NCBI GenBank assembly: GCA_035289485.1
Contig: DATDXA010000031.1
Location: 27,807-91,806, forward strand
Direction: 5' to 3'
DNA length: 64,000 nt
From: an archaeon
GTDB taxonomy: Archaea; Iainarchaeota; Iainarchaeia; Iainarchaeales; Iainarchaeaceae
Part shown: piece after piece, positions 1 to 64,000 of the stretch
Position numbering within the stretch: the stretch's first letter is position 1
Layout of the letters: every line of letters begins with the position of its first letter
Made by a program: the position numbers and the translations under genes
Notes under the pieces: model-generated
What the model was told of the DNA's origin: nothing
Seen by the model: the letters and a program-made list of their open reading frames with translations, nothing else
Databases searched by the model: none

Positions 1-234
1 GAAAAAGCCGAATGCATAATAGCAGAGCTTGAAAACTCCACAACGCACGCTTTCGTGATGACAGAATTTGCAGGGAGCACGCTGCTCCTTGACCCTGTGC
101 AGAAAGTCGATTTCCGGGAATATTACGCAAACAAAAAAGAAATTCTGGAAAAATATTCATTCGGCGGCTCTAAAATAAAGCGCTTTGCATACCGCTTCAA
201 CCGCGAGAACTACGAGCAATTCCAAAATCAGTGA
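1..234 (+). CDS. 3' end of a hypothetical protein (partial, runs off the window start)
   Basis: Open frame 1 from window edge to TGA at 232-234. No recognisable domain in the 77-aa fragment. Confidence 0.35.
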   Translation, partial: EKAECIIAELENSTTHAFVMTEFAGSTLLLDPVQKVDFREYYANKKEILEKYSFGGSKIKRFAYRFNRENYEQFQNQ

Positions 235-237
235 TTT

Positions 238-1221
238 TTAGAATTCCTCTCTCTCAACCCTGTTGTCCTTGCTGCCATATTTATGGGCAAATTTCTTGAT
301 TCCGTTTTCCGAAAGGAGCGTGTTCTTTGTCCCGAGGTGCATCACTTCAGAGCTCGCATTCGCGGTTCCCCACTTTATTCCCTCTTCCGCTCCCCGCCCC
401 TTCATTATTGCCGCAACAAACCCAGCGCCGAATGAATCCCCCGCCCCTGTCACATCAACTACCGGCACATCATAAGGCCTCATGAAATATGTGCTCTTGC
501 CGTCTGTTGCATGGGCGCCGTGCTTTCCTTGCGTGATTGCTACAAAATCCGCAAACTCGCAGAGCTTCCGCAGGTTGCGGTGCACATCGGCAGAGCCCGT
601 GAGCTTTAGCGCCTCCTCCGAATTCAAAAGCAGCACATCCACGCTTGCGAAAATTTTTTTCAATCCATCGAGCCCGAGCGCGAGCTCTTTTTGTCCCGGG
701 TTAAATGCGATTTTGGCGCCAATTTTTTTCGCGTGCCTTGCAACCTTTGAGAGGAGCTCGGAGTCTGAGTGCATCGAGCTTAGGTAGAACCATTTCGCGG
801 AAAGCTTTTCCGTGTTTATTTTCGCGTGTGAAAGCATAGCCGTGGTGCCGCCATAGTGAAGAATAATCCTGTCCTTTCCCATCCCTGTGAGAATCACGGA
901 GTACGCCGTGTGCGCTCCCTTCATCTTGAGAATATTTTTCACATCAACTTTTTCTTTTTTGAGCACATTCAGGATTTCAGAAGCGCTCTCATCTTCCCCA
1001 ACCGCGCAGAGAATCCCTGCCTTCAATCCAAGATGGGCGAATGCAACAGAAGTGTTCACCGCCCCTCCCCCTGTGAAATAATCAAGCTCATCGATTTCCA
1101 CTTTCGAGCCGGGAGTTAACACGCACTTCTCCCCTGCCATTGAGCCCTTTGGCATGTAAACGAAAACATCCTCAGTAGCTGAGCCGATTGAGATTACATC
1201 AAGTTTTTTGTTTGTTGCCAA
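238..1221 (-). CDS. PfkB/ribokinase-family carbohydrate or nucleoside kinase; candidate ATP-dependent PFK-B given glycolytic neighbours
   Basis: N-terminal Gly-rich substrate motif GGGAVNTSVAF and C-terminal PfkB signature DVTGAGDSFGAGFV. 327 aa. Confidence 0.85.
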   Translation of the reverse strand: MATNKKLDVISIGSATEDVFVYMPKGSMAGEKCVLTPGSKVEIDELDYFTGGGAVNTSVAFAHLGLKAGILCAVGEDESASEILNVLKKEKVDVKNILKMKGAHTAYSVILTGMGKDRIILHYGGTTAMLSHAKINTEKLSAKWFYLSSMHSDSELLSKVARHAKKIGAKIAFNPGQKELALGLDGLKKIFASVDVLLLNSEEALKLTGSADVHRNLRKLCEFADFVAITQGKHGAHATDGKSTYFMRPYDVPVVDVTGAGDSFGAGFVAAIMKGRGAEEGIKWGTANASSEVMHLGTKNTLLSENGIKKFAHKYGSKDNRVEREEF

Positions 1222-1347
1222 AATTGAAAACCGTTTTAATATGCGGTTTTCAGGTTAATTAAACCCTTTGCCGCATTTGCCCGCCTGCCGACCCCTCGCT
1301 TACCTTTAAATTCCTTAAACCCCTAATTCTTTACAATTGCTTTTGAG

Positions 1348-2349
1348 GTGATGCGCTTGGTGAAGGTTGCAATAAACGGTTTTGGCAGGATTGGAAAGCT
1401 GGTTCTGCGCAACGGCATAAAGGAAAAAGGCCTTGAATGGGTCATCAACCACCCAAAAGGCATTGAGAGCGCAATGCAGGCTTTCAAGTACGATTCTGTT
1501 TATGGAAAATACCAAGGTGAAATTTCAATCAGCGGCACGAGCCTAATTATCGATGGGAAAAAAGTCGCCGTGATATCAACAAAGGACGCCCCCGAGAAAC
1601 TTCCATGGAAGCAGATGAAAGTTGATGTTATAGTTGAGAGCACCGGGGTGTTTCGCGGCAAGGATGATGCCGGAGGGCACATAAAGGCCGGCGCAAAAAA
1701 AGTGATCATTTCAGCCCCCGCAAAGGGCGATATTGAAAGCTTTGTAATCGGCGTGAACACGGGAAAACTAAACACTTCAGCAGCGGTAATTGACAATGCC
1801 TCGTGCACAACAAATTGCCTGATGCCCGTTCTAAAAGTTCTCAATGATAAATTCAAAATAAAGCGCGGCTTTATGACAACGATTCATGCATACACAGCAG
1901 ACCAAAACCTTGTCGATGGCGCGCATGATGATCCGCGGCGCGCACGTGCGGCAGGGCTTAATATAATTCCAACCAAAACCGGCGCATCCGAAGCGGCGGC
2001 AAAAGTAATTCCCGCGCTGAAAGGAAAAATTGACGGGAAAGCAATACGCGTTCCTGTGCCTGTGGGTTCGCTTATAGATGTCACATGCGAACTTGAAAAG
2101 AGCACAACCGCGGAGGAAATAAATGCCGAGATGAAAAAGGCTTCAGAGGGTCCGCTCAAGGGGATTTTGGGCTACACAGAAGAGCCAATAGTTTCAAGTG
2201 ACATTATTGGCGATAAGCGCTCTAGCATATTTGATTCCAAGCTCACAAAAGTGATTGGCGGAAACCTAGTGCAGGTAGTTTCGTGGTACGATAACGAAAT
2301 GGGCTACTCGCAGCGCGTTGTTGATTTGGTAAAGCAGCTGAAGATTTGA
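1348..2349 (+). CDS. gap: Glyceraldehyde-3-phosphate dehydrogenase, type I (bacterial/eukaryotic type)
   Basis: NGFGRIGK Rossmann motif, catalytic ASCTTNCL, and WYDNEMGYS near the C-terminus. GTG-ATG tandem start. TATA-like cctttaaat about 45 nt upstream. Confidence 0.9.
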   Translation: MMRLVKVAINGFGRIGKLVLRNGIKEKGLEWVINHPKGIESAMQAFKYDSVYGKYQGEISISGTSLIIDGKKVAVISTKDAPEKLPWKQMKVDVIVESTGVFRGKDDAGGHIKAGAKKVIISAPAKGDIESFVIGVNTGKLNTSAAVIDNASCTTNCLMPVLKVLNDKFKIKRGFMTTIHAYTADQNLVDGAHDDPRRARAAGLNIIPTKTGASEAAAKVIPALKGKIDGKAIRVPVPVGSLIDVTCELEKSTTAEEINAEMKKASEGPLKGILGYTEEPIVSSDIIGDKRSSIFDSKLTKVIGGNLVQVVSWYDNEMGYSQRVVDLVKQLKI

Positions 2350-2371
2350 TTCAAATCAGACTTTAATGTGC

Positions 2372-2734
2372 TCATACTCCCTGCAAGGCATCCAGCCCGC
2401 GATTTTTTCTGGGCGCAGAAATCTTACCGTCAAATCTTTCAGCGGACTTCCACACACGCGGCCAATCAATAAATTTACTGCCCCGCATAACGTTTCCAAC
2501 CAAAAGAGCCGCGTTGCCTTCTCCGATTTTTCCTGCAAGCCTTTCGAACTCTTTATTGTCTGCTCCAGATAACTTTGCCCTTACTTCAGAAACAGAAAAA
2601 GCGCGATCGGGGCGCAGAATTCCTGCTTCCTCTTCATGCAGCTTCATTGCCTGCCTTTTCAACCGCCTATCTTCTCCAAGCAGCCTGTCCCTTTTGTTTT
2701 TTGTAAGTGGCGGCTTTACTCTTACCGGCTTCAT
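2372..2734 (-). CDS. Small basic hypothetical protein (about 121 aa from internal Met). The tracked ORF extends to 2800 and overlaps the PGI 3' end.
   Basis: Lys/Arg-rich N-terminus with no recognisable domain. Sits 5 nt downstream of the PGI stop on the same strand, so possibly co-transcribed. Confidence 0.3.
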   Translation of the reverse strand: MKPVRVKPPLTKNKRDRLLGEDRRLKRQAMKLHEEEAGILRPDRAFSVSEVRAKLSGADNKEFERLAGKIGEGNAALLVGNVMRGSKFIDWPRVWKSAERFDGKISAPRKNRGLDALQGV

Positions 2735-2738
2735 CTGC

Positions 2739-3548
2739 TCACATTTCCCTGTACCTGTCAAACAGACTGGAAAATTCCTGCGGCCTTGCAAGCCATGCAA
2801 ATTTCTTCGGATTCTTCATCGCTTCAGAATAAATAGGCTTTTTAGTGAGTCCGAATTCAGGGAACGCCCGCGGGGCAATTAGTTTCACATGCGGAATTCC
2901 ATGCCCGTATTCTTTGTTTGGCACAAACCCGTGGTGAGTTTCATAATACATTGCGCCGCGCATCTTCTCAATCGGCACGTAATCGGATTCAAACCCCGGG
3001 TACACCCAGTTCGCCATCACAAGGGTTTCGCCCTCGGAGGGGTTCACAGTGATGTGCGCAAATCCGGGAATCATTAGGCATTTGTCCCCCGCCCGTGCAT
3101 CAAAAACCAAGAACTCATCATCCTTTTGCAGAAGGTAGTGCGCGTGCCCGTGCAGCACCTCATACACTTCAGGGTACCACGTATCAGTTCCCGCAACCTT
3201 TGGGTGGTAGTGGCCGAAGGTTTTGTTGAATTCCCCCCCGACACTAAATGGCGGCAAAATTGTAACATCATACCTGAGGTTGTTTTCCATTATTTTTTTC
3301 GCGTCCTTTCGAAGGTGCACATTGCGGTACATATAATAGAATTCAGGCGGCGATTCAACTGCCGGGTTTTTGAGCACGGATTTCATCCTCTCGCGCGTTC
3401 TCACATCCGCCTCGATTTTTCCCATTCCTGCCCCAAAAATGAGCTTTGCACCATCAAGTTTGAGAGGCAGCCCGCTTGCTTTTTTGAGCTCTATAATCGC
3501 CATGAAAGTAACTGGGATGATTAGGAATAAATAGCTTCTCCTCCACAA
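2739..3548 (-). CDS. pgiA: Cupin-type glucose-6-phosphate isomerase (cPGI)
   Basis: Cupin PGI signatures TFGHYH...EVYEVL and IPGFAHITVNPSEGE, matching the TxGHxHx(n)EVY and PPxxAHxxxN motifs of Pyrococcus-type cPGI. True start probably the Met of MAIIELKK around 3503. Confidence 0.75.
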   Translation of the reverse strand: MWRRSYLFLIIPVTFMAIIELKKASGLPLKLDGAKLIFGAGMGKIEADVRTRERMKSVLKNPAVESPPEFYYMYRNVHLRKDAKKIMENNLRYDVTILPPFSVGGEFNKTFGHYHPKVAGTDTWYPEVYEVLHGHAHYLLQKDDEFLVFDARAGDKCLMIPGFAHITVNPSEGETLVMANWVYPGFESDYVPIEKMRGAMYYETHHGFVPNKEYGHGIPHVKLIAPRAFPEFGLTKKPIYSEAMKNPKKFAWLARPQEFSSLFDRYREM

Positions 3549-3560
3549 TCCAATAAATAA

Positions 3561-4814
3561 TTGGCTTGGTGTGATTGGGGGTTTTTGGTTTTGCAGTACA
3601 AAACGGTTTTTGATTACAAATTAAAGGGAAAAACTGTATTCGTGCGCGCCGATTTGAACAGCTCCGTTGTTGAAGGCCGCGTTGTGATTTCCTCGCGCCT
3701 TCGCGAGCATTCAAAAACCATTTACGCGCTAAGTGAAGAAGGCGCAAAAGTCGTTTTGCTTTCACATCAGGGCCGCCCTGGAGAGGACGAATTTATCGAG
3801 CTCAAAAGGCACGCTGACCATATAAGAAAATTCACAGGGAAGCCGCTCAAATTCGTTCGCTGGAGCGAGGATTATGTGGGCGCCATTAAAGCAATGAAAG
3901 AAGGGGATGTGATTTTGCTCGACAACACCCGCTTCCAAAAAGAGGAGCAGGAAGACAAAACCCCGCAAGAGCACGGCAAGGACCCGTTCATCAAAAATTT
4001 GGGGCCTTTGGGGCAGCTTTTTGTTCAGGATTCCCTGAGCGTTTGCCACAGGCCGCACGCAAGCGTTGTGGGTTTCAAAAAGTACATGCCATGCGTTGCA
4101 GGCCCTGTGCTTTCGCATGAATTAGAGGCGCTCTCAAAGCTTGACAAATCCAAAAGAAGCGGAAAGCTCGTGGTTCTCGGAGGATCCAAGCTCTCTGATT
4201 CTGTTGCAATTCTAAAAGGCATGCTTGATAGCGGCATGTGCAATGAGGCATGCATAGGCGGGCTATTTGGCGAGCTGTTTTTGAAAGCGAAAGGAACTGA
4301 TTTTGGGGCAAAAGAAAAGTTCTTCTCGGAAAAAGGCTTTGAAAAGATGCTTCCTGCCGCCAAGGCGCTTTTGCAAAAGCACGGCAAGAAAATAATCCTT
4401 CCAACCGACCTTGCAATCGAGGTTCCTAATGGCGCGGGAAAGAACGGCGCAAGCTCAAAGCGCAAGGAGATAAAAATCTCAGATTTACCAAGCGAATACA
4501 GCCCGCTTGATATCGGCAGCGAAACCACGGAGATTTTCAAAAAGAAAATCAGGCAATCCGAAGTCGTGGTATTCAACGGCCCGATGGGCGTTTACGAGAA
4601 AACCAAGTTCTCTGTTGGCACAAAAAAAGTACTCGAAGCAATCGCATTCCACCGCTGCTTCTCAATTATTGGGGGAGGTGATACCGAGCGAGCGCTCACT
4701 TCATTCGGGCTTGTGCCGCAGGATTTTTCGCATGTCTCGCTTGCCGGAAAAGCACTTTTGCAATATTTGAGCGCGGAGCCGCTTCCCGGCCTTGAGATTT
4801 TGGAAAAAAAATAA
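3561..4814 (+). CDS. pgk: Phosphoglycerate kinase
   Basis: Archaeal PGK-like N-terminus (VFVRADLNSS...LSHQGRPG) and a C-terminal GGGDT-type hinge region. 417 aa. Confidence 0.9.
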   Translation: MAWCDWGFLVLQYKTVFDYKLKGKTVFVRADLNSSVVEGRVVISSRLREHSKTIYALSEEGAKVVLLSHQGRPGEDEFIELKRHADHIRKFTGKPLKFVRWSEDYVGAIKAMKEGDVILLDNTRFQKEEQEDKTPQEHGKDPFIKNLGPLGQLFVQDSLSVCHRPHASVVGFKKYMPCVAGPVLSHELEALSKLDKSKRSGKLVVLGGSKLSDSVAILKGMLDSGMCNEACIGGLFGELFLKAKGTDFGAKEKFFSEKGFEKMLPAAKALLQKHGKKIILPTDLAIEVPNGAGKNGASSKRKEIKISDLPSEYSPLDIGSETTEIFKKKIRQSEVVVFNGPMGVYEKTKFSVGTKKVLEAIAFHRCFSIIGGGDTERALTSFGLVPQDFSHVSLAGKALLQYLSAEPLPGLEILEKK

Positions 4815-4833
4815 TCAGGGCTAGTCACAAAAT

Positions 4834-5976
4834 CTAAACAAGTTCAATTATCTGCTTTGCAATTTCCGCTTTCGTTCCCCCGAGCCACTTTGATTTTTTT
4901 GCGGAGCAAAAATACATCTCCCTCTTTTCAGCTTCGCGTGCATGCGCCCTGAGATCCGTTGCAGCAAGCGCGTGCAGCCCTTTCTTTTTTAAAAATTCCT
5001 TTGCCTCTTTCTCAATTTGCGCTCTGCTCTTGCCCCAAAGCGCCTTGAATGCGACAATTTTTATGTGCGGGAATTTTTTGCGCACGGTTTCTATGAGTTT
5101 TGCGCGTGGCTTCAAATCCAAAGTTACTGTTTTAATTGAATCCATTTTTCCAGGGGTTTTTTTCAATTCAAAATCCGGAATTGCCGCAGGGCAGAAAAAA
5201 TATTCTGCGCCGCGCGCAAGTTCACTTAGAACCTTTTCTTCCAATTCATCCGCAAAATCCGCCCTTTCAAAATCCAGAAATTCAGACCCTACTTTATTTC
5301 CAATTATTTTCACGTTCCCCTTCTGCCTTTTGAGCTCAAGTGCGAGTTCGGTTCCGAGTTCACCCGTGCTGTGGTTTGTAATAACGCGCACATCATCAAT
5401 TTTTTCCTGTATTGCTCCGGAAGCAACAACAATTTTCTTTCCTGCAAATTTATTTCTGGAAAGCGCCCTCTCCACTTCAAAAACAATTTTGCCAATGGAT
5501 GCAAGCTTTGCCTTTCCATCTTCTTCTAGCGGCGCAATCATTCTCACCCCGCGCGTTTCAAGCTTTTTGAGGTTCTCCAAAACAATAGGGTGCTCATACA
5601 TGGGCTTGTGCATTGCAGGCGCCAGCAGAACCGGCTTTCCCGCCCCGATTGCAACAGTTGCCATTGTTGTCACGGGCGTATCATCGATTCCCATTGCTAT
5701 TTTGCTTATCGTGTTTGCTGTTGCGGGCGCAATAAGAAGCAGGCTCGCTTTTCCCTTTTTTCCAAAAAGCTTCACATGCTCAATGTTTCCGGTAAGCTTT
5801 GAAATTACCGATTTTCCGGAAGCAAATTCCATCGATTCTTCGCTTACAAGCTGCCTGCCCCATCCGCTCATAACAACTTGGACTTCAAACCCTTTCCTTC
5901 GCAGTTCGCGGCATAGTTCAAATGAGCGCACCGCAGCAATGCTACCTGTAACGCCAAGAACTATCAGATGTTTCAT
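4834..5976 (-). CDS. coaBC: Bifunctional phosphopantothenoylcysteine decarboxylase / phosphopantothenate-cysteine ligase (CoaBC, Dfp)
   Basis: Flavoprotein N-domain (LGVTGSIAA...APAMHKPMY) followed by a DFP/CoaB domain (ASGAIQEKIDDVRVITNHSTGELG). 380 aa. Confidence 0.85.
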   Translation of the reverse strand: MKHLIVLGVTGSIAAVRSFELCRELRRKGFEVQVVMSGWGRQLVSEESMEFASGKSVISKLTGNIEHVKLFGKKGKASLLLIAPATANTISKIAMGIDDTPVTTMATVAIGAGKPVLLAPAMHKPMYEHPIVLENLKKLETRGVRMIAPLEEDGKAKLASIGKIVFEVERALSRNKFAGKKIVVASGAIQEKIDDVRVITNHSTGELGTELALELKRQKGNVKIIGNKVGSEFLDFERADFADELEEKVLSELARGAEYFFCPAAIPDFELKKTPGKMDSIKTVTLDLKPRAKLIETVRKKFPHIKIVAFKALWGKSRAQIEKEAKEFLKKKGLHALAATDLRAHAREAEKREMYFCSAKKSKWLGGTKAEIAKQIIELV

Positions 5977-6018
5977 AGGTTATTTGCGCGTGGAAAGCGG
6001 TAAAAAAGGGTGTATGCT

Positions 6019-6953
6019 TTAAGTATCGTCCGTTAGTGAACTGCCATCAGTGAAGAAAAACGTAATGCGGAACGTACCCGGTGTTAGTATAGATTTGTTG
6101 CTATAAAGGTCAAAGGTCTGCGCGCCCGAGTTTGCAGGAATCTGCTGCCCATAATCTGAATTCTGCTGGCTGCCATTCTTGCGCACAACAACTGGCCAAG
6201 CCCCATTATTGACTGTTGACCAATAATCGCCTGTGCCATTCAGCCTCACATCAATATGGTCTATCGTCTTGGGGTTTGTCAATGTCAGATTTGCAGTCCA
6301 ATGCCAGTCTGGACCGTCACCGGGCAAAAAATCATTGGCGCTGTTGCCATAATCTTTTGCGAAATCAGCAGAGGCCGAGTCAAGCAAAACACTGAGCGAA
6401 TTGCTTCCGCCACCGGGCGGCGGAGACGAAGGGCAGTTGCTATTTTTCACTTCCACCGCGCCCTTTTCAGTGTAGGTCTTTACAATCTTGGTAGTTGTGC
6501 AGGGGAAACCGGCGCATGAATATGCCTTGACATCATAAATGTCGCAAACCTCGCTTCCGGATAAAGTGCAAGGGATGTCCTTGTGCGTTGTATTGACTGT
6601 CACGTTTTCTGACCACTGGCAATAAATCTGCCCGTACTTCTGGCCCACTATCTCCACTTTGTATTTTGCAACTGCCGCCCCAATATCAACCCCTATTGTA
6701 AAAGTATCTCCAGAGCCGCTCCCCGAACCGCCTCCGGTTGATGTTGCCGTGAACTTCTTGCACGCGGTAGGAGTGGTTATTTTTATCCCATCAGGCGAGG
6801 GTGGAATATTGCTTTTCACCCCATCAAAGTTGCATCCGGTCGTGCTCTGCCCTGTTCCAATCGCATTGAGCGCAATGACCGTTATGATTGCGAGCACCGC
6901 AAGCCCGCCGCCGAGAAGAAGGTATTCGGTTGCGGTCTGGGCGCGTTACATCA
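6019..6953 (-). pseudogene. Pilin-like protein with class III signal peptide, paralog A. The reading frame has TAA at codon 3 (ATG ATG TAA then RAQTATEY...). The tracked ORF restarts at GTG 6897.
   Basis: The reverse complement of 6945-6953 reads ATGATGTAA in frame with RAQTATEYLLLGGGLAVLAIITVIALNAIGTGQ, which is homologous to the N-termini of paralogs B and C. TATA motif about 27 nt upstream. Confidence 0.6.
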
Positions 6954-6976
6954 TAGTGAATAGAATGCCTTCAAGT

Positions 6977-6990
6977 ATATTTTAAGCTTT
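6977..6990 (-). promoter_or_regulatory. BRE/TATA promoter motif (AAAGCTTAAAATAT on gene strand) for pilin-like paralog A
   Basis: Near-identical 13-14 nt motif upstream of all three paralogs. About 25 nt upstream of ATGATG, so consistent with a leaderless transcript. Confidence 0.5.
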
Positions 6991-7009
6991 GCAAACGATT
7001 ATAGTCTGA

Positions 7010-7939
7010 TTACGGATAATGGCATCCCCATATCGCGGTTCCTGCACCCGAGCATGCCCACCACTGTACCCCCGCAGAGGTATACGAATCAAATACATAC
7101 CCTCCATTCGTGCATGTATTAGGGGAACTGCCGCATGCAGGAATCGGCATGCAAGTGCCGCCATAATAATTGTAACCGAATCCGCAACCGCAGCTATTTG
7201 GCGGAACCCAAAATGATGGCGAGGTGCAAGTAACCTTTGCTACACAAGTGCCCGATAAAAATACGAAATTCGGGTTGTCGCATTCGCAAGTGGTGCCGTA
7301 AGAATCAACATGCGCTCCTGCAGGGCATGTAAACGGCGTAACAGGAACCACTGGTGCGGATGTACCGGGGCAGTCGCTGTTTTTCACTTCCACTGCGCCC
7401 TTTTCCATTGAGATTTCCATTGTTTTGTTCTGGGAATCGAATGCATACGCCGCCACATCATATGCGCCGCATGGGGCATCGCCCGGCACATTGCACACAT
7501 ACGAGACCGTGCTGCCATTGGGTTGCGCCACATTAGCAGGGTAGCTGTACCCCCCTGGGTTTTGGTCAGCGCAGAAACTATAGCCTGCGGACTTTTGCGA
7601 ACTCACAATCACGCCGTATCTTTTCACCTTCGAGCCCACATCGAATTTCACCACAAATGAACTACTATACCCAGAGCCGCTTCCGGAGCCTCCTACTCCT
7701 GTCATAATGGCCTTTTTGCATAATGTCGGGCTCGTTATCCTAATCCCATCCGGCGGCACCACAAGGCTGCTTTTTCCGGCATCAAAGTTGCAGTTGGTCA
7801 GGTCCTCTCCAGTTCCTATGGTATTGAGTGCCAGAATAGTAATAATCACAAGGACAGCCACGGCTCCTCCAATTAGCAGCAGGTATTCGGTCGCTGTCTG
7901 AGCACGTTTTTTGGCAAAAAAACCCTTCAATTCTGGCAT
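7010..7939 (-). CDS. Pilin-like protein with class III signal peptide, paralog B, carrying a Cys-rich C-terminal module
   Basis: KKRAQTATEYLLLIGGAVAVLVI (Q at +1, E at +5, hydrophobic helix). Conserved core CNFD...PPDGIRIT...CKK, a GGSGSGSG linker, and EKGAVEVKNSDCP. More than 15 Cys in the last 120 aa. Confidence 0.7.
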   Translation of the reverse strand: MPELKGFFAKKRAQTATEYLLLIGGAVAVLVIITILALNTIGTGEDLTNCNFDAGKSSLVVPPDGIRITSPTLCKKAIMTGVGGSGSGSGYSSSFVVKFDVGSKVKRYGVIVSSQKSAGYSFCADQNPGGYSYPANVAQPNGSTVSYVCNVPGDAPCGAYDVAAYAFDSQNKTMEISMEKGAVEVKNSDCPGTSAPVVPVTPFTCPAGAHVDSYGTTCECDNPNFVFLSGTCVAKVTCTSPSFWVPPNSCGCGFGYNYYGGTCMPIPACGSSPNTCTNGGYVFDSYTSAGVQWWACSGAGTAIWGCHYP

Positions 7940-7960
7940 GCCAATAATAACCGATTCATG

Positions 7961-7973
7961 ATATTTAAGCTTT
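7961..7973 (-). promoter_or_regulatory. BRE/TATA promoter motif (AAAGCTTAAATAT) for paralog B
   Basis: Same motif as upstream of paralogs A and C. 22-34 nt upstream of the start codon. Confidence 0.5.
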
Positions 7974-7991
7974 CTTGGCGCGGATTTATTG

Positions 7992-8528
7992 CTAGCAAAC
8001 GCCGCTGAATTTCACAACGACAGCGCCCTTTTCCGTTGCGGATTCTGACAATTTGTTCGATAAATCATAGGCACTCACAACCACATCATAAGTGCCGCAT
8101 TGTTCGGAGCCATCCGGATAGCAATAATGAGTCACCGAAGTCGCATTCGGTGGCACTGGCTGATTTGACAAATCACAGAAATATGCGCCCGATATCTGCG
8201 ATTTTATTGTCACGCTGTATTTTGAAACTTTCGGCCCGACATCGAATTTTACCGCAAACCAGTCATCTCCTGAACCGCTCCCTGATCCGCTTCCGGATCC
8301 GCCGCTAAATGAGGTCATAATCGCCTTTTTGCACGCTGTAGGGGACGTTATTTTCACCCCATCCGGCGCGACAGGTATGTTGCTTTTCACAGAATCAAAG
8401 TTGCAGCCGGTCTGGGTTTGCCCAGTTCCAATGGTGTTAAGCGCGAGAACGGTTATTATCGCAAGAACTGCCAATGCTCCGCCGAGCAGAAGAAGATATT
8501 CGGTTGCTGTCTGTGCGCGGCTTTCCAT
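7992..8528 (-). CDS. Pilin-like protein with class III signal peptide, paralog C (short form, core domain only)
   Basis: MESRAQTATEYLLLLGGALAVLAIITVLALN, the same conserved core, a (GS)6 linker, and EKGAVVVKFSGVC at the C-terminus. Confidence 0.7.
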   Translation of the reverse strand: MESRAQTATEYLLLLGGALAVLAIITVLALNTIGTGQTQTGCNFDSVKSNIPVAPDGVKITSPTACKKAIMTSFSGGSGSGSGSGSGDDWFAVKFDVGPKVSKYSVTIKSQISGAYFCDLSNQPVPPNATSVTHYCYPDGSEQCGTYDVVVSAYDLSNKLSESATEKGAVVVKFSGVC

Positions 8529-8574
8529 TCAAAAATCCCCTGATGCCAATAGTGTAACCAAATAGCTTATTCCT

Positions 8575-8588
8575 GTTATTTAAGCTTT
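8575..8588 (-). promoter_or_regulatory. BRE/TATA promoter motif (AAAGCTTAAATAAC) for paralog C
   Basis: Same motif, about 50 nt upstream of the start. Confidence 0.45.
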
Positions 8589-8674
8589 CTTCAGGCCCAT
8601 TTCCCCATCCAAAACTCCTGGGATTTTAGGAATGTTCTTAATCACTTTCAGCCCCCCATTTTTAGGTATTTCCA

Positions 8675-9793
8675 ATGCAGCTAGACAACCTCTCACTTGC
8701 ATACCTTATAGAAGAGCTAAGGCCAACACTTGACGGGGCGTATGTGAACAAGGTTTCGCAAACAGATAATGGCTGGCTAAAAATAAAGCTCCACTCAAAA
8801 AAAGGCTCGAAGGATTTGATAATTGCAAAGAACAATTTCTTCATTTCAAATTATTCAATTCAGGCAAAGCACGGCAAGAACAATTTCGCGGTTTCGCTCA
8901 AAAAAAGCCTCTACAACAAAAAGCTGGTTTCCGCGCAAACACACGATTTCGACCGCGTGGTTGAATTCAAATTTCTAGAGCACACGCTTGTTCTTGAGCT
9001 CCTTGGCGAGGGCAATCAAATCCTCATGGGAAAGGACGGGAAAATAATTTCTTGCGCGCGCAACGAGGACTGGGCTGACCGCAAAACCCGCAGGGGCGAG
9101 ACATATATTTTCCCAAAGCACCAGCGCAATCCCGCGCAGCTTGAGGGCGATGATCTAAAAAAGATTTTCGGCTTTTCGGAAAAGGACGCAATCCGCGCCC
9201 TGCTCTCTTCTGTAAACATTCCGCCCCTGATTGCAGAAGAAACTTTTTTCCTTCTAAAAATCGACAAGGCAAAGCCCGCTGCAAAAGTTTCCGAAGCGGA
9301 AGCCGAAAGGGTGGCAGCCAAAATAAGGGAATTCTACTCGCTCAAAGAGGAATACGTGCCGGTCTCTTACAAGGGTTTCGTTTTTCCTTTTCCACTTCAG
9401 CACCTAAAGGAACAGCCCGCGCCCATAAAATCACTAAACGATTTTCTAAATGAATTGCTAGTGCCCACGATTTCCACTCCAAAAGAGGAGGAGAAAAAGA
9501 CGGTTTCCAAGAGCCGCGTCTCGGGACTTGAATTCATGCAAAAGCAGCAGGTGGAGGCGAAAAAGAAATTCGAGCTTGCGGCAGAGGAAAACAACCGCAA
9601 AGCAGAGCTCATATACGAGCATTACAATGAAATCGAGGAGCTGCGAAAGGCCGTGCTCGCAGGTGTGCAAAAGAACCTTAACGAAAAAAAGATTTCAGAA
9701 GCCCTATTTGCCGCCGCTTCAAAAGGAAATGCGGCGGCTAGGCTGCTAAAAAAACTTGACATCAAGAAAAAGAAAATGGAACTTGAACTTTGA
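8675..9793 (+). CDS. NFACT-N (FbpA/Rqc2/Tae2-like) domain protein, short form with a Lys/Glu-rich coiled-coil tail
   Basis: The N-terminus LSLAYLIEEL...GAYVNKVSQ...WLKIKL...LIIAKNNFFISNY resembles the NFACT-N / fibronectin-binding protein A N-domain. At 372 aa it is shorter than typical archaeal NEMF homologs (about 600-670 aa). Confidence 0.55.
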   Translation: MQLDNLSLAYLIEELRPTLDGAYVNKVSQTDNGWLKIKLHSKKGSKDLIIAKNNFFISNYSIQAKHGKNNFAVSLKKSLYNKKLVSAQTHDFDRVVEFKFLEHTLVLELLGEGNQILMGKDGKIISCARNEDWADRKTRRGETYIFPKHQRNPAQLEGDDLKKIFGFSEKDAIRALLSSVNIPPLIAEETFFLLKIDKAKPAAKVSEAEAERVAAKIREFYSLKEEYVPVSYKGFVFPFPLQHLKEQPAPIKSLNDFLNELLVPTISTPKEEEKKTVSKSRVSGLEFMQKQQVEAKKKFELAAEENNRKAELIYEHYNEIEELRKAVLAGVQKNLNEKKISEALFAAASKGNAAARLLKKLDIKKKKMELEL

Positions 9794-9798
9794 TAAAA

Positions 9799-10065
9799 TT
9801 ATCTCTGTTCAGAGCCTATTTCCCTTTCATCAACTATGAAGACATCGCTAACCGCTGTTACTGCGGAGTACGGCACTTCAATTATCCTGTCCTTGGCGTC
9901 AATTTTCTTTGCCACTTTAGATTCCCTGTCGACTTCGACAAGAAGGTGCTCTATTGTGCCTGTCTGCTCATCAACGAGAAGGTCAACTAGCTTTCCAACT
10001 TCGTCTCCTCTGTTGGTAATGACCCTTTTTGTTGCAAGCTGCCTTGCTATTGTGTATTTGTACAT
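9799..10065 (-). CDS. PRC-barrel domain protein
   Basis: 88 aa, with GDEVGKLVDLLVDEQTGTIEHLLV typical of PRC-barrel proteins. Confidence 0.65.
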   Translation of the reverse strand: MYKYTIARQLATKRVITNRGDEVGKLVDLLVDEQTGTIEHLLVEVDRESKVAKKIDAKDRIIEVPYSAVTAVSDVFIVDEREIGSEQR

Positions 10066-10269
10066 AGTAGTCTCCCCTTTTTCTTCATCAAAAAGAAAAT
10101 TTCTATATTAGGAAAGTCTAACTTATTTAAATATTTATGGGGGAAGAGGCCCGAATACATAACTCTTTTCGCGGATTTGAGACGGTTTACGATTGTTTAA
10201 TGGGGTTAGATGGCTAATGCCTGGCTCCTTCATGCCTGCTTGAAAAGGAGACAAAAACGTGTTATGTAG

Positions 10270-11505
10270 ATGATATTTTTGAGGGTTAATACCTTCCCAA
10301 TCCTTTATAAAAATCGTCGAAGCCCAATGTGCTCTATGCCAATTATACTTGAAGCGGTTGAGCACAAGGAAGAGGGCTGCGGCTGCCACAGCCACGAAGC
10401 TGCCGAGACCATCGAGGCTCCTGTTGCTGTTGAAGAATTCGACGGCGCGGAGATGAACTATGAGCACTCGGAAAAAGACGAGACAAAGTTCCTCTCAAAA
10501 AAGCAGGTAGAAAAACTAAAGAATTCAAGGTACGCAATGGTCGGCTCTCACTCTGCGGTCCAGATATGCTCATGGAACAAGAAAGCAATAAAGCAGGAAG
10601 GCGTTTGCTACAAGCAAAAATTCTACGGGATAGAATGCGCAAACTGCGCCCAGATGTCGCCTTCCGTTCTCTGGTGCAATGAAAATTGCGTTTTCTGCTG
10701 GCGCCCGATGGAGTGGATGCGCAACGTAAACCTTGAAGATGTTGAAGTTGATGCCCCTGCAAAGATAATTTCAGGGACAATTGTGCAGCGCCAAAAGCTG
10801 CTCTCAGGTTTTGGCGGCCTCACTTCCATAAACAAAGAGAGGTATGAGAAAAGCAAAATGCCGACGCACTGGGCGGTTTCGCTCTCTGGCGAACCAACGC
10901 TCTACCCTAAAATCTGCGAACTCATTGCAGAAATCAAAAGCCTGCCCGAAACAAAAAGCGTGTTCCTTGTAACAAACGCGCAGAAGACCGATGTGTTTGA
11001 GAAAATGGCCACAAACAAAAAATACCTTCCAACGCAGCTTTACGTTTCACTAGATGCTCCAAATGAGGAGATGTTCAAAAAAATCAACCGCTCCGTTCTG
11101 CAGGATGGCTGGCAGAGGCTTGCGAATTCAATGCGCGTAATTTCAAATTTAGAAACACGAAAGGTCGTGCGCGTGACTCTTATGAAAAGCATCAACGATG
11201 ATGAGGCAAACCTGCAGGCATGGTCTGATTTGGTCTGGACAATGAAGCCGGAATTTTTGGAAATAAAATCCTACATGCACATCGGCGATTCACGCTCGCG
11301 CCTCTCACGTGACAACATGCCAACTTTTGATGAGATTAAAGCATGGTCAGAAAAATTCGCCGCAATTTCAGGATATGTTTGCAAGGATTTCTCGCGCCCG
11401 AGCAGGATAATGCTCCTTGTGCGCCCTGATTTGAAGGAAAAGAACACCAAGCTCGAATTCGCAAGAAAGGAAATGGGGCTTAACGGCGATGGAATTGACT
11501 TTTAG
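10270..11505 (+). CDS. taw1: tRNA 4-demethylwyosine synthase (TYW1/Taw1), radical SAM
   Basis: CYKQKFYGIECANCAQMSPSVLWCNENCVFCWRP radical-SAM and second cluster, and SLSGEPTLYP. True start probably at an internal Met (MCSMP or MNYEH). Has an N-terminal extension containing CGCH. Confidence 0.8.
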   Translation: MIFLRVNTFPILYKNRRSPMCSMPIILEAVEHKEEGCGCHSHEAAETIEAPVAVEEFDGAEMNYEHSEKDETKFLSKKQVEKLKNSRYAMVGSHSAVQICSWNKKAIKQEGVCYKQKFYGIECANCAQMSPSVLWCNENCVFCWRPMEWMRNVNLEDVEVDAPAKIISGTIVQRQKLLSGFGGLTSINKERYEKSKMPTHWAVSLSGEPTLYPKICELIAEIKSLPETKSVFLVTNAQKTDVFEKMATNKKYLPTQLYVSLDAPNEEMFKKINRSVLQDGWQRLANSMRVISNLETRKVVRVTLMKSINDDEANLQAWSDLVWTMKPEFLEIKSYMHIGDSRSRLSRDNMPTFDEIKAWSEKFAAISGYVCKDFSRPSRIMLLVRPDLKEKNTKLEFARKEMGLNGDGIDF

Positions 11506-11529
11506 AGTGCAGAAAAAACCCCGCGCGCC

Positions 11530-12126
11530 TCATTTCGTAAAACTTTTCCCAGTCACCCGGTTCCTGAAAATTCTCCAGCCATAAACCGTGTATGCCTTTG
11601 CCCTGTTTTTTTTCCACATTACGTGAAATTTCCTGATTTCATCACTCAATTGTTCATGCGTCGGGGGGAACGGAGAGCAGGCATACTGCAATCCCGCAAG
11701 GGACGGGCCCATCTCCTTGTACATTTTTCTGACGTCCTCTGGCATTTTCCAATAATCCTGCTTTACGAGTGGCCTAACTCCCACCAAAGTGAGCTTTCCG
11801 GAAAGCCAGTCTATGATTTGCGGGACCTCGTCAATGTGATATTTTCTCAGGAATTTGCCGACCGGCGTTACCCGGTTATCCTCTTTTTTCAGTTTTTCGA
11901 TTGCGTGGTCACCTGCCATGACATGCATGTAATCAGTGTGCGCACCGCGCTTCATTGTCCGAAGTTTCCTGATTATAATAGGTTTCCCTCCTTTTCCGAC
12001 ACGCACCTGTGCGTGAATCGGGCCCAAATCGGAAAAAGTCTTCAGCTTCATACGAAAAAAATGCCTTAAGTTAAGAAAAACCATCCGGTTCCCGGCATCC
12101 CTTACCAAAATTCTTAAATAAACCAA
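11530..12126 (-). CDS. Bacterial-type sugar phosphotransferase (PglC/WbaP C-terminal catalytic domain family), apparently lacking the N-terminal membrane helix
   Basis: IRKLRTM...GKFLRKYHIDEVPQIIDWLSGKLTLVGVRP matches the KFRTM...DELPQ...SLVGPRP motifs of pfam02397-type sugar transferases. No hydrophobic N-terminus. Confidence 0.7.
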   Translation of the reverse strand: MVYLRILVRDAGNRMVFLNLRHFFRMKLKTFSDLGPIHAQVRVGKGGKPIIIRKLRTMKRGAHTDYMHVMAGDHAIEKLKKEDNRVTPVGKFLRKYHIDEVPQIIDWLSGKLTLVGVRPLVKQDYWKMPEDVRKMYKEMGPSLAGLQYACSPFPPTHEQLSDEIRKFHVMWKKNRAKAYTVYGWRIFRNRVTGKSFTK

Positions 12127-12143
12127 CCGCCTTTATTCCAAAC

Positions 12144-12404
12144 ATGGCTCGCCACGATGACGAAGAGACAACGCTTGAGGGCAGCAGGTTCTGGGACGCC
12201 GGAAAGATAATGCTCGTGGTTGTTTTCGTGGTAGGATTTATCGCAGGCGCATTCGTCACAAACAAATTCATTGACAATAATGCCCTCACAACAACGCAGG
12301 CCGATTCAAATTCACTTTTAGAGCAGAACCGCTTCCTTGATGAGCGCAACGATTCCCTGTATAGCTGCCTTACAAATTATGGCATAGACCCGAATTCGTG
12401 CTAG
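12144..12404 (+). CDS. Small hypothetical membrane protein
   Basis: Single predicted TM helix (IMLVVVFVVGFIAGAFV). 86 aa. Confidence 0.35.
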   Translation: MARHDDEETTLEGSRFWDAGKIMLVVVFVVGFIAGAFVTNKFIDNNALTTTQADSNSLLEQNRFLDERNDSLYSCLTNYGIDPNSC

Positions 12405-12407
12405 GCC

Positions 12408-13037
12408 TTAAGAAACACGCCCGCGCTTTTTCTTGCGGTAGTGCTTTGAGTTGAAGTGCTCCCGCAGCTCCTCAATCTGGCTTTTTGGCATCTTAATTTC
12501 ATTATCCTTCACCGCTTTTTCTATCCGCGCCGCAATATTCTCCCCGGCCCCTTCAAGCCTTTTTTGTGTTTCAACCATTATCTGCTGCGCCTTCTCAGAG
12601 CGCGCCTCGTGCAGTGCCTTCTCAACCTCGTGCAATAAATCAATCATCTCAGAGCTTGCCGCGTGCAAATCCTTCTGCAGATGGCCCGCCCTTTTTAGGT
12701 TATTTGAAAAATGTGATTTCTCCTTGCGCGCTTTCCTTGCAATATCAAGCGCGTCATCAAGGAGCGCATGTATTTTTTTCCCCGCATTTCCCGCAAGGCT
12801 TCCGTGCGCGCGCACAGCCTCTTCCATTTCGTGCAGCGACTCTTCCACGGATTTTTCGAGATTTACAAGCGTAAGCTTTGTATGGATCGCAGACCTTATC
12901 TCATTGTACTCTTTTCTTTCAATGAGCCTGCGCGCCATTTTTGTTTCCAGGGCGTACGCCTTTTTGAGAAGCGCCTCGCGCTCCTTTTCAAGCGAGGGTA
13001 TCTTGTCCGCGCCAAACATCAATTCAAACGGGTTCAT
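12408..13037 (-). CDS. Hypothetical coiled-coil protein
   Basis: 209 aa, Glu/Lys/Ala-rich and helical, ending in the basic tail KKKRGRVS. Confidence 0.4.
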   Translation of the reverse strand: MNPFELMFGADKIPSLEKEREALLKKAYALETKMARRLIERKEYNEIRSAIHTKLTLVNLEKSVEESLHEMEEAVRAHGSLAGNAGKKIHALLDDALDIARKARKEKSHFSNNLKRAGHLQKDLHAASSEMIDLLHEVEKALHEARSEKAQQIMVETQKRLEGAGENIAARIEKAVKDNEIKMPKSQIEELREHFNSKHYRKKKRGRVS

Positions 13038-13086
13038 GCCTTTAGGTTCAGGCTTTCTGCAAATAAAATGGTTGCGGTTGCCCAGG

Positions 13087-13449
13087 TTATTTCACAAATT
13101 CCGTATTTCCCATTCCCCTAAAATCATTGTCGCCTGTGAGGAATTTCATTCCGCGCTTTTCTGCAAGTGTATAGCCCACGCAATCCGAATATGAGAGTGC
13201 CTTCTTTTTGTGCGCGTGCCGCAGTTTTGCAGCCTCAAATAGCTCGTTCTTTTCAATTTCCACAATGTTCAGGTTAAGCTCTGCATATTTTTCCTCGACT
13301 TTTGCGCTCTCGTGGTATTTTAGCATATAATAAAGCAGTTCCACGGCGTTAAATGCCGACGTATTTATCGTTTCGTTTAGGTATTTTCTATAATTCGGGT
13401 TGCCCTGCAACATTTCAATTATGGCGTATGTATCGAAAAAATACATCAC
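13087..13449 (-). CDS. vapC: PIN-domain toxin (VapC family)
   Basis: MMYFFDTYAIIE N-terminal acidic motif and a GDNDF-type C-terminal motif. Overlaps the upstream antitoxin by 4 nt. Confidence 0.75.
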   Translation of the reverse strand: MMYFFDTYAIIEMLQGNPNYRKYLNETINTSAFNAVELLYYMLKYHESAKVEEKYAELNLNIVEIEKNELFEAAKLRHAHKKKALSYSDCVGYTLAEKRGMKFLTGDNDFRGMGNTEFVK

Positions 13450-13667
13450 CAGTCACTTTCCTTTCTTATTTCATCCTTAATTTTCTGCGCGTCAAGCTTC
13501 CATCCTTTAAGCGAACCAAACACCTTTGGATTGGGCGTCTTCTTTTTTCTCAATTCCACAATGATTTCCTCATCAGGCCCGATTTTTTCGAGTGCGACAA
13601 TTTCCTTAGGTATCCTAAATCCTATGCTGTTCCCCCAGCTCCTTGTTTTTGCGACAATTTCAACCAT
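13446..13667 (-). CDS. vapB: AbrB/SpoVT/MazE-type antitoxin (VapB)
   Basis: SWGNSIGFRIPKEIV swapped-hairpin motif. 73 aa. Confidence 0.7.
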   Translation of the reverse strand: MVEIVAKTRSWGNSIGFRIPKEIVALEKIGPDEEIIVELRKKKTPNPKVFGSLKGWKLDAQKIKDEIRKESDW

Positions 13668-13788
13668 GTTTTTTGCTCCAGATTCTAACTAATTATACAA
13701 TAATTATACTTTAAACCTTTCTTTACGAATATTCAATATTACGTCAATCAACGAAATACTTAAATGTGTTTTGCTGTAAAGTTTTTGC

Positions 13789-16700
13789 ATGGGAAAAAAA
13801 CTCCTGCCTTTGCTGCTGCTCTTTTCGCTTGTTTTTGCAGGCTGCCTTGCCAACCCGACAACCGAAGACCGCCTCTCCTGCCTCGAACTCACATCATATG
13901 CTTTCACATCAATCCCCCAATGCAAAACGCAGGATGAGTGCTTTTCGCGCGCACAGGCTGCTCTTGGTTTTGATGAATCCTCCCTTAACTCCATTACCCG
14001 TGAAGAGCTCCTAGGCGCAAAAAACCATCTCGCGCGCTCATGGCTCTTTCTCAATAACGCAAGGGCGAATCTCAAAAACATCCATGCCTTATGCTACTCC
14101 GAGAGCTATTTGGGAATTCCAATGGAAGTGAATGAGCTCAATTCAAATCTCACAACCGTTGGAAAAGAAATAGATTTCTTCAACAAATCCGCGGCGCGCG
14201 CAATCAACACAGAGCTCACTTCAATGGAACTAGATGACATCAATGTGATTGCGCAAGAGCCGCTCTTTGATGATTACTCAGTTCTAAACCAGAATGTGGT
14301 GGATTTTTCGGCGCACAATTCCTCCGGTAAAACCTACGCCTCACGGTTCATCCGCGAGGCCGAAAAATTCAACACAATCGCGCAAACACTAAGCCTTCAG
14401 GGCACACTGCAGCAAACAAGCCTTTTTGGAATAGTTTCAGAAAACAAATCCGCGGCAAAAGAACTGCTAGCCGAATCATCAAAAAAGAGGGATTTTCCGC
14501 TGCAAATAATCGCGCCGGTTTTTTATGGCATTTCAGATTTCCTGCGTGATTTTTTTGCGCTCGGAGGCTCTCTGCAGTCCCTAAAAGCCCTGCCCTCATT
14601 TGATGTGCTATCCTCAATCAACAGCCTCGTGGGAAGCGACAACTCCGCCGCATCTGAATTCTTCTCAGTATTCAAGTCAGATGCGGAGCACAGGAATTTA
14701 CTGAACCTGAAAAACTCCGGCAAGATGCAGCGGGCAAGTTCAGAACTGCCATTGCTTGAATCCGGGCTTGAAATGATTTCCGCTTCCCTCAAATCAATTT
14801 ACACGCAGGATTACCTTGATGCCGGCCTTGCATCCTCGGGTTTTGAGGAATTTCCCGTATCCGAACCGGATCCGCGCAATTTCTATTCTGCTTATTCTGC
14901 AAGGATAAATTTCGTAAAATCGAGGCTGCGCTCCCTTGAGCAGGCGGAGTTTCTTGGCACAATAACCCTTGGCGCAAAAACAACAGAACTTATCGAAATA
15001 CTAGAAGAGAATTCGCGCATTGCAAATGAAATGGATTATTTCACGAGGCTCTCATCCGGCGCCCTGTCCGCATGCGCAGAAAGCCTCTTGCTCGCAGAAT
15101 CAAAAATTTCCTCAAAAGAATTTGAATCGGGAGATGCCGCCGTACTCTCACTCAAGGCAAAGCTGGCTTCCGAGATTTCGGATTTCAAAGCGCAAAACCG
15201 ACTCTCAGGGTGCATTGCAGCGCTTGCGGATTTTCGCAGGCTCGAAGAATACATTAAAAGCGAAAACCCAAGTGCAAAAGCAGCCGAACTGATTGCAGCG
15301 TGCATAATTGATGCGCAGCAGCTCGGCCCTTTTGCGCAATCAGCGGAACTTTCCGCGCAGCTAAATGCCCTAAACAAAATAGTGCCGCCATATGCTAACC
15401 CCGAACTTGTCCTATCTTCCTGCACAAGCTTAAAACAGAGGCTTCTAACCTCCGCGCAATCCTCAGCCGAATCCGCTTCCGCAACACAAAAATTTTCCAC
15501 ACTCTCAAATTACGTCTCAATTCTTGCGCAATTTGCAGCGAAATTTCCCTCTCTTCCATCGGAGCCCGCGGCAAAAAAACTCCAGAATTCTTTCACGGAA
15601 ATTTCCTCAAATTTTACTGATTCCGGCATCAAGAGCGAATCAATTGCGCAAGCGTCCGAACTTGGCGCAAAGCTCGAAAGCCTCAATGCGGATGCAGAGC
15701 AAACACTCAAATCACTTGCCTCAGAGGCGGTGGAAAAATATTCCAAAATAGATTACCCGCAAAACCCGAACCCTCTTCTAATCCCTTCTGGTGTGCTTTC
15801 TGCTTCACAATCCTTTGCGAGAATTTCGTTTGAAAATATCCCCCGCGAAATTCCCCTGTCCGTTATTTCCGCAATAAGCCTGAATTCGCGGGATGCCGCC
15901 GCTGTTTTCTCCACAGGAAATATCGGCTTTGCAGCCCAGGGCGAGAAAACATCCCTGCGTTTTACCGGCCTTCTGCCCGGCATAAATTCAATAGTGCTTG
16001 ATCTCAATGCATTCGCCCAAAGCGCGGGAGCAAAAAATCCCGAAATTCCGCTAAGTGCCGGCGCGGAAAAAATAATCTCTGAAAAAGACTCCATCCTGAA
16101 AAACGCCGCACAATTTTCAGGCGACAAAAAACCCGAGATTGATTTTTTCTCCCAAAAAATAGATTTCCTTGCAAAGCAGGGGCTTTTGGATGATGCGGCA
16201 AAGGCGCTTGCGCTGCTTAAGGAAACTTATTCGGGCGCGGAAGTGCAGGCACAGGAGGCGCTAAAAAAGAAAGCCGATTCATACGCCGAGAAATTCGGGC
16301 AGCTTGCAGCCCTGCGCACCTCCCTTGCAAAGAATTCGAAAGATTTGCTTGATAATTTTTCCTCGCTTGGCGCAGCAATTCCCGCAGAAATTGCCGCATA
16401 TATCCCGATTACAGGGCAGCGCGCAAAAGAACTCTCTGTGCTTGCAGCAAAACAAATTCCGCAGGAAAAGGAATTTGCAGCCCTTATGCAAAAAGGCGAT
16501 TTTGCAGGCGCCATATCGCTTGCCGAAAAAACAGGGCTTGATGAACAAATAACGCTGCTTGATTCTGCTAACAGCGAATCGGAAAATGCCATTGAAAAAA
16601 TCAGGCAGAACGCAATCTCCTCATACGAACTCGCTTCAGAAAAAAGCAAATCTTCTCCTGCGAGTGCCGCTGCCGAGCAGCTTCTCTTAAAATCCAGGGA

Positions 16701-16953
16701 TTCTTTGGGGAAAAAATCCTACCTAAGCTCCCTGCTAAATTCCTCAAATGCGCTTGCTGTTCTCCCTTCGGGCAACCAAAACCTTTTCGGGGGTTTTGAA
16801 ATTCCGCTTCCGGTTTACCCGCTCGCTCTTGTGGTTGTCGCTGCAGGAATTTATGCGTGGAAAAAGAAATCCGTTCAAAAGCCCGCAGAGCCTTCAAGAG
16901 TAAAAAAAGCAAATGAAGAAAATCAGGAAGATGCAGAGCCGCTTCTTTTCTAA
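13789..16953 (+). CDS. Large (1054 aa) exported Ala/Ser/Leu-rich protein with N-terminal signal peptide plus lipobox-like Cys and a C-terminal transmembrane anchor
   Basis: MGKKLLPLLLLFSLVFAGC signal/lipobox, low-complexity predicted-helical body, and C-terminal LALVVVAAGIYAWKKK followed by an acidic tail. Confidence 0.7.
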   Translation: MGKKLLPLLLLFSLVFAGCLANPTTEDRLSCLELTSYAFTSIPQCKTQDECFSRAQAALGFDESSLNSITREELLGAKNHLARSWLFLNNARANLKNIHALCYSESYLGIPMEVNELNSNLTTVGKEIDFFNKSAARAINTELTSMELDDINVIAQEPLFDDYSVLNQNVVDFSAHNSSGKTYASRFIREAEKFNTIAQTLSLQGTLQQTSLFGIVSENKSAAKELLAESSKKRDFPLQIIAPVFYGISDFLRDFFALGGSLQSLKALPSFDVLSSINSLVGSDNSAASEFFSVFKSDAEHRNLLNLKNSGKMQRASSELPLLESGLEMISASLKSIYTQDYLDAGLASSGFEEFPVSEPDPRNFYSAYSARINFVKSRLRSLEQAEFLGTITLGAKTTELIEILEENSRIANEMDYFTRLSSGALSACAESLLLAESKISSKEFESGDAAVLSLKAKLASEISDFKAQNRLSGCIAALADFRRLEEYIKSENPSAKAAELIAACIIDAQQLGPFAQSAELSAQLNALNKIVPPYANPELVLSSCTSLKQRLLTSAQSSAESASATQKFSTLSNYVSILAQFAAKFPSLPSEPAAKKLQNSFTEISSNFTDSGIKSESIAQASELGAKLESLNADAEQTLKSLASEAVEKYSKIDYPQNPNPLLIPSGVLSASQSFARISFENIPREIPLSVISAISLNSRDAAAVFSTGNIGFAAQGEKTSLRFTGLLPGINSIVLDLNAFAQSAGAKNPEIPLSAGAEKIISEKDSILKNAAQFSGDKKPEIDFFSQKIDFLAKQGLLDDAAKALALLKETYSGAEVQAQEALKKKADSYAEKFGQLAALRTSLAKNSKDLLDNFSSLGAAIPAEIAAYIPITGQRAKELSVLAAKQIPQEKEFAALMQKGDFAGAISLAEKTGLDEQITLLDSANSESENAIEKIRQNAISSYELASEKSKSSPASAAAEQLLLKSRDSLGKKSYLSSLLNSSNALAVLPSGNQNLFGGFEIPLPVYPLALVVVAAGIYAWKKKSVQKPAEPSRVKKANEENQEDAEPLLF

Positions 16954-16954
16954 A

Positions 16955-18172
16955 TCATTTCTTCAAATAAAAGTAGGCGAAAACACCAAGCGAAATCAGC
17001 GCAAGTATTGCAGAGCCGATTATTTCAATCCCTATTCCCTTCTGCAATGTCACAGTTGTGGTTTCGCACTCAAGCAGGCGCGATTCATACTCTGCCGCGC
17101 ACCCAAGTTCGTAATTGCCAGCGCTCAGGCCTTTCACGCTGAAAACAACATCCTGCGAAGCATTTGGTTCAAGCGTGCCAATTGATTTGGATTTTTCCCC
17201 GGTAACTTCAAGGCCCGTAAGAGGCGTTATTGCTACGCTAGAAACATTTTCCTTGCTTATATTTTGCACCGTGATTTTGAGCGGAATGCTCCCCCCAGTG
17301 TAGAGCTTGTCATTATCCAGCGCGACTTTTACCGAAATCTTGTGCGGCGGCTCAACCGCCCCAAGATCTGGCCTGTTTGTGAGCATCCTCTCTTCCTCAC
17401 CAAAAACATTTGTAAATGCCATGACCGAGGGGAGCAGCGTGAAGGGCACTGCCTTGTGCGCTACAATAAAATATGAAATGCTCAGTTCCCCAGGCTTTGC
17501 GCAGTTTCCAAGCGCATCCCGCTCAGAGCACTTTGGCACTGTTCCGCTCTTTGAAGTGATTCCGTCAAGCACGCTAACTTCAGGAGCCGCCCTTTCAAGC
17601 TCGGCTTTTCTATAGCTTAGTGAAACCGTTGCATCTTCAGTTCCAAAATTTCTTGCAACTGAAGTGATTTTGAACGGCACTCCCACATATGGCGCGTAAG
17701 TGTCAAGGTCCATTTTGAAGCCTTTCTCCTGCGGGAAATAAGCTCCCGTATAAACCCCGAATTTCGAATCCGCAAAAACCGTTATCGCATTCACGGTGTA
17801 AGAAGTCTGGCCGCAAACCGTGACGCTGTTATTTTCCTTCAAAAGCCCCTGGGGCACCGGGATTCTCACAACCCCGTTCTGGAAATCGGCGTATGTAAGC
17901 TCTGCAATCTTTTGCGTGTTGAATAAAACATTGATTTTCGCGTTGCTCTTTGGCACGGGCGCGAGATTTGCATTGAGTGAAATTATCTGAAACATCTCTG
18001 CGTTGATGTCGCCTGAGTAAATAAAATCAAAATTTGTGCACTTGTGCACATTAACCCCGCTTATGTAGAAATCCTGGTAGCCTTGGTCGTGGAAAGTGAA
18101 TTCCTGCACAACCGCTGCTGAGGTTATGTAGCTGAAAAATACTAGTGCAAATAAAATAAGGAATTTTTTCAT
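16955..18172 (-). CDS. Exported hypothetical protein with signal peptide and C-terminal TM anchor (Thr/Val/Ser/Gly-rich)
   Basis: MKKFLILFALVFFSYITSAAV signal and C-terminal IIGSAILALISLGVFAYFYLKK. Its stop codon is 1 nt from the stop of the convergent 1054-aa gene. Confidence 0.65.
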   Translation of the reverse strand: MKKFLILFALVFFSYITSAAVVQEFTFHDQGYQDFYISGVNVHKCTNFDFIYSGDINAEMFQIISLNANLAPVPKSNAKINVLFNTQKIAELTYADFQNGVVRIPVPQGLLKENNSVTVCGQTSYTVNAITVFADSKFGVYTGAYFPQEKGFKMDLDTYAPYVGVPFKITSVARNFGTEDATVSLSYRKAELERAAPEVSVLDGITSKSGTVPKCSERDALGNCAKPGELSISYFIVAHKAVPFTLLPSVMAFTNVFGEEERMLTNRPDLGAVEPPHKISVKVALDNDKLYTGGSIPLKITVQNISKENVSSVAITPLTGLEVTGEKSKSIGTLEPNASQDVVFSVKGLSAGNYELGCAAEYESRLLECETTTVTLQKGIGIEIIGSAILALISLGVFAYFYLKK

Positions 18173-18176
18173 TCGG

Positions 18177-18704
18177 TCACTTCTTTCTTTTAGTTTTCCT
18201 GGAAAGTTCCTTCAAAGGCTTTGCGCGCAGGAACAGTTCAGTAATTATTGAATCCGTTGTTTCTTTAATAGTTTTCCTGTTCTCAAGCTCGATGATTTTT
18301 GCCTTTGCATAGTTGCGAGCGGCATGCTTTTTGCAGTAATCTATCCCTTCGCAGAACACATTGTCCTGCACCTTTTCATCCCTGTATCCGCGCAGTTCAA
18401 GCCTTGCCCCTAATCTCTCAGGGTTCAGGCGCAGCAGCACGCAAAAATCAAACTTGCCCTTTATTTCGCAGAGCATATGCCCCTCAACAATGATGTTTTT
18501 TTCCTTTGCAAGGAGTTTATTTAGCCTCGATTCTAGTTTTTCAATCGGCACCACGAGTTCATTTTCCGCGGCGTCAAACTCCCCGATTCCTTCGCGCAGC
18601 GAGAATTCTTTCTCATTGAGGACCTTATGCCCGAGCTCCTGCCCAAGCTTTTTTGCAATGGTGGTTTTGCCAACCCCCGGGGTTCCTGTTATGCAGATTC
18701 GCAT
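18177..18704 (-). CDS. Fap7/hCINAP-like putative adenylate kinase (P-loop NTPase)
   Basis: MRICITGTPGVGKTT Walker A at the extreme N-terminus and about 175 aa, as in archaeal Fap7-type kinases. Confidence 0.7.
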   Translation of the reverse strand: MRICITGTPGVGKTTIAKKLGQELGHKVLNEKEFSLREGIGEFDAAENELVVPIEKLESRLNKLLAKEKNIIVEGHMLCEIKGKFDFCVLLRLNPERLGARLELRGYRDEKVQDNVFCEGIDYCKKHAARNYAKAKIIELENRKTIKETTDSIITELFLRAKPLKELSRKTKRKK

Positions 18705-19124
18705 CTGGAAATTGGGTCAGGATGGTAATAAAGCATTTCCGAATCGGCCATTAAATCAGAAAGCTGAAAATAGAAAAAGCGGCGGAAAGAGGAGAAGGGG
18801 TGAACAATGAGATTAGCTTACAGAGGCTTAATAGCATAAGTCTTCCTTAGGCCAATAGCTTGGTCAGTTAACCTCTCCCCGCCTTGTTCTAGGCACAGAA
18901 GCAATTTGGCGGCATTGGACTGCTGTTCGGTCTTTAGCCCACTACCACTTACAGATGACATTAAATGTTCCATGCCCAAAACATCATCTCTAATGATTTA
19001 AGTAGTATAAATACCTTTCTGTACAACGGAGCAAGTATAAGGCTCCGTTTACCTAAAGGAGTCATTTTGTTCAGTTATTTGGAAAAATAAGCTTTATAGT
19101 GCCTTTTTTCTTATGTATATTCAC

Positions 19125-19295
19125 TTTTTTTTCGCGCTAAAAAAATTTTTGAAAAAACGCGAAAATTCGGTTTATGTATATGGGTGTTTCTGTGAAAAAT
19201 TTCGCGCTTAATCGCCAAAATGGTTTTTACGGCTTTTCGCGTTTTTCCGTGTCCAAATTTTCGCGCGAATGATGTTTTCATAACGCAAAAAATGG
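19125..19295. repeat. AT-rich intergenic repeat block: palindrome TTTTCGCG-N21-CGCGAAAA plus direct copies of AAATTT(T)CGCGC...CAAAA(A)TGGTTT
   Basis: Read directly: ttttcgcgctaaaaaaatttttgaaaaaacgcgaaaa at 19129-19165. aaatttcgcgc at about 19196 and aaattttcgcgcg at about 19254. ccaaaatggttttt and caaaaaatggttt about 60 nt apart. Confidence 0.6.
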
Positions 19296-19406
19296 TTTAG
19301 AAAAAGAGTTTTAGCAAAACAAATACTTTCTTAGTATATTTTGGGCTGTTCCGGAAGCCTGCTTCCCATTATGGCAAGTAAATGATAGTGGAACTGAATT
19401 ATCCAT

Positions 19407-19733
19407 TCAAATATTTTTCATCAATTCCTTTTTCACTTTCTCAAAGAACTGCGGGGTTACTTTGCCAATCTCCTTGAGGAAAAGTTCCTTTTCCATCGAG
19501 GCAATGGTATCCGTTCTTACAAAGCTTTTTGCCCTGAGTTCCCCTGAAAAATCCTTTTCCGTCATTTCAAGCTCAAATTCTTTCATGGTTGCCTTGGTTG
19601 TCAGGGGGCAAGTCCAATAGAATGCGTGCGCGTTGTTGAAATGTTCATTTGAGATTATCAGTGCCGGCCTTATTTTGTAATCAATTTGGTTTGTGAAGGG
19701 AAACCTTGCCAAAGCCACGGTTAATTGGTTCAT
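19407..19733 (-). CDS. PemK/MazF-family toxin (mRNA interferase)
   Basis: DYKIRPALIISNEHFNNAHAFYWTCPLTTK matches the MazF/PemK core (RP.l..s......v.P.T). Confidence 0.7.
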   Translation of the reverse strand: MNQLTVALARFPFTNQIDYKIRPALIISNEHFNNAHAFYWTCPLTTKATMKEFELEMTEKDFSGELRAKSFVRTDTIASMEKELFLKEIGKVTPQFFEKVKKELMKNI

Positions 19734-19739
19734 TGAAAA

Positions 19740-19955
19740 TCACAGGTATGTTTTCCAGATTTCGTCCTCATCGTTGCCCCATATTTTTTCAAGCGCCCTT
19801 TGCGAAAGTGCCGCTTTGGCATACTTGTTCGGGCCCATTTTTTCCCGCAGTATTTCCCTTATGACCTCACTTCTGCTCTTGTAGAGGCCTGATTTTACCC
19901 TGCCGTCTATCCATTTTTCCATTTCATCCGTGACATCCGCGCTTAGTGTTGTCAT
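19740..19955 (-). CDS. Ribbon-helix-helix (CopG/ParD-like) antitoxin paired with the PemK toxin
   Basis: VKSGLYKSRSEVIREILRE RHH signature. 71 aa, immediately upstream of the toxin. Confidence 0.65.
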   Translation of the reverse strand: MTTLSADVTDEMEKWIDGRVKSGLYKSRSEVIREILREKMGPNKYAKAALSQRALEKIWGNDEDEIWKTYL

Positions 19956-20156
19956 ACATCACATATAGCGGGCTATATTTTTAAAGGTTATGAAATTGGC
20001 AAAGCAGGGCAATCTTGCACAAAACTATTTACTAAAAAATCTTAGTAAAACAAAGAATCTTTTGGTATAATTTAAGCGCCATTATGGCACACATTATGCC
20101 TTGGCAACAACTGCGTTGTTGATTCAATTTCCCGCCGATTTTGGGCTGTCTTTTAT

Positions 20157-20441
20157 TTGTTTTGCAGCCAGTTCCTTCAAATGCTTCTAGAATTTTTCGC
20201 ATACCTAACGGGCCTATTTGGAATACTCATGGCTTTTGGCCATTTCTTCCAGGCAAACAGGATTTACAAAAACAAAAGCTCAAAGGATGTGAGCCTTGTC
20301 AATTACATAATTCTAATGGTCGGCTGCTGGGTGTGGCTCATTTATGGGATATTGAAGCAGGACTACCCGATAATGATAAGCTTTGGGATTTCAGTTGTAG
20401 GGACAACTGCGGTTGTTGCGCTCAAGTTTGTTTACAAGTAG
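20157..20441 (+). CDS. SemiSWEET (MtN3/PQ-loop) sugar transporter, 3-TM half unit
   Basis: 94 aa with three TM helices. FQANRIYKNKSSKDVSL matches the PQ-loop motif (PQxxKxxKxKSxxGVS). Confidence 0.7.
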   Translation: MFCSQFLQMLLEFFAYLTGLFGILMAFGHFFQANRIYKNKSSKDVSLVNYIILMVGCWVWLIYGILKQDYPIMISFGISVVGTTAVVALKFVYK

Positions 20442-20567
20442 TTGGGAACTTAGTTGCCATTGTATTGGTACTTTGAATAAATACTTAACTCTGTTGGGGG
20501 TACTTATAATTGTTTAGGGGTTGAGGGGCCTAGATACTATTAGTTGTTTTTGAAAAATATGTGGCTT

Positions 20568-21098
20568 TTATTCTTTGAAAAAATGCACTAACCAAAGCGC
20601 AAACGAACCTATCAAATAGAAGTTTAGAAGATCAAACAAGAGCCTAATCACTGTAAGAGAATAAGGGTATGATACCTCAATTCCTGATGGAATTGGTGGC
20701 AATAAAACATCCGTTATTGGAAGGTATACAAGCGTAGAAAAAGCATACCATATCCCATAACCGGATAAGGTAAGTATTATGTTGATTTTATTTGGGTACA
20801 AACACTCCGTGAAAGACTTTGCCATAGATATATCATCACTCCAATTCTTTTTATCTCTTACTTTATCTAAAAACCAAAAGGAAAAGCAAGATATTAGATA
20901 AAATGTGGCAATCTCAGTCACAAGTCTCATAATCCAATAAATATGTGACCCTAAATGCACCCTAGCTACAAGATTTTGGGCAAAAATGTTTTCTGACGGA
21001 GTTAGCAGGATAGTATCTAATAAATAAAATAGCCCGTAGGCAAAAATAACAAAAAGAATTTTTTTCTCATTTGGTTTCAAAAAATAAAATGGCTTCAT
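20568..21098 (-). CDS. Hypothetical polytopic membrane protein (AT-rich gene)
   Basis: 176 aa, at least four hydrophobic segments, no recognised family. Local GC is clearly lower than the flanks. Confidence 0.45.
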   Translation of the reverse strand: MKPFYFLKPNEKKILFVIFAYGLFYLLDTILLTPSENIFAQNLVARVHLGSHIYWIMRLVTEIATFYLISCFSFWFLDKVRDKKNWSDDISMAKSFTECLYPNKINIILTLSGYGIWYAFSTLVYLPITDVLLPPIPSGIEVSYPYSLTVIRLLFDLLNFYLIGSFALWLVHFFKE

Positions 21099-21251
21099 CT
21101 ATAGTTCTATCTTTTCCAGAGTTAATATTATTTAGCAATTCTCTCTTAGTTCTCTCTTCCCCCCGGCTGTGAGGGAAAAGTTGCCACACCCGAGCCATTT
21201 TCTAAAGTGCACCTATATTTCTTGAAGGGCATAATATAATTTCCGTAAAAC

Positions 21252-21279
21252 GTTTCAATTCAGCCAATTCAATTGAAAC
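21252..21279. promoter_or_regulatory. Perfect 9-bp inverted repeat GTTTCAATT-N10-AATTGAAAC; candidate terminator or operator hairpin
   Basis: Read directly. Lies about 75 nt downstream of the aCPSF1 stop and about 155 nt upstream of the membrane-protein gene start. Confidence 0.4.
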
Positions 21280-21353
21280 ATCGCGACTTCACTCACCGGT
21301 TCCGCCCATGCGAATATATTGCGCCCCGACAGGGCTCAAATGAATAAATAGTA

Positions 21354-24300
21354 TTACTTCAACCTTACCGAATCCAAATTCCTTATCGCCTGCGAGCTTA
21401 TCCCGAACTTTTGCGAAAAGTGCTTTGCAAGCTCAACACATTTCTCGGCTTCGCCGTGATCTGTAAGTATTCTCTTCGGCTTGGGCTTTAGGTTTCTCAC
21501 ATACGCAGAGAGCTGCATGCGATCAGAGTGCCCTGAAAACCCATCAAGCCTTTCAATCCTAAGATTCACATTCAGTTTTCTTGTCCTTCCGGCATTATCC
21601 GTAATCGGCAGGCTCTTTACTCCGCTTAGAACCTTTCTTCCAAGCGAGCCTTCACCCTGGTAACCTACAAAAGCAAGTGTATTGACCGGGTTCTCCGCGA
21701 GGCGGTAGAAGTACTGAACGCTTGCTCCGCCAGTTAGCATTCCGCTAGAAGCCAGAATTATTGCTTTCCCGTTCTGTGCAATTGCGTCCCTGTCCTCCGG
21801 CTTTGCAACCTGGAAAATATCTGAAGTGAAGGGCGAATCGTTTTGCAAAACCCTCTTCTGAACTCCCGTGCGCAAATACTCAGGATATGCCGTGTGTATT
21901 GCCGAGCTCTCCTTGGTCATTCCATCAATATACACTTTGACTTCAGGGTCAATTAGGCCTTTTCTGTAATAATTCTCAATTACAAGCTGAATCTCCTGCG
22001 CCCTTCCGACAGCAAACACGGGCACCAAAATAGAGCCGCCCTGATTCACAGTTTCTTGTATGATTTTCAAAAACCTCGCTTCCGTGTCCTCACGCGCGGT
22101 TTGAATGTCATCCTTTCCGCCGTATGTGCTCTCAACAATAAGGGTTTCAAGCCTTGGATAATTTATGTCAACATTATTGAAGAGCCTGCTAAAGCCGTAC
22201 TTGATGTCTGCGCTGTAAACCAAGTTGTGCGCCCCCTCTCCAATATGAAGGTGCACTGATGCGCTTCCGAGCACATGTGCCGCATTATGGAATGTAAGCC
22301 TCATATCCGGCGCAATATCAGTAACTTCGCGGTAATCGCGTGTGATGCAGTACTTGAGCATTTCCTTAACATCGCGCTCAGAATAAGGCGCTTCCTTATT
22401 CTCCTTTGCCATGATGTCAAGATAGTCAAAGAGAAGCAGCGCGCCAAGATCACGTGTCGGCTCGGTGTTGTGAAGGCAAATTGGCGCTTCCCCGCCAACA
22501 AAATTCTGGTCATCTTCAACCGAAAAGTCGTAGACAAACCCATTAGTTGGCTCTACCATATTAATCTCTGTAATCGGGAGGAATGCCAGGTCGGTTTCTG
22601 AAAACTCCATTAACTTTTCCCTGGTTTCCTGCGCCACCAAAGAAGTGCCATTGGCACTTTTTACCCAATTCTTATTTAGAAGTTCTGCAAGCCTTTGCTT
22701 GGTGACATGCTTTCTATTTTTCAGCCTGTGGTAAAACCACTCTTGCCCAAAACCCACTTCTTTTAAGGGCAAAATATCGCACCCTTTCTTATCTAATCTT
22801 CTTTTTCCAAAGAACTCGGATAAATTTATTGTGATGCTGTAAACCGTATTTTTTGTTTTTGCTTTCGGCATCGCAATAGTAAATTTGCTGTATGTAAAGC
22901 CGAGTTGCGAGCATAAATATGACAAATCCGAGGCCAAATCCTTGCTGACAGTTGTTGCGGTAGCTGTCTTGTTCAGTTGGTTTATTGTGCCATCACCTTC
23001 AAAATAGGCTTCCAGAAAAGCTAACTTTAGTTCGTCCCCGACGTTGAATACTATTTCTGGTATTCTTTTACTTGTTGCTTTTTTATAGCCTGGGAAAAAT
23101 TCTTTCTTGAATACGTCCAACAAATTTTTAGAATTTATTGCCACCCTAAGCCTTGTTTCCTGGCTTATGCTATCTTTTGCCTCAATGTCGAACACTTTTC
23201 TAACCGCATTTTTAAGTTCCTCTACAATTCCCCTGTCTTTGAGCCCGAAGGTGAGCCTTATCCCCCTTTTCTCAAAATGACCTTCTGCAGTAAAATATCC
23301 TAAAATTTTCATGAGGTCTGTGTTCACGCTGATTTTGCCCGGGAGCTTGATTTTGGATCCTTTGCCATTGTATTGCTCCAAGCCAATCGTTTCAATTTTT
23401 TCATTTCCTGACGGGAGTTTGTGCGGGGCAATAAGATAGTCCCCAATCTTTAATTCGCTGACTTTGGCATCAGAGATTTTTCCATTTTTGAGGACAAATA
23501 CGCTGTGGGATCCCGTTACCTTTACCTTTCTTTTGTTCCTTGTCACAATTTCAAATATTTTGCCTTCAACTTTGTGCCTTATTACTTTTTTGACTTTCTT
23601 AAAATTAATTTTCTTGTCTTTTGAGAAAGCAGGCACGTATAACTCCTGATTTGGCTGTGCCGCCATGTATTCGTTTTCAGGATAAAAATCCACATTCTTC
23701 GAGTTGCCGATGATTTTATCTATCACTGCGCCAATTTTTTCTATTTTTATGCGGCCATTTTCCTTTATCATAACCGGTTCTGCATAGTCCACACTCATGT
23801 ACACCGGGCCGCGGTAACCCAGTTTGAACAGGTAAGGCAAAAATCCTATGTGGTCCATGTGCGTGTGGCTAATCACAACCGCATCAAGCTCATTTATCGG
23901 GAAGCGAATCGCGTCAAGATAGGGAAATGCGTCCTCAGAGTTTTGCGCCGCAACATTGATTCCACAGTCCATTAATATTTTTGTCCTGCGGGTTTCAAGC
24001 ATTATGCAGCTTCTTCCAACCTGCCTAAATCCTCCAAGAGGAGTTAGCCTAATCCAGCTCGGGCCCGGCTTTTCAGAATAAATTTTCTTTGCAGTTTCCT
24101 GCAAAATCTTTTTGCGCTCGGAAGCATATTTCACAAGGTGGTGCCTAATCCCGCGCAATATTTCACTTGGCGAAGTCGGGCTTCTCAAAATTTTAGGGGT
24201 CCATCCGGTTTGCAGTATAATTTCTTTTGTTGTCATTCCGCCCTTGCCAATTACAAGGCCGGGCTTAAGCGCTTCAATTACAACTTCACTAAAAGCTTCC

Positions 24301-24581
24301 ATGAACTGAATGTCCGCGATTTTGGCGTCCTCAGGGACAATTTTCATTATCTTTTCGCGCGCCTCTTTTTCCTCAAGCAGCAGAGATTTGTCCGCGCGGA
24401 TATTCACTTTCTTCTTTAGCTGGTGCGCAATCGCGCGCACATAATCCTCGTTCTCGTGGAAAGCGCGGGGATTTTTTGTATAAATCGCAATCTCAGGCCC
24501 TTCAAGGTCGACTGATGAGACTTCGGCTTCCTTTGGCACGATTGCCGCAACAGTTTCCTTTACTTCCTTTAGATATTCCAT
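21354..24581 (-). CDS. aCPSF1 / FttA (KH-KH, metallo-beta-lactamase, beta-CASP, RMMBL ribonuclease; archaeal transcription termination factor) interrupted by an intein
   Basis: N-terminal KH domains (VIGKGGMTTKEI), HTHMDH zinc motif, and GPVYM then intein then TEPTRDL, which aligns with ...GPVYCTRPTRDL... of intein-free aCPSF1. C-terminal beta-CASP/RMMBL region. 1075 aa = 259 + 446 + 370. Confidence 0.9.
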   Translation of the reverse strand: MEYLKEVKETVAAIVPKEAEVSSVDLEGPEIAIYTKNPRAFHENEDYVRAIAHQLKKKVNIRADKSLLLEEKEAREKIMKIVPEDAKIADIQFMEAFSEVVIEALKPGLVIGKGGMTTKEIILQTGWTPKILRSPTSPSEILRGIRHHLVKYASERKKILQETAKKIYSEKPGPSWIRLTPLGGFRQVGRSCIMLETRRTKILMDCGINVAAQNSEDAFPYLDAIRFPINELDAVVISHTHMDHIGFLPYLFKLGYRGPVYMSVDYAEPVMIKENGRIKIEKIGAVIDKIIGNSKNVDFYPENEYMAAQPNQELYVPAFSKDKKINFKKVKKVIRHKVEGKIFEIVTRNKRKVKVTGSHSVFVLKNGKISDAKVSELKIGDYLIAPHKLPSGNEKIETIGLEQYNGKGSKIKLPGKISVNTDLMKILGYFTAEGHFEKRGIRLTFGLKDRGIVEELKNAVRKVFDIEAKDSISQETRLRVAINSKNLLDVFKKEFFPGYKKATSKRIPEIVFNVGDELKLAFLEAYFEGDGTINQLNKTATATTVSKDLASDLSYLCSQLGFTYSKFTIAMPKAKTKNTVYSITINLSEFFGKRRLDKKGCDILPLKEVGFGQEWFYHRLKNRKHVTKQRLAELLNKNWVKSANGTSLVAQETREKLMEFSETDLAFLPITEINMVEPTNGFVYDFSVEDDQNFVGGEAPICLHNTEPTRDLGALLLFDYLDIMAKENKEAPYSERDVKEMLKYCITRDYREVTDIAPDMRLTFHNAAHVLGSASVHLHIGEGAHNLVYSADIKYGFSRLFNNVDINYPRLETLIVESTYGGKDDIQTAREDTEARFLKIIQETVNQGGSILVPVFAVGRAQEIQLVIENYYRKGLIDPEVKVYIDGMTKESSAIHTAYPEYLRTGVQKRVLQNDSPFTSDIFQVAKPEDRDAIAQNGKAIILASSGMLTGGASVQYFYRLAENPVNTLAFVGYQGEGSLGRKVLSGVKSLPITDNAGRTRKLNVNLRIERLDGFSGHSDRMQLSAYVRNLKPKPKRILTDHGEAEKCVELAKHFSQKFGISSQAIRNLDSVRLK
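22467..23804 (-). mobile_element. Intein (446 aa, Ser1...His-Asn, +1 Thr) with LAGLIDADG homing-endonuclease domain, inserted in aCPSF1
   Basis: Begins SVDYAEPVMI and ends ICLHN followed by T. LAGLIDADG motifs ILGYFTAEGHF and LKLAFLEAYFEGDGTI. AT-richer than the exteins. Confidence 0.8.
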
Positions 24582-24706
24582 AAGCTCAACTTCAGTCCGT
24601 TCAGATTTTTCACAATAATTTTTAGTATGCGGGCGATTTTTGCAAATTTTTTAATAAGGAAAATTCGTTAAATGTAAAATATCGGATTCATCCAAGTGCG
24701 CCGCAT

Positions 24707-25345
24707 TCACGCCATTGCGGTTTCCTTTACTATCTTCTCAATCTTGTCCTTTGCGATTTCGCGAACGCCCTTCTCATCTATAACAAAAACAGTTGCCCCG
24801 ACTCCGCCCGAATAAATGTCCCTTTTCTTTGCGGCCTCAATTGCCCTGACCGCAAGTGTTATTGCGTCTTTTTCGTTCATTCCCTTTTTGTAAGAATTAT
24901 CAAGCGTTACAAGCGCGGGCTCAGTTCCCGAGCCGCTTACCGCATATTTGTCCCGCTCAAGGATTGCGCCCATAGGGGTCAGATCAAAGAGCTCTGCCTT
25001 TCCGTTATAGCCGCCGATTATCAGCTGCACAATGTATGGGTAATACCTGTTAGCATTCATTACATTGGAAAGGAAATTCGCCGCAGCGCGCGCTGTCATG
25101 CGCTCATTGCGTTCAAGCTCATACACTTTCGCGTGGCTTTTTAGGAACCTTATAATCATGAGGCTGTCGCCAACGTCTCCAGCGTTTGTTACCGCAAGAG
25201 AGCCATTAATCTTGTAAATTTTCTCGGACTCGTCCTCGTATGCTATGTGCCCCATTGAGGCGCGCTTATCCGCGGCGAGAACTAGCCCAGAGTCGTAAAT
25301 TAATCCTACCGTAGTTGTTCCGGTTTTAAGGTCTTTACTTTCCAT
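24707..25345 (-). CDS. psmB: Proteasome beta subunit
   Basis: Short propeptide followed by TTTVGLIYDSGLVLAADKRAS (N-terminal Thr nucleophile). Confidence 0.9.
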   Translation of the reverse strand: MESKDLKTGTTTVGLIYDSGLVLAADKRASMGHIAYEDESEKIYKINGSLAVTNAGDVGDSLMIIRFLKSHAKVYELERNERMTARAAANFLSNVMNANRYYPYIVQLIIGGYNGKAELFDLTPMGAILERDKYAVSGSGTEPALVTLDNSYKKGMNEKDAITLAVRAIEAAKKRDIYSGGVGATVFVIDEKGVREIAKDKIEKIVKETAMA

Positions 25346-25410
25346 AAATTCACCAAAATCAGAGGTTATTATCTGAAAGATTGTCCCCCTGAAACCTTTA
25401 TAAAGCTTAG

Positions 25411-25740
25411 TCAGGCGTAAGCCGCTGCCTTTTGCGCCCCTATTTTCTCCATGGATTTGCGCACAAGCCTCTTATCAAGCTCTGAGAGCTGCTTTACAAC
25501 TGCGCTTCCCGAATTTATCCTATACATCTCCGCCTTTCCGACCCTGCGCGTGCCCTCCACAATTCCGGCCTCTTCGAGATTTTTCCAGAATGTTTCAAGT
25601 GTGTTCCACGAAACACCCGAATTCCTGCAAATGTCCCTTTTTGAATAATCAAAGACGTCGTTTTCAAGCAGGAAATCAATCACCCTTATGGCGGGGTAGT
25701 CGCCGAAGAATTTCACAAACAGGGATTTTTCAGATTTCAT
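25411..25740 (-). CDS. Winged-helix DNA-binding protein (putative transcriptional regulator)
   Basis: DICRNSGVSWNTLETFWKNLEEAGIVEGTRRVGKAEMYRIN helix-turn-helix plus wing pattern. Confidence 0.55.
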   Translation of the reverse strand: MKSEKSLFVKFFGDYPAIRVIDFLLENDVFDYSKRDICRNSGVSWNTLETFWKNLEEAGIVEGTRRVGKAEMYRINSGSAVVKQLSELDKRLVRKSMEKIGAQKAAAYA

Positions 25741-25757
25741 AATAAAATAATTTCTGC

Positions 25758-26054
25758 ATGGGCATATTTAAATCTTTATCGTTATCATTTCAATTTATGA
25801 AACTTTCTCCCATTGACGTAAAAAGGCGGATTCTTTACAAAATGGCGAGAAAGAACCTCTGGGGCGGGAAGCATACTGCCTATGATGAGATGTGGAAACG
25901 CGGGCTTCCACAAGAACACTGGGCTGATTTCAGGCACGAACTCGACAACCTCATAAAAGAAGGTTTTGTGGCAAAGAAGCCTACCGGTTATGGCATGCAC
26001 ATTTCCCTGAACGTGCGCATGAAGGCCGAAATAGAAAAGATTATTTTTGAGTGA
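25758..26054 (+). CDS. Hypothetical protein
   Basis: 98 aa, no confident domain. Confidence 0.3.
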   Translation: MGIFKSLSLSFQFMKLSPIDVKRRILYKMARKNLWGGKHTAYDEMWKRGLPQEHWADFRHELDNLIKEGFVAKKPTGYGMHISLNVRMKAEIEKIIFE

Positions 26055-26754
26055 CCGGCGCCTTCTTGGATGCGGCATCTTTCACCGGCTTCACTTCAAA
26101 GCTTTCCACAATCTCAACTTTCTTAATTTCAGGAATCACATCCTTAATCGTTTTCGAAAAAGGCCCGACAAACGGAGCAATGTTTTTTGCAAGCTCTTTT
26201 GGAAGCTTCACTTTGAGCGCATCGCCATCAAGCATGGTTTGCGCCTTCTCTTTTAGCGGGAAAAACTTTTCAGTTAGAAGCTGCGCCTTTTCTTTCGAAT
26301 CCTTAACTTCGCGCACGATTTTGAGTTCGTACTCGACTTCCTTTCCCGCAAGATCGCTGTTCAAATCAACGCGCACCCTTCCGCCGGAAACCGTCTGCAC
26401 TTTCCCATAGCTCCCATTAAGGTCAACCACCAAGCCGGGGAGCGGCTGGATATTTCTTTTGCGGAACTGCTGCAAAGGGACAATTACAACAAGCTCTTTT
26501 CTTCTTTCGCCAAAAGCTTTCGCGGCTGCAAGCTTAACCGTTCGCGATTCGCCCTCTTTCATTTCGCGCACTGCATCCTCAAGGCCCGCGAGTATGTCTC
26601 CCCTGCCAACAATCGTTGGCACCGGGCCAAAAACCGCATTCTCGCGCCAAAAACCATTATCCTTGGCTACCTGCTCTGAAGTTGAGTCAAAAATCCTGCC
26701 GCTCTCAAGTTCACGCCCTGTGAACTCCAAAAGCACAATGCTGTTTTGTTTCAT
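26041..26754 (-). CDS. FKBP-type peptidyl-prolyl cis-trans isomerase (long archaeal form with insert-in-flap domain)
   Basis: VLLEFTGRELESGRIFDST...GRGDILAGLEDAVREMKEGE FKBP core plus a C-terminal helical extension. 237 aa. Confidence 0.8.
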   Translation of the reverse strand: MKQNSIVLLEFTGRELESGRIFDSTSEQVAKDNGFWRENAVFGPVPTIVGRGDILAGLEDAVREMKEGESRTVKLAAAKAFGERRKELVVIVPLQQFRKRNIQPLPGLVVDLNGSYGKVQTVSGGRVRVDLNSDLAGKEVEYELKIVREVKDSKEKAQLLTEKFFPLKEKAQTMLDGDALKVKLPKELAKNIAPFVGPFSKTIKDVIPEIKKVEIVESFEVKPVKDAASKKAPVTQK

Positions 26755-26836
26755 AACATCCCTTCCAAAAAAATGCGCTTTAAAAGGCTTTTTAATCGCA
26801 ATCTACTTTGTATTCAGATAATTTTTAGCCCTGAAT

Positions 26837-28210
26837 GTGTTTTTAAAATCAGCGTGTTTTGAAGGTTTAAAGATGAAACTCACAGGCGGACAGGTATTTG
26901 CTATTTTCATAGTAGTCATAATGCTAGGCTCAATTGTGAGCGTTTTTACTTTTGGCACAGCGCAGCAGCCAGCCCAGCAAGGCCCGAATGTCCCTGCGCC
27001 AATTGAAAACACAACCATTCTCTCATATGATGCAACAGGCGTTAGCGCCAAAGTAATACAGGTTTTCCCAACGGCTCTTCTCATTGCAAACACAACCTCT
27101 CTTGAAACACTTGAAATTGATACCGCGCTTCGCAAAGTTCCAGGCATTACGCTTGTCAGCGGCTCGCAGTTTGTCGACTCAGAAGGCGCGGGCGTGAATT
27201 TCAGGACCTCTCTTCGTTTTGAATCCGCGGAAAAAATCCCCGCAGCGCTTGCCGCAATAAATGAAATTCCAATCCTTTCCTCAGTTGAAGTTTTCCCGCA
27301 GGCGCTTGTAACGGTGCCAGATTCCATAGAGTTCAAGAACGCAGGCCTTGAACTTACGCTAGGATATTCATTCCCAAGTAAGCAGCTTCAGGCATACGTT
27401 TCTGATTCTACCAAGAGCGGCGATGAAATCAAAATCACAATCCAGGCCGATTTCAAGGGGCAGAGCTTTGCCGGTTCAGTTGCATATGAAGAACAGGAGC
27501 CTCAGCAGGCATATTTCGTTGACGGAGAATTCACAATATCCTCGCTCGAATCCGATTATTTCCTGCGAACTACCGCGCCTCTTTCGCAGATGAATTTGCT
27601 TGAAAGCGCGAAGGCGGAAATAATTGCGGCTTCACAAGACCCTGCGGCAACAATAGAGATTGCGCCGGCGTCAAATTCCACGCTCATTTATTTTTCAAGC
27701 CCTGAAAATATTTTTGAGCAGGATTTGAATACTTTCCTCTCAAATTTTACAGGCGTTTCATCCTTCTCTTTGCAGCTTGACCAGAATTTTGCATCTGTAA
27801 ATTTCGATGGCAACGCAGGCGAGTACACTGAATTTCGCGATTCGCTGCGCGCGCAGCTAGATTCGCTTGGCTTTAAGGTTGCAACAATTACCGAGCCAGT
27901 AGTTTCGCTGCAGGGCAACACTTCCGCTTCGCAAGGCAAGCAGGAGTTCCTTGATTTGGTTGAGGCAAGCGCAAAGAAGAATTCGCTGCAAATTGAGGTG
28001 CTGCAAAAAGCGGTGATTGATGCCAACACAATTTTCGTCCCTGATGTGAATGCAGATTTCGCGGTTGCGCAAGGGAAATTCCAAGCTTATGTAAATACCG
28101 CGCACAAATCCGGCGATTCTGTAAACCTCTCGCTTCTGATTTTCGGAAGCAAGAAAGACGGTGCCGTGCAGATTCAGGCGCAGGAAGCTGACACTGCTGC
28201 GCAGCCGTAG
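26837..28210 (+). CDS. Hypothetical exported/membrane-anchored protein with internal duplication
   Basis: N-terminal TM/signal (VFAIFIVVIMLGSIVSVFTF). Two similar segments, QAYVSDSTKSGDEIKITIQADFKGQ and QAYVNTAHKSGDSVNLSLLIFGSKKDG. Confidence 0.5.
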   Translation: MFLKSACFEGLKMKLTGGQVFAIFIVVIMLGSIVSVFTFGTAQQPAQQGPNVPAPIENTTILSYDATGVSAKVIQVFPTALLIANTTSLETLEIDTALRKVPGITLVSGSQFVDSEGAGVNFRTSLRFESAEKIPAALAAINEIPILSSVEVFPQALVTVPDSIEFKNAGLELTLGYSFPSKQLQAYVSDSTKSGDEIKITIQADFKGQSFAGSVAYEEQEPQQAYFVDGEFTISSLESDYFLRTTAPLSQMNLLESAKAEIIAASQDPAATIEIAPASNSTLIYFSSPENIFEQDLNTFLSNFTGVSSFSLQLDQNFASVNFDGNAGEYTEFRDSLRAQLDSLGFKVATITEPVVSLQGNTSASQGKQEFLDLVEASAKKNSLQIEVLQKAVIDANTIFVPDVNADFAVAQGKFQAYVNTAHKSGDSVNLSLLIFGSKKDGAVQIQAQEADTAAQP

Positions 28211-28299
28211 ACATTTCAGCAAATGATCGAAAATTACTTATTGAAGCATTGATTGACGCTGAAAATTCGAAATCAAATTGGTGACTTTTGGTCTTCCAA

Positions 28300-28644
28300 T
28301 CACTTCCCAAATTTCTCAATAGCTTCCGCAATATCCCCTTTCGTTTCTTCAAGCGCCTTGCGCGCCTTTTCTTTTGAAACCTTTGCCTGCTCTGAAACCA
28401 TTTCAATGTCCGATTCAGGAATTTGCGCTTCCCCTTTTTCCTCTTTTGCAGGGCCGATTACCGTGTAGGTTTTCTGCCCGCCAAGATCCACTGCGCTAAC
28501 CTGCGGCTTTTCAAAAACAAGCCTTGAGCCGTCCTCAAGTTCAAATATCACGCGCTTAGTATCAAGGTCTTCGCTTTTGATTCCAAGCTGGCGCATCATC
28601 TGCTTCATTTTGCGAGGGTCCATTCCTCCAAGCCCTGGGAACAT
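28300..28644 (-). CDS. nac: Nascent polypeptide-associated complex alpha subunit (archaeal NAC)
   Basis: NAC domain (MMRQLGIKSEDLDTKRVIFELEDGSRLVFEKPQV) plus C-terminal UBA-like tail (EETKGDIAEAIEKF). Confidence 0.85.
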   Translation of the reverse strand: MFPGLGGMDPRKMKQMMRQLGIKSEDLDTKRVIFELEDGSRLVFEKPQVSAVDLGGQKTYTVIGPAKEEKGEAQIPESDIEMVSEQAKVSKEKARKALEETKGDIAEAIEKFGK

Positions 28645-28760
28645 AAATCAAAACACCAATCATAAATGGGTGTGAGAGGTTTTTATTGGTTTTGAGGCGC
28701 GAAAGCGCAAGGCCCGCAGTTGTAAACCTTTATTAATCGCCTTGCAGTTCCCTCTTTACA

Positions 28761-29402
28761 ATGCCAAAAAATATCCTAAGTTCATTCCGTGCCTTCTCAG
28801 AGAGCTTCGAAGTCCCGGAAGCAGACCCGCGCGCGGACGCCCTCAAGATTTATTTCAACCGCGGCGGAGTGATTTCTGCCGTGAAAACCTCAAAGCCCTG
28901 GCCAAAATTAATTTACCCAACTCCCCTTCGCATGGACGCGCAGATAAAAGAGCTTGAGGCCTTGCGCTCGCATTATGGCAAAAAGGAGAAGGAGTGGAAG
29001 GAGAAATTGCACGGCGCAAAAACATATCACCAGCGCCACCAGGTAATGAAATTTTCCGAGCCGCTCTACTGGCAGCACACCGCAAAATCCCTGACCGATA
29101 AGGAGTACAAATCAGACGCCCAAAAGGTCGGCCTTCCTGTGCACCTCTCAGCAGACCCCAAGTGGAAACCGATGATTAATATGTTTGTAAATGATGTCGA
29201 GTACCGCAAGAATTTGGTAGAAACCGTGCAGACAAGCATCGTTTACAAAAAGGACAAGAAGGTTGCAAAGTACGCCGATGTTTTGCAGGCGCTGCGCTCT
29301 GAAATTTCCGAATCAAAGCTAGCGGACCTAAAAAAGAAAATCACACAGCTCGATGGCGAAATAAACGCCCTAAAATCAATAAAAAAATGGGCGCAGGAAT
29401 AG
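28761..29402 (+). CDS. Hypothetical protein
   Basis: 213 aa, Lys-rich, no recognised domain. Confidence 0.4.
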   Translation: MPKNILSSFRAFSESFEVPEADPRADALKIYFNRGGVISAVKTSKPWPKLIYPTPLRMDAQIKELEALRSHYGKKEKEWKEKLHGAKTYHQRHQVMKFSEPLYWQHTAKSLTDKEYKSDAQKVGLPVHLSADPKWKPMINMFVNDVEYRKNLVETVQTSIVYKKDKKVAKYADVLQALRSEISESKLADLKKKITQLDGEINALKSIKKWAQE

Positions 29403-29425
29403 CCGTATACTTTTTCCATACTTGA

Positions 29426-29439
29426 CACCGGCACCGAAC
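29426..29439. repeat. Direct repeat copy 1 (CACCGGCACCGAAC) bracketing the VapBC-2 cassette
   Basis: Exact 14-nt match with 30439-30452. 1013 bp apart, same orientation. Confidence 0.5.
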
Positions 29440-29494
29440 CCTAGTTTTGTTTTTATTCTTCCGCGCGCGCATTCTTTTCTGAGGTGGTTGCTTT

Positions 29495-29785
29495 ATGCAG
29501 CAAGTTCAGATGACAAGAAAAGAAAAAGAATCTCAGGAAACAGAATCCAAGCCAAATTCAAAGGCCCCGATAGCAAAATTCTCCGCAGGAGGAATTCAGG
29601 TCGCGGTATGGGAAAATGAGGGCAAGGAAGGCTCCTCTTATAGCACCGTCACAATGGACAAGCGATACAAGAGCGGCGAGGAGTGGAAGTCCACAAAATC
29701 GCTGCGCGCAAACGACCTTCCAAAGGCAATTCTAGTGCTTGAGAAGGCGTATGAGTTCATGGTCCTCAAGGACCTGGATTCCTAG
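29495..29785 (+). CDS. Small hypothetical protein, possibly a PC4/YdbC-like ssDNA-binding fold
   Basis: IQVAVWENEG...YSTVTMDKRYKSGEEWKSTKSLRANDLPKAI loosely resembles the PC4 C-terminal domain pattern. Weak. Confidence 0.3.
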   Translation: MQQVQMTRKEKESQETESKPNSKAPIAKFSAGGIQVAVWENEGKEGSSYSTVTMDKRYKSGEEWKSTKSLRANDLPKAILVLEKAYEFMVLKDLDS

Positions 29786-29834
29786 TTGCTACGGGGGCGA
29801 TATTATTAATTACTATAGCGCTATAGACTTAGGT

Positions 29835-30050
29835 ATGCCAGCCGACACAACAACCCTTCAGGTTCAAAAAAAAACAAAAGCACTCCTTGATTTGCTCAAG
29901 GGCACATACGGGAGCAGGACATATGATGACGTTATCCAAAAGCTGGTGATGAAAAAGACCGGCTCCATGGCAGGGAAGTTCAAAATGAAGGGGAAGAGCA
30001 CAATGCAGCAGATTATGCGCGGCATGAGGGATGAAAATGACCGTTTCTAG
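29835..30050 (+). CDS. Putative VapB-type antitoxin (start at internal ATG 29835 of the tracked ORF 29739-30050)
   Basis: 72 aa. Overlaps the downstream PIN gene by 20 nt, the typical antitoxin-toxin arrangement. Confidence 0.5.
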   Translation: MPADTTTLQVQKKTKALLDLLKGTYGSRTYDDVIQKLVMKKTGSMAGKFKMKGKSTMQQIMRGMRDENDRF

Positions 30051-30423
30051 GCTGCTGCTTGATTCAAGTGCATGGCTAAATTACCTATCAATCGAGGGTG
30101 GGAAAATGAAACCGATTGTTGAAAGTGAGGCAACCGCAATTTTCACTTCCGTAATTTCACTCCATGAAGTGCACAAGGTCCTCTCAAAGGCCGGAAAAAC
30201 CCGTGAAGAGCTCGAAAATGCCATTGGTTTTATTGAGGAGAACAGTGCCGTGCTCCCGATATACCGAAACACCGCTTTGGATGCGTCTTCAATTTCGCTA
30301 ACGCATGGGCTTCATACAGTTGACAGCATCATCTACGCCGCCGCGCAAGAATCAGGGTGCGAACTGGTCACATTTGACAAGCATTTTAGGGGAATGCCAA
30401 GTGTCCGGCTCATAAAGGCCTAA
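30031..30423 (+). CDS. vapC: PIN-domain toxin (VapC family), second copy
   Basis: LLLDSSAWLNYL...VTFDKHF PIN acidic motifs. 130 aa. Confidence 0.7.
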   Translation: MKMTVSRLLLDSSAWLNYLSIEGGKMKPIVESEATAIFTSVISLHEVHKVLSKAGKTREELENAIGFIEENSAVLPIYRNTALDASSISLTHGLHTVDSIIYAAAQESGCELVTFDKHFRGMPSVRLIKA

Positions 30424-30438
30424 ACACTGCTGTGCCCG

Positions 30439-30452
30439 CACCGGCACCGAAC
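30439..30452. repeat. Direct repeat copy 2 (CACCGGCACCGAAC), 15 nt after the VapC-2 stop
   Basis: Exact match to 29426-29439. Confidence 0.5.
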
Positions 30453-30598
30453 TCCCTGAATTTCTTTATAAACCTCCAAAGTGTTCTTTGCTTTGGTGAT
30501 TTTGAATGTATGAATTTGCAATAGTGAAGTTTTCGGATGAAGAAACAGAAAGCGGTGAACCATGGGTCGCAAATTAGCGGCGGCAGAAAAATAGTTTT

Positions 30599-30624
30599 AT
30601 ATGGTTAACCCTATATAACCATAT
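30599..30624. promoter_or_regulatory. Palindromic operator ATATGGTTA-N8-TAACCATAT enclosing a TATA-like ctatataa, immediately upstream of the RHH gene
   Basis: Read directly: 9-bp perfect arms with the spacer containing TATA. Confidence 0.5.
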
Positions 30625-30625
30625 T

Positions 30626-30970
30626 ATGGCTTCAAAATCAATCCAGATACGAAAACCCTCAAGAATGGCAGGCACAAAAATGACGGCGGCAGAATACGAT
30701 AAGGTCCAGGCTTTGGTCGATTCCGGACTTTACCTTAATGTTTCCGACTTCATGAGGGTTGCTGTTCGGGAAAAACTTGACTCAATAGAAATCATCAAGC
30801 TGCGCGATGTAGATTACAAAACCGCAAAGAAGGAAGTTCTTGCATATTACGAAAAGTTCAGAGAGGCTTACCCTGACGAGGCCGCAAACGACCTTGGAAT
30901 TCCGCTCGAAACTGCTGCAAAAATAACTTCTGAGCTGATTAAAGAAAAAAGGCTGGAGGTAATACAATGA
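30626..30970 (+). CDS. Ribbon-helix-helix DNA-binding protein (CopG/ParD-like), paralog of the 19740-19955 antitoxin
   Basis: DSGLYLNVSDFMRVAVREKL compared with SGLYKSRSEVIREILREKM in the other RHH gene. True start may be the internal Met MAGTK or MTAAE. Confidence 0.55.
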   Translation: MASKSIQIRKPSRMAGTKMTAAEYDKVQALVDSGLYLNVSDFMRVAVREKLDSIEIIKLRDVDYKTAKKEVLAYYEKFREAYPDEAANDLGIPLETAAKITSELIKEKRLEVIQ

Positions 30971-31149
30971 ATATTCATTATGAGGAAGGGGATGCGCTCA
31001 AAGGAGATTTGATTGTTGCAGAAGCGAGGAAAACCAGCAAGCCAAAATTAGTCATAGGCTCGTCAAGGCACAGGGCGCAGCAGATAATCCTTGAAGAGAA
31101 CGCCTTCACCCTGATTAGGAAAAAACTTCGGTTCCTTCCCAAAACCTAA
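30967..31149 (+). CDS. Small hypothetical protein (possible toxin partner of the RHH gene)
   Basis: 60 aa, overlaps the RHH gene by 4 nt. No recognisable motif. Confidence 0.3.
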   Translation: MNIHYEEGDALKGDLIVAEARKTSKPKLVIGSSRHRAQQIILEENAFTLIRKKLRFLPKT

Positions 31150-31173
31150 AAATCATTCGCGCAAATTATTCTT

Positions 31174-33273
31174 ATGGACATTTTGGAGTTAGTAAAGAAG
31201 CACAACGGCTTCGAATCCTTCAACCCCATGCAGGAAAAGGCAATAGCTGCAGGGCTAGTTGAAAAGAGCATGGTTGTTAGCGCCCCTACCGCTTCTGGAA
31301 AAACCGTTGTTGCGGAAATCGCGGCTCTTAATACCATTCTTAATTTGCGCAAAAAAGTTGTCTACACTTGCCCTTTGCGCGCGCTTGCAACGGAGCACTC
31401 AAATGATTTCAAGCGCAAATACTCAGAAACCCTTTCAATCAAAACCGTGCTGAGCACGGGGGATCTGGACTCAAGTGGCGCCTTTCTCGGCTCGAAGGAT
31501 GTAATCTTTAGCACTTATGAAAAACTGGATTCTCTTCTCGTGCACCGCGCTGACTGGCTTTCTAATGTCGGCCTTCTTGTAATTGATGAGATTCACACAA
31601 TAGGTTCTGACCGCGGGCCCACACTTGAGATGCTAATCACCAAGCTTCGATTTGTAAACCCGAAAATGCAGGTGCTCGGGCTCTCCGCAACCATTCCAAA
31701 TGCAAAAGAGCTTGCAAAATGGCTCAGTGCGCAGCTAGTTGAGAGCGATTACCGGCCGGTGAAATTGCGCGAAGGCGTTTTCCTTGAAAGTTCAATAACC
31801 TTCAAGGATTCAGTTGAGGAAATTGTTCCGGACCGTGAGGATGTTCTTGCAATCGCCGCTGACACTCTCAAAAAAGGAAAACAGGCGCTCGTTTTCGTAA
31901 ACACGCGCCGCACAAGTGAATCCATGGCAAAAAAGCTCGCAGCGCTCACGGAAAAAAACCTCAAGCCGAGCGAGAAAATTGTACTTGAGAAGGCCGCAAA
32001 AAGGGCACTCAATGTCCTTGAAACCCCCACAATTCAGTGCGAAACAATAGCTTCTCTAATAAAGAAGGGCGCGTGCTTTCATAACGCGGGACTGATGCAA
32101 AAGCAGCGCGAAATAATCGAGGAGCTCTTCAAGAGCGGTCATTTAAAATTTATTTCAAGCACGCCAACTTTGGCTCAGGGAATTAACATGCCCGCCTATA
32201 GAGTAATAATGCATTCTCCATATCGCTACACGGGATCCGGAATGCAAAGAATTCCGGTAAGTGAATGGAAACAAATTGCCGGGCGTGCGGGCCGGCCAAA
32301 GTATGATACCACTGGAGAGGCAATTTTGCTCTCCAAAACCGAATTCGAAAGGGACGATTACACTGAGTATTTCATCAATGGAGAAGTGGAACCCGCGGAT
32401 TCGCGAATGGGCTCAGAAGCAATGCTCCGTTTCCATTTGCTCTCTGCAATAGCAACAGGTTTCATTTTCGATTTGGAATCTGCGGATAAATTCTTTTCCG
32501 CAACGTTTTATTCACACCAGCTCGGCGGCGTTTCGCAGCTTTTTTCTAAAATAATCTCGATGATTCAATCCCTAAAGGAGATGGGCTTTGTTGAAACCAG
32601 CGAAAAGCGCATCAGCGCAACCCCTCTTGGGCGAAGGGTTGCAGAGCTCTATTTAGATCCGCTTTCCGCGCACGAAATCGTTAACGCGCTAAAAAGAGCA
32701 AAGTTTTCAGACCTCTCATACCTCTACACGATTTCGAATGCTGGCGAATTCCGCCCTCTTCTCAATGCGCCGCGCGCAAAAGAGGGGGAACTCTGGGAAC
32801 AATTGCAGGATGACAAGAAATACATCCCCGCAAACATCGATGTTGACATGTTCTCTGACAATGATATGCTCTCAAAGTACTGGACAAGCCTTATGCTAAA
32901 GGACTGGGTTTCTGAAGTTCGCGAGCAGGAACTAGTTGATTCTTATAAAATCCAGCCGGGAATTTTGCGCGCAAAGCTTCAGAACGCCGACTGGCTCACT
33001 TACTCCTCACTTGAGCTTGCAAAAATGCTCTCACTAGAGGCGCATTTCTCGCCGCTCAATAAAATGCGCAAGAGGCTCCAGTCAGGAATCAAGGAAGAAC
33101 TAATCCCGCTTTGCGAACTTCGCGGCATCGGGCGCGTGAGGGCCAGAAGGCTCTGGGGCGTTGGGGTAAAAGGAATTTCAGATGTGAAGCGCACTGATGT
33201 TAAAGATTTGGGCAAAATTCTCGGAGAAAAGGTTGCGGTAAAGGTAAAGCAGCAGCTTGGGGCAACTAAATAA
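31174..33273 (+). CDS. Ski2-like DNA helicase Hel308 (Hjm)
   Basis: SAPTASGKT Walker A and DEIH box, followed by helicase C, winged-helix, ratchet and HhH C-terminal domains. 699 aa. Confidence 0.85.
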   Translation: MDILELVKKHNGFESFNPMQEKAIAAGLVEKSMVVSAPTASGKTVVAEIAALNTILNLRKKVVYTCPLRALATEHSNDFKRKYSETLSIKTVLSTGDLDSSGAFLGSKDVIFSTYEKLDSLLVHRADWLSNVGLLVIDEIHTIGSDRGPTLEMLITKLRFVNPKMQVLGLSATIPNAKELAKWLSAQLVESDYRPVKLREGVFLESSITFKDSVEEIVPDREDVLAIAADTLKKGKQALVFVNTRRTSESMAKKLAALTEKNLKPSEKIVLEKAAKRALNVLETPTIQCETIASLIKKGACFHNAGLMQKQREIIEELFKSGHLKFISSTPTLAQGINMPAYRVIMHSPYRYTGSGMQRIPVSEWKQIAGRAGRPKYDTTGEAILLSKTEFERDDYTEYFINGEVEPADSRMGSEAMLRFHLLSAIATGFIFDLESADKFFSATFYSHQLGGVSQLFSKIISMIQSLKEMGFVETSEKRISATPLGRRVAELYLDPLSAHEIVNALKRAKFSDLSYLYTISNAGEFRPLLNAPRAKEGELWEQLQDDKKYIPANIDVDMFSDNDMLSKYWTSLMLKDWVSEVREQELVDSYKIQPGILRAKLQNADWLTYSSLELAKMLSLEAHFSPLNKMRKRLQSGIKEELIPLCELRGIGRVRARRLWGVGVKGISDVKRTDVKDLGKILGEKVAVKVKQQLGATK

Positions 33274-33281
33274 ACTCTGGA

Positions 33282-35618
33282 TTACGCCGCCTTCTCAGCA
33301 ATTTCCTTCTCAATAAGCGACCTTATCTTCTCCGCATCGAACCCGAGCTTAATGAGCCTTGTCTGGCCCTTGATTCCTTTCCCGGAATTTGTCGAGTGTA
33401 TGAGCCCGTACATTTCAAGTTCGGAGATGTATTCGCGGTACCAGCGCGCGCTCACCGTGGTTTCCTTGAATTTTTTTGAAATGCGGCAGTACTCATCGTA
33501 AATTTCCCCAGAGAACAAAACCCCTTCCTCGCTCTCGCCGGTTATTTTTTGCATCGGTTTTTTGTTCAGCGCAAGCGCCGCAATCGCATACAAAACAAGC
33601 TGCTGCTGCTCAGGAAGAGTAGAAACCATATTGAAAATTATCTCCTCTTCTACGGTTTTCTTCGCCTTTTTAACTTCGGCATCCGTAACTTTGCCAAGCG
33701 ATTTCTTATCGGCAATCTCACCTGCTCGCAGCATGAGCATTACCGCAGTGCGCGCATCCCCAGATTCCTGCGCTGCCACTGCTGCCGCGAGATGTATTGC
33801 GGATTCTTCAATGGTATTTGGCCGAAAAGCCGATTGCACGCGTTGCTTTATGATTTCCGTGAGCTCCTGCGCATTATATGGCGGGAACACAAGCTCGTGC
33901 TCGCAGAGGCTGCTTTTGGTGCGCGGGTCAAGCCTGTCTTTAAACATCACATTGTTTGAAATGCCAATTATTGATATGCCGCCATCCTTTATTTCATCGT
34001 TCGCGCGCGTGAGGCCATAAATTAATTCATCCAGGTCCTTTACTTTATCAACTTCATCCAGTACGAGTATCAGTTGCTTTCCCCTGCGCGCGTAATCAAC
34101 CAGCTTTTCGTAAATGAAAGCCGCGGAAAAGCCCAAAAAATTCTCCTCAGGGTACAATTCCTTTACAATCTTTATGAGGATGCGGTATTTGCTGTTGTGA
34201 TTTCTGCAGTTGACGTAATTTCCCTCAATTGGCATGTTCTTTGAGATTGCAAAATCAAGAAGCTGCTGCATCACATGCTTTGTAACCGAAGTTTTCCCGG
34301 TATTATGGGAAATAATTCCATTTGCGATAAAATTATGGTTTTTTGGAACCGTCAAATCATACACAAAATCTTCAAATGCCTCTTCAATCTTTGCAATTTT
34401 TGAGGCGGAAAAGCCCGTTTCATTAATTGGCATTGTTTTGACATACTTTGTAATCATTATCCGCAGCCTTTCTTGTTTTACAGTGCTATAAAACCCTATT
34501 TTATTGTAAAATTTGAATATGTTTTCCTGTCCCTGTATATATAGTCGGTAGGCGTCAAATATTTTTCCGTTTAATTTGGCTGGCTTGCTTCTGACTTTGC
34601 ATCTGATTCCTTCCTGGTATAAAATATATGCGACCTGCTGCAGGAATTTTTTTGAATTCGAGTAGTACTCTATCTGAAATGTTTGCTGGCTTACAGTGCC
34701 ATCGCCGGAAAACAAAGCCTTCAAAAACTCCCTTTGGATTGTGGGTGAGGCTTGTAAAATCGATTCGGGAACTTCAATAATCCGGCTTTTCTCTCCAAAA
34801 GGGACTCCAAGTGAGTTCAGAGTTTGGCACGCGTTTTGTGAAATCATGTTGACGTGTGCACACCTGTCCTTTGGATAAATTATTGACGGGGTTCCGCCAA
34901 AGACTTTTGCCAAATCCTCCTGCACTTTTTTAAGCAAATTAGCATCAATGCTGAAATATCTATATCTTTGCCTGTCCGCATTATAGTAATAACCTCTGCC
35001 ATCCTTTGCTTTTTTCTGTTTTCTATTAAGACTTCCGTCGCTTAAAGTAAAACCCAGCAATCTGGCCAGTGCAAGTGGCATTTCATGGTCATTTAAGGAT
35101 GGCAAATCATATCCAAGTGCAAGTTCATCAGCTATCTTCAATTGATTGGACTTTTTCCACTCCATATCCGAAGTTAAAAGAGGATGGTCCCGTGTAACAG
35201 TCAACTCATAGCCGTTTTCAAGTGTTATTTTAAGCAATTTGTCATTATTCTTGTATTTCAGGAAGACAAAATCAGACCACTCATATTTTTTTATTTTCTT
35301 GTTGAATGTGGCCACTAAATCAGTTAGCATATCAACGTCTCTGATTTTTTTCCACCCATTACTCGTGTAAACAAGGCTGTCGCCTGCAATGCAACCCGTT
35401 TTTCCGTAAATGAAAACATTGTCGGATTTCTTGCCGCGGATTGATTCTGAGAGGATTGAGGAGATTTGTTCTATATACTTGTCGCGGAAAGGGAGTATTT
35501 TAGGAGTATAATGCGTGGTTATGATGTTTCTGTCCAAAAAAATGGTTTCGCGCGCGAACTCGCGCTCAAAAATGTTCACACGTTCAGAACTAACCGTAGA
35601 TACAGAAGTATTTTGCAA
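33282..35618 (-). CDS. Orc1/Cdc6 replication initiator interrupted by an intein in the Walker A P-loop. TTG start as tracked.
   Basis: Extein reads ...NVFIYGKTG then intein then TGKTSVTKHV (P-loop GKTGTGKTS once spliced). LVLDEVD Walker B and a C-terminal winged helix. 778 aa = 75 + 364 + 339. Confidence 0.9.
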   Translation of the reverse strand: MQNTSVSTVSSERVNIFEREFARETIFLDRNIITTHYTPKILPFRDKYIEQISSILSESIRGKKSDNVFIYGKTGCIAGDSLVYTSNGWKKIRDVDMLTDLVATFNKKIKKYEWSDFVFLKYKNNDKLLKITLENGYELTVTRDHPLLTSDMEWKKSNQLKIADELALGYDLPSLNDHEMPLALARLLGFTLSDGSLNRKQKKAKDGRGYYYNADRQRYRYFSIDANLLKKVQEDLAKVFGGTPSIIYPKDRCAHVNMISQNACQTLNSLGVPFGEKSRIIEVPESILQASPTIQREFLKALFSGDGTVSQQTFQIEYYSNSKKFLQQVAYILYQEGIRCKVRSKPAKLNGKIFDAYRLYIQGQENIFKFYNKIGFYSTVKQERLRIMITKYVKTMPINETGFSASKIAKIEEAFEDFVYDLTVPKNHNFIANGIISHNTGKTSVTKHVMQQLLDFAISKNMPIEGNYVNCRNHNSKYRILIKIVKELYPEENFLGFSAAFIYEKLVDYARRGKQLILVLDEVDKVKDLDELIYGLTRANDEIKDGGISIIGISNNVMFKDRLDPRTKSSLCEHELVFPPYNAQELTEIIKQRVQSAFRPNTIEESAIHLAAAVAAQESGDARTAVMLMLRAGEIADKKSLGKVTDAEVKKAKKTVEEEIIFNMVSTLPEQQQLVLYAIAALALNKKPMQKITGESEEGVLFSGEIYDEYCRISKKFKETTVSARWYREYISELEMYGLIHSTNSGKGIKGQTRLIKLGFDAEKIRSLIEKEIAEKAA
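34302..35393 (-). mobile_element. Intein (364 aa, Cys1...His-Asn, +1 Thr) with LAGLIDADG homing-endonuclease domain, inserted in Orc1/Cdc6
   Basis: Starts CIAGDSLVYTSNG and ends NGIISHN followed by T. LAGLIDADG motifs LARLLGFTLSDGSL and FLKALFSGDGTV. AT-rich relative to exteins. Confidence 0.8.
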
Positions 35619-35674
35619 AATTTTAATCCCCCGAACTCACTTGGACTGAACTGGATTTAAGGGAATTGAGTTGT

Positions 35675-35691
35675 GGAAGTGAACCACTTCC
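35675..35691. promoter_or_regulatory. Palindrome GGAAGTG-AAC-CACTTCC, 57 nt upstream of orc1/cdc6; ORB-like candidate Orc1 binding site
   Basis: Read directly. Contains the 11-mer GTGGAAGTGAA, which is also present upstream of the polD operon at 43348-43358. Confidence 0.4.
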
Positions 35692-35735
35692 GATACTGCG
35701 TGTTTGCTTTCCTAATTTTGCCTTGTAATTTTTCC

Positions 35736-36017
35736 TTACGCAGGGCTTTCCGGTTTTTGCATTTGCATTTTTTTATTCCTATTATTGGCTGCAATCAATC
35801 TCTGGTGCGCATCAACTGCGGCCGCATAATTCTTTCTGAGCGGCTCCAATTCGGCTTCCGGACGCTCGTCAGCTGCACGTAGCGCCCTTAGCGCCCGATT
35901 CTTGGCTTCTTTTAGCGCCGCAAGGTCGGCAGGCGGCTTTGCAGGCTCAATATGCGGATGCACAACTGTCTCAGCCGGGCTTAGAGGCCCTTTTCTTGGG
36001 AATAATCGCATTCTCAT
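35736..36017 (-). CDS. Hypothetical small protein (uncertain)
   Basis: 93 aa, Ala/Arg-rich, GC-rich frame, no motif. Confidence 0.25.
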   Translation of the reverse strand: MRMRLFPRKGPLSPAETVVHPHIEPAKPPADLAALKEAKNRALRALRAADERPEAELEPLRKNYAAAVDAHQRLIAANNRNKKMQMQKPESPA

Positions 36018-36139
36018 GTCATCAATTGCCGTTTATCTGATTTAAATCCTTTTTGTGTTATGTATTTTCTGAGAACTTGCCTCATGTCAGAAATCAAATT
36101 CAAGGTTTTTGGCGCGGGGAAAGCCTTAAAATATAGTTA

Positions 36140-36544
36140 ATGTGTATTAGTATCAATAAGTTCTCATTTCTAGAAGGGGTGATTGTATTGGCTTTCATGG
36201 AAAAGCTTATTGGAAAGAGAGACGAACTTGATATTGAGGATTTCCTCAACAATCTAGATACCGAGGAAGAAAATCCGTACGAGGATGCGGAGGCTTTTGT
36301 AAAGCCCATAACCTTGCAAACAGAACACGACAAGGATGTGGTGCTAGAAGAGGCAAAGAAGGGCAACATATTGCTCATAAACATAGCCGACCTCTCAAAA
36401 CGGAACGCTATGAAGCTAAAGGAACTCGTAACCGCCATAAGGGCAGGAATAGAGGACATTGACGGGGATGTTGCAAGAATTTCACAGGATAGAATCATAG
36501 TAACTCCCGCAAAGGTCAAGATAATTAAGAGAAAGGAAGAGTAA
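36140..36544 (+). CDS. sepF: SepF-like cell-division protein (DUF552), likely start at MEKLIG about 36197
   Basis: The C-terminal domain ...KKGNILLINIADLSKRNAMKLKELVTAIRAGIEDIDGDVARISQDRIIVTPAKVKII matches the SepF fold pattern. Confidence 0.6.
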   Translation: MCISINKFSFLEGVIVLAFMEKLIGKRDELDIEDFLNNLDTEEENPYEDAEAFVKPITLQTEHDKDVVLEEAKKGNILLINIADLSKRNAMKLKELVTAIRAGIEDIDGDVARISQDRIIVTPAKVKIIKRKEE

Positions 36545-36556
36545 ACAGTGAAGTGA

Positions 36557-37372
36557 ATGCTTCTGGAGAAACCAGCCTTTTCGCCTGCGCTGAACGCAGC
36601 GGATGCCGAACGGGCGGTTTCCTCATTGCTTAAAAAAAATCACTGGAATAAATACGACTTCTCGGGGAAGGAAATATTCTACATCCCCTATTGGTTTTTT
36701 TCATACGACATTTACGAACAGGTAGAGAAGAAAACAAATCATCTCTCAAGCGGCTTCAATTCTTTAAACGCATTCTCAAACGAGTTTGATAAGAGCATTG
36801 CAGCGCTCACGCACGATTCGGACGCCAAGAAAAAAAACGAGCTTGACGATGCGGCAAACGTTCATGTTGTGAGCCCGCGCCTAAGTGAGGATGAGGCAAG
36901 GGGAATAATTTCTGTTCGCCTCGCATCAAATGAGGGGACTTCAAAAGAGCACGTGATAATTTCGGGCCTTGCGATGTTTTTCGTTCCAATCTGGCTTATT
37001 GGCGTGAGCATTAGCAAGAAAAAAATTTCCCTGCGCGTGAACGCCGTGAATGGCGACATTGAAAACGCAAAAGCTGTTCCAAGGCGCGAGAAAGGCTTCT
37101 CAGAACTTACAGCTGAAGTTCTTGAAGAGCTCAAAACTCCCGCGGGCTGGATTGAATACTCAACTGGCGCTGTGGGGATGATTTCAGATGCAATTGCGGG
37201 TATTGCCAAGAGCTCTGTGCAATCAAAGAAAAAAAATAAATTTTCCGTATCCGGAAAAATCAGCTTTTCAGCCGGCGAAGAGGCGCCAAGCATTTCCAAC
37301 AATGACATTCAGGTAATAATTCTCGCGATGGTTGCGATAATTATTATTTTGTGGGCGATTTACAGGTTCTGA
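36557..37372 (+). CDS. Hypothetical protein with central and C-terminal TM helices, immediately downstream of sepF
   Basis: 271 aa, no recognised family. C-terminal helix IQVIILAMVAIIIILWAIY. Confidence 0.45.
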   Translation: MLLEKPAFSPALNAADAERAVSSLLKKNHWNKYDFSGKEIFYIPYWFFSYDIYEQVEKKTNHLSSGFNSLNAFSNEFDKSIAALTHDSDAKKKNELDDAANVHVVSPRLSEDEARGIISVRLASNEGTSKEHVIISGLAMFFVPIWLIGVSISKKKISLRVNAVNGDIENAKAVPRREKGFSELTAEVLEELKTPAGWIEYSTGAVGMISDAIAGIAKSSVQSKKKNKFSVSGKISFSAGEEAPSISNNDIQVIILAMVAIIIILWAIYRF

Positions 37373-37387
37373 AAAAACAGTTCGGCA

Positions 37388-38026
37388 TTATTTTCGCATT
37401 TTTATTCCAGTTCCCGAGAGCTTAGCGGGAATGCCTAATGAAGATGCAACTTCTAATAAATATTCAAAGTTCCAAGTTTGTGTTATATATGCCTCTCCAC
37501 CCGGTTTTAAAATTTCGTAAATGTTTGACAGTGAACTTCTCGAATCTCCGCCCCAATCAACTCCACCTCTAGTCGAAACAACCAAATGAAAGCGATTCTT
37601 CCCAAAACGGCGTGCCAAATCATGCACGGATACTTTGTGAAAATTCGGCTGGCTATGCCTGTCAACCAAATCAGAATTCGTGATTCTTATTCCTTTCTCA
37701 CTTGCAAGTTCAGCGGCAAAAGAGCTTTCTCCGCATCCTTCATTGAGTATTTCGATTCTTTGTTTTGGAAAACGCGCTTTTAATGTGCCAACTTTTTTCC
37801 TGAAATTTACCCCGTGGTCTCTCTGAATTTTTTCCAAGTTACGCCTATACTCTCCAATATTTCCATTTGGTCCATACCGCATAACAAAATCTTTTGCCGC
37901 GTCTATTTCCCCTTCACGCCTTCCAGCTTTGCTTCTAACATAAGCCCTTCTGCGGGCGTATTGGTCCGGCTTTCTTCTAGGGCTTGGCATGAACACACAA
38001 CCATTTTGCGATATTAAAATTATCAC
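37388..38026 (-). CDS. Class I SAM-dependent methyltransferase (substrate unknown)
   Basis: Motif I EILNEGCGESSFAAELA and motif post-I IRITNSDLVD. 212 aa. Confidence 0.6.
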   Translation of the reverse strand: MIILISQNGCVFMPSPRRKPDQYARRRAYVRSKAGRREGEIDAAKDFVMRYGPNGNIGEYRRNLEKIQRDHGVNFRKKVGTLKARFPKQRIEILNEGCGESSFAAELASEKGIRITNSDLVDRHSQPNFHKVSVHDLARRFGKNRFHLVVSTRGGVDWGGDSRSSLSNIYEILKPGGEAYITQTWNFEYLLEVASSLGIPAKLSGTGIKMRK

Positions 38027-41000
38027 ACATACTCAAACAAACTCTTCTGCCGCACCTTGTCATTTGTGAACACGGAATTAATTTCCTTTTCCACAAGCTC
38101 AATTCTCTGCTTGAGATAGGCGCTCAAAGAATATTCGCGTATGAGGCTCTTTGCAATTGTCAAATATTTCTTAACAGATCCTTGCGCTATTGTAAGTATC
38201 AGCGTTTCCTCTCCGCACTTTGTGCATTTCCCAATGAGCGGTATGCGCCTGAATTTTTCATTGCACTTGCTGCACCTAATCACCTGGCGCGAAAACGAGC
38301 GCGCATTCCCAATAATATCCGGAAGGAAATGGCTCATTAGCACCCTCTCAAGCGCGTCCTTTTTTTCAACCGCGCGGATTTTTCCCTGCACCGCCGCCTG
38401 CGCGTGGATTTTTTCCTCCATTGATTTGAATGTGATGTAGCTGGATTCTTTTGGCCCCTCATCAAAGAGCGCGGTTTCATGCGTGTAAAAAAATCCCCTG
38501 TACTGCCCGTCCTTTCCTATTTTTGCCTTTATTATCGGAACAGATGAAAGTTCCGGGTCGCTTAGAAGCATGCTCTTTTCATATAGTTCAAGCGGGTACT
38601 CACGGCACGTTTCAACCTCATACACCTCATCATCAATTTCCTGCGGATTTATTGCAACCGAGAACACAAGAGGCGCATCCATTCTTCCGCCCCTGGTTGA
38701 TGGGAGATAGAGCCTTGAGAAATTCAAAAGCGCATCCATTAGAAGCATTATCGAATCCTGGTCGCCGTCCGCATTCCTTCTTTTCGCGAGATGGAAATAC
38801 GGATGAGCGAAATTAACTTTCGCCTTTGTGTATCCAATTATCCTGCAAACAACTCCTGCCGATGTGTGCGGCGCAAGCCCCAAAAACAAATCTCCGACAA
38901 GCTCCTCTTTTGTCGTAATATTATAGTAAGGCGCCATCCCGTAAAATCTTTCAAGCTCCTCATCAACAAATTTTGAAACGCGCACGAAAAAATCCCCCGC
39001 GTCCTCATTTACAACCATATCCTGTACAAAAATCTCACACATCTGCGTATCGCTAACAAGCTCTTTTCCCTCAAAATCAAGCGTGTACCCAAGCTCGTGC
39101 GCCTTCTCAACGCTCAGCCCTATTTCTTTTGGCTTGAAGTGCGTTAGCGGAGCATTCAATAGCTCAAATCTAATTGTTGCATCCCTGAAAATGTGCAGAT
39201 TCTGGCGCGCGCGAAGTATCCCTTTCTCAATGGGTTCTGGCATCTTATCCGCATTTATGAGCCCTTTCACTCCCTTCACAAGTGCTGGCGGGCTAAGCCC
39301 GAGATTTTTTGCGGCTTCAGTGAAAATTTTGCGCACATCCACTTTTCTGCTGCTAAAACCCGATGTTTCCGAGCCGCATTTTGTGCAGATTTCCGCTTTT
39401 CCAAACTTCCCGCATTTTTTGCACTTTCTTGCGGATTCATTCCTGCTAGAAGTCGCATGCGAATACGGTTGCTCCTCCACATTTTCAGTTTTCGTGTTGA
39501 TAAAGTAGGCAACTTCCGCTTCCACGCTCCCATAATTTTCCGCGGCCTTGTTAATTGAGCGTATGCTCCCTCCAGCTGTTCCTATCGGAAAGAGAGTCAT
39601 CGGGTCCCCGACCATTTTTCGCGGCTTTGCAGCCTCTGGGCGGCCCATTCTGCATCCAACAAAGGTTCCCGCTTTATCCATTATTTTCATGCCCGAAAGC
39701 GCGGAGAGCATTTCAAGGACCGTTGAATCTTTTTTGGGCTCCTCTTCATTTGTGCCGCCAAAAGTTTTGAAAAACGAATAAGCATATTCATGCCCAATCA
39801 CAATCGCCCCTTCACGCAGCTTGTGCGGCAGCCCGATTTTTTCAAGGAGCGCCTTGTTCTCCGCACTGCCGGAGAGCAAGAGCTCATCGATTTCGGTTCC
39901 TGAAAAAACTTTCTCGCAAGAGCGCACCTGCCCGATTAGAAACGCCGCTTCTTCCGAAGTTAGCGCAGTATAATAGTGCAGGTACTTGGGGTGCAGCGCA
40001 ATTCCCGTCTGCAATGAGAGTTCTACTGCGGTGTTCTGGTCAACCGAATTCGGGTTTGCAAGCATCGGCCCGAAATCAAACGCATTTTCCTTCCCTGTCT
40101 GTTCGGACGCGATATTTCGCAGCTCAAGCATCCACCACTCCTCACAATATCCCGCTGGCATCAGAGGGTGCGCTGTCTTTCTAAAATCCCCAAGCGCTAT
40201 TAGCATGTCCCCTAAAAATATTATTTCCTTCACAGCAGCCCTCATCTTAATTGCTTCCGCAGCAGATGAAATTTTTCGCACTTCCCCGTCCACAAGCTTT
40301 ACTATGGGGCCTTCGATGCTATCAACCGGAAACATCTCGGCGCTCTTTCCCGGCCGCTCCATTTTCGTTTGCGTCCCAACCGCCAAAAAATCATCAAGAA
40401 GATGCATAGAAGCCGGGTGGATTCCCTTTGCCATTATGCATGTGTTTCTTGCCCTTCCATACCGCAGCCGAAAGCCTCCATATTTTGAGGGGTATGAAAA
40501 AATCGGCCTTCCCGCCGCAATCCTTGAAAGATAATTGAAATTCGGCTTCACTTCCTTTTCCTTGCCGCTTGAGCCCTTGCCGATTTTTATTATCTCCTCA
40601 AGCCAGTTCCAGTTCAATCCAAGCATTTTTGCAAATGTCATTATTTTCATGGCCTTTAGCCCGACACCTTCCGAAATCACAAGGCACATTCCGCCGCGCA
40701 CCCTGTTTGAGGGAATCCTCTCAAGGTCTTTGTGGTTATTCACTTCGCGCTCCTCAGTTGGCTCTCCGTTAACGCACACCGGGCAGCCGCGCACAATCTT
40801 TCGCACCTCATCATCTTTGAGCTTGTACTGCCTTGTGATGATTTCATCGTAGATATTTATTTCCTCAACATATCTCTCCACTTCGTCCTCTGTTGGCTTG
40901 TAGCGGTCAAGCCCCATAAGCGACCTTGCATAATCGCCCAAAATCAGCGGGAACACTGTTGCGGTTCCACCAGCCGCCCTAATCGGCCCTGCAAAATAAA

Positions 41001-41442
41001 TGTCGACGTATTTGCTGCCATCAGGGTTTTTGCTTATTTTAATTTTGGGCACCCCGTCAAGCGGCGCTACAACAACCCCCTCCGTTACAAGCACAAGGCA
41101 TGTTTTCACCGCCTGCTCAAGCCTTTTTTCCGCATCCGGAATCTTCACAAGCTTTTCTTCAATGATTTCGCGAAAGAGCTGGAAAATTGCCCTGTTGCGG
41201 TCTCCCTTGAACTCTTCCCAGAGTTCCCTGTAGCGCTTTGCAACTCCTTTTGGGCCTATGATGTTCTCTGTCCTGTCCGCAAGGTCAAGTGTAGGGGGGC
41301 ACTCGACTTCAAGAGCCACATCCTTTCCAATGGCGCGCGCCTGCGATGCGATTGAGTACTGCCTATCCACGCGCTTTTTTATGGATTCGAAATAATTTTT
41401 TGTGGCAGAATCCGCCTTCACTTCAAGCTTCACTTCAGTCAT
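38023..41442 (-). CDS. DNA polymerase D (family D) large catalytic subunit DP2
   Basis: 1139 aa. N-terminal region conserved with PolD DP2 proteins, Zn-finger cysteine clusters (CKKCGKFGKAEICTKCG; CSKCNEKFRRIPLIGKCTKCG). Overlaps the DP1 gene by 4 nt. No intein. Confidence 0.9.
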   Translation of the reverse strand: MTEVKLEVKADSATKNYFESIKKRVDRQYSIASQARAIGKDVALEVECPPTLDLADRTENIIGPKGVAKRYRELWEEFKGDRNRAIFQLFREIIEEKLVKIPDAEKRLEQAVKTCLVLVTEGVVVAPLDGVPKIKISKNPDGSKYVDIYFAGPIRAAGGTATVFPLILGDYARSLMGLDRYKPTEDEVERYVEEINIYDEIITRQYKLKDDEVRKIVRGCPVCVNGEPTEEREVNNHKDLERIPSNRVRGGMCLVISEGVGLKAMKIMTFAKMLGLNWNWLEEIIKIGKGSSGKEKEVKPNFNYLSRIAAGRPIFSYPSKYGGFRLRYGRARNTCIMAKGIHPASMHLLDDFLAVGTQTKMERPGKSAEMFPVDSIEGPIVKLVDGEVRKISSAAEAIKMRAAVKEIIFLGDMLIALGDFRKTAHPLMPAGYCEEWWMLELRNIASEQTGKENAFDFGPMLANPNSVDQNTAVELSLQTGIALHPKYLHYYTALTSEEAAFLIGQVRSCEKVFSGTEIDELLLSGSAENKALLEKIGLPHKLREGAIVIGHEYAYSFFKTFGGTNEEEPKKDSTVLEMLSALSGMKIMDKAGTFVGCRMGRPEAAKPRKMVGDPMTLFPIGTAGGSIRSINKAAENYGSVEAEVAYFINTKTENVEEQPYSHATSSRNESARKCKKCGKFGKAEICTKCGSETSGFSSRKVDVRKIFTEAAKNLGLSPPALVKGVKGLINADKMPEPIEKGILRARQNLHIFRDATIRFELLNAPLTHFKPKEIGLSVEKAHELGYTLDFEGKELVSDTQMCEIFVQDMVVNEDAGDFFVRVSKFVDEELERFYGMAPYYNITTKEELVGDLFLGLAPHTSAGVVCRIIGYTKAKVNFAHPYFHLAKRRNADGDQDSIMLLMDALLNFSRLYLPSTRGGRMDAPLVFSVAINPQEIDDEVYEVETCREYPLELYEKSMLLSDPELSSVPIIKAKIGKDGQYRGFFYTHETALFDEGPKESSYITFKSMEEKIHAQAAVQGKIRAVEKKDALERVLMSHFLPDIIGNARSFSRQVIRCSKCNEKFRRIPLIGKCTKCGEETLILTIAQGSVKKYLTIAKSLIREYSLSAYLKQRIELVEKEINSVFTNDKVRQKSLFEYV

Positions 41443-42980
41443 TGCCCGTCCCCTGATTCATTAGCCGCGCCAAAATTATTCTCAGTAAGCCGCCTGGTTT
41501 TGAGGTTGATATCAATTGCAATACCCGGAGTTGGCACAAGCCCCTCTCTTATCTGGTACTCCGTTCTTCCCTGCCAGCAGCCCGCATTTGCAACCATGCA
41601 CCCGCGGTACTGCGCGTACCCTTTGATGTGCATATCCCCGCCAAAATAATAATCCGGCTCCTCTCGAATCACCATGTAATCCCTCTTCTCAGGAACATAC
41701 GGCTGCGTTAGCCCAAAACCAGTTGATAAATCCCGCTTGCGCAAAAGCTCAACCATTGCCTGCGCGGGTTCCCTATAGCTTAGATGCTTAGTGGCAGCAA
41801 TCATGTCATGAAAAGAAGCGCCGTGATAAATCATGCATTTCATTCCCTCAAGTTCAACCCAGCTTGGCGAACCCACAAAATGCATATTCTTCATCGCATG
41901 CATCTCCTTTGCAAATTCCTCTGGTATTGCAGGCTGCGGATCAGCCCTTCTCACGGCGTCGTGCTGGCCTGGGCACATAAAAATTTCAATGTACTCGGGG
42001 ATTTGCGAAATCACTTCAGTTAACTTTTCATACTGCTCGTAAATATCCTTGATTTCAAGCTCATCATACTGCTCCGGATAAATTCCCACGCCATCCACAT
42101 TGTCCCCTGCAATCACAAGGTATTTTATTTTTCCAACGCGCGCGATTTCCTTCTCGCCGCTCACATTTCCATTTAGCCATGAGATAAATTTTGAAAATTC
42201 CTTTTCCATAAACAGCCGGCTTCCCATGTGTATGTCTGAAATTAGGCACACACTCAAATCGCGCTCTGAACTGCGCGGCGAGCGCTGCATGATTTCGGGC
42301 CACAAAAAAGATTTCGCAATAATCATCTCATCTGAGAACGCCTTTCCCTTAACCCCGATAACATCATCTAGCAGAATTTTTGCGCTGTCGCGGCTTGTTT
42401 CAAGATGCTCTTTGGAAACAACCACAAGGCATCTTCCCTCGGGGCTATCCAGTTCGATTATAGTGTTGCCGTTTTTGCTCACCCACTTTTCAACAACCAT
42501 TCCTATGAGATCAATTTCGGCATATTTTGCAAGGCCCTTTAGCCTGTCAAAAGTTTTCGGAGAAAACCCGGGGCGGTGCGCAAGAAGCGAGTGCAGGAAT
42601 GTGTACTTGTCGCGAAAATAGCCAAGAAAGTCCTTAATTTTCCCTTCGCTTGCGCTCTTATTCGTCACTTCATATTCTTCCATTACCCGAAAATCCGCTT
42701 CAACATCTTTGGCAAGCGCGTTGAAGCGTGATTTTTTAACAATCACCTCTTCTTTTACGCTCCCAAGTTTCGAGTCATGCTTTACAAGATTTTGCTTTAC
42801 CTTTTCAGCGGAGATTATGGGCTCTTCAATGCCCTCAATTATTTCCTTCCAGTGCTCCTCTGCTTCAAGAAGCCCAATGGATTCGCGGTCTATTAGCTGC
42901 CCATTGCCTGTGCAGAATTCGACAATTTCTTTTTTACGGTTTTCAGTCAAGGTCGCGGAAGCCACACTTATCCCTTGCAT
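41439..42980 (-). CDS. DNA polymerase D small subunit DP1 (Mre11-like calcineurin phosphoesterase, 3'-5' exonuclease)
   Basis: Phosphoesterase motifs (ISDIHMGS, AGDNVDG, MCPGQHD, GDMHIKGY) and an N-terminal OB region. 513 aa. Confidence 0.9.
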   Translation of the reverse strand: MQGISVASATLTENRKKEIVEFCTGNGQLIDRESIGLLEAEEHWKEIIEGIEEPIISAEKVKQNLVKHDSKLGSVKEEVIVKKSRFNALAKDVEADFRVMEEYEVTNKSASEGKIKDFLGYFRDKYTFLHSLLAHRPGFSPKTFDRLKGLAKYAEIDLIGMVVEKWVSKNGNTIIELDSPEGRCLVVVSKEHLETSRDSAKILLDDVIGVKGKAFSDEMIIAKSFLWPEIMQRSPRSSERDLSVCLISDIHMGSRLFMEKEFSKFISWLNGNVSGEKEIARVGKIKYLVIAGDNVDGVGIYPEQYDELEIKDIYEQYEKLTEVISQIPEYIEIFMCPGQHDAVRRADPQPAIPEEFAKEMHAMKNMHFVGSPSWVELEGMKCMIYHGASFHDMIAATKHLSYREPAQAMVELLRKRDLSTGFGLTQPYVPEKRDYMVIREEPDYYFGGDMHIKGYAQYRGCMVANAGCWQGRTEYQIREGLVPTPGIAIDINLKTRRLTENNFGAANESGDGQ

Positions 42981-43246
42981 TTCTCCCTAACGGATTCGAG
43001 TTCGGAAATTATGGTCCATATTTCAGTGCGCGTGTGCGCGGGCATATTGATGTCGTTACTGATGTCTTCCATGAGATAAATCGCATTTGAAATATTCACA
43101 TCAAGCTGCGCCTCACTTGAGGTTATTTTCGCCCTTGCATCTTCACAAGCCTTGCGTATGTTTCGCGGCACTGTGGTGTCATCCATAATGGCATCCATTA
43201 GCTCGGCAATATAATCAACCCTTTCCTCAATGCTTGCTTCCTTCAT
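42968..43246 (-). CDS. UPF0147-family conserved archaeal protein
   Basis: 92 aa, helical, VPRNIRKACEDA motif resembling UPF0147. Overlaps the DP1 start by 13 nt (same operon). Confidence 0.5.
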   Translation of the reverse strand: MKEASIEERVDYIAELMDAIMDDTTVPRNIRKACEDARAKITSSEAQLDVNISNAIYLMEDISNDINMPAHTRTEIWTIISELESVREKCKG

Positions 43247-43347
43247 CTAAAACACCTCAAGTTTGGAAAGATTTGCAAATGAAAAATAAGTGCCTGCCCC
43301 AAAAAAGGCGCCGCTTGCCACTTTGTTAAAATCAGCCAACATATGCA

Positions 43348-43420
43348 TTCACTTCCACGGATAGTTCAATCCGCTTGAAATAGATTTTGCGCAAACCCAA
43401 TATAAATGCTACTGGAAGTT
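43348..43420. promoter_or_regulatory. Inverted pair of ORB-like elements (CACTTCCAC at 43350-58; CTGGAAGTT at 43412-20) flanking a 53-nt AT-rich spacer, upstream of the UPF0147-DP1-DP2 operon
   Basis: Read directly. The first element is the reverse complement of GTGGAAGTGAA found upstream of orc1. Confidence 0.35.
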
Positions 43421-43432
43421 CTAAGTTGCGGA

Positions 43433-43918
43433 TTAGTCAGTTATACTTTCCGCGTTACGCCGCAGTGTTTCAAAAACTTGCGACCTCTCCCCCTCAGATA
43501 ATACGCTTGGATTTTCTACTAAAAATCCACGTATCCTAGTAACAAACTCCCTTAAGCTACCACACTCTCTAGCCAATCTAGCTAATTTTTCATTTAGATA
43601 GGGGAGTTGGCTTTTAGATGTATGGTGAATTACTTCATTAAGGTTATAACTAAGCGGATCGTTCATAGCTTTTGCAAAGTGACCTGGCCGAATCTTTGTA
43701 ATTCGATTAAAAGCCCTTTCAAAAATTATTCCTCTTTGCTCCGGAGTTGTTGGCCAAGGAACATCTGGAAAAATTTTAAATCGCCTATCCAATGGAGTAT
43801 TACCACTAGTGCGTTTATGTTCAGGGGTCTCCCCGAACCAGCGTTTTTGGATTTTTAATTGACTCTTTAAAAAATTAATTTCGGCTGCGGTTGGATGCAG
43901 TCTGGATTTTGGCGCCAT
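43433..43918 (-). CDS. Hypothetical protein (AT-rich gene)
   Basis: 161 aa, no recognisable domain. Lower GC than the flanks. Confidence 0.4.
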   Translation of the reverse strand: MAPKSRLHPTAAEINFLKSQLKIQKRWFGETPEHKRTSGNTPLDRRFKIFPDVPWPTTPEQRGIIFERAFNRITKIRPGHFAKAMNDPLSYNLNEVIHHTSKSQLPYLNEKLARLARECGSLREFVTRIRGFLVENPSVLSEGERSQVFETLRRNAESITD

Positions 43919-43935
43919 ATTACAGTCAAATACTT

Positions 43936-44997
43936 TTACCTATTTAATAGTTCGCGATCCGAAAATCCAGTTTCCGCCCCAAAAAGCGCCTTTGCAATCG
44001 CAGCCCTTACCTCTTCTGCGCTTTGCGGGAGATTCTCCCCATCAATTAGCACTTCAAAATCAGTGAGTTCTTTGAATGCCGCCTCCATTTCCTCATTTGT
44101 TGCAATATCGGCCTTGTTTACAATCACCATTGTTTTTTTGTCGGGGAATGTCTCGTGCGTGTGCGCAAGAAGCGAAACCTGCTGCTCTAAAGGGTAGCCG
44201 CATGCAAGTGTCGGGTCGATTATGAAAACAACCGCCTTTGCAACATGCTTGATTGCAGCAAGCGCCTTCTGCTCAATAGGGTTCAAATCAGGCCTGTCCA
44301 AAAGCCCCGGAGTATCAAGCACCTGGACTTTGCGGTACTTCAAATCAAAATAACCCGTGTTTATGTGCTTTGTTGTGAAGGGAAATGGCGCGATTTTTGC
44401 TTTCGAACCTGTGAGCCGCTTTAGAAGCGTGGTCTTTCCGACATTGGGGCACCCAGCAAGCACCATTGTGGGGAGCTCAAAATCGATTGTTGGCAGTTCG
44501 CGAAGCCGCTTCGAATCTTCCTTAAGCTGGTTCATTGGCACCCGAAGTTTTTTCATAACCGAGCTGGCCCTTCCCTGAAATGATTTGAACGCAGCATTAG
44601 ATTCTCCAATCGAATTTGCAGCATACGATCTCTTGCCGTACTCATACCGCAGCCTTTTGATTATGCGTGCAGATGCGCTAAGGCGCGCGAGGTTTTGCTT
44701 AAGCCTTGTGATGTCTGAGAGAATGCTTATTAGGTCAAGATAGAAAGGGTCAAGCGCATCGATTTTGGGGAACTGCTTTGAGAGGTTAGTTAGCTTTTCA
44801 TAGAGAAATTCACCAAATGAGGCAATCTTGAGGCCGTTGAGGTTTTTTATGACCTTAAGGGGAGTTATGCCCTTGCGGCTAACGCTCAGTTTCGAGGTCA
44901 TGTGGAATGCCTGTTCTAACAATTCCTCGGCTTTTGGGAACTGATTTTCCTTTGGGCGTTCCCGTGCCTTATTTAAATGTTTTTTATCCCTTTTCAT
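43936..44997 (-). CDS. NOG1-type GTP-binding protein (Obg/HflX-like superfamily)
   Basis: NOG1 N-terminal helical domain followed by a G-domain (G1 AGCPNVGKTT, G3 DTPG, G4 NKAD). Confidence 0.8.
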   Translation of the reverse strand: MKRDKKHLNKARERPKENQFPKAEELLEQAFHMTSKLSVSRKGITPLKVIKNLNGLKIASFGEFLYEKLTNLSKQFPKIDALDPFYLDLISILSDITRLKQNLARLSASARIIKRLRYEYGKRSYAANSIGESNAAFKSFQGRASSVMKKLRVPMNQLKEDSKRLRELPTIDFELPTMVLAGCPNVGKTTLLKRLTGSKAKIAPFPFTTKHINTGYFDLKYRKVQVLDTPGLLDRPDLNPIEQKALAAIKHVAKAVVFIIDPTLACGYPLEQQVSLLAHTHETFPDKKTMVIVNKADIATNEEMEAAFKELTDFEVLIDGENLPQSAEEVRAAIAKALFGAETGFSDRELLNR

Positions 44998-46089
44998 TGG
45001 TTTACCCGCTTTAAATTGGTTTTTATGGATATAAAGAACTTCTACTCAGGCAATTATAAAAGGTATATTGTGGTGCCTGCTGCGCTACTTGTGGTTTTCC
45101 TTTTCCTCATATTTATCAATCCCGGGGTTACCCAAGGAATTGACCTAAAAGGCGGCACAAACATCATAGTGCGCTCAGATGCCCCGCTTGATGCGCAGTC
45201 TTTGCAAACAAAACTAAATTCAGAATTTAGCCTAACTGATTTGCAGATAACCCCAATTTCTTCCCCCGTAGGAAATGGCCTTTATATCCAGTATTCTGAC
45301 AACACCGAGCTTTCGGATTCCAGAACGCTTCTTGCACAGGCAAAAGAAAACCTGGAATCAAATCCGCAGGCTGCAAAATCCCTTGCAATAGAGTCGATTC
45401 AGGCTTCGGGCACGAGCGCGAACCTATTCGAACTTGAGGCCCTAAGCGCGCAAGAAGCAGTAAGCGCCGCAATCGAAACGCTTGCAGAGGCAGAAAGCGC
45501 ATTTGATGTGGAACTGCAAAAAGCAATCTCGGAAAATTACGCGCTCGGAGAGGACATAAAGTTCCAGAAAACCGTGATAGGGCCTTCACTTGGAAGCTCG
45601 TTTTTCGCACTTGCAATACAGGTGATGCTGATGGGAATGGTTCTTCTCTCCATTGTAATATTCCTCTATTTTCGGGAAATAATCACCTCGCTTACAGTCA
45701 TAGCCGCTGCAGTGTTCAACATCATTGGCTCTCTTGCTTTAATGTCAGTTTTCTCAATTCCAGTTTCCCTTACAACAATTCCCGCGCTTCTCATGATGGT
45801 CGGTTACAGTGTTGACACTGAAATTGTCATGAGTTCGAGGGTGCTCAAAAGAAAAGAGCAGACCGCAAAGGAGAGGATGAATGAGTCCCTGATAACTATT
45901 CTCACAATGAGCCTTACTGCAATCGTTGCCGTGGGCGTTATGGCTGTACTTTCCTATTTCGCCCAAGTAAATGTGATATTCCAGATTTCAATTGTGCTTT
46001 TCTTCGGGCTTGTTTCAGATTTGGTCTCAAGCACCATGCTAAATGCCCCCCTAATACTTGCACACGCTGAAAAGGAGGAGAAAAAATGA
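44977..46089 (+). CDS. secF: Protein-export membrane protein SecF
   Basis: GIDLKGGT motif after the first TM and C-terminal polytopic helices. Start likely MDIKNF (internal Met). Confidence 0.8.
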   Translation: MFFIPFHWFTRFKLVFMDIKNFYSGNYKRYIVVPAALLVVFLFLIFINPGVTQGIDLKGGTNIIVRSDAPLDAQSLQTKLNSEFSLTDLQITPISSPVGNGLYIQYSDNTELSDSRTLLAQAKENLESNPQAAKSLAIESIQASGTSANLFELEALSAQEAVSAAIETLAEAESAFDVELQKAISENYALGEDIKFQKTVIGPSLGSSFFALAIQVMLMGMVLLSIVIFLYFREIITSLTVIAAAVFNIIGSLALMSVFSIPVSLTTIPALLMMVGYSVDTEIVMSSRVLKRKEQTAKERMNESLITILTMSLTAIVAVGVMAVLSYFAQVNVIFQISIVLFFGLVSDLVSSTMLNAPLILAHAEKEEKK

Positions 46090-47723
46090 TAAGAGAGCTC
46101 CTCTCAAATTGGCGAATAATAGTTTTTATCGTGGCGCTGCTTGGCGCTCTTGCAATCCTCACATTCCAGGGGCCGGATTACGGGCTTGAATTCACTGGCG
46201 GAACTTATTTCCAGATAAAACTTGAAGACAGCCTCTCAACAAGCGATCTTGAACGGGTTGTCCAGCTGATTTCGCGCAGAATTGATGCATTCGGCCTGAA
46301 GGATTCAAGGGTAAATTCCCTTGGCCCTGATTTGGTGGGAGCGCAGATTGCAGAAACCGATCCCGAAAAAATAGCCGAAATAGAGGCGCTCATTAAAACC
46401 CAGGCAAAGTTTGAATCAATGCTTGATGGCAATGTGCTTTTCACGGGCGCGGATTTCAAGAACGTTTCTAAAGATCCGGCTTCCGGTTATGGAACTTTCG
46501 ATGCGGGCAATGGCACTGTGGAATGGAGGCTTCCGTTCGTTCTCAGCCAGGTTGCCGCAGAAAAATTCTCAAAAGGCATTTTTCACAAATGCACCGCTGT
46601 CGGATATGAAAATTCCGTTGTCCAATATGACTGCGCAAAAACATATTTCTTCATAGACCGGCCACAAGATGGCGTGATATTGCTTCCGCAAAGCGTCTAT
46701 GCCCAAGATTTGGCACTGCTCGCAATTGGGAATGTGGATGAGAGCATCCCTGCGGGCCTTAGCGTTGAAGAGCTGATGCAAAACTCTGGGGTGCCATATT
46801 TTGTAATTTCTGATACAAACGGAGCTAGCGAATCCCAGTTGCTTGCACTTGAATCAATTGCCGCACAAAAAAAGAAGGCGATAGTCCATTCAGGCATTTC
46901 AGGGCAGACAAAGTCATCCCTTCAGGCAATGGGCTTCAAAGTCATCGAAGTGGGCGCTTCGAGGCAAAACATTCCATGGATTTGGCTCTCAGTGGGCGCA
47001 AGGCAGGCAATTGGAATTGATCCGGAAATTGCGGGAATGAATCCATATATTGAGGATGTGAAGAATGCAAAAATATATTCAAGCCTCTACATCCGCGGTT
47101 TTTCACAGGATGCAGTGCAGGCAAGCGCTGAACTTAAAAACCTTCAAATCCTGCTTGAAACGGGTTCATTGCCAACGGCAATAGAAAGCGTCTCAAAAGA
47201 GACAATCTCCCCCTCACTTGGAGCGGATTTCCTCACCACCACATTGATAATCGGTATTTCCGCAATCCTTTCGGTTTCACTTCTAATATTCATACGCTAC
47301 AGAAAGCTTCGCCTTGCACTTCCTGTGATATTTGTGGGAATTAGCGAAGTGCTGATAACCGCGGGGTTTGCGGTGTTTGGCCACATAAGATTTGATCTTG
47401 CAAGCATGACCGGAATAATTGCCGCAGTTGGAACCGGCCTAAACGACCAGATAGTCATTCTTGATGAACTCCTAAAGGGCGGTGGCGGGGAGGGCGAGTC
47501 GAGTTATGCCAGCAGGATAAAAAAAGCATTTTTCATAGTCATAGTCGCCGCGGCAACGACAAGCGCCGCACTTGCGCCGCTCATTTTATTCTCATCATAC
47601 GGATTTGGAAAGCTTGCGGGCTTTGCAATCACAGAAATACTAGGAATAATGGTAGGAGTACTAATCAGCAGGCCAGCGTTCTCAATAATCGCTGAGCAAA
47701 TACTCAAGGCATCAAAGCGATAA
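46086..47723 (+). CDS. secD: Protein-export membrane protein SecD
   Basis: GLEFTGGTYFQIKL motif, large extracytoplasmic domain, six C-terminal TM helices. 4-nt overlap with secF. Confidence 0.8.
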   Translation: MIRELLSNWRIIVFIVALLGALAILTFQGPDYGLEFTGGTYFQIKLEDSLSTSDLERVVQLISRRIDAFGLKDSRVNSLGPDLVGAQIAETDPEKIAEIEALIKTQAKFESMLDGNVLFTGADFKNVSKDPASGYGTFDAGNGTVEWRLPFVLSQVAAEKFSKGIFHKCTAVGYENSVVQYDCAKTYFFIDRPQDGVILLPQSVYAQDLALLAIGNVDESIPAGLSVEELMQNSGVPYFVISDTNGASESQLLALESIAAQKKKAIVHSGISGQTKSSLQAMGFKVIEVGASRQNIPWIWLSVGARQAIGIDPEIAGMNPYIEDVKNAKIYSSLYIRGFSQDAVQASAELKNLQILLETGSLPTAIESVSKETISPSLGADFLTTTLIIGISAILSVSLLIFIRYRKLRLALPVIFVGISEVLITAGFAVFGHIRFDLASMTGIIAAVGTGLNDQIVILDELLKGGGGEGESSYASRIKKAFFIVIVAAATTSAALAPLILFSSYGFGKLAGFAITEILGIMVGVLISRPAFSIIAEQILKASKR

Positions 47724-47772
47724 GTTGAGCCATGTTTTTTTCGTGTTCTAAATTCACGCAAACTGGCCAGCT

Positions 47773-48261
47773 TTAAAGAAATCCTGAAAAGTCCTTAACT
47801 CCAGTGATTTTTTTCGTGAAATAATACCACAGGCCAATCACGAATGCGGCTGTTGTGAACCACGAGACGATATGCACTACTTCTCCTGCAAAAATTCCAT
47901 ACTCCTTTCCGGCAAATATCACAAGAAACACCCTCAAATAATTCAGGGCGAGCAGAAGAGCAGCTCCGGCAATGAAAATCCCGGCTTTCTGCCTTAAGGG
48001 GGGTTTCTTTAGCGAAAATATTATCGATGCCAGAATGCTTATGCTCACAATTCCTGTGCACGAAGATACGATTTCAAATGCCCCTCCCTGCACAAATATC
48101 GTGTTCCCAAAGTATTCAAGCCCGAAAAACCCCGCCACTTCTGAGGCAATCCTGTTCTGAAGGACAGAAAAATCAAGCAGAAAAATCAGCAGTTCGGCTA
48201 TTCCAAAAACCGCGAAGAACTTCACAAGAAAGGATATTTCGTTTTCCCGTATTTTCACCAA
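47773..48261 (-). CDS. Exosortase/archaeosortase-family transpeptidase (small form)
   Basis: FEIVSSCTGIVSISIL (conserved Cys in a CxG context) and LALNYLRVFLV (conserved Asn/Arg) within a polytopic membrane protein. 162 aa. Confidence 0.55.
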   Translation of the reverse strand: MVKIRENEISFLVKFFAVFGIAELLIFLLDFSVLQNRIASEVAGFFGLEYFGNTIFVQGGAFEIVSSCTGIVSISILASIIFSLKKPPLRQKAGIFIAGAALLLALNYLRVFLVIFAGKEYGIFAGEVVHIVSWFTTAAFVIGLWYYFTKKITGVKDFSGFL

Positions 48262-48779
48262 GGCACCTTTTTTAGGTTTATCTTGTATGCAAAGTAATTA
48301 GAAAGCCTGTGCACGACAAGTGTCACAGCCGCCATCACGGCAATCTGTGCAATGCCCGGCACATAAACAGGCAGCCCGAGCAGGATTCCGCCGGCTACAA
48401 AATCAAGCTGGTCAAGAAAAAAAGCCGGCTTTCCCGGAGCCATGCCGATTCTTCTCTTAAGAAAGCTCCCTGCCATATCGCCAAGTATTGCTCCAAGCGA
48501 GAGCAGAAAGCCAAGCAGCATGTAATCTGGCAGCAGCGATGCGACCTGCGCTTCAAATAGCAAATTTATCACAAACGCGGCAAGCGTTCCTATCAAAGTC
48601 CCAAAAAAGAACCCCTTGAAAGTTTTCCCCTTGCCAAATATCGGCCTTCCATCAGGAAACTTTTTCCCAAGGTCAAGAGGAGTTTTGCCGCCAAGCAGCA
48701 TTGCAGAACTGTTCGCAAAATACATTGGCGCGAGATAGAGAATAACCCCGGCCAAAAAATCCATTACCATTTTGCCCAC
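48255..48779 (-). CDS. carS: CDP-archaeol synthase (CarS, DUF46)
   Basis: FANSSAMLLGGKTPLDLGKKFPDGRPIFGKGKTFKGFFFGTLIG matches the CarS signature (AN..A...GG.PID.G..F.DG.R..G.GKT.RG). Overlaps the archaeosortase gene by 7 nt. Confidence 0.75.
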   Translation of the reverse strand: MGKMVMDFLAGVILYLAPMYFANSSAMLLGGKTPLDLGKKFPDGRPIFGKGKTFKGFFFGTLIGTLAAFVINLLFEAQVASLLPDYMLLGFLLSLGAILGDMAGSFLKRRIGMAPGKPAFFLDQLDFVAGGILLGLPVYVPGIAQIAVMAAVTLVVHRLSNYFAYKINLKKVPW

Positions 48780-48837
48780 CGCAGTAGAACCTATTTAATG
48801 ATTTATTGTTGAATACCTTTATTAGCGTGATGATGAT

Positions 48838-49806
48838 ATGCCAAAAGACTCTTTTAAAGGGCAAAAGCCCATGCAACTCGCTCCTTCCCAAGCGCTTGAT
48901 TGGCGCATTATAGCAATTATAGGGGTTGTTGCGCTCATTTTCCTCTCACTTGTTTTCATAATCATTGCAATGCCCTCAGCTGAAGGGTCAAATGCTCTCA
49001 CACTCACGGGAAATGGCATTGCAATAATCACCCTGAAAGGGGAAATCACCAACGAATCTTCAGGCGGGTTTGGTTCAACCGCCCAGACCGCCAATGGGAT
49101 AGTTGATTTAATTGATCAGGCTGAAAAGGACTCATCAATCGGCGCTATCTTGCTTGATATTGACAGCCCCGGAGGGGAAGTTGTTGCCTCCAAGCAGATT
49201 GTTTACAAAATCCGCGCCTCGAAAAAGCCAATTTACTCCTACATCAACTCCGTTGGCGCTTCAGGAGCGTACTATGTTGCAGCCGCCACAAAATATGTCA
49301 TGGCTGATGAGGACTCCATTACAGGGAGCATCGGGGTAATTTCAATAGGTTATAACCTTGAAGGCCTTCTCAAAAAAATCGGGGTCGAAGCCGAAGTGCT
49401 AAAGGTTGGCAAGTACAAGGACATGGGAAGCCCTTATAGGGAAATGACACAGGATGAGAACGCCATTCTTCAGGAAATACTTGAGCAGGCTTACCGCAAT
49501 TTCCGCGCAAATGTCCTGGAATTTCGAAAAGAAAAGCTAACTTACTCGCAGCTTGACAGCGTTGCGGATGGGCGAATTCTGACAGGGCGGCAGGCATACA
49601 ACAAAGGGCTTGTTGATGAGCTGCTAACAAGGCAGGCGGCAATTGACAAGGCAGCAGAGCTTGCGGGGATAAAAAATCCAAATAACGTGCAGTACGGCCA
49701 AACAGAATTCAGCGTATATGATTTATTTTTCTCATCTGGAAAATCATTTGGCAGCGGCTTTGTTAGCTCACTACAAGTTGAAAATGCTCCGCCAAAGATT
49801 AGCTAA
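48838..49806 (+). CDS. sppA: Signal peptide peptidase SppA (S49 family, 36K type)
   Basis: N-terminal TM, ILLDIDSPGGEV, catalytic-Ser context VGASGAYYVAAA, and ITGSIGVIS. Confidence 0.8.
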   Translation: MPKDSFKGQKPMQLAPSQALDWRIIAIIGVVALIFLSLVFIIIAMPSAEGSNALTLTGNGIAIITLKGEITNESSGGFGSTAQTANGIVDLIDQAEKDSSIGAILLDIDSPGGEVVASKQIVYKIRASKKPIYSYINSVGASGAYYVAAATKYVMADEDSITGSIGVISIGYNLEGLLKKIGVEAEVLKVGKYKDMGSPYREMTQDENAILQEILEQAYRNFRANVLEFRKEKLTYSQLDSVADGRILTGRQAYNKGLVDELLTRQAAIDKAAELAGIKNPNNVQYGQTEFSVYDLFFSSGKSFGSGFVSSLQVENAPPKIS

Positions 49807-49809
49807 TCT

Positions 49810-50505
49810 TTAAAACAAATTCACAATTGCCACTGCAACAAGTGCGCCGAAGATGCTTGCAAAGAAATTCACCTGCGTGTTTGTGAGCATCCCTCTGCGC
49901 TGAAATGTGGCGCCAAGGAAGCTGTCAAATGCGCCTCCCAAAAAGCCGGATACAACAAACGCTGCAAATGCCTTTAGCGATGCGCTCACGAAAAAATAAT
50001 ATATTGCGCCAATTATTGCCGCTGCAACAAGTGAAGCTGCAAATCCGAGCGCAGTTACTCCGCCATCAGTTCCCTTCTCAACTTTTTTAAGATTTGTTAT
50101 GAGCACTGGTTTTGCTTTTGAAATAAGCCCGATTTCAGATGAAACAGTGTCCGCAAAAGCCGCAGACACCGCGCCGAAGAATGCAATGTACTGCCCGAAA
50201 AAAAGTGCGGCTATTGCCGCTGCGCAGTTCCCAAAAATATTTGAGGATGTTCTCTGAGCGTGCTTTTCCTCGCCCTTTCTTCCAACCCAAGTTGCAAGCT
50301 CTGCTAACACATAGAACACAAGCAAAGCGAAGAATGCAACAGTGCCTCCGAATGCGAATGCCGCAATTCCTATTGCGTTAGCAATGAGTATTCCTCCGTT
50401 GCTGAGAATTTTCAAAAAAAAGGTCGCAATGCTAAAGAGAAATAGAACAACCACGACAATAGCCCACGGAGGGATGCTTTCAATCATCAATGGCCCACGC
50501 CTCAA
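49810..50505 (-). CDS. DUF92/TMEM19-family integral membrane protein
   Basis: Polytopic, Ala/Gly-rich helices. Pattern ...GGVTALGFAASLVAAAIIG...GGAFDSFLGA is typical of DUF92. Confidence 0.5.
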   Translation of the reverse strand: MRRGPLMIESIPPWAIVVVVLFLFSIATFFLKILSNGGILIANAIGIAAFAFGGTVAFFALLVFYVLAELATWVGRKGEEKHAQRTSSNIFGNCAAAIAALFFGQYIAFFGAVSAAFADTVSSEIGLISKAKPVLITNLKKVEKGTDGGVTALGFAASLVAAAIIGAIYYFFVSASLKAFAAFVVSGFLGGAFDSFLGATFQRRGMLTNTQVNFFASIFGALVAVAIVNLF

Positions 50506-51134
50506 ACAAAGGATGAATTTGCGAATTCTATCCTCTTTATTGGCACGATTTTCTTGAGCTCGGGGTAGAGCTTGTTTGGCAGGTTTCCAAAAACAAGCTC
50601 GTCGATAATCTTTTTAGAGTCAATCTCTGCGACGAATTTTTTGCAAAGCTCCTCGGTTTTCTTGTGAACGCTCGCCCTCTTTTTCCCAGATGCCTTTCTG
50701 TCCGTAACCACAATAACCTTCATATTTATGGGCTTGCCATCCTTTGTGCTGAAAGTCTTCACAACCATCACTTTGCTAGACCTTCTGCGCACAAGCCTTC
50801 TTATGAAATCATCCTTTATGAAATGCCCAGTGGCTTCCGTTTGCGCCTTGTTGCCGTTTATTGTTTTTACCTTGAACATTATCTTTATGTGCTGCTTTTT
50901 TGGCTGGTTTGCAAGGTCGCGCCCGCTGATATTTATTATCCTTCCAATAATCATTTCAGGCTTTTCCGCGACTGTTTCGCCAATCTCGCGGCGCTCAAAC
51001 TCCTCTGGCGCAACAACCGTGTACCACGATTTCTTCTTCCACTTATCAGCTGTCTTTTTCTTGGTCTTTGGCTGGGCTGCCTTTTCCTTTCCGCCCGCCT
51101 TCTCAGTTTTCTTATCTTCAACAATTGCCGGCAT
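50502..51134 (-). CDS. rps3ae: 30S ribosomal protein S3Ae (eS1)
   Basis: KKKSWYTVVAPEEF...IIGRIINISGRDL. 210 aa. Confidence 0.9.
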   Translation of the reverse strand: MPAIVEDKKTEKAGGKEKAAQPKTKKKTADKWKKKSWYTVVAPEEFERREIGETVAEKPEMIIGRIINISGRDLANQPKKQHIKIMFKVKTINGNKAQTEATGHFIKDDFIRRLVRRRSSKVMVVKTFSTKDGKPINMKVIVVTDRKASGKKRASVHKKTEELCKKFVAEIDSKKIIDELVFGNLPNKLYPELKKIVPIKRIEFANSSFV

Positions 51135-51253
51135 AAAACATCATCATCCTAATCATTTCACCAAACACGACCTGCTCGTCGGGAGGGAGCGCCCTGTCTT
51201 TGCCTTGTGGCTCGACAGGCCTTGGTTCGAAATCATTGCTCCAATCATAATAA

Positions 51254-51730
51254 TCACTTCACCAAAAGGGCCGCGGATTCAGCAGTATATCTCCATGCCT
51301 TGTCCAGTTTGCCCTTGCTTTGGTAATAATCCGTGAGCCTTCTGATTTTGCTCACTGTAAGCATGTATCCTCTCTTTGCTGTCTGGTCCTTCTTGTTTGT
51401 TGCCATGTGCTTTTGCAAAACAACCGACCTTTTTATCAGGTTCAAAAGCTCTCTTGGAATATCCGAGAGCAGCCCGTGCTTTGCAAGAACCTTCTCAACT
51501 GTAAGCCCCGTGGTTTCCTTAACATTTGGAACGCCGTACTGGTCGCGCAGAGTCATTCCGATTTCAGCAGGGGTCATTCCTGCGTTTGCGGAATCAACAA
51601 TAATTTGCTCGATTTCGCCAGAGTCGTACTCAACCCACTCGCGCTTCTTTCCCGACCTGCTCGCCTGGAGGGAGCGTTCTGCCTTCGGCAGAACTGGCTT
51701 CGCAACGTTTTCAGAATGACCTTTTGCCAT
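51254..51730 (-). CDS. rps15: 30S ribosomal protein S15 (uS15; S13e type)
   Basis: N-terminal S13e extension plus C-terminal uS15 domain (DQTAKRGYMLTVSKIRRLTDYY). Confidence 0.9.
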   Translation of the reverse strand: MAKGHSENVAKPVLPKAERSLQASRSGKKREWVEYDSGEIEQIIVDSANAGMTPAEIGMTLRDQYGVPNVKETTGLTVEKVLAKHGLLSDIPRELLNLIKRSVVLQKHMATNKKDQTAKRGYMLTVSKIRRLTDYYQSKGKLDKAWRYTAESAALLVK

Positions 51731-51908
51731 TTTTTCACTTCAACAATTTTTAGCCTTAAATCTAAAACCAATTAACTTTCCTAAAACCAAATTTACTTAT
51801 GGTGCCTTCCTGCCCTATCGGAACAGGAGAGCTAAACTTCAAAAACTGCTAACTAATCTCCCTAGAGAAACCTATAAAAACCGAAGTGTGTTATGTAGAA
51901 TATATCTC

Positions 51909-52556
51909 CTAGTAATACCGCGCCCTCGCCTCAACCTGCGCCATCTGCTCTAGCACATCCTTCGCGCCCTCAAACCCCGCGCAGTAAGCCCTCTCAACCG
52001 CTTCCCATTTTTCCATTATCTTAAAGTGCGTCGCTGCAAAGGTCTTGCGTAGCACAAGCAAATCAACCGCCTTGGATTCAACTTTAGAAGAGACTTCGCC
52101 CATCCCAAAATCAATGAACACTAGTTTTCCATTGTGCAGGATGATATTGCTTGTAGTCAAATCCCCGTGAACCAAATCGGCGCAGTGCAGCTTTGCAATC
52201 ATTTTCCCCATCTGAGTGCAGAGTTTTTCCACTTCAGAATCTGAAATGGTTTTTCCTTTGCCGCTTTTGAGCAATTCTTCCTTAAGTGTTTTCCCTTCAA
52301 TGAATTCGGTAATTATAGTCCGCTCCTTAAGGTCAATTTTCAATATCGCGGGCGTTCGAACCCCAGCTTTTTTTGCGCGCGAGAGCATGCCGCACTCCGT
52401 GCGCATCCTCTCTTTTATTATCTTTTCATCAAGCGCTTTTTCGCGATAGATCTTGGGCTCACGAATCTTCACAATGCATTTTCTGCCAAGGTATGTGCCA
52501 AGAAATATCCGCGCCTCTGCGCCCTGCTTTACAAGCCTCATAATCACTTTCCGCAT
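51909..52556 (-). CDS. bud32: Bud32/PRPK-type atypical kinase (KEOPS subunit)
   Basis: RIO-like kinase fold: GAEARIFLG P-loop, VKIREPK Lys, HCADLVHGDLTTSNIIL catalytic loop, and IDFG. Confidence 0.8.
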   Translation of the reverse strand: MRKVIMRLVKQGAEARIFLGTYLGRKCIVKIREPKIYREKALDEKIIKERMRTECGMLSRAKKAGVRTPAILKIDLKERTIITEFIEGKTLKEELLKSGKGKTISDSEVEKLCTQMGKMIAKLHCADLVHGDLTTSNIILHNGKLVFIDFGMGEVSSKVESKAVDLLVLRKTFAATHFKIMEKWEAVERAYCAGFEGAKDVLEQMAQVEARARYY

Positions 52557-53074
52557 GTTGTATCAATGTTATTTTTTAGCTGTTCAACTGCTTTAGTGGA
52601 AAAATTGAGCGCATTGGATGTTTCTTTCGAAGTAATATATTCAAGTCCCTGTACAGGCTTCACTTCTGCCTGCAGCCCAAGCGCCTTCCTTGCATATGCG
52701 AGCGCATTCGCGGCCGCCGCATCCGATGAGCCAAGGGGCCCCGCAACACTGCATTCTGAATAAGTGAAATCTATTTTGGGGTAATTTTCAGAAAGCACAA
52801 GAAGGGCCTTCTGCATATCTGAAAGGTTCATTTTCATCTGTATGATGTTTTCCTCATTTGTGCTGGAGGGATCAAGTTTTTTCAGCTCGTATTGGTATTT
52901 CGCTATTTCTTCAGGGTTTGTCGGGGATAGCCTTTCTTTTCCGATGCCAAACTTTGCATCTATTTCCCTCAGTTTTGCGGCATTATCCGGCAGGGAGATG
53001 CCAAGCTGCTGCGTGCCAAAATATAAAATGGCAACTACTGCCACAATCAAGATTATTGTCTTAAGCGCGCCCAT
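52544..53074 (-). CDS. Hypothetical N-terminally anchored extracytoplasmic protein
   Basis: Single N-terminal TM (IILIVAVVAILYF). 176 aa, no known domain. Confidence 0.4.
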   Translation of the reverse strand: MGALKTIILIVAVVAILYFGTQQLGISLPDNAAKLREIDAKFGIGKERLSPTNPEEIAKYQYELKKLDPSSTNEENIIQMKMNLSDMQKALLVLSENYPKIDFTYSECSVAGPLGSSDAAAANALAYARKALGLQAEVKPVQGLEYITSKETSNALNFSTKAVEQLKNNIDTTCGK

Positions 53075-53114
53075 GGTAACCCTGGCATAAAAAGGCTTTT
53101 CCCGTTTATTAAGG

Positions 53115-55550
53115 TTACTTTATTTCAAGCGAAACGCCAGTGCCAGGCCTTATAGGGCCGTTCCCTTTTCCCATGGAAATAACCTTAACGTTCATGGTTT
53201 TTTTGATGTCTTCTTCCACTTTTGCAAACATTCCCTCATCTTTTTCGAAAAATACCTTAACTTCCGAAATCTCAGCGTTCATTGCCATGTTTTTCTCGCT
53301 TTTGTGCTTGCGAAGTACCGCAATAATTGTTTTTGCAAGTTCTCCTGCCTTTTCCGCGCTTTCATCAAGGAGTTTTTCATCCTCCTCTGGCCATTTCTCC
53401 AAATGAACCGATGTTTCGTTCATGTATGCTTTGAAATTGGACTGGAATATTTCCTCGGTTGTGTGGGGGACAAAGGGCGAGAGCATCTTGAGAATTTCCG
53501 TAAAAATCTTCACAAGCACAGCCTTTGCAGCGCCCGAGCTTTTGTCCGATTCGCTGTAAACGCGGTGCTTTACCTGCTCTATGTAATAATCCGCGAACTC
53601 AAGCCAGAAAAAATTGCGCAGGGCCGAGAGTGCCTTGGAGTATTCGTACGATTCAAGCGCCTCTGTTGCCTCTTTTTTTGTGCGGCTAAAAATACTGAGT
53701 ATCCATCTGTCAAGTTCGTGCATGTTCTTCTTTTCTTTTTCGAAATCAGAAAGCTTTACCCCTTGCGTTTTCATTGCAACGAATTTTGCGGCATTCGAGA
53801 GCTTTGTGAGAAACTTCTTAGCGCTCAAAAACTCCTTTTCCTGGAACGGCAAATCCTCGCCAAGTGAGCCGTTTGCGGCCCAGTACCTTAGCATATCCGC
53901 CGAGTACTTCTCAACCATTTCAACGGGGTTTACCACATTTCCAAGGCTCTTTGACATCTTGCGCCCCTTTGGGTCAAGTGCGTGCCCGGAAATCATTATT
54001 TCTTTCCACGGGAGTTTCTTCTCATGGAAATAAGCCTTCACAACCGTGTTGAACGCCCAGAGCGTTATGATGTCGTGCGCCTGCGGCCGCAGGCTCATCG
54101 GGAAAATCTTTGCGTGCAATTTTTTGTCCTCTGCCCATTTTGAATTTATCTGAGGGGTAAGAGATGATGTCGCCCATGTGTCAAGCACATCCTTTTCAGG
54201 GACAAATTCAGTGCCGCCGCACTTTGGGCACTTCTTTACCAAGGGCTTATCCTGCAGCGGATCCACAGGAAGCTGCTTTTCATCGGCTGTAATTGTTTCT
54301 TCGCATTTCTTGCAATACCATAGGGGAAATGGAACTCCAAAAAATCTCTGCCTTGAAACGCTCCAGTCCCACTGCAAGCCCTTAATCCAGTTCTCAAAGC
54401 GAATCTTCATGTGCTCTGGGTGCCACTTGAGTTCATTTCCTTTTTTCAGGAACTCATCTTTCAAGTCAAGGTATTTGAAAAACCACTGCTTTGTGTTCAT
54501 TATCTCCATTTCGCTTTTGCATCTCTCATGAACTTTCACAGCGTGCCTTATCGCTTTTTGCGATTTCAAAAGGCCGGCTTCTTTCAAATCCAAAATAATT
54601 TCCTTTCTTGCTTCCCTTATTTTTTTCCCGGCGTACTTTCCTGCAAGTGCGCTCATCCTGCCATCCGGAGTAAATCCAACGCGCAAGGGAAGGCTGTGCG
54701 CAAAATACCACTCCATATCCGTCTGGTCTCCGAATGTGCAGCACATCACAATTCCGGTACCCTTCTCCGGGTCAACGCGCGCGTCCTCAAGCACAGTCAC
54801 TTCGTGCCCGGAAATCGGCACAATCACTTTTTTTTCGAGCAGTTCCTTCTTTCTTTTATCCGATGGATGGATAAAAACCGCAACGCAGCTTGAGAGCATC
54901 TCAGGCCTAGTTGTTGCGATTATTATTTCCCCGCCGCCCTTTATTTTGAAAATGAGGTCATTGAATGTAGAATCCATTTCCACATCCTCAAGCTCTGCCT
55001 GTGCAATCGCGGTTTCGCATGTGGGGCACCACATGGATGGCGCTTCCTTTCTGTACGCGCGCTTCTCTTTGTAAATTTCAAGAAAACTTTTCTGGCTTGT
55101 TTTGCGCGCAAGCGGCTCAATTGTTCTGTAAAGCAAATTCCAATCAAGGCTTAGCCCAAGCGCTTTGAAATCCGAAATCATCACATCCTCATGCTTGCGG
55201 GTTTCTTCAAGGCAGATTTTTATGAACTGCTCGCGCGTGAAATCCTTTGCCCTTATGCTTCTGCTCTTTTCAACAAGCCTCTCTGTTGCAAGGCCGTTAT
55301 CATCAAGGCCGAATGGGTAGAAAACATTGAAACCATTCATTCGCTTGTAGCGCGCAATGAAATCCGCCTGAGCGTAGGAAAAAGCGTGCCCTAGGTGCAT
55401 TCTTCCAGAAACTGTCGGGGGCGGGGTGTCAATACTGAAAATCGGCTTTTTGCTTGCGCTGTCAAAATCATATATTTTGCCCTTTTCCCAGCTTGCCTGC
55501 CACTTTCTTTCGCTTTCCAAAAACGCGTTTTTCTGTGTATTTTCCTGCAT
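53115..55550 (-). CDS. valS: Valyl-tRNA synthetase (class I aaRS with CP1 editing domain), compact 811-aa form
   Basis: PPTVSGRMHLGHAFSY (ValRS-type HIGH region), WCPTCETAIAQAELE CP1 zinc motif, DTWATSSLTP, KMSKSLGNVV. Confidence 0.8.
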   Translation of the reverse strand: MQENTQKNAFLESERKWQASWEKGKIYDFDSASKKPIFSIDTPPPTVSGRMHLGHAFSYAQADFIARYKRMNGFNVFYPFGLDDNGLATERLVEKSRSIRAKDFTREQFIKICLEETRKHEDVMISDFKALGLSLDWNLLYRTIEPLARKTSQKSFLEIYKEKRAYRKEAPSMWCPTCETAIAQAELEDVEMDSTFNDLIFKIKGGGEIIIATTRPEMLSSCVAVFIHPSDKRKKELLEKKVIVPISGHEVTVLEDARVDPEKGTGIVMCCTFGDQTDMEWYFAHSLPLRVGFTPDGRMSALAGKYAGKKIREARKEIILDLKEAGLLKSQKAIRHAVKVHERCKSEMEIMNTKQWFFKYLDLKDEFLKKGNELKWHPEHMKIRFENWIKGLQWDWSVSRQRFFGVPFPLWYCKKCEETITADEKQLPVDPLQDKPLVKKCPKCGGTEFVPEKDVLDTWATSSLTPQINSKWAEDKKLHAKIFPMSLRPQAHDIITLWAFNTVVKAYFHEKKLPWKEIMISGHALDPKGRKMSKSLGNVVNPVEMVEKYSADMLRYWAANGSLGEDLPFQEKEFLSAKKFLTKLSNAAKFVAMKTQGVKLSDFEKEKKNMHELDRWILSIFSRTKKEATEALESYEYSKALSALRNFFWLEFADYYIEQVKHRVYSESDKSSGAAKAVLVKIFTEILKMLSPFVPHTTEEIFQSNFKAYMNETSVHLEKWPEEDEKLLDESAEKAGELAKTIIAVLRKHKSEKNMAMNAEISEVKVFFEKDEGMFAKVEEDIKKTMNVKVISMGKGNGPIRPGTGVSLEIK

Positions 55551-55643
55551 ATCAATCCCTTAGGCTCTAATGCAGATATTCAATAGAATAAGGATTAAAA
55601 GGGTTGATTTAGGGCACTTTAAAAAACAGTGAATTCGCAAGGC

Positions 55644-56792
55644 TTACCCAAACAGCCCCTTGAACTTTCCAAAGAAATCCTTTCTCTCTTTTGCGATTCC
55701 CTCTTCTTTTGCAAGCTTTTCAAGCAGCTCTTTCTCGCGCTTTGAGAGCTTTTCCGGAGTTTTTACAATGACTTTCACATACTGGTCGCCGTACTCGTTT
55801 CTCTCAAGGAACTTGATTCCCTTATCAGCCATGCGAAAAATGGTTCCCGATTGCGTCCCCGCAGGAATCTTTAGCTTCGCTTTCCCCTTAAGCGTTGGGA
55901 CTTCAATTGTCGCTCCCAGAGCCGCCTCGCCAAATGAGAGCGGAGCTTCCATGTAAATATCCTCCTCATCTCGCCTAAAAATCGTGTGAGGTTCGACAAA
56001 AATAACCGCAATTATATCGCCGCGCGCAGCCCCGTGCTCTCCTGAATGCCCCTGCCCCGCAAGGCGCAGGTGCTGGCCCGTATCAATTCCTTCCGGAATA
56101 GTAATCGTGATTTTTTTCTTCCTGTGAACTTTCCCTGAGCCGCCGCATTCCTTGCACGGGTCAGTTATAATTTCTCCAGCGCCTCTGCATTTCCTGCACG
56201 TGCCCTGAGTCTGTATAACCCCCAAAAATGTCCTGCGTGTCTGCCTCTCAACTCCAGACCCGCCGCACTGCTCGCATGTTTTTTTCCCGGAAGATGATTT
56301 TGCCCCGCTTCCCTTGCATACCTCGCACTCAACAATAACATCAATCTCAATTTCCTTTTTCGCGCCGAATGCCGCCTCTTCAAATTCAAGATTGAGCCTT
56401 ACTGCAATGTCCTCTCCGCGCGAAGGGCCCCGTCTCCCGCCGCCGAACTGGTTGCCAAAAATGTCAGAGAAACCTCTCCCGAAGCCAAACGATTCGAAAA
56501 TATCCGAAAAATCGCCAAAGTCCGCGCCTTCTCCGCCAAAACCTGAAGCGCCCTGAAATCTTTCAGATTGCTCTCCGAACTGGTCGTAGTTGCGGCGCTT
56601 TTGCTCATCGCCAAGAATGGAATAAGCGTGCTGAACTTCTTTGAACTTGTCTTCCGCGCCCTTGTCCTTGTTCAAATCAGGGTGGTATTTCTTTGCAAGG
56701 TCCTTGTACGCCTTCTTGATGTCCTCTTGCGTGGCGCCGCGTGAGACACCAAGAGTTGCATAGTAGTCCTTTGCCATTTCAAACAACTTCAC
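55644..56792 (-). CDS. dnaJ: Chaperone DnaJ (Hsp40)
   Basis: J-domain with HPD (KKYHPDLNKDKGAE), Gly/Phe-rich linker, four CxxCxGxG zinc-finger repeats, C-terminal domain. Confidence 0.9.
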   Translation of the reverse strand: MKLFEMAKDYYATLGVSRGATQEDIKKAYKDLAKKYHPDLNKDKGAEDKFKEVQHAYSILGDEQKRRNYDQFGEQSERFQGASGFGGEGADFGDFSDIFESFGFGRGFSDIFGNQFGGGRRGPSRGEDIAVRLNLEFEEAAFGAKKEIEIDVIVECEVCKGSGAKSSSGKKTCEQCGGSGVERQTRRTFLGVIQTQGTCRKCRGAGEIITDPCKECGGSGKVHRKKKITITIPEGIDTGQHLRLAGQGHSGEHGAARGDIIAVIFVEPHTIFRRDEEDIYMEAPLSFGEAALGATIEVPTLKGKAKLKIPAGTQSGTIFRMADKGIKFLERNEYGDQYVKVIVKTPEKLSKREKELLEKLAKEEGIAKERKDFFGKFKGLFG

Positions 56793-56860
56793 GCGTTCTC
56801 TTGAAAAATGTTTTCAGGCGGCCTTTTGCCGCCTTGCGCATTTTCAAAAAAGCCTTTTAG

Positions 56861-58723
56861 TTACTTTTTCTCTTCGGTAAAATCCGCGTCAACGACATTG
56901 TCATCTCCGCCCTTTCCCTGCCCTTTGCTTCCTTTTGCAGAACCTGTGCCATTGGGATTCGCGCCCTGCGATGCGTTCTTGTACATCTCAGTTGATGCCG
57001 CCTGCACTTCGCTATTGAGCGCTTCAAATGAGGATTTTATCTTCTCCAAATCCTTTGGCTCGGTTCCGAGCAGCTTTTTGAGCTCCTCGTTTTTGGCCTT
57101 GATTGAATTTACCTTATCTTCCGGGAATTTGCCCTTCATTTCCGTGAGCATCTTCTCGGTGCTGTAGACAAAGGCATCTGCATTGTTCACGGTTTCCACT
57201 TCCTCGCGCCTCTTTTTATCCTCGCTCTCGTGCGCCTCCGCATCTTTCTTCATTTTTTCTATTTCCTGCTCCGAAAGCTTTTGTGACGCCGTAATCTTGA
57301 CGCTCTGCTCTTTTCCCGTGCCAAGGTCCTTTGCGGCAACGTGCACAATTCCATTTGCATCTATGTCAAATGTTACCTCAACTTGCGGCACTCCGCGGGG
57401 CGCTGGAGGAATTCCAGCGAGTTGGAATCTTCCAAGTGTTTTGTTTCCAGAAACCATTTGACGCTCTCCCTGCAGCACATGTATATCGACTGCCGGCTGA
57501 TTATCCGAAGCGGTTGAAAACACCTGGCTCTTCTTTGTTGGGATTGTCGTGTTTCTTTCGATGAGTTTTGTGAAAACTCCGCCCAAGGTTTCGATTCCAA
57601 GGCTTAGCGGAGTGACATCAAGAAGCAAAACATCTTTCACTTCCCCTGCAAGTACGCCCGCTTGTATCGCAGCGCCCATTGCAACACATTCCATTGGGTC
57701 CAGGCCTCTTTCAACTTTTGAGCCAATTTCCTTCTCAACAAATTGCTGAACAATTGGCATTCTTGTTGGACCTCCCACAAGAACAATTTTGCTAATGTCG
57801 GCAGGAGTCATCTTTGCGTCCGCAAGTGCCTGCTGCACAGGTTTTGCGCACCTTTTTACTATTGGTCCAATGAGCTCTTCGAGTTTAGCCCTGTTTATTT
57901 TCATCTGAAGGTGCTTTGGCCCCTCATTTGTCGCCGTGATATATGGAAGATTTATTTCAGTCTCGACAACAGTTGAGAGCTCGATTTTTGCCTTCTCCGC
58001 GGCCTCATTGACCCTCTGCATCGCTGTGGTATCCTTCTTAAGATCAAATCCTTCTTTTGATTTGAATTCGCCTATGATATAATTTACAAGCGCCTCATCC
58101 ATATCGCGCCCGCCAAGCTGTGTGTCTCCTGAAGTTGAACGAACCTCAAACACTCCGTTCTCATATTCCATTATGGTAACATCAAGCGTTCCGCCGCCCA
58201 AATCGAATACCAATATTTTGAAATTCTGGCTCTTCTTGTCAAGGCCGTATGCCATCGAAGCGGCTGTTGGCTCATTTACAATCCTTACAACCTCAAGCCC
58301 TGCAATAGAACCAGCGTCCTTTGTTGCCTGCCTTTGGTTGTCATCAAAATACGCAGGCACAGTTATCACTGCCTTGCTTATTTTTTCGCCCAAAAACTCC
58401 TCTGCATCCTTTTTTATTTTTTGCAGCACGAATGCCGAAAGCTGCTGTGGCGTGTAGTCCTTGTCTCCGGCTTTATACTTGAAATCGGTTCCCATTTTCC
58501 TCTTGAACCCAAAAAATGTCCTGTCCGCATTGGAAACAGCCTGCCTGCGTGCGGGCTCTCCTACCAGAAGCTGCCCGTCTTTTGTGAATGCAACAACGCT
58601 TGGGAATGCCTTCCCATAAACCGTGTTCCCCTCTGCCGAAGGGATTATTTTTGGCTTTCCGCCCTCAAGAAATGCCGCCGCACTGTTGCTTGTTCCGAGG
58701 TCCACGCCTATAGTCTTTGCCAT
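56861..58723 (-). CDS. dnaK: Chaperone DnaK (Hsp70)
   Basis: [23 protein letters not shown], and [14 protein letters not shown]. 620 aa. Confidence 0.95.
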
Positions 58724-59685
58724 TATACCATCTCCTTTTTTTCAATTTCTAAAACCACAGTCGATTTTTTGCTGTGTTTTAAATGCAACCCGATTAATTC
58801 TGCCCATTTACCTATGTGGCTTTTTGGAACACCCAAACGATATATTTGTTTTCGAGCAATAACCGGTCGGCCCCCTAAACAGTATGGCTCCACGCGCTTT
58901 TTAATTTCGATAATAGAATTTTTTATTCCCTTAAAATTTAAATATTCAGAAATTCTGTCAAGCAATCTTTTGTCCGCATTATACAAATAAACGTGAATGT
59001 AATTTCCCTGCCTTAATACGCTTCCTTCGGCGTCCCATAATCCGGCTAAAAATCTTGGCGCAAGCCCCTCCTCTGAAAAAATATAATCCAGTGTGTCTTC
59101 TGAAATTGTTCCGTTCTTTTTAATGAGCGCCGCAATTTTGACGCTTGAAAGCCTTAGTTTCCATAACCCGTCATCCCTGTAAACTTCCTGCACAGTCCCG
59201 TATTTTTCCATCGTTGCCTTCAAATATTCTTTCATCCCCTTATCCTTGTTGAATGCCTCAACCATGAATTTTTGTACTGCTCCGTCTCCTATACAAAACC
59301 CAATCATATATGCCAAGTCTTCGCCAATTTTTATTGCCGAAAGATTTTTTGCAGAATTACCAAATGCAATTACCGTTGACCCATCGAAATTTGCCGGGAA
59401 CATTTCTGTGCTCACATGCCTTCTTACCAATGGAATGCCCAAGTTCCTAAACCAGCAGCCCAAAATCGAATCCGGGACATTGAGTATTTTTTCAATCGTT
59501 GTGATATCGTTTTTTGGGTAAAGCTTTGCCAGCAACGCGGCAATATTCTCTTTTCCAATAATTTTTTTGATTGCCCTGAAATCATGGTTCACCCGTAAAT
59601 CATTTATTTTCTTTATTGTTTCACTCTCGTGCTCCGTAAGCACAGGATTCAAAATCGCAGTTTTATAATTAACCATGAATTTCAC
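58723..59685 (-). CDS. Free-standing double-motif LAGLIDADG homing endonuclease inserted between grpE and dnaK
   Basis: [14 protein letters not shown] and [21 protein letters not shown] motifs. 320 aa. AT-rich relative to neighbours. Overlaps the grpE 3' end by 17 nt and abuts the dnaK start. Confidence 0.75.
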
Positions 59686-60241
59686 CAGATTTCTTGTTAA
59701 CCTTCACCTTTGCAGGCCGCAGAACTTTCCCGTTCAGTGTATATCCTTTTCCAAGCTCCTCAAGTATTTCCTCATCCTGTTTTGATTCATCCTTTCCTGT
59801 CATAAGAACTTCATGCAGCGTGTGGTCGAATTTTTTCCCGACTGTTTCAATGCGCCTCACCCCGTTCCGCTCAAGCGTCTTGATGAACTGCGCCCTTAAA
59901 ACCTCAAATCCCTTTTTCATCTCCTCATTGCCGGATTTTGCCGCCTGCCGCAGCCCCTGCTCGACCGAATCTACAAGCGGGAGAAAATCCTCAATTGATT
60001 TCGCGCCCGCGAATTTTCTAAAATCCTCCTTCTCCCGCTCTATGCGCTTTGCAGCGTTCTCAAACTCCGCCTGCAGGCGCTGGAGTGTGTCCTTGTAATC
60101 ATCCGCAATTTTTTTTAGTTCTCCAATCTGCTTTTCGTACTGCTCCCTGATTTTCAATTCAGCCTCGCTGAGCGCATGCTCCTTGTTTTTTGCGCCCTCT
60201 ATGTGGCCTTTTTGCCTGTTCTTTTCTGCCTCATTTTCCAC
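59669..60241 (-). CDS. grpE: Nucleotide exchange factor GrpE
   Basis: Long N-terminal coiled-coil plus C-terminal beta domain (DHTLHEVLM...GYTLNGKVLRPAKV). Confidence 0.85.
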   Translation of the reverse strand: MENEAEKNRQKGHIEGAKNKEHALSEAELKIREQYEKQIGELKKIADDYKDTLQRLQAEFENAAKRIEREKEDFRKFAGAKSIEDFLPLVDSVEQGLRQAAKSGNEEMKKGFEVLRAQFIKTLERNGVRRIETVGKKFDHTLHEVLMTGKDESKQDEEILEELGKGYTLNGKVLRPAKVKVNKKSGEIHG

Positions 60242-60265
60242 TAAATCACCGCAAAAAGCCCATTT

Positions 60266-60805
60266 TTGACTAAATTGTTTAATCTTTTACAATCTTTTTT
60301 AATCAAAACGTTTTTAAACCTTTCAACGGCATTTTTTCTCATGAGCGAAACCGAGCAGCAAGCGCCTGGCCAGATGAGGCGGGCATCTTTTAAGATTGTA
60401 ATAAGAAAAGTCGAGCAGCCATTCTCCCAAAGCCCGCTTGATGAGCTGAACTGGATTTGCCAATCGCTCGGCTTTATGGAGCCAATTGACAGGGACAAAA
60501 CCGCTTCAAGCATCTTTAGAGAAATTATCAAGGCCACCGAAAGCGGGGAAGCGCTCTCTTCAAGTGCGATTGCAGATCGCGTGGGGATGAGCCGCGGAGC
60601 TATCATAAACCATCTAAACAATCTCATGCGCTCTGGGCTGATTACCCGCGATGGCAGATTCTACTCCGCCCGCTCGCGCTCAATTTACCGCACAATCGAG
60701 GAAATCGAAGAGGATATCGAGCGCATATTTACCAAAATGAAAAGGACTGCCATGGCCCTAGATGAGGAACTTGGCATAAAAGCGGAAAACTCCAAGCGCG
60801 AATAG
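60266..60805 (+). CDS. HTH/winged-helix transcriptional regulator divergent from grpE (candidate heat-shock operon regulator)
   Basis: SSSAIADRVGMSRGAIINHLNNLMRSGLITRDGRFY helix-turn-helix plus wing. Probable start MSETEQQ near 60340. Confidence 0.5.
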   Translation: MTKLFNLLQSFLIKTFLNLSTAFFLMSETEQQAPGQMRRASFKIVIRKVEQPFSQSPLDELNWICQSLGFMEPIDRDKTASSIFREIIKATESGEALSSSAIADRVGMSRGAIINHLNNLMRSGLITRDGRFYSARSRSIYRTIEEIEEDIERIFTKMKRTAMALDEELGIKAENSKRE

Positions 60806-60836
60806 GTTTATTTACCTGAAGCAACAACTTACTTTT

Positions 60837-61322
60837 ATGTTTCCACAAAAAAAGGGCAGAAGCTGGGGCTGGGCTGCAAGCCACGCCATAAAGGACAAGG
60901 CGTTTGAAAAGCTCTTTGCCCTCAAAGAACCTCGCTATGCCGCGCTTCTTCTAGTGGAATTTTTCCTGACAATGCTTATAGTTGCGGGCATTGTTCTCTA
61001 CATTGACGGCCGTTTCAACCAGCTGCAAACGCCGCTAAATATTTTCGCATTCGCCGGAATTTGCTTTGCCGCGATTCACTTCTACAATTACACTTCCGCA
61101 TTTCGAAAATCCCGCAAAAACGGCATACAAAGAACTTCATCAATCAAAACACTCGCGCTCGAATTCATACTATTCCTAATAATTGCAGTTTCCGCATTCG
61201 TCTACTACGATCCGAAAATAAACACGCTTCCCTATCCATACAATATAGTTTTCTTTCTCGCAATCCTTGCAGTGCCGCTCTATTTTTACATAAATGAGAA
61301 ATTCCTAAAGGCCGCGTACTAA
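60837..61322 (+). CDS. Hypothetical 4-TM membrane protein
   Basis: 161 aa with four hydrophobic helices and no known family. Confidence 0.4.
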   Translation: MFPQKKGRSWGWAASHAIKDKAFEKLFALKEPRYAALLLVEFFLTMLIVAGIVLYIDGRFNQLQTPLNIFAFAGICFAAIHFYNYTSAFRKSRKNGIQRTSSIKTLALEFILFLIIAVSAFVYYDPKINTLPYPYNIVFFLAILAVPLYFYINEKFLKAAY

Positions 61323-61331
61323 TTAAAATCA

Positions 61332-62318
61332 TCAAACCCAGTTCACATTTTCCATATCCGTTCTGAACTTCTGGCTTGTTTGCGCCTCTTCAACCGCAAC
61401 CGCCCTTCCAGCATTGTGCATAATCAGCCCAGTCCACGCAATCATCACTCCATTATCTGTTGCGTATTCTCGTGGGCAAACCTTGAGCTTTACTCCGCGC
61501 TCTTTGCACATTTTTGTGAGCATTTGTTGCAGCGCGCGCGAAGCAGCAACTCCTCCTGTGAGAAGCAGCTCCTTTTTCTCCGTGTGCGCAAGCGCGCGCT
61601 CGCAAACTTCGGTTATTGTTGCAAAAGCCGTGTGCATCATGCTATATGCTATGTCCTCATTTCTGTGCTTTCCTATATTTTTCTCCGTTGCAGTTAGAAG
61701 CCCGGAGAAATTCACATCCATTCCCTTCACTGAATAAGGCAGCTCAATGTATTCTTTCCCTTCAAAATACATCTTATCAAGCGCAGGCCCCGCGGGAAAC
61801 CCGATGCCAATTTCCCTTCCAAAAGAATCCAGCAAGTTTCCAACCCCGATATCAAGAGTCTCGCCATAAACCCTGTATTTTCCGCTCTCATAGCCGATTA
61901 CCTGCGTGTTCCCTCCAGAAACATAGAGCACAAGCGGGTCAGTGGATTTGCACATCTTTTTTGCAATTTCAACATGCGCAACGGAGTGGTTTACCGGAAT
62001 TATCGGTTTGCTATGAAGGGCGGCGAGCATGCGCGCCGCGGTTGCCCCGACACTTAGCGCAGTGCCAATCCCAGGGCCGCTACTGTATGCGATGCAGTCA
62101 ATCTCCTTCCAATCCAATTTGGATTTTTCAAGTGCTGCCTTAATCACTTTCGGGAACTGCTCTATGTGGTGCTCTGCGAGCTCTCGTGGAATCATGCCGC
62201 CGCTTTTTGTTGTAAACGAATGGCGCTCATCTGAGAGCACACTGCACGCAGAATCCACAATTCCAACAGCCGCTGTATGTGCCGTGGTTTCTATGCCCAA
62301 ACAGATTTTCTTCTTCAC
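61332..62318 (-). CDS. kae1: tRNA N6-adenosine threonylcarbamoyltransferase Kae1 (KEOPS catalytic subunit)
   Basis: LGIETTAHTAAVGIV N-terminus with His metal-binding pair (NHSVAHVEI) and TGGVAASRALQQM. Confidence 0.85.
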   Translation of the reverse strand: MKKKICLGIETTAHTAAVGIVDSACSVLSDERHSFTTKSGGMIPRELAEHHIEQFPKVIKAALEKSKLDWKEIDCIAYSSGPGIGTALSVGATAARMLAALHSKPIIPVNHSVAHVEIAKKMCKSTDPLVLYVSGGNTQVIGYESGKYRVYGETLDIGVGNLLDSFGREIGIGFPAGPALDKMYFEGKEYIELPYSVKGMDVNFSGLLTATEKNIGKHRNEDIAYSMMHTAFATITEVCERALAHTEKKELLLTGGVAASRALQQMLTKMCKERGVKLKVCPREYATDNGVMIAWTGLIMHNAGRAVAVEEAQTSQKFRTDMENVNWV

Positions 62319-62365
62319 AATCAGATTATTTGGCGTGGAATTTAAAGCAGAATCGCATTCCCCAT

Positions 62366-63421
62366 TCAGCGAGCATTTATTACCTTGCTTGCGGCTTTCT
62401 TGAGCCTATTTTCAACAGCAAGCCCAAGGCCTTTTGCGCCACCTGAAATTCCTTCAACAAGTATGATTTGCACACTAGGCAACATATCAAATTCCCTAAA
62501 TGTCCTAAAAAGGTTTTTTGCAATTGACGCGTAATCGCCCTTCAAATATTTCACGGCCGCGCCCATTTTCCCGTAATCATTTTTTTTCCTCGTTGTAATC
62601 ACCCCGATTTTTTTTCCCCTGCTTTCCGAGAGCATTTTCCGGATTGTTTTCCAAGAGTTTGCCCCTTCAATTACTATCACTTCAGCCCTTGGAGCATAGT
62701 GCCTGTATTTCATCCCAGGCGCTCTTGCAAGTGCTTTGCTGTGCGATTTTTTTGCGATTGATTTTACGAGAGGGTGCACTTTCACTTTTCCTATTATTGC
62801 CTCCAGTTCTTCAAGGCTAACTTTTCCAGGCCGCAGAAGCATTGGAATTTTCCCAGTAAGGTCCAGAACAGTTGATTCCACTCCTATATGCGCCCTTCCT
62901 CCGTCAATTATCGCGCCAATTCTTCCAAACAAATCCTCTTTCACATGCTGCGCCGATGTGGGCGATGGCTTTCCAAAAAGATTCGCCGATGGAGCCGCTA
63001 TTGGGCAACCCGATTCACTAATGAGCGCTAGCGCAATCCTGCTGCGCGGCATTCTCACCGCAACCGAATTGAGCCCCGCGGTTGTAACTGAAGGGACGTT
63101 CGCGGACTTTTCAAGCACGAGCGTAAGCGGCCCTGGCCAGAACTTTTCCATCAGGGCTTTTGCTTTCGCATCCACGCTTTTTACAAGTTCATAGATCTGA
63201 TGCTCACGCGAAATGTGCACAATAAGCGGGTCATCAAACGGCCTTCCCTTGGCGCGAAATATTCCCCTCACCGCTTTCGCATCCAGTGCATTCGCCCCAA
63301 GCCCATAAACAGTTTCAGTTGGGAACGCTACAGTTCCTCCGTGCCTAATTATTGCCGCCGCTTTTCGTATTTTCAAGCCCTGCGGCTTTTGCGCATTTAT
63401 TTTCACAAGAATGGTTTTCAT
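62366..63421 (-). CDS. sua5: Threonylcarbamoyl-AMP synthase Sua5/TsaC (YrdC domain plus Sua5 C-terminal domain)
   Basis: YrdC motifs (VAFPTETVYGLGANA; SANLFGKPSPTSAQHV) followed by a Sua5-type C-terminal domain. 351 aa. Confidence 0.8.
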   Translation of the reverse strand: MKTILVKINAQKPQGLKIRKAAAIIRHGGTVAFPTETVYGLGANALDAKAVRGIFRAKGRPFDDPLIVHISREHQIYELVKSVDAKAKALMEKFWPGPLTLVLEKSANVPSVTTAGLNSVAVRMPRSRIALALISESGCPIAAPSANLFGKPSPTSAQHVKEDLFGRIGAIIDGGRAHIGVESTVLDLTGKIPMLLRPGKVSLEELEAIIGKVKVHPLVKSIAKKSHSKALARAPGMKYRHYAPRAEVIVIEGANSWKTIRKMLSESRGKKIGVITTRKKNDYGKMGAAVKYLKGDYASIAKNLFRTFREFDMLPSVQIILVEGISGGAKGLGLAVENRLKKAASKVINAR

Positions 63422-63430
63422 AGCACGCCT

Positions 63431-63940
63431 TCAGATGTTTAGTAAGGAAATTACTGCCACAAAATTATAAAGCATGTGCGCAATGAAATTCGGCACAATG
63501 GATTTGTTCTGCTTGTATGCAATTCCAAGTATTATTCCAAGTGCAAATGCGCCAACAGCTTCCGCAACCGAACCATAACTTAGGTGCGCAATCCCAAAAA
63601 GCGCAGCAGAGAGCACAACGCCTATTCGCGGCACCAAAAATGCCCGAAACAAAAATTCCTCCGCAAAAACCCTTACAATGAAAAAATACGCCAGAACAAA
63701 TGGCGAGCCTGCGGCGAGCGATTTTGCAACCTGCTGCACGGGTTCAAGATCGTTTGTGCCGGCAAGGGTGAAAATAACCGAAAAAATAATAGAGAAAAAA
63801 ATCAGCGCGAGAAATATTTTTCCAGCTGCAAGGGCCTCATTAAACCACTTTCTATTTTTGGGAAAACCAAGTTCTGAGAGCAAAACTTTTTTGCGCTCAA
63901 CTGCTATTATGAAAAAAATCGGTATTGCAAGCATTGCCAA
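63431..63940 (-). CDS. CPBP-family (CAAX/Abi) intramembrane metalloprotease
   Basis: AEEFLFRAFLVPR (EExxxR motif 1), FGIAHLSYG (motif 2), and a C-terminal His (NFIAHMLYN). Confidence 0.7.
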   Translation of the reverse strand: MAMLAIPIFFIIAVERKKVLLSELGFPKNRKWFNEALAAGKIFLALIFFSIIFSVIFTLAGTNDLEPVQQVAKSLAAGSPFVLAYFFIVRVFAEEFLFRAFLVPRIGVVLSAALFGIAHLSYGSVAEAVGAFALGIILGIAYKQNKSIVPNFIAHMLYNFVAVISLLNI

Positions 63941-64000
63941 ATCAAGCAGAAATGCCGTGTAGGGGGGCGCTATTGCAAGCCCTCCTACTTGAATTCAGTA

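Follow-up and report, generated by a model that had tools for sequence, protein, structure and literature searches.

Three adjacent minus-strand genes, named A, B and C here, in the DNA of a Diapherotrites/Iainarchaeota-like archaeon are tandem copies of a conserved single-copy gene; the triplication is specific to this lineage and was accompanied by the accretion of C-terminal modules. The whole stretch of DNA that was analyzed comprises 64 kb and is referred to as the window. B and C are probably type IV pilin-like subunits, and B, as formerly A, would be a modular pilin; we infer both the incorporation into a filament and the function of the heads. DPANN archaea are believed to rely on contact with other cells or surfaces, and hardly any of their attachment proteins carries an annotation. 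The locus defines a small, previously unnamed pilin-like family, points to filament machinery nearby and provides a compact case in which to study how archaeal pilins gain functional modules. The single copy at a fixed site represents the ancestral state and the three copies, two of them with heads, the derived state, and the contrast between them is clean.

Layout and origin of the array

The array and its flanking genes comprise the following features, given with their positions in the window.

4834-5976, minus strand: CoaBC, conserved downstream neighbour and marker of the orthologous site in relatives
6019-6945, minus strand: open frame of paralog A, 308 codons 3' of a TAA, beginning RAQTATEYLLLGGG..., followed by the core and a 139-aa tail
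6022-6438, minus strand: C-terminal module of A, 139 aa, rich in Ser, Gly, Asp, Asn and Thr, with 4 N-x-S/T sequons
6709-6735, minus strand: Gly-Ser run of A, GGGSGSGSG
6946-6954, minus strand: vestigial leaderless start of A, ATG ATG TAA, with the in-frame stop at codon 3
6981-6990, minus strand: BRE/TATA-like element AAAGCTTAAA(ATATA) upstream of the vestigial start of A
7010-7939, minus strand: paralog B, open reading frame of 309 aa
7013-7375, minus strand: C-terminal module of B, 121 aa with 13 Cys
7670-7693, minus strand: Gly-Ser run of B, GGSGSGSG
7962-7973, minus strand: BRE/TATA-like element of B, AAAGCTTAAATA, about 25 nt 5' of the ATG
7992-8528, minus strand: paralog C, open reading frame of 178 aa
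8268-8303, minus strand: Gly-Ser run of C, GGSGSGSGSGSG
8577-8588, minus strand: BRE/TATA-like element upstream of C, AAAGCTTAAATA
8675-9793, plus strand: NFACT_N protein, conserved divergent upstream neighbour and second marker of the orthologous site

The preliminary description had recognized three adjacent minus-strand paralogs sharing a conserved core of about 150 aa, and both statements were borne out. The pairwise comparisons gave E=2e-46 for C and B and E=9e-32 for C and A, and the cores of the three paralogs are 48-60% identical. All three share the sequence (R)AQTATEYLL(L) followed by a hydrophobic stretch, the block CNFD...PDG(I/V)(K/R)IT.PT.CKK, the motifs YDV and EKGAV.VK.S and a GG(SG)3-5 run. 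A six-frame translation of the window contains the signal motif at only three sites, which are those of A, B and C. Between the paralogs dN/dS amounts to 0.2-0.3, with dS being saturated.

Each paralog is preceded by one BRE/TATA-like element of the form AAAGCTTAAA(T/A)A, and these three are its only occurrences in the 64 kb. The leaderless layout of B is the same as that of the orthologues. In C, the ATG is preceded by about 30 nt of leader that include GGGGA. The end coordinate 8588 of the preliminary description coincides with the edge of the BRE/TATA-like element of C. Within the window the neighbours of the array are CoaBC, PGK, NFACT and Tyw1; the array is surrounded by housekeeping genes.

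A full HMMER scan revealed about 17 remote homologues that match over their full length and comprise 158-208 aa; C is closest to them in architecture. All of them end with ...GAIxVK and none possesses a Gly-Ser run or a tail. At 50% identity the family forms about 17 clusters in a set of 1.84 billion proteins, and every one of these clusters bears the label 'hypothetical'. A word-indexed protein search with C recovered the three paralogs alone. Two further candidates, P0011 (4003 aa, 11 partial matches) and the cadherin P0018, were set aside as artefacts of composition or hydrophobic segments. The syntenic sites in relatives were reached with CoaBC as query. In six related genomes NFACT and CoaBC likewise flank the gene, which is present there as one copy, and three copies are found only in this genome. 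One copy at a fixed site in relatives, together with homologues that have neither run nor tail, indicates that the gene was triplicated in this lineage and that modules were accreted.

Signal, core domain and filament locus

B starts with the prepeptide MPELKGFFAKKRA and has a predicted cleavage site between A13 and Q14, followed by the helix, an Ig-like core and the Cys-rich tail. For C the prepeptide is MESRA, the predicted cleavage site lies between A5 and Q6, and helix and Ig-like core lead to the C-terminal end GAVVVKFSGVC. The signal motif reads KKRA followed by QTATEYLLLIGGAVAVLVIITILAL in B and ESRA followed by QTATEYLLLLGGALAVLAIITVLAL in C. B and C thus display a charged prepeptide ending with [KR]-[GA], Q at +1, E at +5 and about 20 hydrophobic residues, as is characteristic of class III signals.

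The preliminary description had interpreted the N-termini as class III (prepilin-type) signals and had proposed an HMM search. PF04021 (DUF361) matched B with 19.1 bits and C with 18.3 bits, in the right place and below the Pfam gathering cut-off of 23.7 bits, and gave no match for A. In the family as a whole, 13 of 19 members matched with E<=0.01 (best E 2e-6), and at least one orthologue, P0008, passed the cut-off with 27.9 bits. These matches support the interpretation as class III signals. Q(+1) and E(+5) are invariant and Y(+6) is nearly invariant across the 19 members, and the [KR]-[AG]-Q-x-x-x-E-Y position is kept although the sequences are only 26-41% identical. DUF361 pilins with Gln at +1 and Glu at +5 are EppA substrates (PMC3875500), so that the EppA-type processing proposed earlier from these two residues agrees with the family-wide pattern.

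Each copy contains a hydrophobic helix of about 27 residues. In the AF2 models the helix spans residues 16-42 of B and residues 4-29 of A and leads into a seven-stranded sandwich with pLDDT 82-96; the core of B was predicted with pLDDT 85-93. The models of A and B accordingly combine a predicted helix with a beta-rich globular domain, which is a trait of type IV pilins, and the predicted fold of their cores is generically Ig/FnIII-like. In the family alignment the members of the first Cys pair are either both present (14 sequences) or both absent (5 sequences) and never occur singly. The Ig-like core is disulfide-stapled by this covarying pair and a conserved second pair.

The preliminary description had called the Gly-Ser run an internal spacer. 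A role in separating modules is not supported, since the strands that flank the run belong to one and the same predicted Ig-like domain. To judge from the models, it is probably a loop within that domain, between strands 2 and 3. A database variant of C, P0001, has a Gly-Ser run shorter by 4 residues; a search for its contig location did not find one.

The globular part constitutes a sequence family of its own that has no Pfam model. For core and tails no Pfam domain was found and NCBIfam returned nothing relevant. Neither database gave a match to an archaellin family, and arl genes are absent from the window. Foldseek against the PDB yielded marginal matches to Ig V-domains only; no solved archaeal pilin or archaellin was among the top fold matches or found by sequence, and a PDB sequence search with the family profile returned noise only (E>=0.05).

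The same contig carries a type IV filament locus beyond the window, at a distance of about 14.5 kb. It encodes a T2SSE ATPase (E=6e-33), an LVIVD-propeller/VWA adhesin of 925 aa whose N-terminus is pilin-like, and three small class III pilin-like ORFs, among them one with the sequence KTRAQVSMEYL; the locus ends before a platform gene becomes visible. Of the assembly genes that the preliminary description had proposed to look for, the ATPase was thus found; a prepilin peptidase (Peptidase_A24) and a T2SSF platform gene were not seen in the 64-kb window or in the 10 kb beyond either end. Pilin genes are often distant from their machinery (PMC3875500), and type IV pili have been reported for Diapherotrites genomes (PMC8561730).

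As pilin-like subunits, the precursors of A, B and C would be inserted via Sec and cleaved between A and Q by a prepilin peptidase of the PibD/EppA type. The mature proteins would be held in the membrane through the helix, and the type IV machinery about 14.5 kb away might then build them into a filament or place them at its tip. Several observations weigh against this assignment, namely the lack of a prepilin peptidase or platform gene in the 64 kb and the 10 kb on either side, the scores of B and C under the curated PF04021 cut-off, the generic fold with solved archaeal pilins and archaellins missing from the top matches, the position of the array among housekeeping genes and the possibility that A is not made.

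With lower probability, the genes encode class III-processed surface proteins that form no filament. Here the N-terminus would serve processing and tethering, or a short bindosome-like pseudopilus, and the Ig-like domain and heads would reside at the cell surface instead of in a pilus. Many archaeal proteins with class III signals are in fact non-pilin binding proteins (bioRxiv 10.64898/2026.04.22.720090). The housekeeping context directly 5' of CoaBC and the lack of a specific fold likeness to solved archaeal pilins would suit such proteins, and a flexible Gly-Ser loop and bulky tails are ill-suited to a tightly packed filament body. However, no family match to a substrate-binding-protein (SBP) domain was obtained for A, B or C in Pfam and NCBIfam, and no ABC transporter was seen nearby. 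Moreover, the invariant E(+5) and near-invariant Y(+6) are tied to assembly in Flp-type and DUF361 pilins, a helix with one Ig-like domain in a mature protein of about 140 aa is typical for archaeal pilins, and the pilin-like genes of the nearby filament machinery share the RAQxxxEY motif. An ordinary Sec signal-anchor or transmembrane helix with coincidental class III likeness, which would turn the products into plain membrane-anchored Ig-domain proteins, is very unlikely: B and C do score under the PF04021 cut-off and chance matches to hydrophobic N-termini can arise with a model as short as 27 positions, but the conserved [KR]-[AG]-Q-x-x-x-E-Y position in 19 divergent sequences, the 13 PF04021 matches among them and the same motif in the pilin-like ORFs of the neighbouring filament locus speak against chance.

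C-terminal modules and the interrupted paralog A

Divergent C-termini had been noted before and were found as described: C ends 3 residues past the core, and B and A continue with tails of 121 aa and 139 aa, respectively. All 17 orthologues and C terminate with ...GA(I/V)xVK, so that A and B combine a complete pilin module with an extra C-terminal module, the trait of modular pilins. The proposed architecture of a core plus an added head is real, and the extension is absent from all orthologues.

The Cys-rich tail of B was reported as a module of about 120 aa with more than 15 Cys; the length is correct, and the count is 13 in the tail and 18 in the whole protein. By eye, the spacing suggests two C-x11-12-C-x-C-x10-11-C units and a third unit with four Cys; a BLAST self-comparison detected no significant internal repeat in the tail. 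AF2 gave pLDDT values of 71-77 at residues 201-230 and below 50 thereafter. Weak matches of the tail to designed Pizza propellers were rejected, because they were summed over a repeat protein and no stretch passed alone. B is identical to NCBI HLC92771.1, which is annotated 'hypothetical protein'. For the tail of A the reported enrichment in Ser, Gly, Asp, Asn and Thr holds; the tail is predicted to be beta-rich, with low confidence, rather than disordered. It contains 4 of the 6 N-x-S/T sequons of A.

For neither tail was a homologue found in Pfam, the PDB or protein databases, and the tail of A had no PDB match. Word-indexed protein searches with the two tails also found nothing; these are weak negatives, as the parent proteins were missed too. 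A donor sequence was not detected by tblastn in the window or in any fetched locus, and B gave no match to genome contigs and A none to metagenome contigs. The heads had been called exchangeable. That wording is not sustained, as neither a donor nor a second host of either tail was found.

The three genes had further been taken as three functional pilins. In A, RAQTATEY is preceded by ATG ATG TAA (6954-6946), and the in-frame TAA separates the gene from its own start codon. The stop is present in five assemblies (L001-L005) that are 100% identical over 2741 nt. Reading of the sequence revealed no frameshift or alternative frame that rescues the start. The first canonical start 3' of the TAA is GTG 6897, within the helix, and gene callers begin A there, resulting in 292 aa. 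A also has one Leu fewer in the LLL(L/I) run. Its signal and helix region shows a dN/dS of 0.05 in comparison with C; since this region is now untranslatable, the stop must be recent. Consequently, A has probably been silenced by a recent nonsense mutation at codon 3.

It is rather unlikely that A is alive and translated from GTG 6897 (MLAIITVIALNAIG followed by TGQ...), with the helix remnant acting as a short Sec-type signal or anchor and core and tail being secreted or differently anchored. Its 308-codon frame is intact 3' of the TAA, the 292-aa product is called in several pipelines, a GGCGGCGGG stretch lies just 5' of the GTG, and what is left of the N-terminus is hydrophobic and, as read from the sequence, has small residues at -3 and -1. 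A young pseudogene is equally expected to keep an intact frame, however, and the helix remnant has no positively charged n-region. Promoter and leaderless ATG ATG precede the TAA, as at the starts of the orthologues. Strong purifying selection acted 5' of the GTG, and this region was therefore translated until recently.

Taking A as silenced and B and C as pilin-like, C would be the canonical subunit and a short member of the family, B a modular pilin displaying a disulfide-rich head with 12 Cys, and A a former modular pilin with a glycosylatable beta-rich head, now separated from its start codon. Adhesion to surfaces or partner cells is the most likely function of the heads, 'adhesin' being a guess from the architecture. 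A more far-reaching scenario appears improbable to us. It holds that the single-copy orthologue is the major pilin of the Diapherotrites-type filament, that duplication turned it into a display scaffold in which a common polymerising stalk and Ig-like body bear 12-Cys and glycosylated beta-sandwich heads that tune attachment to surfaces or partner cells, and that point nonsense mutations switch copies on and off in the population. If true, no set of modular pilins would have been described from archaea before this array, and its heads would add two new adhesin folds.

Relation to known systems

The DUF361 pilins of Methanococcus maripaludis (EpdA-E and MMP1685), which are EppA substrates, have the same short prepeptide, +1 Gln, +5 Glu and hydrophobic helix. 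Like the members of the array, they occur as several paralogs per genome away from the locus of ATPase and platform (PMC3875500). In contrast, position -1 is occupied here by Ala and not by Gly, and the host is a DPANN archaeon. The M. maripaludis pilins do not possess the Flp-type feature Tyr at +6 (PMC3875500), which is present in the array.

Sulfolobales bindosome proteins and other class III binding proteins also join a pilin-type N-terminus to a non-pilin C-terminal region and are encoded away from the machinery. They differ from the array, where neither an SBP fold nor an ABC neighbour is found and a small pilin-like domain lies between helix and module. In archaea, class III signals are known to be combined with diverse C-terminal domains (bioRxiv 10.64898/2026.04.22.720090). 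Two database proteins, P0019 and P0027, contain nearly the same signal and helix (KRAQGALEYLLLIGGA...), and a domain of the carbohydrate-binding type (Laminin_G_3, ConA-like lectin) comes next. In these proteins the lectin directly follows the helix and the Cys-loop/Ig-like core of A, B and C is lacking; their architecture indicates that related archaea commonly place a head on a pilin stalk.

Bacteria widely possess modular pilins (PMC8179133), and for these, as for the archaeal class III binding proteins, the design principle is already established. In Streptococcus sanguinis, PilB with a vWA module and PilC with a lectin module have, as here, a C-terminal module grafted on a pilin and non-modular paralogs alongside. 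Their modules are joined by a short Pro/Ser/Gly-rich link, and they are regarded as adhesins exposed at the tip (PMC8179133). Compared with the bacterial modular pilins, the array has an archaeal class III signal and an Ig-like domain instead of an alpha-beta roll, its modules match no known domain, and one of its two modular copies is disrupted. The array is thus a new example of the known modular-pilin theme and neither a new kind of system nor a new mechanism.

A tandem array of pilin-like genes

The preliminary description had proposed three adjacent minus-strand paralogs with a common N-terminal motif and divergent C-termini, which agrees with our analysis. The array comprises the following features (window positions):

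7992-8528, minus strand, paralog C, open reading frame of 178 aa
7010-7939, minus strand, paralog B, open reading frame of 309 aa
6019-6897, minus strand, paralog A, open reading frame listed from GTG, 292 aa
7742-7750 (in B), 8355-8363 (in C) and 6787-6795 (in A), PDG(V/I)(K/R)IT block

A word-indexed search of 5.8 billion sequences aligned C with B at E=2e-46 and with A at E=9e-32, and the cores of the paralogs are 48-60% identical to one another. The motif (R)AQTATEYLL(L)..GG, followed by a hydrophobic stretch, is encoded in all three genes. A six-frame translation of the window contains the N-terminal pattern QxxxE[YF] only in A, B and C. After the helix the proteins continue with CNFD...PDG(I/V)(K/R)IT.PT.CKK, a GG(SG)n run and a beta-rich region containing YDV and EKGAV.VK.S. 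C stops 3 residues past the core; B carries a tail of 121 aa and A one of 139 aa. Comparisons between the paralogs gave a dN/dS of 0.2-0.3, with saturation at synonymous sites (dS of at least 1). A AAAGCTTAAA(T/A)A element precedes each gene and occurs three times in total in the 64 kb. In B and A approximately 25 nt separate it from the ATG downstream; the orthologues have this spacing too, which is typical for leaderless archaeal transcripts. For C a leader of approximately 30 nt with GGGGA separates the promoter-like element from the ATG.

The class III signal was analyzed using the Class_IIIsignal profile PF04021 (formerly DUF361; cut-off 23.7 bits). Profile positions 1-24 of 27 were matched by B (residues 11-34, 19.1 bits) and C (residues 3-26, 18.3 bits), both below the cut-off, and A gave no match. 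Thirteen of 19 family members matched at E<=0.01, the best being the homologue P0008 with 27.9 bits, above the cut-off. The signal is clearer at the family level than in A, B and C alone. Gln(+1) and Glu(+5) are invariant, and Tyr(+6) and Leu(+7) nearly so, among family sequences of 26-41% identity. A short prepeptide followed by +1 Gln and +5 Glu is also what marks the DUF361 pilins processed by EppA in Methanococcus maripaludis; in contrast, the +6 Tyr of the present family is a feature of Flp pilins and absent from methanococcal pilins (PMC3875500). No PGF-CTERM-like tail was found in A, B or C.

AlphaFold2 models of B and A, calculated with the 19-sequence family alignment, exhibited a confident core in both proteins (pLDDT 82-96). 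The predicted core consists of a helix of 26 to 27 residues, a short helical turn, and two strands before and five after the Gly-Ser run. Since the ordered part behind the run is too short for the approximately 95 aligned residues, we infer that the two preceding strands belong to the same sandwich as the five following ones. In this reading the run would be an enlarged loop within one domain and not, as previously proposed, a spacer between modules.

Of the 13 Cys in the tail of B, one is common to A and lies in NS[DN]CP. The other 12 form two units C-x11-12-C-x-C-x10-11-C, each ending in GT-C, and a third four-Cys unit; the model is moderately confident for the first unit only (pLDDT 71-77), where it shows small hairpins. 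The tail of A is rich in Ser, Gly, Asp, Asn and Thr, carries four N-x-S/T sequons and is predicted to be beta-rich at pLDDT 37-71. Neither tail had a match in Pfam, PDB, databases or local sequence, and the proposal of exchangeable heads found no support. The word-index searches with each tail, being empty, missed the parent proteins too and are therefore weak negatives.

The family and its genomic site

The word-indexed search with C revealed no relatives beyond the three paralogs. A HMMER profile run exhaustively against 1.84 billion representatives gave 30 matches, about 17 of them full-length (158-208 aa, E from 4e-27 to 9e-4). These homologues share a common plan of signal, helix, Cys-loop C..F[DS]....P.G.NI..PT.C and a beta domain closing with ...GAIxVK at the extreme C-terminus, and all lack a Gly-Ser run and a C-terminal extension. 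In the family alignment the first two Cys are both present in 14 sequences and both missing in five, never one alone, a pattern which fits a disulfide. The second pair, C118 and C136 (C numbering), is nearly invariant. The 4003-aa protein P0011 also gave partial matches, 11 in number, to the portion of the family profile that covers the beta domain; the Pfam matches of P0011, with 0 stretches passing, resembled artefacts of composition.

The surroundings of the gene were retrieved from six relatives (P0004, P0005, P0006, P0008, P0010 and the LFW-281_4 MAG). All six carry a single copy, with a divergent NFACT_N gene on one side and CoaBC, in the same direction as the copy, on the other, and Tyw1, PRC, PGK, GPI, GAPDH and PfkB surround the site as in the window. 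An hmmsearch of all fetched loci found three copies in the genome of the window alone and one per relative. At the orthologous site of Ca. Iainarchaeum andersonii no pilin-like gene is present. In one relative (L009:3321-5275) the pilin-like gene overlaps the CoaBC start by 4 nt (3812-3815), which suggests that a surface-protein gene and a gene of coenzyme A biosynthesis are transcribed together there.

The single-copy orthologues have flanks like those of the array, matching it in the sequence upstream of C and in the terminator-like T-tract that follows A. These outer junctions fit a duplication in place. The Gly-Ser run is found at the identical position in A, B and C; its insertion is therefore older than the triplication. 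The run of C (window 8268-8303) is length-polymorphic: the database protein P0001 equals C apart from a run shorter by 4 residues. In the orthologues the PDG block carries a conserved N-I-T sequon (DGVNITNPT), where all three paralogs have K or R for N; this putative N-glycosylation site had thus been lost by the time of the triplication.

Genes for PolD, CDP-archaeol synthase, FttA, Cdc6 and a proteasome subunit show the window to be archaeal. Its CoaBC is 72-73% identical to those of two archaeal MAGs, 63% to that of Ca. Iainarchaeum andersonii and 64% to that of LFW-281_4, which PMC8561730 assigns to the Diapherotrites. The source samples are aquifer metagenomes. Further features observed in the window are:

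21354-24581 and 33282-35618, FttA (beta-CASP/KH) and Cdc6/Orc1 genes, each with an intein containing a LAGLIDADG endonuclease domain
58723-59685, free-standing LAGLIDADG homing-endonuclease-like open reading frame (320 aa) between grpE and dnaK, overlapping the dnaK start by one base; DnaK N-terminus intact
47773-48261, open reading frame of 162 aa adjoining CDP-archaeol synthase, matching the C-terminal half of PF09721 (exosortase/archaeosortase) with 29.7 bits
13789-16953, 1054-aa protein with lipobox-like signal LVFAGC and C-terminal transmembrane segment
16955-18172, 405-aa protein with Sec-type signal, weak CARDB match and C-terminal transmembrane segment

The last two lack a Pfam family, are kept at the same place in the related loci L012 and L013 (1059 and 405-406 aa) and may be envelope proteins.

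An early stop codon in paralog A

All three genes encode the class III motif, as the preliminary description had stated, but in A it sits behind an in-frame stop: ATG ATG TAA (6954-6946) precedes the conserved RAQTATEY, TAA being codon 3. A 2741-nt region including this TAA is 100% identical across five assemblies (ENA, JGI, Logan), which excludes an assembly error; the five probably sample one population. The first canonical start downstream is GTG 6897, within the helix, and a re-start there would give A a short Sec-like N-terminus. The part encoding signal and helix, which no usable start now precedes, exhibits a dN/dS of 0.05 versus C. Therefore, the stop arose recently, and for the greater part of its history A was an ordinary class III gene. 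We read A as a young pseudogene, the re-started protein being less likely.

Filament genes and proposed role

The window has no gene for a pilus ATPase, a platform protein or a prepilin peptidase. The contig continues beyond window position 1 (position 11221 of the extended record L043), and there, approximately 14.5 kb from the array, the search for pilus machinery detected a secretion ATPase in a type IV filament locus (L043:12056-20984). This locus contains:

three small open reading frames with class III-type N-termini: KTRAQVSMEYLVI (PF04021, 21.3 bits), SGQVSVEAI and KGQALIVDF
925-aa adhesin-like protein with pilin-like N-terminus, LVIVD propeller repeats (E=2e-36) and VWA (E=4e-18)
317-aa pilin-like open reading frame with N-terminus KGLLFSL
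lipoprotein
T2SSE secretion ATPase (E=6e-33)

The record stops at the ATPase, before any platform gene would be visible. The family HMM matched only signal and helix of the first small open reading frame. The filament locus of the relative L012 is arranged alike, and type IV pili genes are reported from Diapherotrites genomes (PMC8561730). Judged by the content of the locus, the organism is predicted to have a type IV filament system, and the pilin-like genes belonging to it share the RAQxxxEY signal with the array. A plausible candidate for a major subunit is the conserved gene of approximately 165 aa, which lies apart from this locus and has a strong promoter.

We propose that Sec would insert the precursors, a PibD/EppA-type peptidase would cut between Ala(-1) and Gln(+1), the helix would keep the cleaved proteins in the membrane and the neighbouring machinery would polymerise them. 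In this scheme C would serve as the canonical subunit, B as a modular pilin that bears a disulfide-rich head and sits most probably at the tip or sparsely along the filament, while A would be a former modular pilin, now silenced. In the main rival explanation, the products may undergo class III processing and yet stay as membrane-tethered or bindosome-like surface proteins. The predicted fold is compatible with archaeal pilins, not diagnostic, and neither fold nor sequence comparison placed a solved archaeal pilin or archaellin among its top matches.

New are a pilin-like core family without prior name, restricted to one DPANN lineage, its one-to-three expansion at a fixed site and two head modules without matches. 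The array is useful for DPANN surface biology, and its design will not surprise the specialist. The same design is found in the bacterial modular pilins, which comprise more than 1,200 proteins in 264 architectures (PMC8179133), and in archaeal proteins that join a class III signal to a functional C-terminus (bioRxiv 10.64898/2026.04.22.720090). Two proteins combining a class III signal with a ConA-like lectin (P0019 and P0027) were recovered by the same family search.

Follow-up and report, generated by a model that had tools for sequence, protein, structure and literature searches.

Paralog A, one of three tandem pilin-like genes on the minus strand of a 64,000-nucleotide stretch of archaeal DNA (the window), has an in-frame TAA as its third codon, and sequence comparison makes it probable that this is a young, fixed nonsense mutation by which one member of a lineage-specific triplication has lost its prepilin form. 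The three genes (A, 6019-6954; B, 7010-7939; C, 7992-8528) have a common N-terminal region of ~175 residues, and among the three copies only A has a stop. The features of the locus are listed below, with a slash marking the processing site in leader sequences.

4834..5976, minus strand: CoaBC gene, the synteny anchor directly downstream of paralog A (Pfam Flavoprotein/DFP on the called gene).
6019..6945, minus strand: remaining frame of paralog A, 308 codons plus stop, with a pilin-like N-terminal helix, a beta-sandwich and an orphan C-terminal region of ~135 aa.
6895..6897, minus strand: GTG, the next possible start of paralog A, used in public gene calls (292-aa product HLC92770.1).
6898..6945, minus strand: 16 codons RAQTATEYLLLGGGLA of paralog A, delimited by alignment to B and C.
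6946..6948, minus strand: in-frame TAA, codon 3 of paralog A (direct reading; same in 10 loci from at least nine other assemblies).
6949..6954, minus strand: ATG ATG (6954-6952 and 6951-6949), the presumed original start of paralog A (leaderless), 24 nt beyond the end of a TATA-like octamer.
6979..6990, minus strand: promoter-like element AAAGCTTAAAAT (BRE/TATA-like) of paralog A, a putative promoter by motif uniqueness and spacing.
7010..7939, minus strand: paralog B, 309 aa, intact, leader MPELKGFFAKKRA/Q, with a Cys-rich C-terminal extension (PF04021, 19.1 bits).
7992..8528, minus strand: paralog C, 178 aa, intact, leader MESRA/Q, with an SD-like GGGGAT (PF04021, 18.3 bits; AF2 pLDDT 81.9).

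Read directly, the minus strand around the start of A is ...cattctattcact ATG ATG TAA CGC GCC CAG ACC GCA ACC GAA TAC..., which translates as M-M-stop-R-A-Q-T-A-T-E-Y; with longer upstream context it reads ...aaagcttaaaatatacttgaaggcattctattcact, followed by the same codons and CTT. Past the TAA, this frame specifies RAQTATEYLLLGGG..., a signal peptide of class III (type IV pilin-like) that paralogs B and C also have, and remains open for 308 codons up to a stop at 6021-6019, with no second stop or frameshift among them. The first-pass annotation of this DNA had described an in-frame TAA at codon 3, directly after an ATG-ATG start. The direct reading and the same TAA in other assemblies bear this out, although the interval given for it (6945-6953) is off by one base against the ruler. 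The annotation had also recognized the downstream frame as a homolog of paralog C, in agreement with the alignment, where A is 58% identical to C and 39% identical to B and R-A-Q-T-A-T-E-Y is invariant in all three. It was equally correct that a start at the next in-frame ATG, GTG or TTG, which is GTG 6897-6895, would remove the charged leader and the processing site. The 292-aa ORF that begins there leaves out the 16-codon segment containing the processing site (R-A/Q), Glu+5 and the first half of the hydrophobic helix, to which no start codon is now attached.

The stop is present well beyond a single assembly. Comparison with other assemblies, suggested by the first-pass annotation, yielded the same TAA in 10 of 10 loci (L001-L010) from at least nine independent assemblies or samples, and ATGATGTAACGC was identical in all those fetched. 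The loci were obtained by exact-protein look-up of paralog B and of the 292-aa A ORF; the look-up via A's own ORF leans toward the TAA state, whereas the look-up via B does not. They derive from ENA MEGAHIT (k141) assemblies of several samples, an ANAN16 scaffold, a JGI metagenome and a Logan assembly. Their flanks differ by up to 0.6%, chiefly near the cPGI/PGK intergenic region, and the pilin cluster contains one SNP, located in B, with zero variation within A. The 90%-identity cluster of A consists of two 292-aa sequences only, found on 13 contigs and differing in whether M or V is written for the start, and a homolog search of a 15-billion-protein collection returned no intact or longer variant of A. 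Because ten loci from other assemblies, built from different samples and read sets by different assemblers, have the same TAA, the possibility that A is an intact gene with a sequencing or assembly artefact, also raised in the first-pass annotation, is refuted at the assembly level, and we regard it as extremely improbable. At that level the lesion is real and fixed; by their record names, the samples probably represent one aquifer population, and the fixed status of the TAA may reflect that population only.

Class III signal peptides combine a short hydrophilic or charged leader ending in Gly or Ala with ~21 hydrophobic residues that include Glu+5 (PMC4471445). Paralog A retains R-A/Q and, after the cleavage site, the tract QTATEYLLLGGGLAVLAIITVIAL, a ~21-residue hydrophobic stretch interrupted by Glu+5; its sole upstream starts (ATG ATG) are cut off by the TAA, so the start-linked leader is absent. 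Such a leader is present in B (..KKRA/Q), in C (MESRA/Q) and in 20 of 20 relatives from an exhaustive search. The Pfam class III signal peptide profile PF04021 scores B at 19.1 and C at 18.3 bits, both under the gathering cut-off of 23.7, and does not match A. Eleven of the 17 family members match it at E <= 0.01 (best, 2.1e-06), and Q+1 and E+5 are invariant in the 17-member family alignment. The AF2 model of C (pLDDT 81.9) has a helix at residues 8-35 followed by eight strands, and that of A is confident for a helix at 5-30 and a sandwich up to about residue 170, with low confidence for residues 175-308; both models display the 'lollipop' architecture of a long N-terminal alpha-helix and a beta-rich head. 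Fold searches returned generic Ig/FN3-like heads only, with the AapB filament chain 8q30 as a weak match at rank 29, and therefore provide no independent proof of pilin identity; the 'pilin-like' label accordingly refers to the signal peptide and the predicted overall architecture, not to a specific head-domain match. A Pfam scan of ten of the largest ORFs, among ~64 long ORFs in the window, detected no prepilin peptidase, assembly ATPase or platform protein.

Paralogs A (6019-6440) and B (7010-7380) carry differing extra C-terminal regions of ~120-135 aa, that of A being a beta-rich orphan and that of B Cys-rich. These regions are absent from C and from all relatives, searches for their homologs found none, and by virtue of them A and B look like 'modular pilins'. 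A 38-nt patch at 6431-6468 in A and 7368-7405 in B, encoding EKGAVEVKNS.CP, is 92% identical between two genes that are otherwise ~60% identical at the DNA level, as could be explained by gene conversion or by very strong constraint. Paralog C has a 12-nt tandem repeat at 8269-8302 that encodes its GSGSGS linker. A 174-aa variant of the 178-aa protein (P0002, SRR3989344), from the same population, has two fewer GS units, an in-frame linker length polymorphism; no contig for P0002 is on record.

The family to which these genes belong is small: an exhaustive HMMER search of 1.84 billion representatives recovered just 23 proteins at E <= 0.001. Most relatives are 158-206 aa long; they consist of a single module and have short leaders such as MKRAQ, MRGQ, MKGQ and MRNGQ. 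A first GTDB scan with the pilin profile gave no match, and the relatives' loci came from a second scan with CoaBC. Four related Iainarchaeota-like genomes (L011, L012, L013 and L015) have one intact pilin-like gene directly upstream of CoaBC, with open N-termini such as MEEGIRQRAQTATEY, METKCGGRAGQGAVEY and MHFSEAQTSTEY. As relatives hold a single pilin-like gene at the same place, the three-copy array is a lineage-specific expansion. The codon homologous to the TAA is AAA in B, AGC in C and CAG in L011, and the leaders of L012, L013 and L015 are open; thus the comparison of orthologs for a sense codon, which the first-pass annotation had proposed, gave sense in relatives and positional orthologs alike, and no relative has a stop at this position. 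The ortholog in L012 (4330-4440), likewise single-copy, has, at the start as called, a leader of 36 aa (MEVKTARNNMQSRLGHVLDAPFRLKSPRSGGAARRG/Q), which is unusually long.

Among GTDB species representatives, the nearest CoaBC proteins are those of uncultured archaea (72-73% identity), LFW-281_4 (64%) and Candidatus Iainarchaeum andersonii (63%), which points to a host within Iainarchaeota/Diapherotrites of the DPANN archaea. The window also encodes PolD, Cdc6/Orc1, FttA, SecDF and NOG1, which mark it as archaeal, and NCBI labels its proteins 'MAG TPA ... [archaeon]' with locus tags VJH23_036xx.

The segment now cut off from its start evolved as coding sequence. Over the 16 codons from the TAA to the GTG, pS and pN are 0.51 and 0.06 for A versus C and 0.85 and 0.09 for A versus B, a synonymous excess that indicates constrained coding evolution for most of the time since duplication. 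About 3.7% of single-base changes in the remaining A frame create a stop, and the chance that no further stop would have appeared is ~0.18 at 5% and ~0.03 at 10% neutral divergence; the missing further lesions only bound the age of the mutation. The population is nearly clonal over the pilin cluster (one SNP, in B), which gives little handle on relaxed selection after the stop. From these comparisons, we infer that the TAA arose recently compared with the time at which the paralogs diverged. It could have been produced by one substitution from AAA (Lys, as in B), CAA (Gln; L011 has CAG), GAA (Glu), TCA (Ser), TTA (Leu) and TAT or TAC (Tyr), and a leader of the form MM[K/Q]RA/Q would be normal for the pilin-like family.

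The position of the stop relative to the presumed promoter bears on how A would be translated. The 64-kb window contains exactly three copies of the motif AAAGCTTAAA, one lying ahead of each paralog. The distance from the TATA-like octamer to the start codon is 24 nt in A and 22 nt in B, and a spacing of 20-25 nt is found in 12 genes of the window, A and B included. The 20-25 nt spacing matches that of leaderless archaeal transcripts. Most protein-coding transcripts of Haloferax, for example, begin on the start codon (PMC4983044). A shared promoter motif about 25 nt from the ATG, as described in the first-pass annotation, is thus found for A and B but not for C, where the motif lies ~50 nt upstream. 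The region upstream of C (8529-8590) holds, besides AAAGCTTAAA at this distance, the SD-like GGGGAT ahead of the ATG; SD-like leaders likewise occur on other genes of the organism, such as DnaK and the PRC gene. Judged by sequence, a single paralog family has two copies that look leaderless (A and B) and one that looks leadered (C).

We propose that a single-base substitution changed the third codon of A to TAA. The A mRNA would be leaderless, beginning AUGAUGUAA at or beside the ATG, and with its 5' end in this position ribosomes starting at the ATG would terminate after two codons. A precursor with the basic leader, the R-A/Q site, Glu+5 and the full hydrophobic helix would then not be made, and A would be a young pseudogene, or at most the source of a truncated product from GTG 6897 that is unable to assemble as a pilin. 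Loss of A would be tolerated because B and C stay intact. The loss of function is itself probable rather than certain, and the otherwise perfect ORF of A, including its orphan C-terminal region, also fits a gene that is still used somehow. Nonetheless, among the four options offered in the first-pass annotation, a fresh nonsense pseudogene fits best, given the fixed stop, the sense codons in relatives, the lack of any other lesion and the past purifying selection.

Alternatively, the functional product of A could be an N-terminally truncated, 292-aa protein that starts at GTG 6897 and is no longer a pilin, a reading that we consider unlikely. Its ORF is the longest one, is the one that gene finders call and is intact downstream. 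GGCGGCGGG stands 6 nt ahead of the GTG, the G-rich stretch there could be a weak ribosome-binding site, and SD-like leaders are known for some genes of this organism, as noted above. The product would retain ~10 hydrophobic residues (MLAIITVIAL), possibly enough for a weak Sec-type signal or for anchoring the beta-sandwich and C-terminal region. However, GGCGGCGGG consists of codons for conserved Gly, GGC GGC GGG plus GTG amounting merely to the conserved 'GG.A.V' residues, and the same layout goes unused in B (GGAGGAGCC GTG) and C (GGCGGAGCA TTG). Since the Gly codons are conserved and the codon homologous to the GTG is GTG or TTG in B and C as well, the G-rich stretch is not a specific adaptation. 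Missing from the truncated product would be the basic N-region, the cleavage site, Glu+5 and 14 residues at the start of the mature assembly helix, and such an architecture was not seen in any of 20 relatives. Moreover, the 16 upstream codons are still perfectly pilin-like, and any new truncated role would therefore have to be very recent.

It is still less likely that the stop is bypassed or used, either through low-level UAA readthrough or reinitiation that yields a minor pilin, or as a regulatory, leaderless AUG-AUG-UAA 'start-stop' that throttles expression. Minor pilins of type IV filaments are needed in small amounts, and the base 3' of the stop in A is C, which makes stops leakier in other systems; the ORF is otherwise intact and the promoter-like element has been kept. 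Against this, genuine stops here are most often UAA, no unusual structure marks the opening 100 nt of the putative A mRNA (z = -0.55 versus shuffles), the stop is found in no relative and shifted frames do not continue the protein. The readthrough that the first-pass annotation had considered is left without support by the same observations, which also differ from what programmed readthrough or recoding would present. The window contains no suppressor tRNA, which is uninformative given that it contains no tRNA genes at all. The TATA-ATG-near-stop layout has one instance only among 31 TATA-like-plus-ATG sites in the window and is therefore not a recurrent regulatory design. Marginally less probable again is a reversible off-state, in which A is a contingency copy, a silenced pilin variant reactivated by point reversion. 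Surface variation typically draws on variant pilin copies in tandem, and seven of the nine single-base changes of the TAA restore a sense codon; yet ordinary point reversion is not a switch, and no 'on' allele was found on the 13 contigs or in the protein collection. Phase variation, another option of the first-pass annotation, has no basis in the sequence. The region 5900-8750 has no hypermutable repeat or invertible segment near the stop, its repeats being one weak 16-nt inverted pair far off (6616-6631 / 7980-7995) and the tandem repeat of the C Gly-Ser linker, and altering the copy number of the ATG would leave the stop in place, which weakens the phase-variable reading further. We also give little credence to two bolder variants, a leaderless AUG-AUG-UAA throttle in which rare readthrough or reinitiation yields traces of a minor or tip pilin that is modular and whose C-terminal domain is unique, and a silenced copy kept as a reservoir for reactivation by single-base reversion. 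Either, if true, would amount to a new mechanism by which a DPANN archaeon adjusts the dose of a surface adhesin or varies it.

Several other candidates were rejected. An alternative genetic code does not apply: all three stops are in use in 64 non-overlapping long ORFs (TAA 28, TGA 26, TAG 10), TAA is the commonest and is the stop of paralog B itself, and the DnaK, PolD, Cdc6 and FttA genes are uninterrupted. A frameshift or a fusion with B was set aside: B is read one base out of register, and beyond ATG ATG the protein is continued in neither of the shifted frames. A lipobox reading of TTGC in the truncated A product was also discarded on inspection, as the Cys is nearly conserved family-wide (missing in 4 of 17) and the product has no basic N-region.

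The pilin-like genes resemble archaeal type IV pilins such as the Epd pilins of Methanococcus maripaludis and AapB of Sulfolobus in having a leader that ends in G or A, Q+1, Glu+5, ~20 hydrophobic residues, an N-terminal helix, a beta-sandwich head and several pilin paralogs per genome. They differ in that the Pfam scores of B and C are sub-threshold and A has none, the head matches only generic Ig/FN3-like folds, and the family is tiny at 23 representatives in 1.84 billion proteins. Modular (bimodular) type IV pilins, such as PilB of Streptococcus sanguinis (PMC8179133), have their counterpart in A and B, whose 120-135-aa C-terminal regions are grafted on the pilin module; unlike in those proteins, the added regions have no detectable homologs, and that of A has no confident fold. 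Start codons followed at once by a stop are known as minimal ORFs from the boron-responsive AUGUAA of Arabidopsis NIP5;1 and from start-stops found in E. coli by ribosome profiling. In A, a start is likewise followed almost at once by UAA at the presumed mRNA 5' end, but this stop lies not in a 5' UTR but inside a conserved coding frame, which it breaks; it is unconserved in relatives and occurs once in the window. A further parallel to A is with unitary nonsense pseudogenes among tandem paralogs. Like these, A has a premature stop where paralogs and orthologs have a sense codon, intact sisters adjoining, a fixed lesion and no second lesion; it departs from them in that a stop at codon 3 leaves the whole ORF looking intact, gene finders rescue it from an internal GTG, and any loss of its expression is putative.

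Under the nonsense-pseudogene reading, the public call of a 292-aa protein (HLC92770.1) masks a pilin-like gene with a signal peptide severed by a codon-3 stop, and it would be better flagged as disrupted than as an intact hypothetical protein. The locus would record the lineage-specific triplication of a small Iainarchaeota-type pilin family in which two copies gained C-terminal modules and one, A, was just silenced, a small snapshot of surface-protein gene turnover in a DPANN archaeon. The knock-out of a redundant copy is most likely an ordinary evolutionary event with some annotation value, and it would gain greater weight only if the stop were bypassed or regulatory.

Other parts of the window drew attention in their own right. 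The segment 3030-3575, comprising cPGI and the cPGI/PGK intergenic region, accounts for nearly all strain differences of the ten loci, including a 2-nt indel at 3572 and a dense SNP block at 3159-3315 in L006, next to a pilin cluster that is invariant apart from the SNP in B; recombination along this tract could account for the pattern, as could locally high diversity. Two large ORFs, at 13789-16953 (1054 aa) and 16955-18172 (405 aa), encode proteins with N-terminal hydrophobic segments and no Pfam match, and the TATA spacing of the 1054-aa gene, 22 nt, is of the leaderless type. Inteins with a LAGLIDADG homing-endonuclease domain are present in the FttA (aCPSF1-like) termination factor and in Cdc6/Orc1 (positions 21354-24581 and 33282-35618).

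What the first reader, a model, noticed from the sequence alone, without database searches (positions are those of the whole stretch)
13789..18172. Convergent pair of large surface proteins; the 1054-aa member is a helical Ala/Ser-rich lipobox protein with a C-terminal membrane anchor
The 1054-aa protein has a signal peptide ending in a lipobox-like LFAGC, an extremely Ala/Ser/Leu/Glu/Lys-rich predicted-helical body, and a C-terminal TM helix plus acidic tail. That architecture is reminiscent of stalk-like or tetrabrachion-type cell-surface scaffolds rather than beta-rich S-layer proteins. The convergent 405-aa protein is beta-type (Thr/Val/Gly-rich) with its own signal peptide and C-terminal anchor. 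The two stop codons are only 1 nt apart (TAA 16951-53; TCA/TGA 16955-57), so the transcripts must overlap or terminate inside each other. Neither protein has a recognisable family.
Basis: partly seen in the sequence, partly recalled or inferred. Interest (0 to 1): 0.5.

Follow-up and report, generated by a model that had tools for sequence, protein, structure and literature searches.

The report
Conserved DPANN archaeal envelope gene pair
Two real, tail-to-tail genes for membrane-anchored surface proteins (a large helical lipoprotein tethered at both ends and a three-domain beta-sandwich protein) form, together with a small membrane protein, a gene module conserved across tiny uncultured DPANN archaea; its function is unknown, but it is most likely a cell-envelope scaffold and not a coiled-coil stalk.

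Summary
ORFs 13789-16953(+) (1054 aa) and 16955-18172(-) (405 aa) exist, and their stop codons are 1 nt apart. Each protein has an N-terminal signal peptide and a C-terminal TM helix. The large protein is about 70% helical and the small one is all-beta.

- The large protein is not a stalk or tetrabrachion-like coiled coil. It has 42 short helices (median 14 aa, maximum 59), no heptad periodicity and no internal repeats. Fold searches match only single three-helix-bundle units.
- Its Ala/Ser richness is specific to this lineage.
- Tight convergent junctions are common in this compact (~92% coding) genome, so the 1-nt gap is not special.

What is new is that the pair is a conserved module. Homologues of both genes are adjacent in 14 distinct lineages (GC 25-58%). 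They occur in three relative orientations and in two unrelated neighbourhoods, usually with a ~90-aa bitopic protein upstream of the large gene. The lipobox Cys and the C-terminal TM helix of the large protein are conserved in every homologue, so both ends are membrane-tethered. The third domain of the beta protein is CARDB/DUF11-like.

The best reading is an extracytoplasmic, membrane-proximal envelope scaffold of Iainarchaeota-like DPANN archaea. The function is inferred, not shown.

The parts
13789..16953 (+). Gene for the 1054-aa large envelope protein ('big'). It has a Sec signal peptide with a lipobox, a helical-bundle ectodomain, one Ig-like domain, and a C-terminal TM helix with a short cytoplasmic tail.
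   Evidence: ORF. Full-length homologues. AF2 model pLDDT 71.8, 70% helix. No Pfam, NCBIfam or PDB relatives.
13789..13845 (+). Signal peptide ending in the lipobox FAGC. Cys19 is the predicted lipidated +1 residue.
   Evidence: Sequence MGKKLLPLLLLFSLVFAGC. Cys19 is invariant in the 18-sequence family alignment. A [LFTS][ASFCI]GC motif ends the N-terminal hydrophobic segment in all 14 lineages.
13846..14718 (+). N-terminal conserved ectodomain (aa ~20-310). It is the most conserved part and the only part detectably shared with the most distant homologues. It carries conserved Cys31/45/51/102.
   Evidence: Column identity is 0.60-0.72 here against 0.45-0.6 elsewhere. P0013 and the L019 homologue align only here. 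The invariant Cys residues are listed. Residues 150-292 have pLDDT <50 despite the conservation.
15745..16002 (+). Small Ig-like beta-sandwich domain (aa ~653-738) inserted in the helical ectodomain.
   Evidence: AF2 strands E653-738. The domain is absent from the shorter homologues P0011 and P0012.
16804..16860 (+). C-terminal TM helix (aa ~1006-1024), preceded by the EIPLPVYPL motif and followed by a KKK... tail.
   Evidence: Hydropathy segment 999-1024. AF2 helix 1013-1025. A C-terminal TM helix is present in all homologues.
16955..18172 (-). Gene for the 405-aa type-I membrane protein ('beta405'). It has a signal peptide, three beta-sandwich domains (~20-145, 150-275, 280-378; the third is CARDB/DUF11-like), and a C-terminal TM helix ending in KK.
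16951..16957 (.). Tail-to-tail junction: TAA, one base, then TCA (reverse TGA).
   Evidence: Comparable junctions in relatives have gaps of +4, +3, +24, +45, -8 and -4 nt. Other convergent junctions in the window are similarly tight.
12144..12404 (+). Gene for an 86-aa bitopic membrane protein ('tm86'), probably the third module component. It has an acidic N-terminus, one TM helix, and a ~45-aa C-terminal helix region with two conserved Cys.
   Evidence: Jackhmmer and HMM searches find homologues just upstream of, and co-directional with, the large gene in the window lineage and in L005, L016, L017 and L022. One is also found near the beta gene in L006. In L016 it lies between beta and big with 4-nt overlaps.
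18177..18704 (-). AAA_18 / Fap7-like putative kinase gene. It lies immediately upstream of beta405 on the same strand (4-nt gap), so it is a likely operon partner. It is context, not an envelope component.
   Evidence: Pfam AAA_18 E 1.2e-18 and NCBIfam PRK03839. The kinase-then-beta order, often with overlapping stop and start, holds in L001-L018, L020 and L022. It is absent from L019 and L021.
13087..13667 (-). VapBC-type toxin-antitoxin pair (PIN 13087-13449; AbrB-like antitoxin 13446-13667) inserted between tm86 and big. It is not part of the module.
   Evidence: Pfam PIN E 8e-14. Antitoxin ORF. It is absent at this position in L001 and L004, and a PemK toxin-antitoxin pair occupies the position in L003.

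Best explanation
The two ORFs are genuine, single-copy genes of a DPANN archaeon close to 'Candidatus Iainarchaeum'. Together with the small bitopic protein gene at 12144-12404, they form a conserved cell-envelope module.

Shown:
- Both proteins are exported and membrane-anchored.
- The large protein has a signal peptide ending in a lipobox Cys and a C-terminal TM helix, and both features are conserved in all homologues. Its ~980-residue ectodomain is therefore tethered to the membrane at both ends.
- That ectodomain is a non-repetitive array of short antiparallel helical bundles plus one Ig-like domain, with about four conserved Cys pairs.
- The 405-aa protein is a type-I membrane protein made of three beta-sandwich domains, each with a conserved Cys pair. 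The last domain is CARDB/DUF11-like.
- The genes remain adjacent through inversions and in unrelated neighbourhoods.

Inferred:
- The three proteins assemble on the outer face of the cytoplasmic membrane into a membrane-proximal scaffold, meaning an external membrane skeleton or pseudo-periplasmic spacer.
- The conserved N-terminal ~300-640 residues of the large protein would carry the interaction surface. Its variable C-terminal half would act as a spacer.
- The beta protein would act as a ~10-nm Ig-like pillar.
- Co-transcription of the beta gene with a housekeeping Fap7-like kinase gene suggests constitutive, growth-coupled expression.
- The tail-to-tail abutment of the stops is a by-product of genome compaction, so the 3' ends of the transcripts probably overlap by tens to a few hundred nucleotides.
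For: Real, conserved genes.

Taxon: 9 of ~185,000 species-representative genomes carry the large gene. All are 'Ca. Iainarchaeum' or unnamed archaeal MAGs. The window carries PolD, FttA, Orc1/Cdc6 and Hel308.

Module linkage:
- The order big(+), beta(-), kinase(-) holds in all 9 genome loci and in L001-L005.
- L018, L020 and L022 are convergent, with stop codons overlapping by 8 and 4 nt in L018 and L022.
- L017 is convergent with three genes inserted between the pair.
- L016 is co-directional in the order kinase, beta, tm90, big, with 4-nt overlaps. Its 1396-aa protein matches the family profile with hhalign probability 100%, E 1.8e-41.
- L019 and L021 are co-directional in the order big then beta. 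Their neighbourhood is different (TYW3, Elp3, MutS/L, TFIIE) and has no kinase. The big homologues there score E 2.6e-17 and 4.5e-29.

Dual anchoring.

Folds.

CARDB-type third domain.

Extracytoplasmic Cys pattern.

Surface-protein-like rate ranking (kinase 71-78% identity, beta 52-70%, big 34-50% between the same genomes).

Lipoprotein lipidation machinery (AliA) is reported as present in DPANN: PMC12462473.

Compaction explains the junction.
Against: - No experiment, expression data or interaction evidence exists, so the function is inference from architecture and context.
- Most sampled lineages share a broadly conserved housekeeping neighbourhood (TYW1, NFACT, PRC barrel, FttA, proteasome). 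Part of the adjacency could therefore be inherited synteny. An in-place inversion keeps neighbours adjacent without selection.
- Only L019 and L021, which share one neighbourhood, give truly independent context.
- In L006 the beta and tm genes occur with no large gene within 7 kb.
- tm86 was not detected in L015, L018, L019, L020 or L021.
- The AF2 model of the large protein has low global confidence (pTM 0.43). The best-conserved segment, residues 150-292, is modelled at pLDDT <50.
- Presence of AliA or another lipidation enzyme in this genome was not tested.
Confidence: 0.5

Rival explanations
1. The module is a host-attachment or cell-cell contact apparatus. DPANN archaea are mostly episymbionts. 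On this reading the fast-evolving, dual-anchored helical protein and the CARDB-type (cell-adhesion-related) beta protein mediate contact with, or membrane apposition to, a host cell.
Confidence: 0.2
2. The two genes are functionally unrelated neighbours. Their adjacency reflects inherited gene order in a slowly rearranging, compact chromosome region, and each protein acts on its own.
For: The whole region (NFACT, PRC barrel, TYW1, kinase, FttA, proteasome) is syntenic across most loci. In most lineages the genes are convergent and so not co-transcribed. L006 keeps the beta gene without the large gene.
Against: Adjacency survives in L019 and L021, where all flanking genes differ and the pair is co-directional 64-117 nt apart. 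In L016 the order beta, tm, big is co-directional with overlapping stop and start codons, typical of translational coupling. Adjacency is kept at 16-27% protein identity and across GC 25-58%.
Confidence: 0.15
3. The module is an accessory of a protein-export or secretion machine. The beta protein would be a TRAP-beta-like or BatD-like translocon or secretion-system subunit, akin to the putative archaeal secretion complex with Ig-like S-layer-like proteins predicted by Makarova et al. 2015.
For: 13 of 61 beta-family members hit Pfam TRAP_beta (best E 1.1e-7) and 20 of 61 hit BatD (best E 1e-8). The layout of signal peptide, Ig domain, TM helix and short tail matches TRAP-beta and BatD. Makarova 2015 and 2019 describe Ig-like membrane proteins in a putative secretion system, and a DPANN-specific secreted protein encoded next to arCOG02487.
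Against: These Pfam families all belong to the same CARDB/DUF11-type Ig fold, so the hits show fold rather than function. No MoxR ATPase, vWA, DUF58 or arCOG01314 gene is in any of the neighbourhoods examined. There is no linkage to SecY/SecE/SecDF; SecDF in the window is 30 kb away.
Confidence: 0.08
4. One reading: the large protein is a tetrabrachion-like or stalk-like coiled-coil scaffold projecting from the cell surface.
For: High helix content (70%) and a C-terminal TM anchor.
Against: The model has 42 helices with a median of 14 aa and a longest of 59 aa. Heptad or 11/3 periodicity is absent and there are no internal repeats. The N-terminal lipid anchor ties the distal end back to the membrane. 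No PDB sequence hit appears at E<=1, although tetrabrachion fragments should be in the PDB to my knowledge. Fold hits are antiparallel three-helix bundles.
Confidence: 0.03

Closest known systems
Archaeal/bacterial lipobox lipoproteins (archaeal AliA/AliB-dependent thioether-archaeol lipoproteins; PMC12462473)
   Same: The N-terminus has a positively charged n-region, a hydrophobic h-region and [LF][AS]GC with an invariant Cys at +1. The protein is predicted to be extracytoplasmic.
   Different: It also carries a conserved C-terminal TM helix, so both ends are anchored. The ectodomain is very large, non-enzymatic and helical, and is not a solute-binding protein. Lipidation was not demonstrated, and the lipidation enzyme was not looked for in this genome.
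Tetrabrachion (Staphylothermus marinus) and similar coiled-coil surface stalks
   Same: A large, helix-rich archaeal surface protein with a C-terminal membrane anchor.
   Different: There is no long continuous helix, no heptad or undecad periodicity, and no repeats. An N-terminal lipid anchor is present. The fold is antiparallel helical-bundle units, and there is no sequence similarity.
Spectrin-repeat / EzrA-type arrays of three-helix bundles, and helical-bundle surface coats (Borrelia Osp proteins, trypanosome ESAG6/VSG-like, Plasmodium RBP2b)
   Different: Identity is only 4-12%, so the resemblance is generic. There is no repeat periodicity. The protein sits on the extracytoplasmic side, whereas EzrA is cytoplasmic. 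The domain of life differs, and there is no evidence of homology.
CARDB / DUF11 / BatD / TRAP-beta Ig-like domain membrane proteins (including arCOG02487/arCOG02884 'S-layer-like proteins with Ig-like domain', Makarova 2015)
   Same: The third domain of the 405-aa protein belongs to this Ig-like superfamily. The layout of signal peptide, beta-sandwich domains, one C-terminal TM helix and a short basic tail is shared with BatD and TRAP-beta.
   Different: Two further N-terminal beta-sandwich domains have no family assignment. There is no MoxR/vWA/DUF58 (Bat-type) operon context. Instead the gene is always paired with the large helical lipoprotein. Membership in the arCOGs could not be tested.
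Two-component crenarchaeal S-layer SlaA/SlaB
   Same: A pair of adjacent genes for exported envelope proteins, at least one with beta-sandwich domains and a C-terminal TM anchor.
   Different: SlaA is a large beta-rich lattice protein without a TM helix, and SlaB has a coiled-coil stalk. Here the large partner is alpha-helical, anchored at both ends and not beta-rich. The genes are mostly convergent, and there is no sequence or fold match.

Membership tests
Lipobox lipoprotein (Sec-type) | An N-terminal signal peptide with a basic n-region and hydrophobic h-region, ending in [LVI...][ASTVI][GAS]-C with Cys within about 15-35 residues of the start | tested here: met
   MGKKLLPLLLLFSLVFAGC has Cys at position 19. 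Position -3 is Phe here and Leu in most relatives. Cys is invariant in 18 of 18 aligned sequences, and the motif is present in all 14 lineages.
Lipobox lipoprotein (Sec-type) | Covalent lipid on the +1 Cys, and presence of a lipidation enzyme (archaeal AliA or an equivalent) | not testable with these tools
   Only 64 kb of the genome is available, and no AliA model is in the libraries. The literature states that AliA occurs in DPANN (PMC12462473).
Tetrabrachion-type coiled-coil stalk | A long uninterrupted helix of hundreds of residues with heptad or undecad periodicity, forming a parallel oligomeric coiled coil | tested here: not met
   The longest predicted helix is 59 aa and the median is 14 aa. 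There is no 3.5 or 3.67 periodicity peak and no internal repeats.
Tetrabrachion-type coiled-coil stalk | Sequence or structural similarity to tetrabrachion | tested here: not met
CARDB (PF07705) domain protein | A match to the Pfam CARDB model above the gathering threshold | tested here: inconclusive
   The window protein scores 18.8 bits against a cut-off of 22.7 (E 0.002). 11 of 12 close and 32 of 61 broad family members hit CARDB, with a best E of 2.4e-10.
CARDB (PF07705) domain protein | An Ig-like beta-sandwich fold superposable on a solved CARDB domain | tested here: met
BatD / Bat (aerotolerance-type) operon or Makarova-2015 putative secretion system | Genomic association with a MoxR-type AAA+ ATPase, vWA-domain proteins and DUF58/arCOG01314 | tested here: not met
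   None of these genes appears in the window neighbourhood or in any of the 22 loci examined.
SlaA/SlaB-type two-component S-layer | A large beta-rich lattice protein without a TM helix, plus a stalk protein with a coiled coil and a C-terminal TM helix, encoded in one operon | tested here: not met
   The large partner is 70% helical with a TM helix. The small partner has no coiled coil. The genes are convergent in most lineages.
DPANN-specific cluster cls.004306 (NEQ255) 'secreted protein next to arCOG02487' | Sequence membership in the cluster or arCOG | not testable with these tools
   The cluster is described in PMC6393860. Neither the NEQ255 sequence nor the arCOG profiles were accessible.
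Archaeosortase substrates (PGF-CTERM and similar) | A C-terminal tripartite signal: a short motif (for example PGF), a TM helix and a few basic residues at the very C-terminus | tested here: not met
   NCBIfam, which to my knowledge includes the sorting-signal models, returned nothing. The large protein has a 30-aa tail after the TM helix. The EIPLPVYPL motif is restricted to the close lineage.

The most novel reading that the evidence does not exclude
DPANN archaea of the Iainarchaeota type, and related AT-rich lineages, possess a previously undescribed external membrane skeleton. A giant helical-bundle lipoprotein would be stapled to the membrane at both ends (thioether lipid at the N-terminus, TM helix at the C-terminus). 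It would work with an Ig-like pillar protein and a small bitopic adaptor. This assembly would replace or underlie an S-layer and shape these ultrasmall cells, or form the platform through which they dock to hosts.
Probability: 0.2. Interest if true: 0.75.

Novelty: new variant of a known kind. Interest (0 to 1): 0.45.

Why it matters
DPANN archaea are a large, almost entirely uncultured part of archaeal diversity. Their cell envelopes and host-contact structures are poorly understood, and few lineage-specific conserved genes are known for them (PMC6393860). This work turns two anonymous hypothetical ORFs into a defined two- to three-gene module. The module has a conserved and unusual dual-anchored architecture, is present in lineages spanning GC 25-58%, and has no Pfam or NCBIfam family. 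It gives concrete candidates for envelope proteomics, cryo-ET labelling and lipoprotein studies in DPANN. It also shows that the beta-protein family, with roughly a hundred or more 50%-identity clusters, deserves a family definition. The work does not reveal a new mechanism.

Tried and rejected
- Pfam, NCBIfam, PHROGs and PADLOC scans of the large protein returned nothing.
- PDB sequence-profile searches with 12- and 18-sequence alignments of the large protein gave only noise, such as designed PPR proteins, sigma factors and HA2.
- The AFDB libraries were not available.
- A profile re-search of the word-indexed protein database added no new homologues of the large protein. That index clearly under-reports the family, because distant homologues were later found through genomic context.
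- Coiled-coil and repeat tests were negative.
- Rfam and tRNA scans of the window were empty.
- Cluster look-ups for organism names of distant beta-family members returned no names.
- The 209-aa coiled-coil gene (12408-13037) was considered as a module member. It was rejected because it occurs only in close relatives (L004/L007, weakly in L012) and is absent elsewhere.
- The Bac_transf gene (11530-12126) is not conserved in the neighbourhood.
- Bat-operon or MoxR/vWA secretion-system membership was rejected for lack of context genes.
- A special role for the 1-nt stop spacing was rejected, because tight or overlapping convergent ends are common in this window and in relatives.
- A literature search found no description of these families.

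Full report

Yes. The ORF listing returns ORF 13789..16953 (+, 1054 aa, ATG start) and ORF 16955..18172 (-, 405 aa, ATG start). The junction reads ...ttc TAA a TCA ttt..., which is TAA at 16951-53 and TCA (reverse TGA) at 16955-57, with one base between them.

The composition of the large protein is S 13.1, L 12.8, A 12.8, E 7.8 and K 6.8 %. It has two hydrophobic segments, at residues 1-24 and 999-1024. The small protein has V 9.4, T 7.2 and G 7.2 %, with hydrophobic segments at 3-25 and 378-404.

The signal peptide of the large protein ends SLVFAGC, with Cys at position 19. Its tail after the TM helix is KKKSVQKPAEPSRVKKANEENQEDAEPLLF, which is basic first and then acidic.

The window is an archaeal chromosome. 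It carries PolD DP1/DP2, FttA/aCPSF1, Orc1/Cdc6, Hel308, SecDF, TYW1 and a Fap7-like kinase.

**2. Are they genes, and how widely do they occur?**

Both proteins have full-length homologues in uncultured archaeal MAGs. The large protein is 34-57% identical to them and the small one 42-70%. Alignments show strong conservation.

A scan of one genome per GTDB species found the large gene in 9 genomes. All are titled 'Candidatus Iainarchaeum' or unnamed 'archaeon' MAGs. That genus belongs to the phylum Iainarchaeota (Diapherotrites) in the DPANN group Nanobdellati.

An exhaustive HMM search with the small-protein family found 515 cluster representatives at E<=1e-3 and 98 at E<=1e-30. Most of the latter are full-length proteins of 380-430 aa. 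That family is therefore much larger than the word-indexed search suggested. The weaker matches include multi-domain CARDB proteins that do not belong to the family proper.

**3. Anatomy of the 405-aa protein**

The AF2 model is confident (pLDDT 82.5). It shows a signal peptide, three beta-sandwich domains (~20-145, ~150-275, ~280-378) and a TM helix at 382-404.

Pfam CARDB is sub-threshold in the window protein (E 0.002). It hits 11 of 12 close relatives and 32 of 61 broad family members, with a best E of 2.4e-10. The related models BatD (20 of 61), DUF11 (15) and TRAP_beta (13) also hit. The family profile also finds 3idu in the PDB at E 0.0012.

Domain 3 is therefore a CARDB/DUF11-type Ig domain. 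Domains 1 and 2 have no family. Each domain carries one Cys pair (C45/C120, C215/C224, C358/C369). C45 and C120 are invariant over 61 sequences. This fits an extracytoplasmic location.

**4. Anatomy of the 1054-aa protein**

The AF2 model (13-sequence alignment, pLDDT 71.8, pTM 0.43) is 70% helix and 4.6% strand. It has 42 helices with a median length of 14 residues, and the longest is 59 residues. One small beta-sandwich lies at ~653-738.

There is no heptad, 3.6 or 11/3 periodicity in the long helices. The protein has no internal repeats in a self-BLAST.

No Pfam, NCBIfam, PHROGs, PADLOC or PDB sequence relative exists.

The N-terminal ~300 residues are the most conserved part, with column identity 0.60-0.72 against ~0.45-0.6 elsewhere. 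They are the only part alignable to the most distant homologues. Oddly, residues 150-292 within this region are modelled at pLDDT <50. This is unexplained. It may reflect partner-dependent folding or the shallow alignment.

Nine Cys residues are present. C19, C45, C51, C102 and C475 are invariant, and C31, C429 and C545 are nearly so, over 18 sequences at 16-57% identity.

The tetrabrachion or stalk analogy is not supported.

**5. The dual anchor is the family signature**

In every homologue examined, the N-terminal hydrophobic segment ends in a lipobox-like motif. The motifs seen are FAGC, LAGC, LSGC, LCGC, FSGC, TSGC, LFGC, TIGC, LLSGC and SLFGC. For L019 the motif appears once its ORF is extended upstream of the called start. 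A TM helix followed by a basic tail closes the protein in every case.

In contrast, Ala/Ser richness tracks genomic GC. The L019 homologue (locus GC 25%) has A 2.1, S 4.7, E 15.8 and K 13.0 %.

Archaeal lipobox proteins are lipidated with thioether-linked archaeol by AliA/AliB, and AliA is reported as present in DPANN (PMC12462473). Lipidation of this particular protein is inferred.

**6. The pair is a conserved module, with a third member**

| Loci | Arrangement |
|---|---|
| 9 genome loci (L007-L015) and L001-L005 | big(+), beta(-), AAA_18/Fap7-like kinase(-) |
| L005 (within that set; most divergent) | big shares only its N-terminal 300 aa; beta partner is 26% identical (E 1e-39) |
| L018, L020, L022 | convergent; stop codons overlap by 8 nt (L018) and 4 nt (L022) |
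| L017 | convergent, with three genes inserted between the pair |
| L016 | same strand: kinase, beta402, 90-aa gene, 1396-aa gene, with 4-nt overlaps |
| L019, L021 | big then beta, co-directional, 64-117 nt apart; different neighbourhood (TYW3, Elp3, MutS/MutL, Trm56, TFIIE), no kinase |
| L006 | beta and tm genes present, no large gene within 7 kb |

The 1396-aa protein in L016 matches the family profile with hhalign probability 100%, E 1.8e-41, over 625 columns. The large proteins in L019 and L021 hit the family HMM at E 2.6e-17 and 4.5e-29.

The 86-aa ORF at 12144-12404 has an acidic N-terminus, one TM helix and a C-terminal helix with two Cys. It has homologues immediately upstream of the large gene in the window lineage and in L005, L016, L017 and L022.

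The window arrangement differs from L016 by an inversion of the tm-big segment. A VapBC pair (13087-13667) and a lineage-specific 209-aa coiled-coil gene (12408-13037) have since been inserted between tm86 and big.

One caveat applies. Most of these loci share a broadly syntenic housekeeping region, so only L019/L021, and to some degree L016, give independent support for selection on adjacency.

**7. The convergent junction**

Stop-to-stop spacing in relatives ranges from -8 to +45 nt in most lineages, and up to ~1 kb in a few. Within this window, seven other convergent pairs are 24 nt or less apart, and one overlaps by 14 nt. Coding density is about 92%. The 1-nt gap therefore reflects compaction.

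Oligo-T tracts, the usual archaeal intrinsic termination signal (established knowledge), lie inside the opposing genes. A T7 tract for the minus-strand transcript is at 16902-16908. A T5 tract for the plus-strand transcript is at 17192. Overlapping 3' ends are therefore likely, but this is not shown.

**8. How it most likely works**

Shown:
- all three proteins are membrane-anchored, with their bulk outside the cell;
- their Cys patterns are conserved;
- the large protein is anchored at both ends;
- gene adjacency is conserved;
- conservation ranks kinase, then beta, then tm, then big (78/70/54/50% identity to L004 and 71/52/40/34% to L001), which is typical of increasingly exposed surface proteins.

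Inferred: the proteins form a membrane-proximal extracellular scaffold. The large protein would lie on or arch over the membrane between its lipid and TM anchors. Its conserved N-terminal region would be the docking site. The beta protein would be a three-Ig pillar. The tm86 ectodomain helix would act as an adaptor.

Operon linkage of the beta gene to a housekeeping kinase gene suggests constitutive expression.

I put about 0.85 on the anatomy, about 0.7 on the functional linkage of the genes, and about 0.35 on the specific scaffold role. The overall figure is 0.5.

**9. Rivals**

- A host-contact or adhesion apparatus (0.2).
- Unrelated neighbours held together by synteny (0.15).
- A TRAP-beta-like or BatD-like secretion or translocon accessory (0.08). 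No MoxR, vWA or arCOG01314 context was found; see PMC5898192.
- A tetrabrachion-like stalk (0.03).

**10. Comparison with what is known, and novelty**

The closest known kinds are:
- lipobox lipoproteins, whose sequence features are met but whose chemistry is untested;
- CARDB/DUF11/BatD/TRAP-beta Ig-domain membrane proteins, where the domain-3 fold criterion is met;
- spectrin/EzrA-like bundle arrays and helical surface coats, where the resemblance is only generic.

Literature searches found no description of either family. [quoted passage not shown] S-layer-like proteins' (PMC6393860). I could not test it.

I rate this as a new variant of a known kind: archaeal membrane-anchored envelope proteins, here with an unusual conserved dual-anchored helical member and a conserved module. 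Interest is 0.45. It is a solid and previously unrecognised conserved module in a poorly known group, but it has no demonstrated function or new mechanism.

Noticed in passing
window 21354-24581 (-) and 33282-35618 (-): The FttA/aCPSF1 transcription-termination factor gene (1075 aa, against ~630 aa in relatives) and the Orc1/Cdc6 gene (778 aa) each carry an intein with a LAGLIDADG homing-endonuclease domain. The FttA orthologues in L001, L005, L006, L016, L018 and L020 are intein-free (629-632 aa).
   Followed up: partly
window 13087-13667 (-): A VapBC-type toxin-antitoxin pair (PIN toxin 13087-13449; AbrB/SpoVT-like antitoxin 13446-13667, 4-nt overlap) is inserted between the small membrane-protein gene and the large gene. 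In L003 a PemK-type pair occupies the same slot, so this intergenic position seems to be a recurrent landing site for toxin-antitoxin modules.
   Followed up: partly
window 13789-16953, residues ~150-292 (nt ~14236-14664): The most conserved segment of the large protein (motifs LFDDY, LNQN..DFS, TYASRF, DFP, FFAL.GS, LPSF, NSAAS.FF, HR) is predicted at pLDDT <50, while less conserved helical bundles reach 85-93. It could be a partner-dependent or dynamic region.
   Followed up: no
window 18177-18704 (-) and 16955-18172 (-); L006, L016, L017, L020: The beta-protein gene is almost always directly downstream of a Fap7/AAA_18-type kinase gene, often with overlapping stop and start codons. This persistent operon joins a cytoplasmic ribosome-biogenesis-type kinase with an exported membrane protein, and the reason is unknown.
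   Followed up: partly
window 12408-13037 (-): A 209-aa highly charged coiled-coil protein with no family lies divergent from the large gene. It is conserved only in the closest relatives (52% identity in L004/L007, weak in L012) and gives faint ZorA/MotA-like and MCE-like noise hits only.
   Followed up: partly
window 11530-12126 (-): A Bac_transf (initiating sugar-phosphate transferase) domain ORF of only 198 aa with a TTG start. It matches profile positions 31-136 of 179 and may be truncated. It is not present at this position in the relatives.
   Followed up: no
whole window: Convergent gene pairs are packed very tightly, with gaps of -14, 1, 3, 8, 9, 15, 19 and 24 nt, at about 92% coding density. 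No tRNA or Rfam RNA was detected in 64 kb. Cumulative GC skew falls monotonically across the window.
   Followed up: partly
L016 9215-13674; beta family P0026-P0174: The word-indexed protein search missed most of both families. The exhaustive HMM search found about 100 full-length beta-family clusters at 50% identity, and large-protein homologues of 1136-1414 aa were recovered only through genomic context. Neither family has a Pfam or NCBIfam model.
   Followed up: yes
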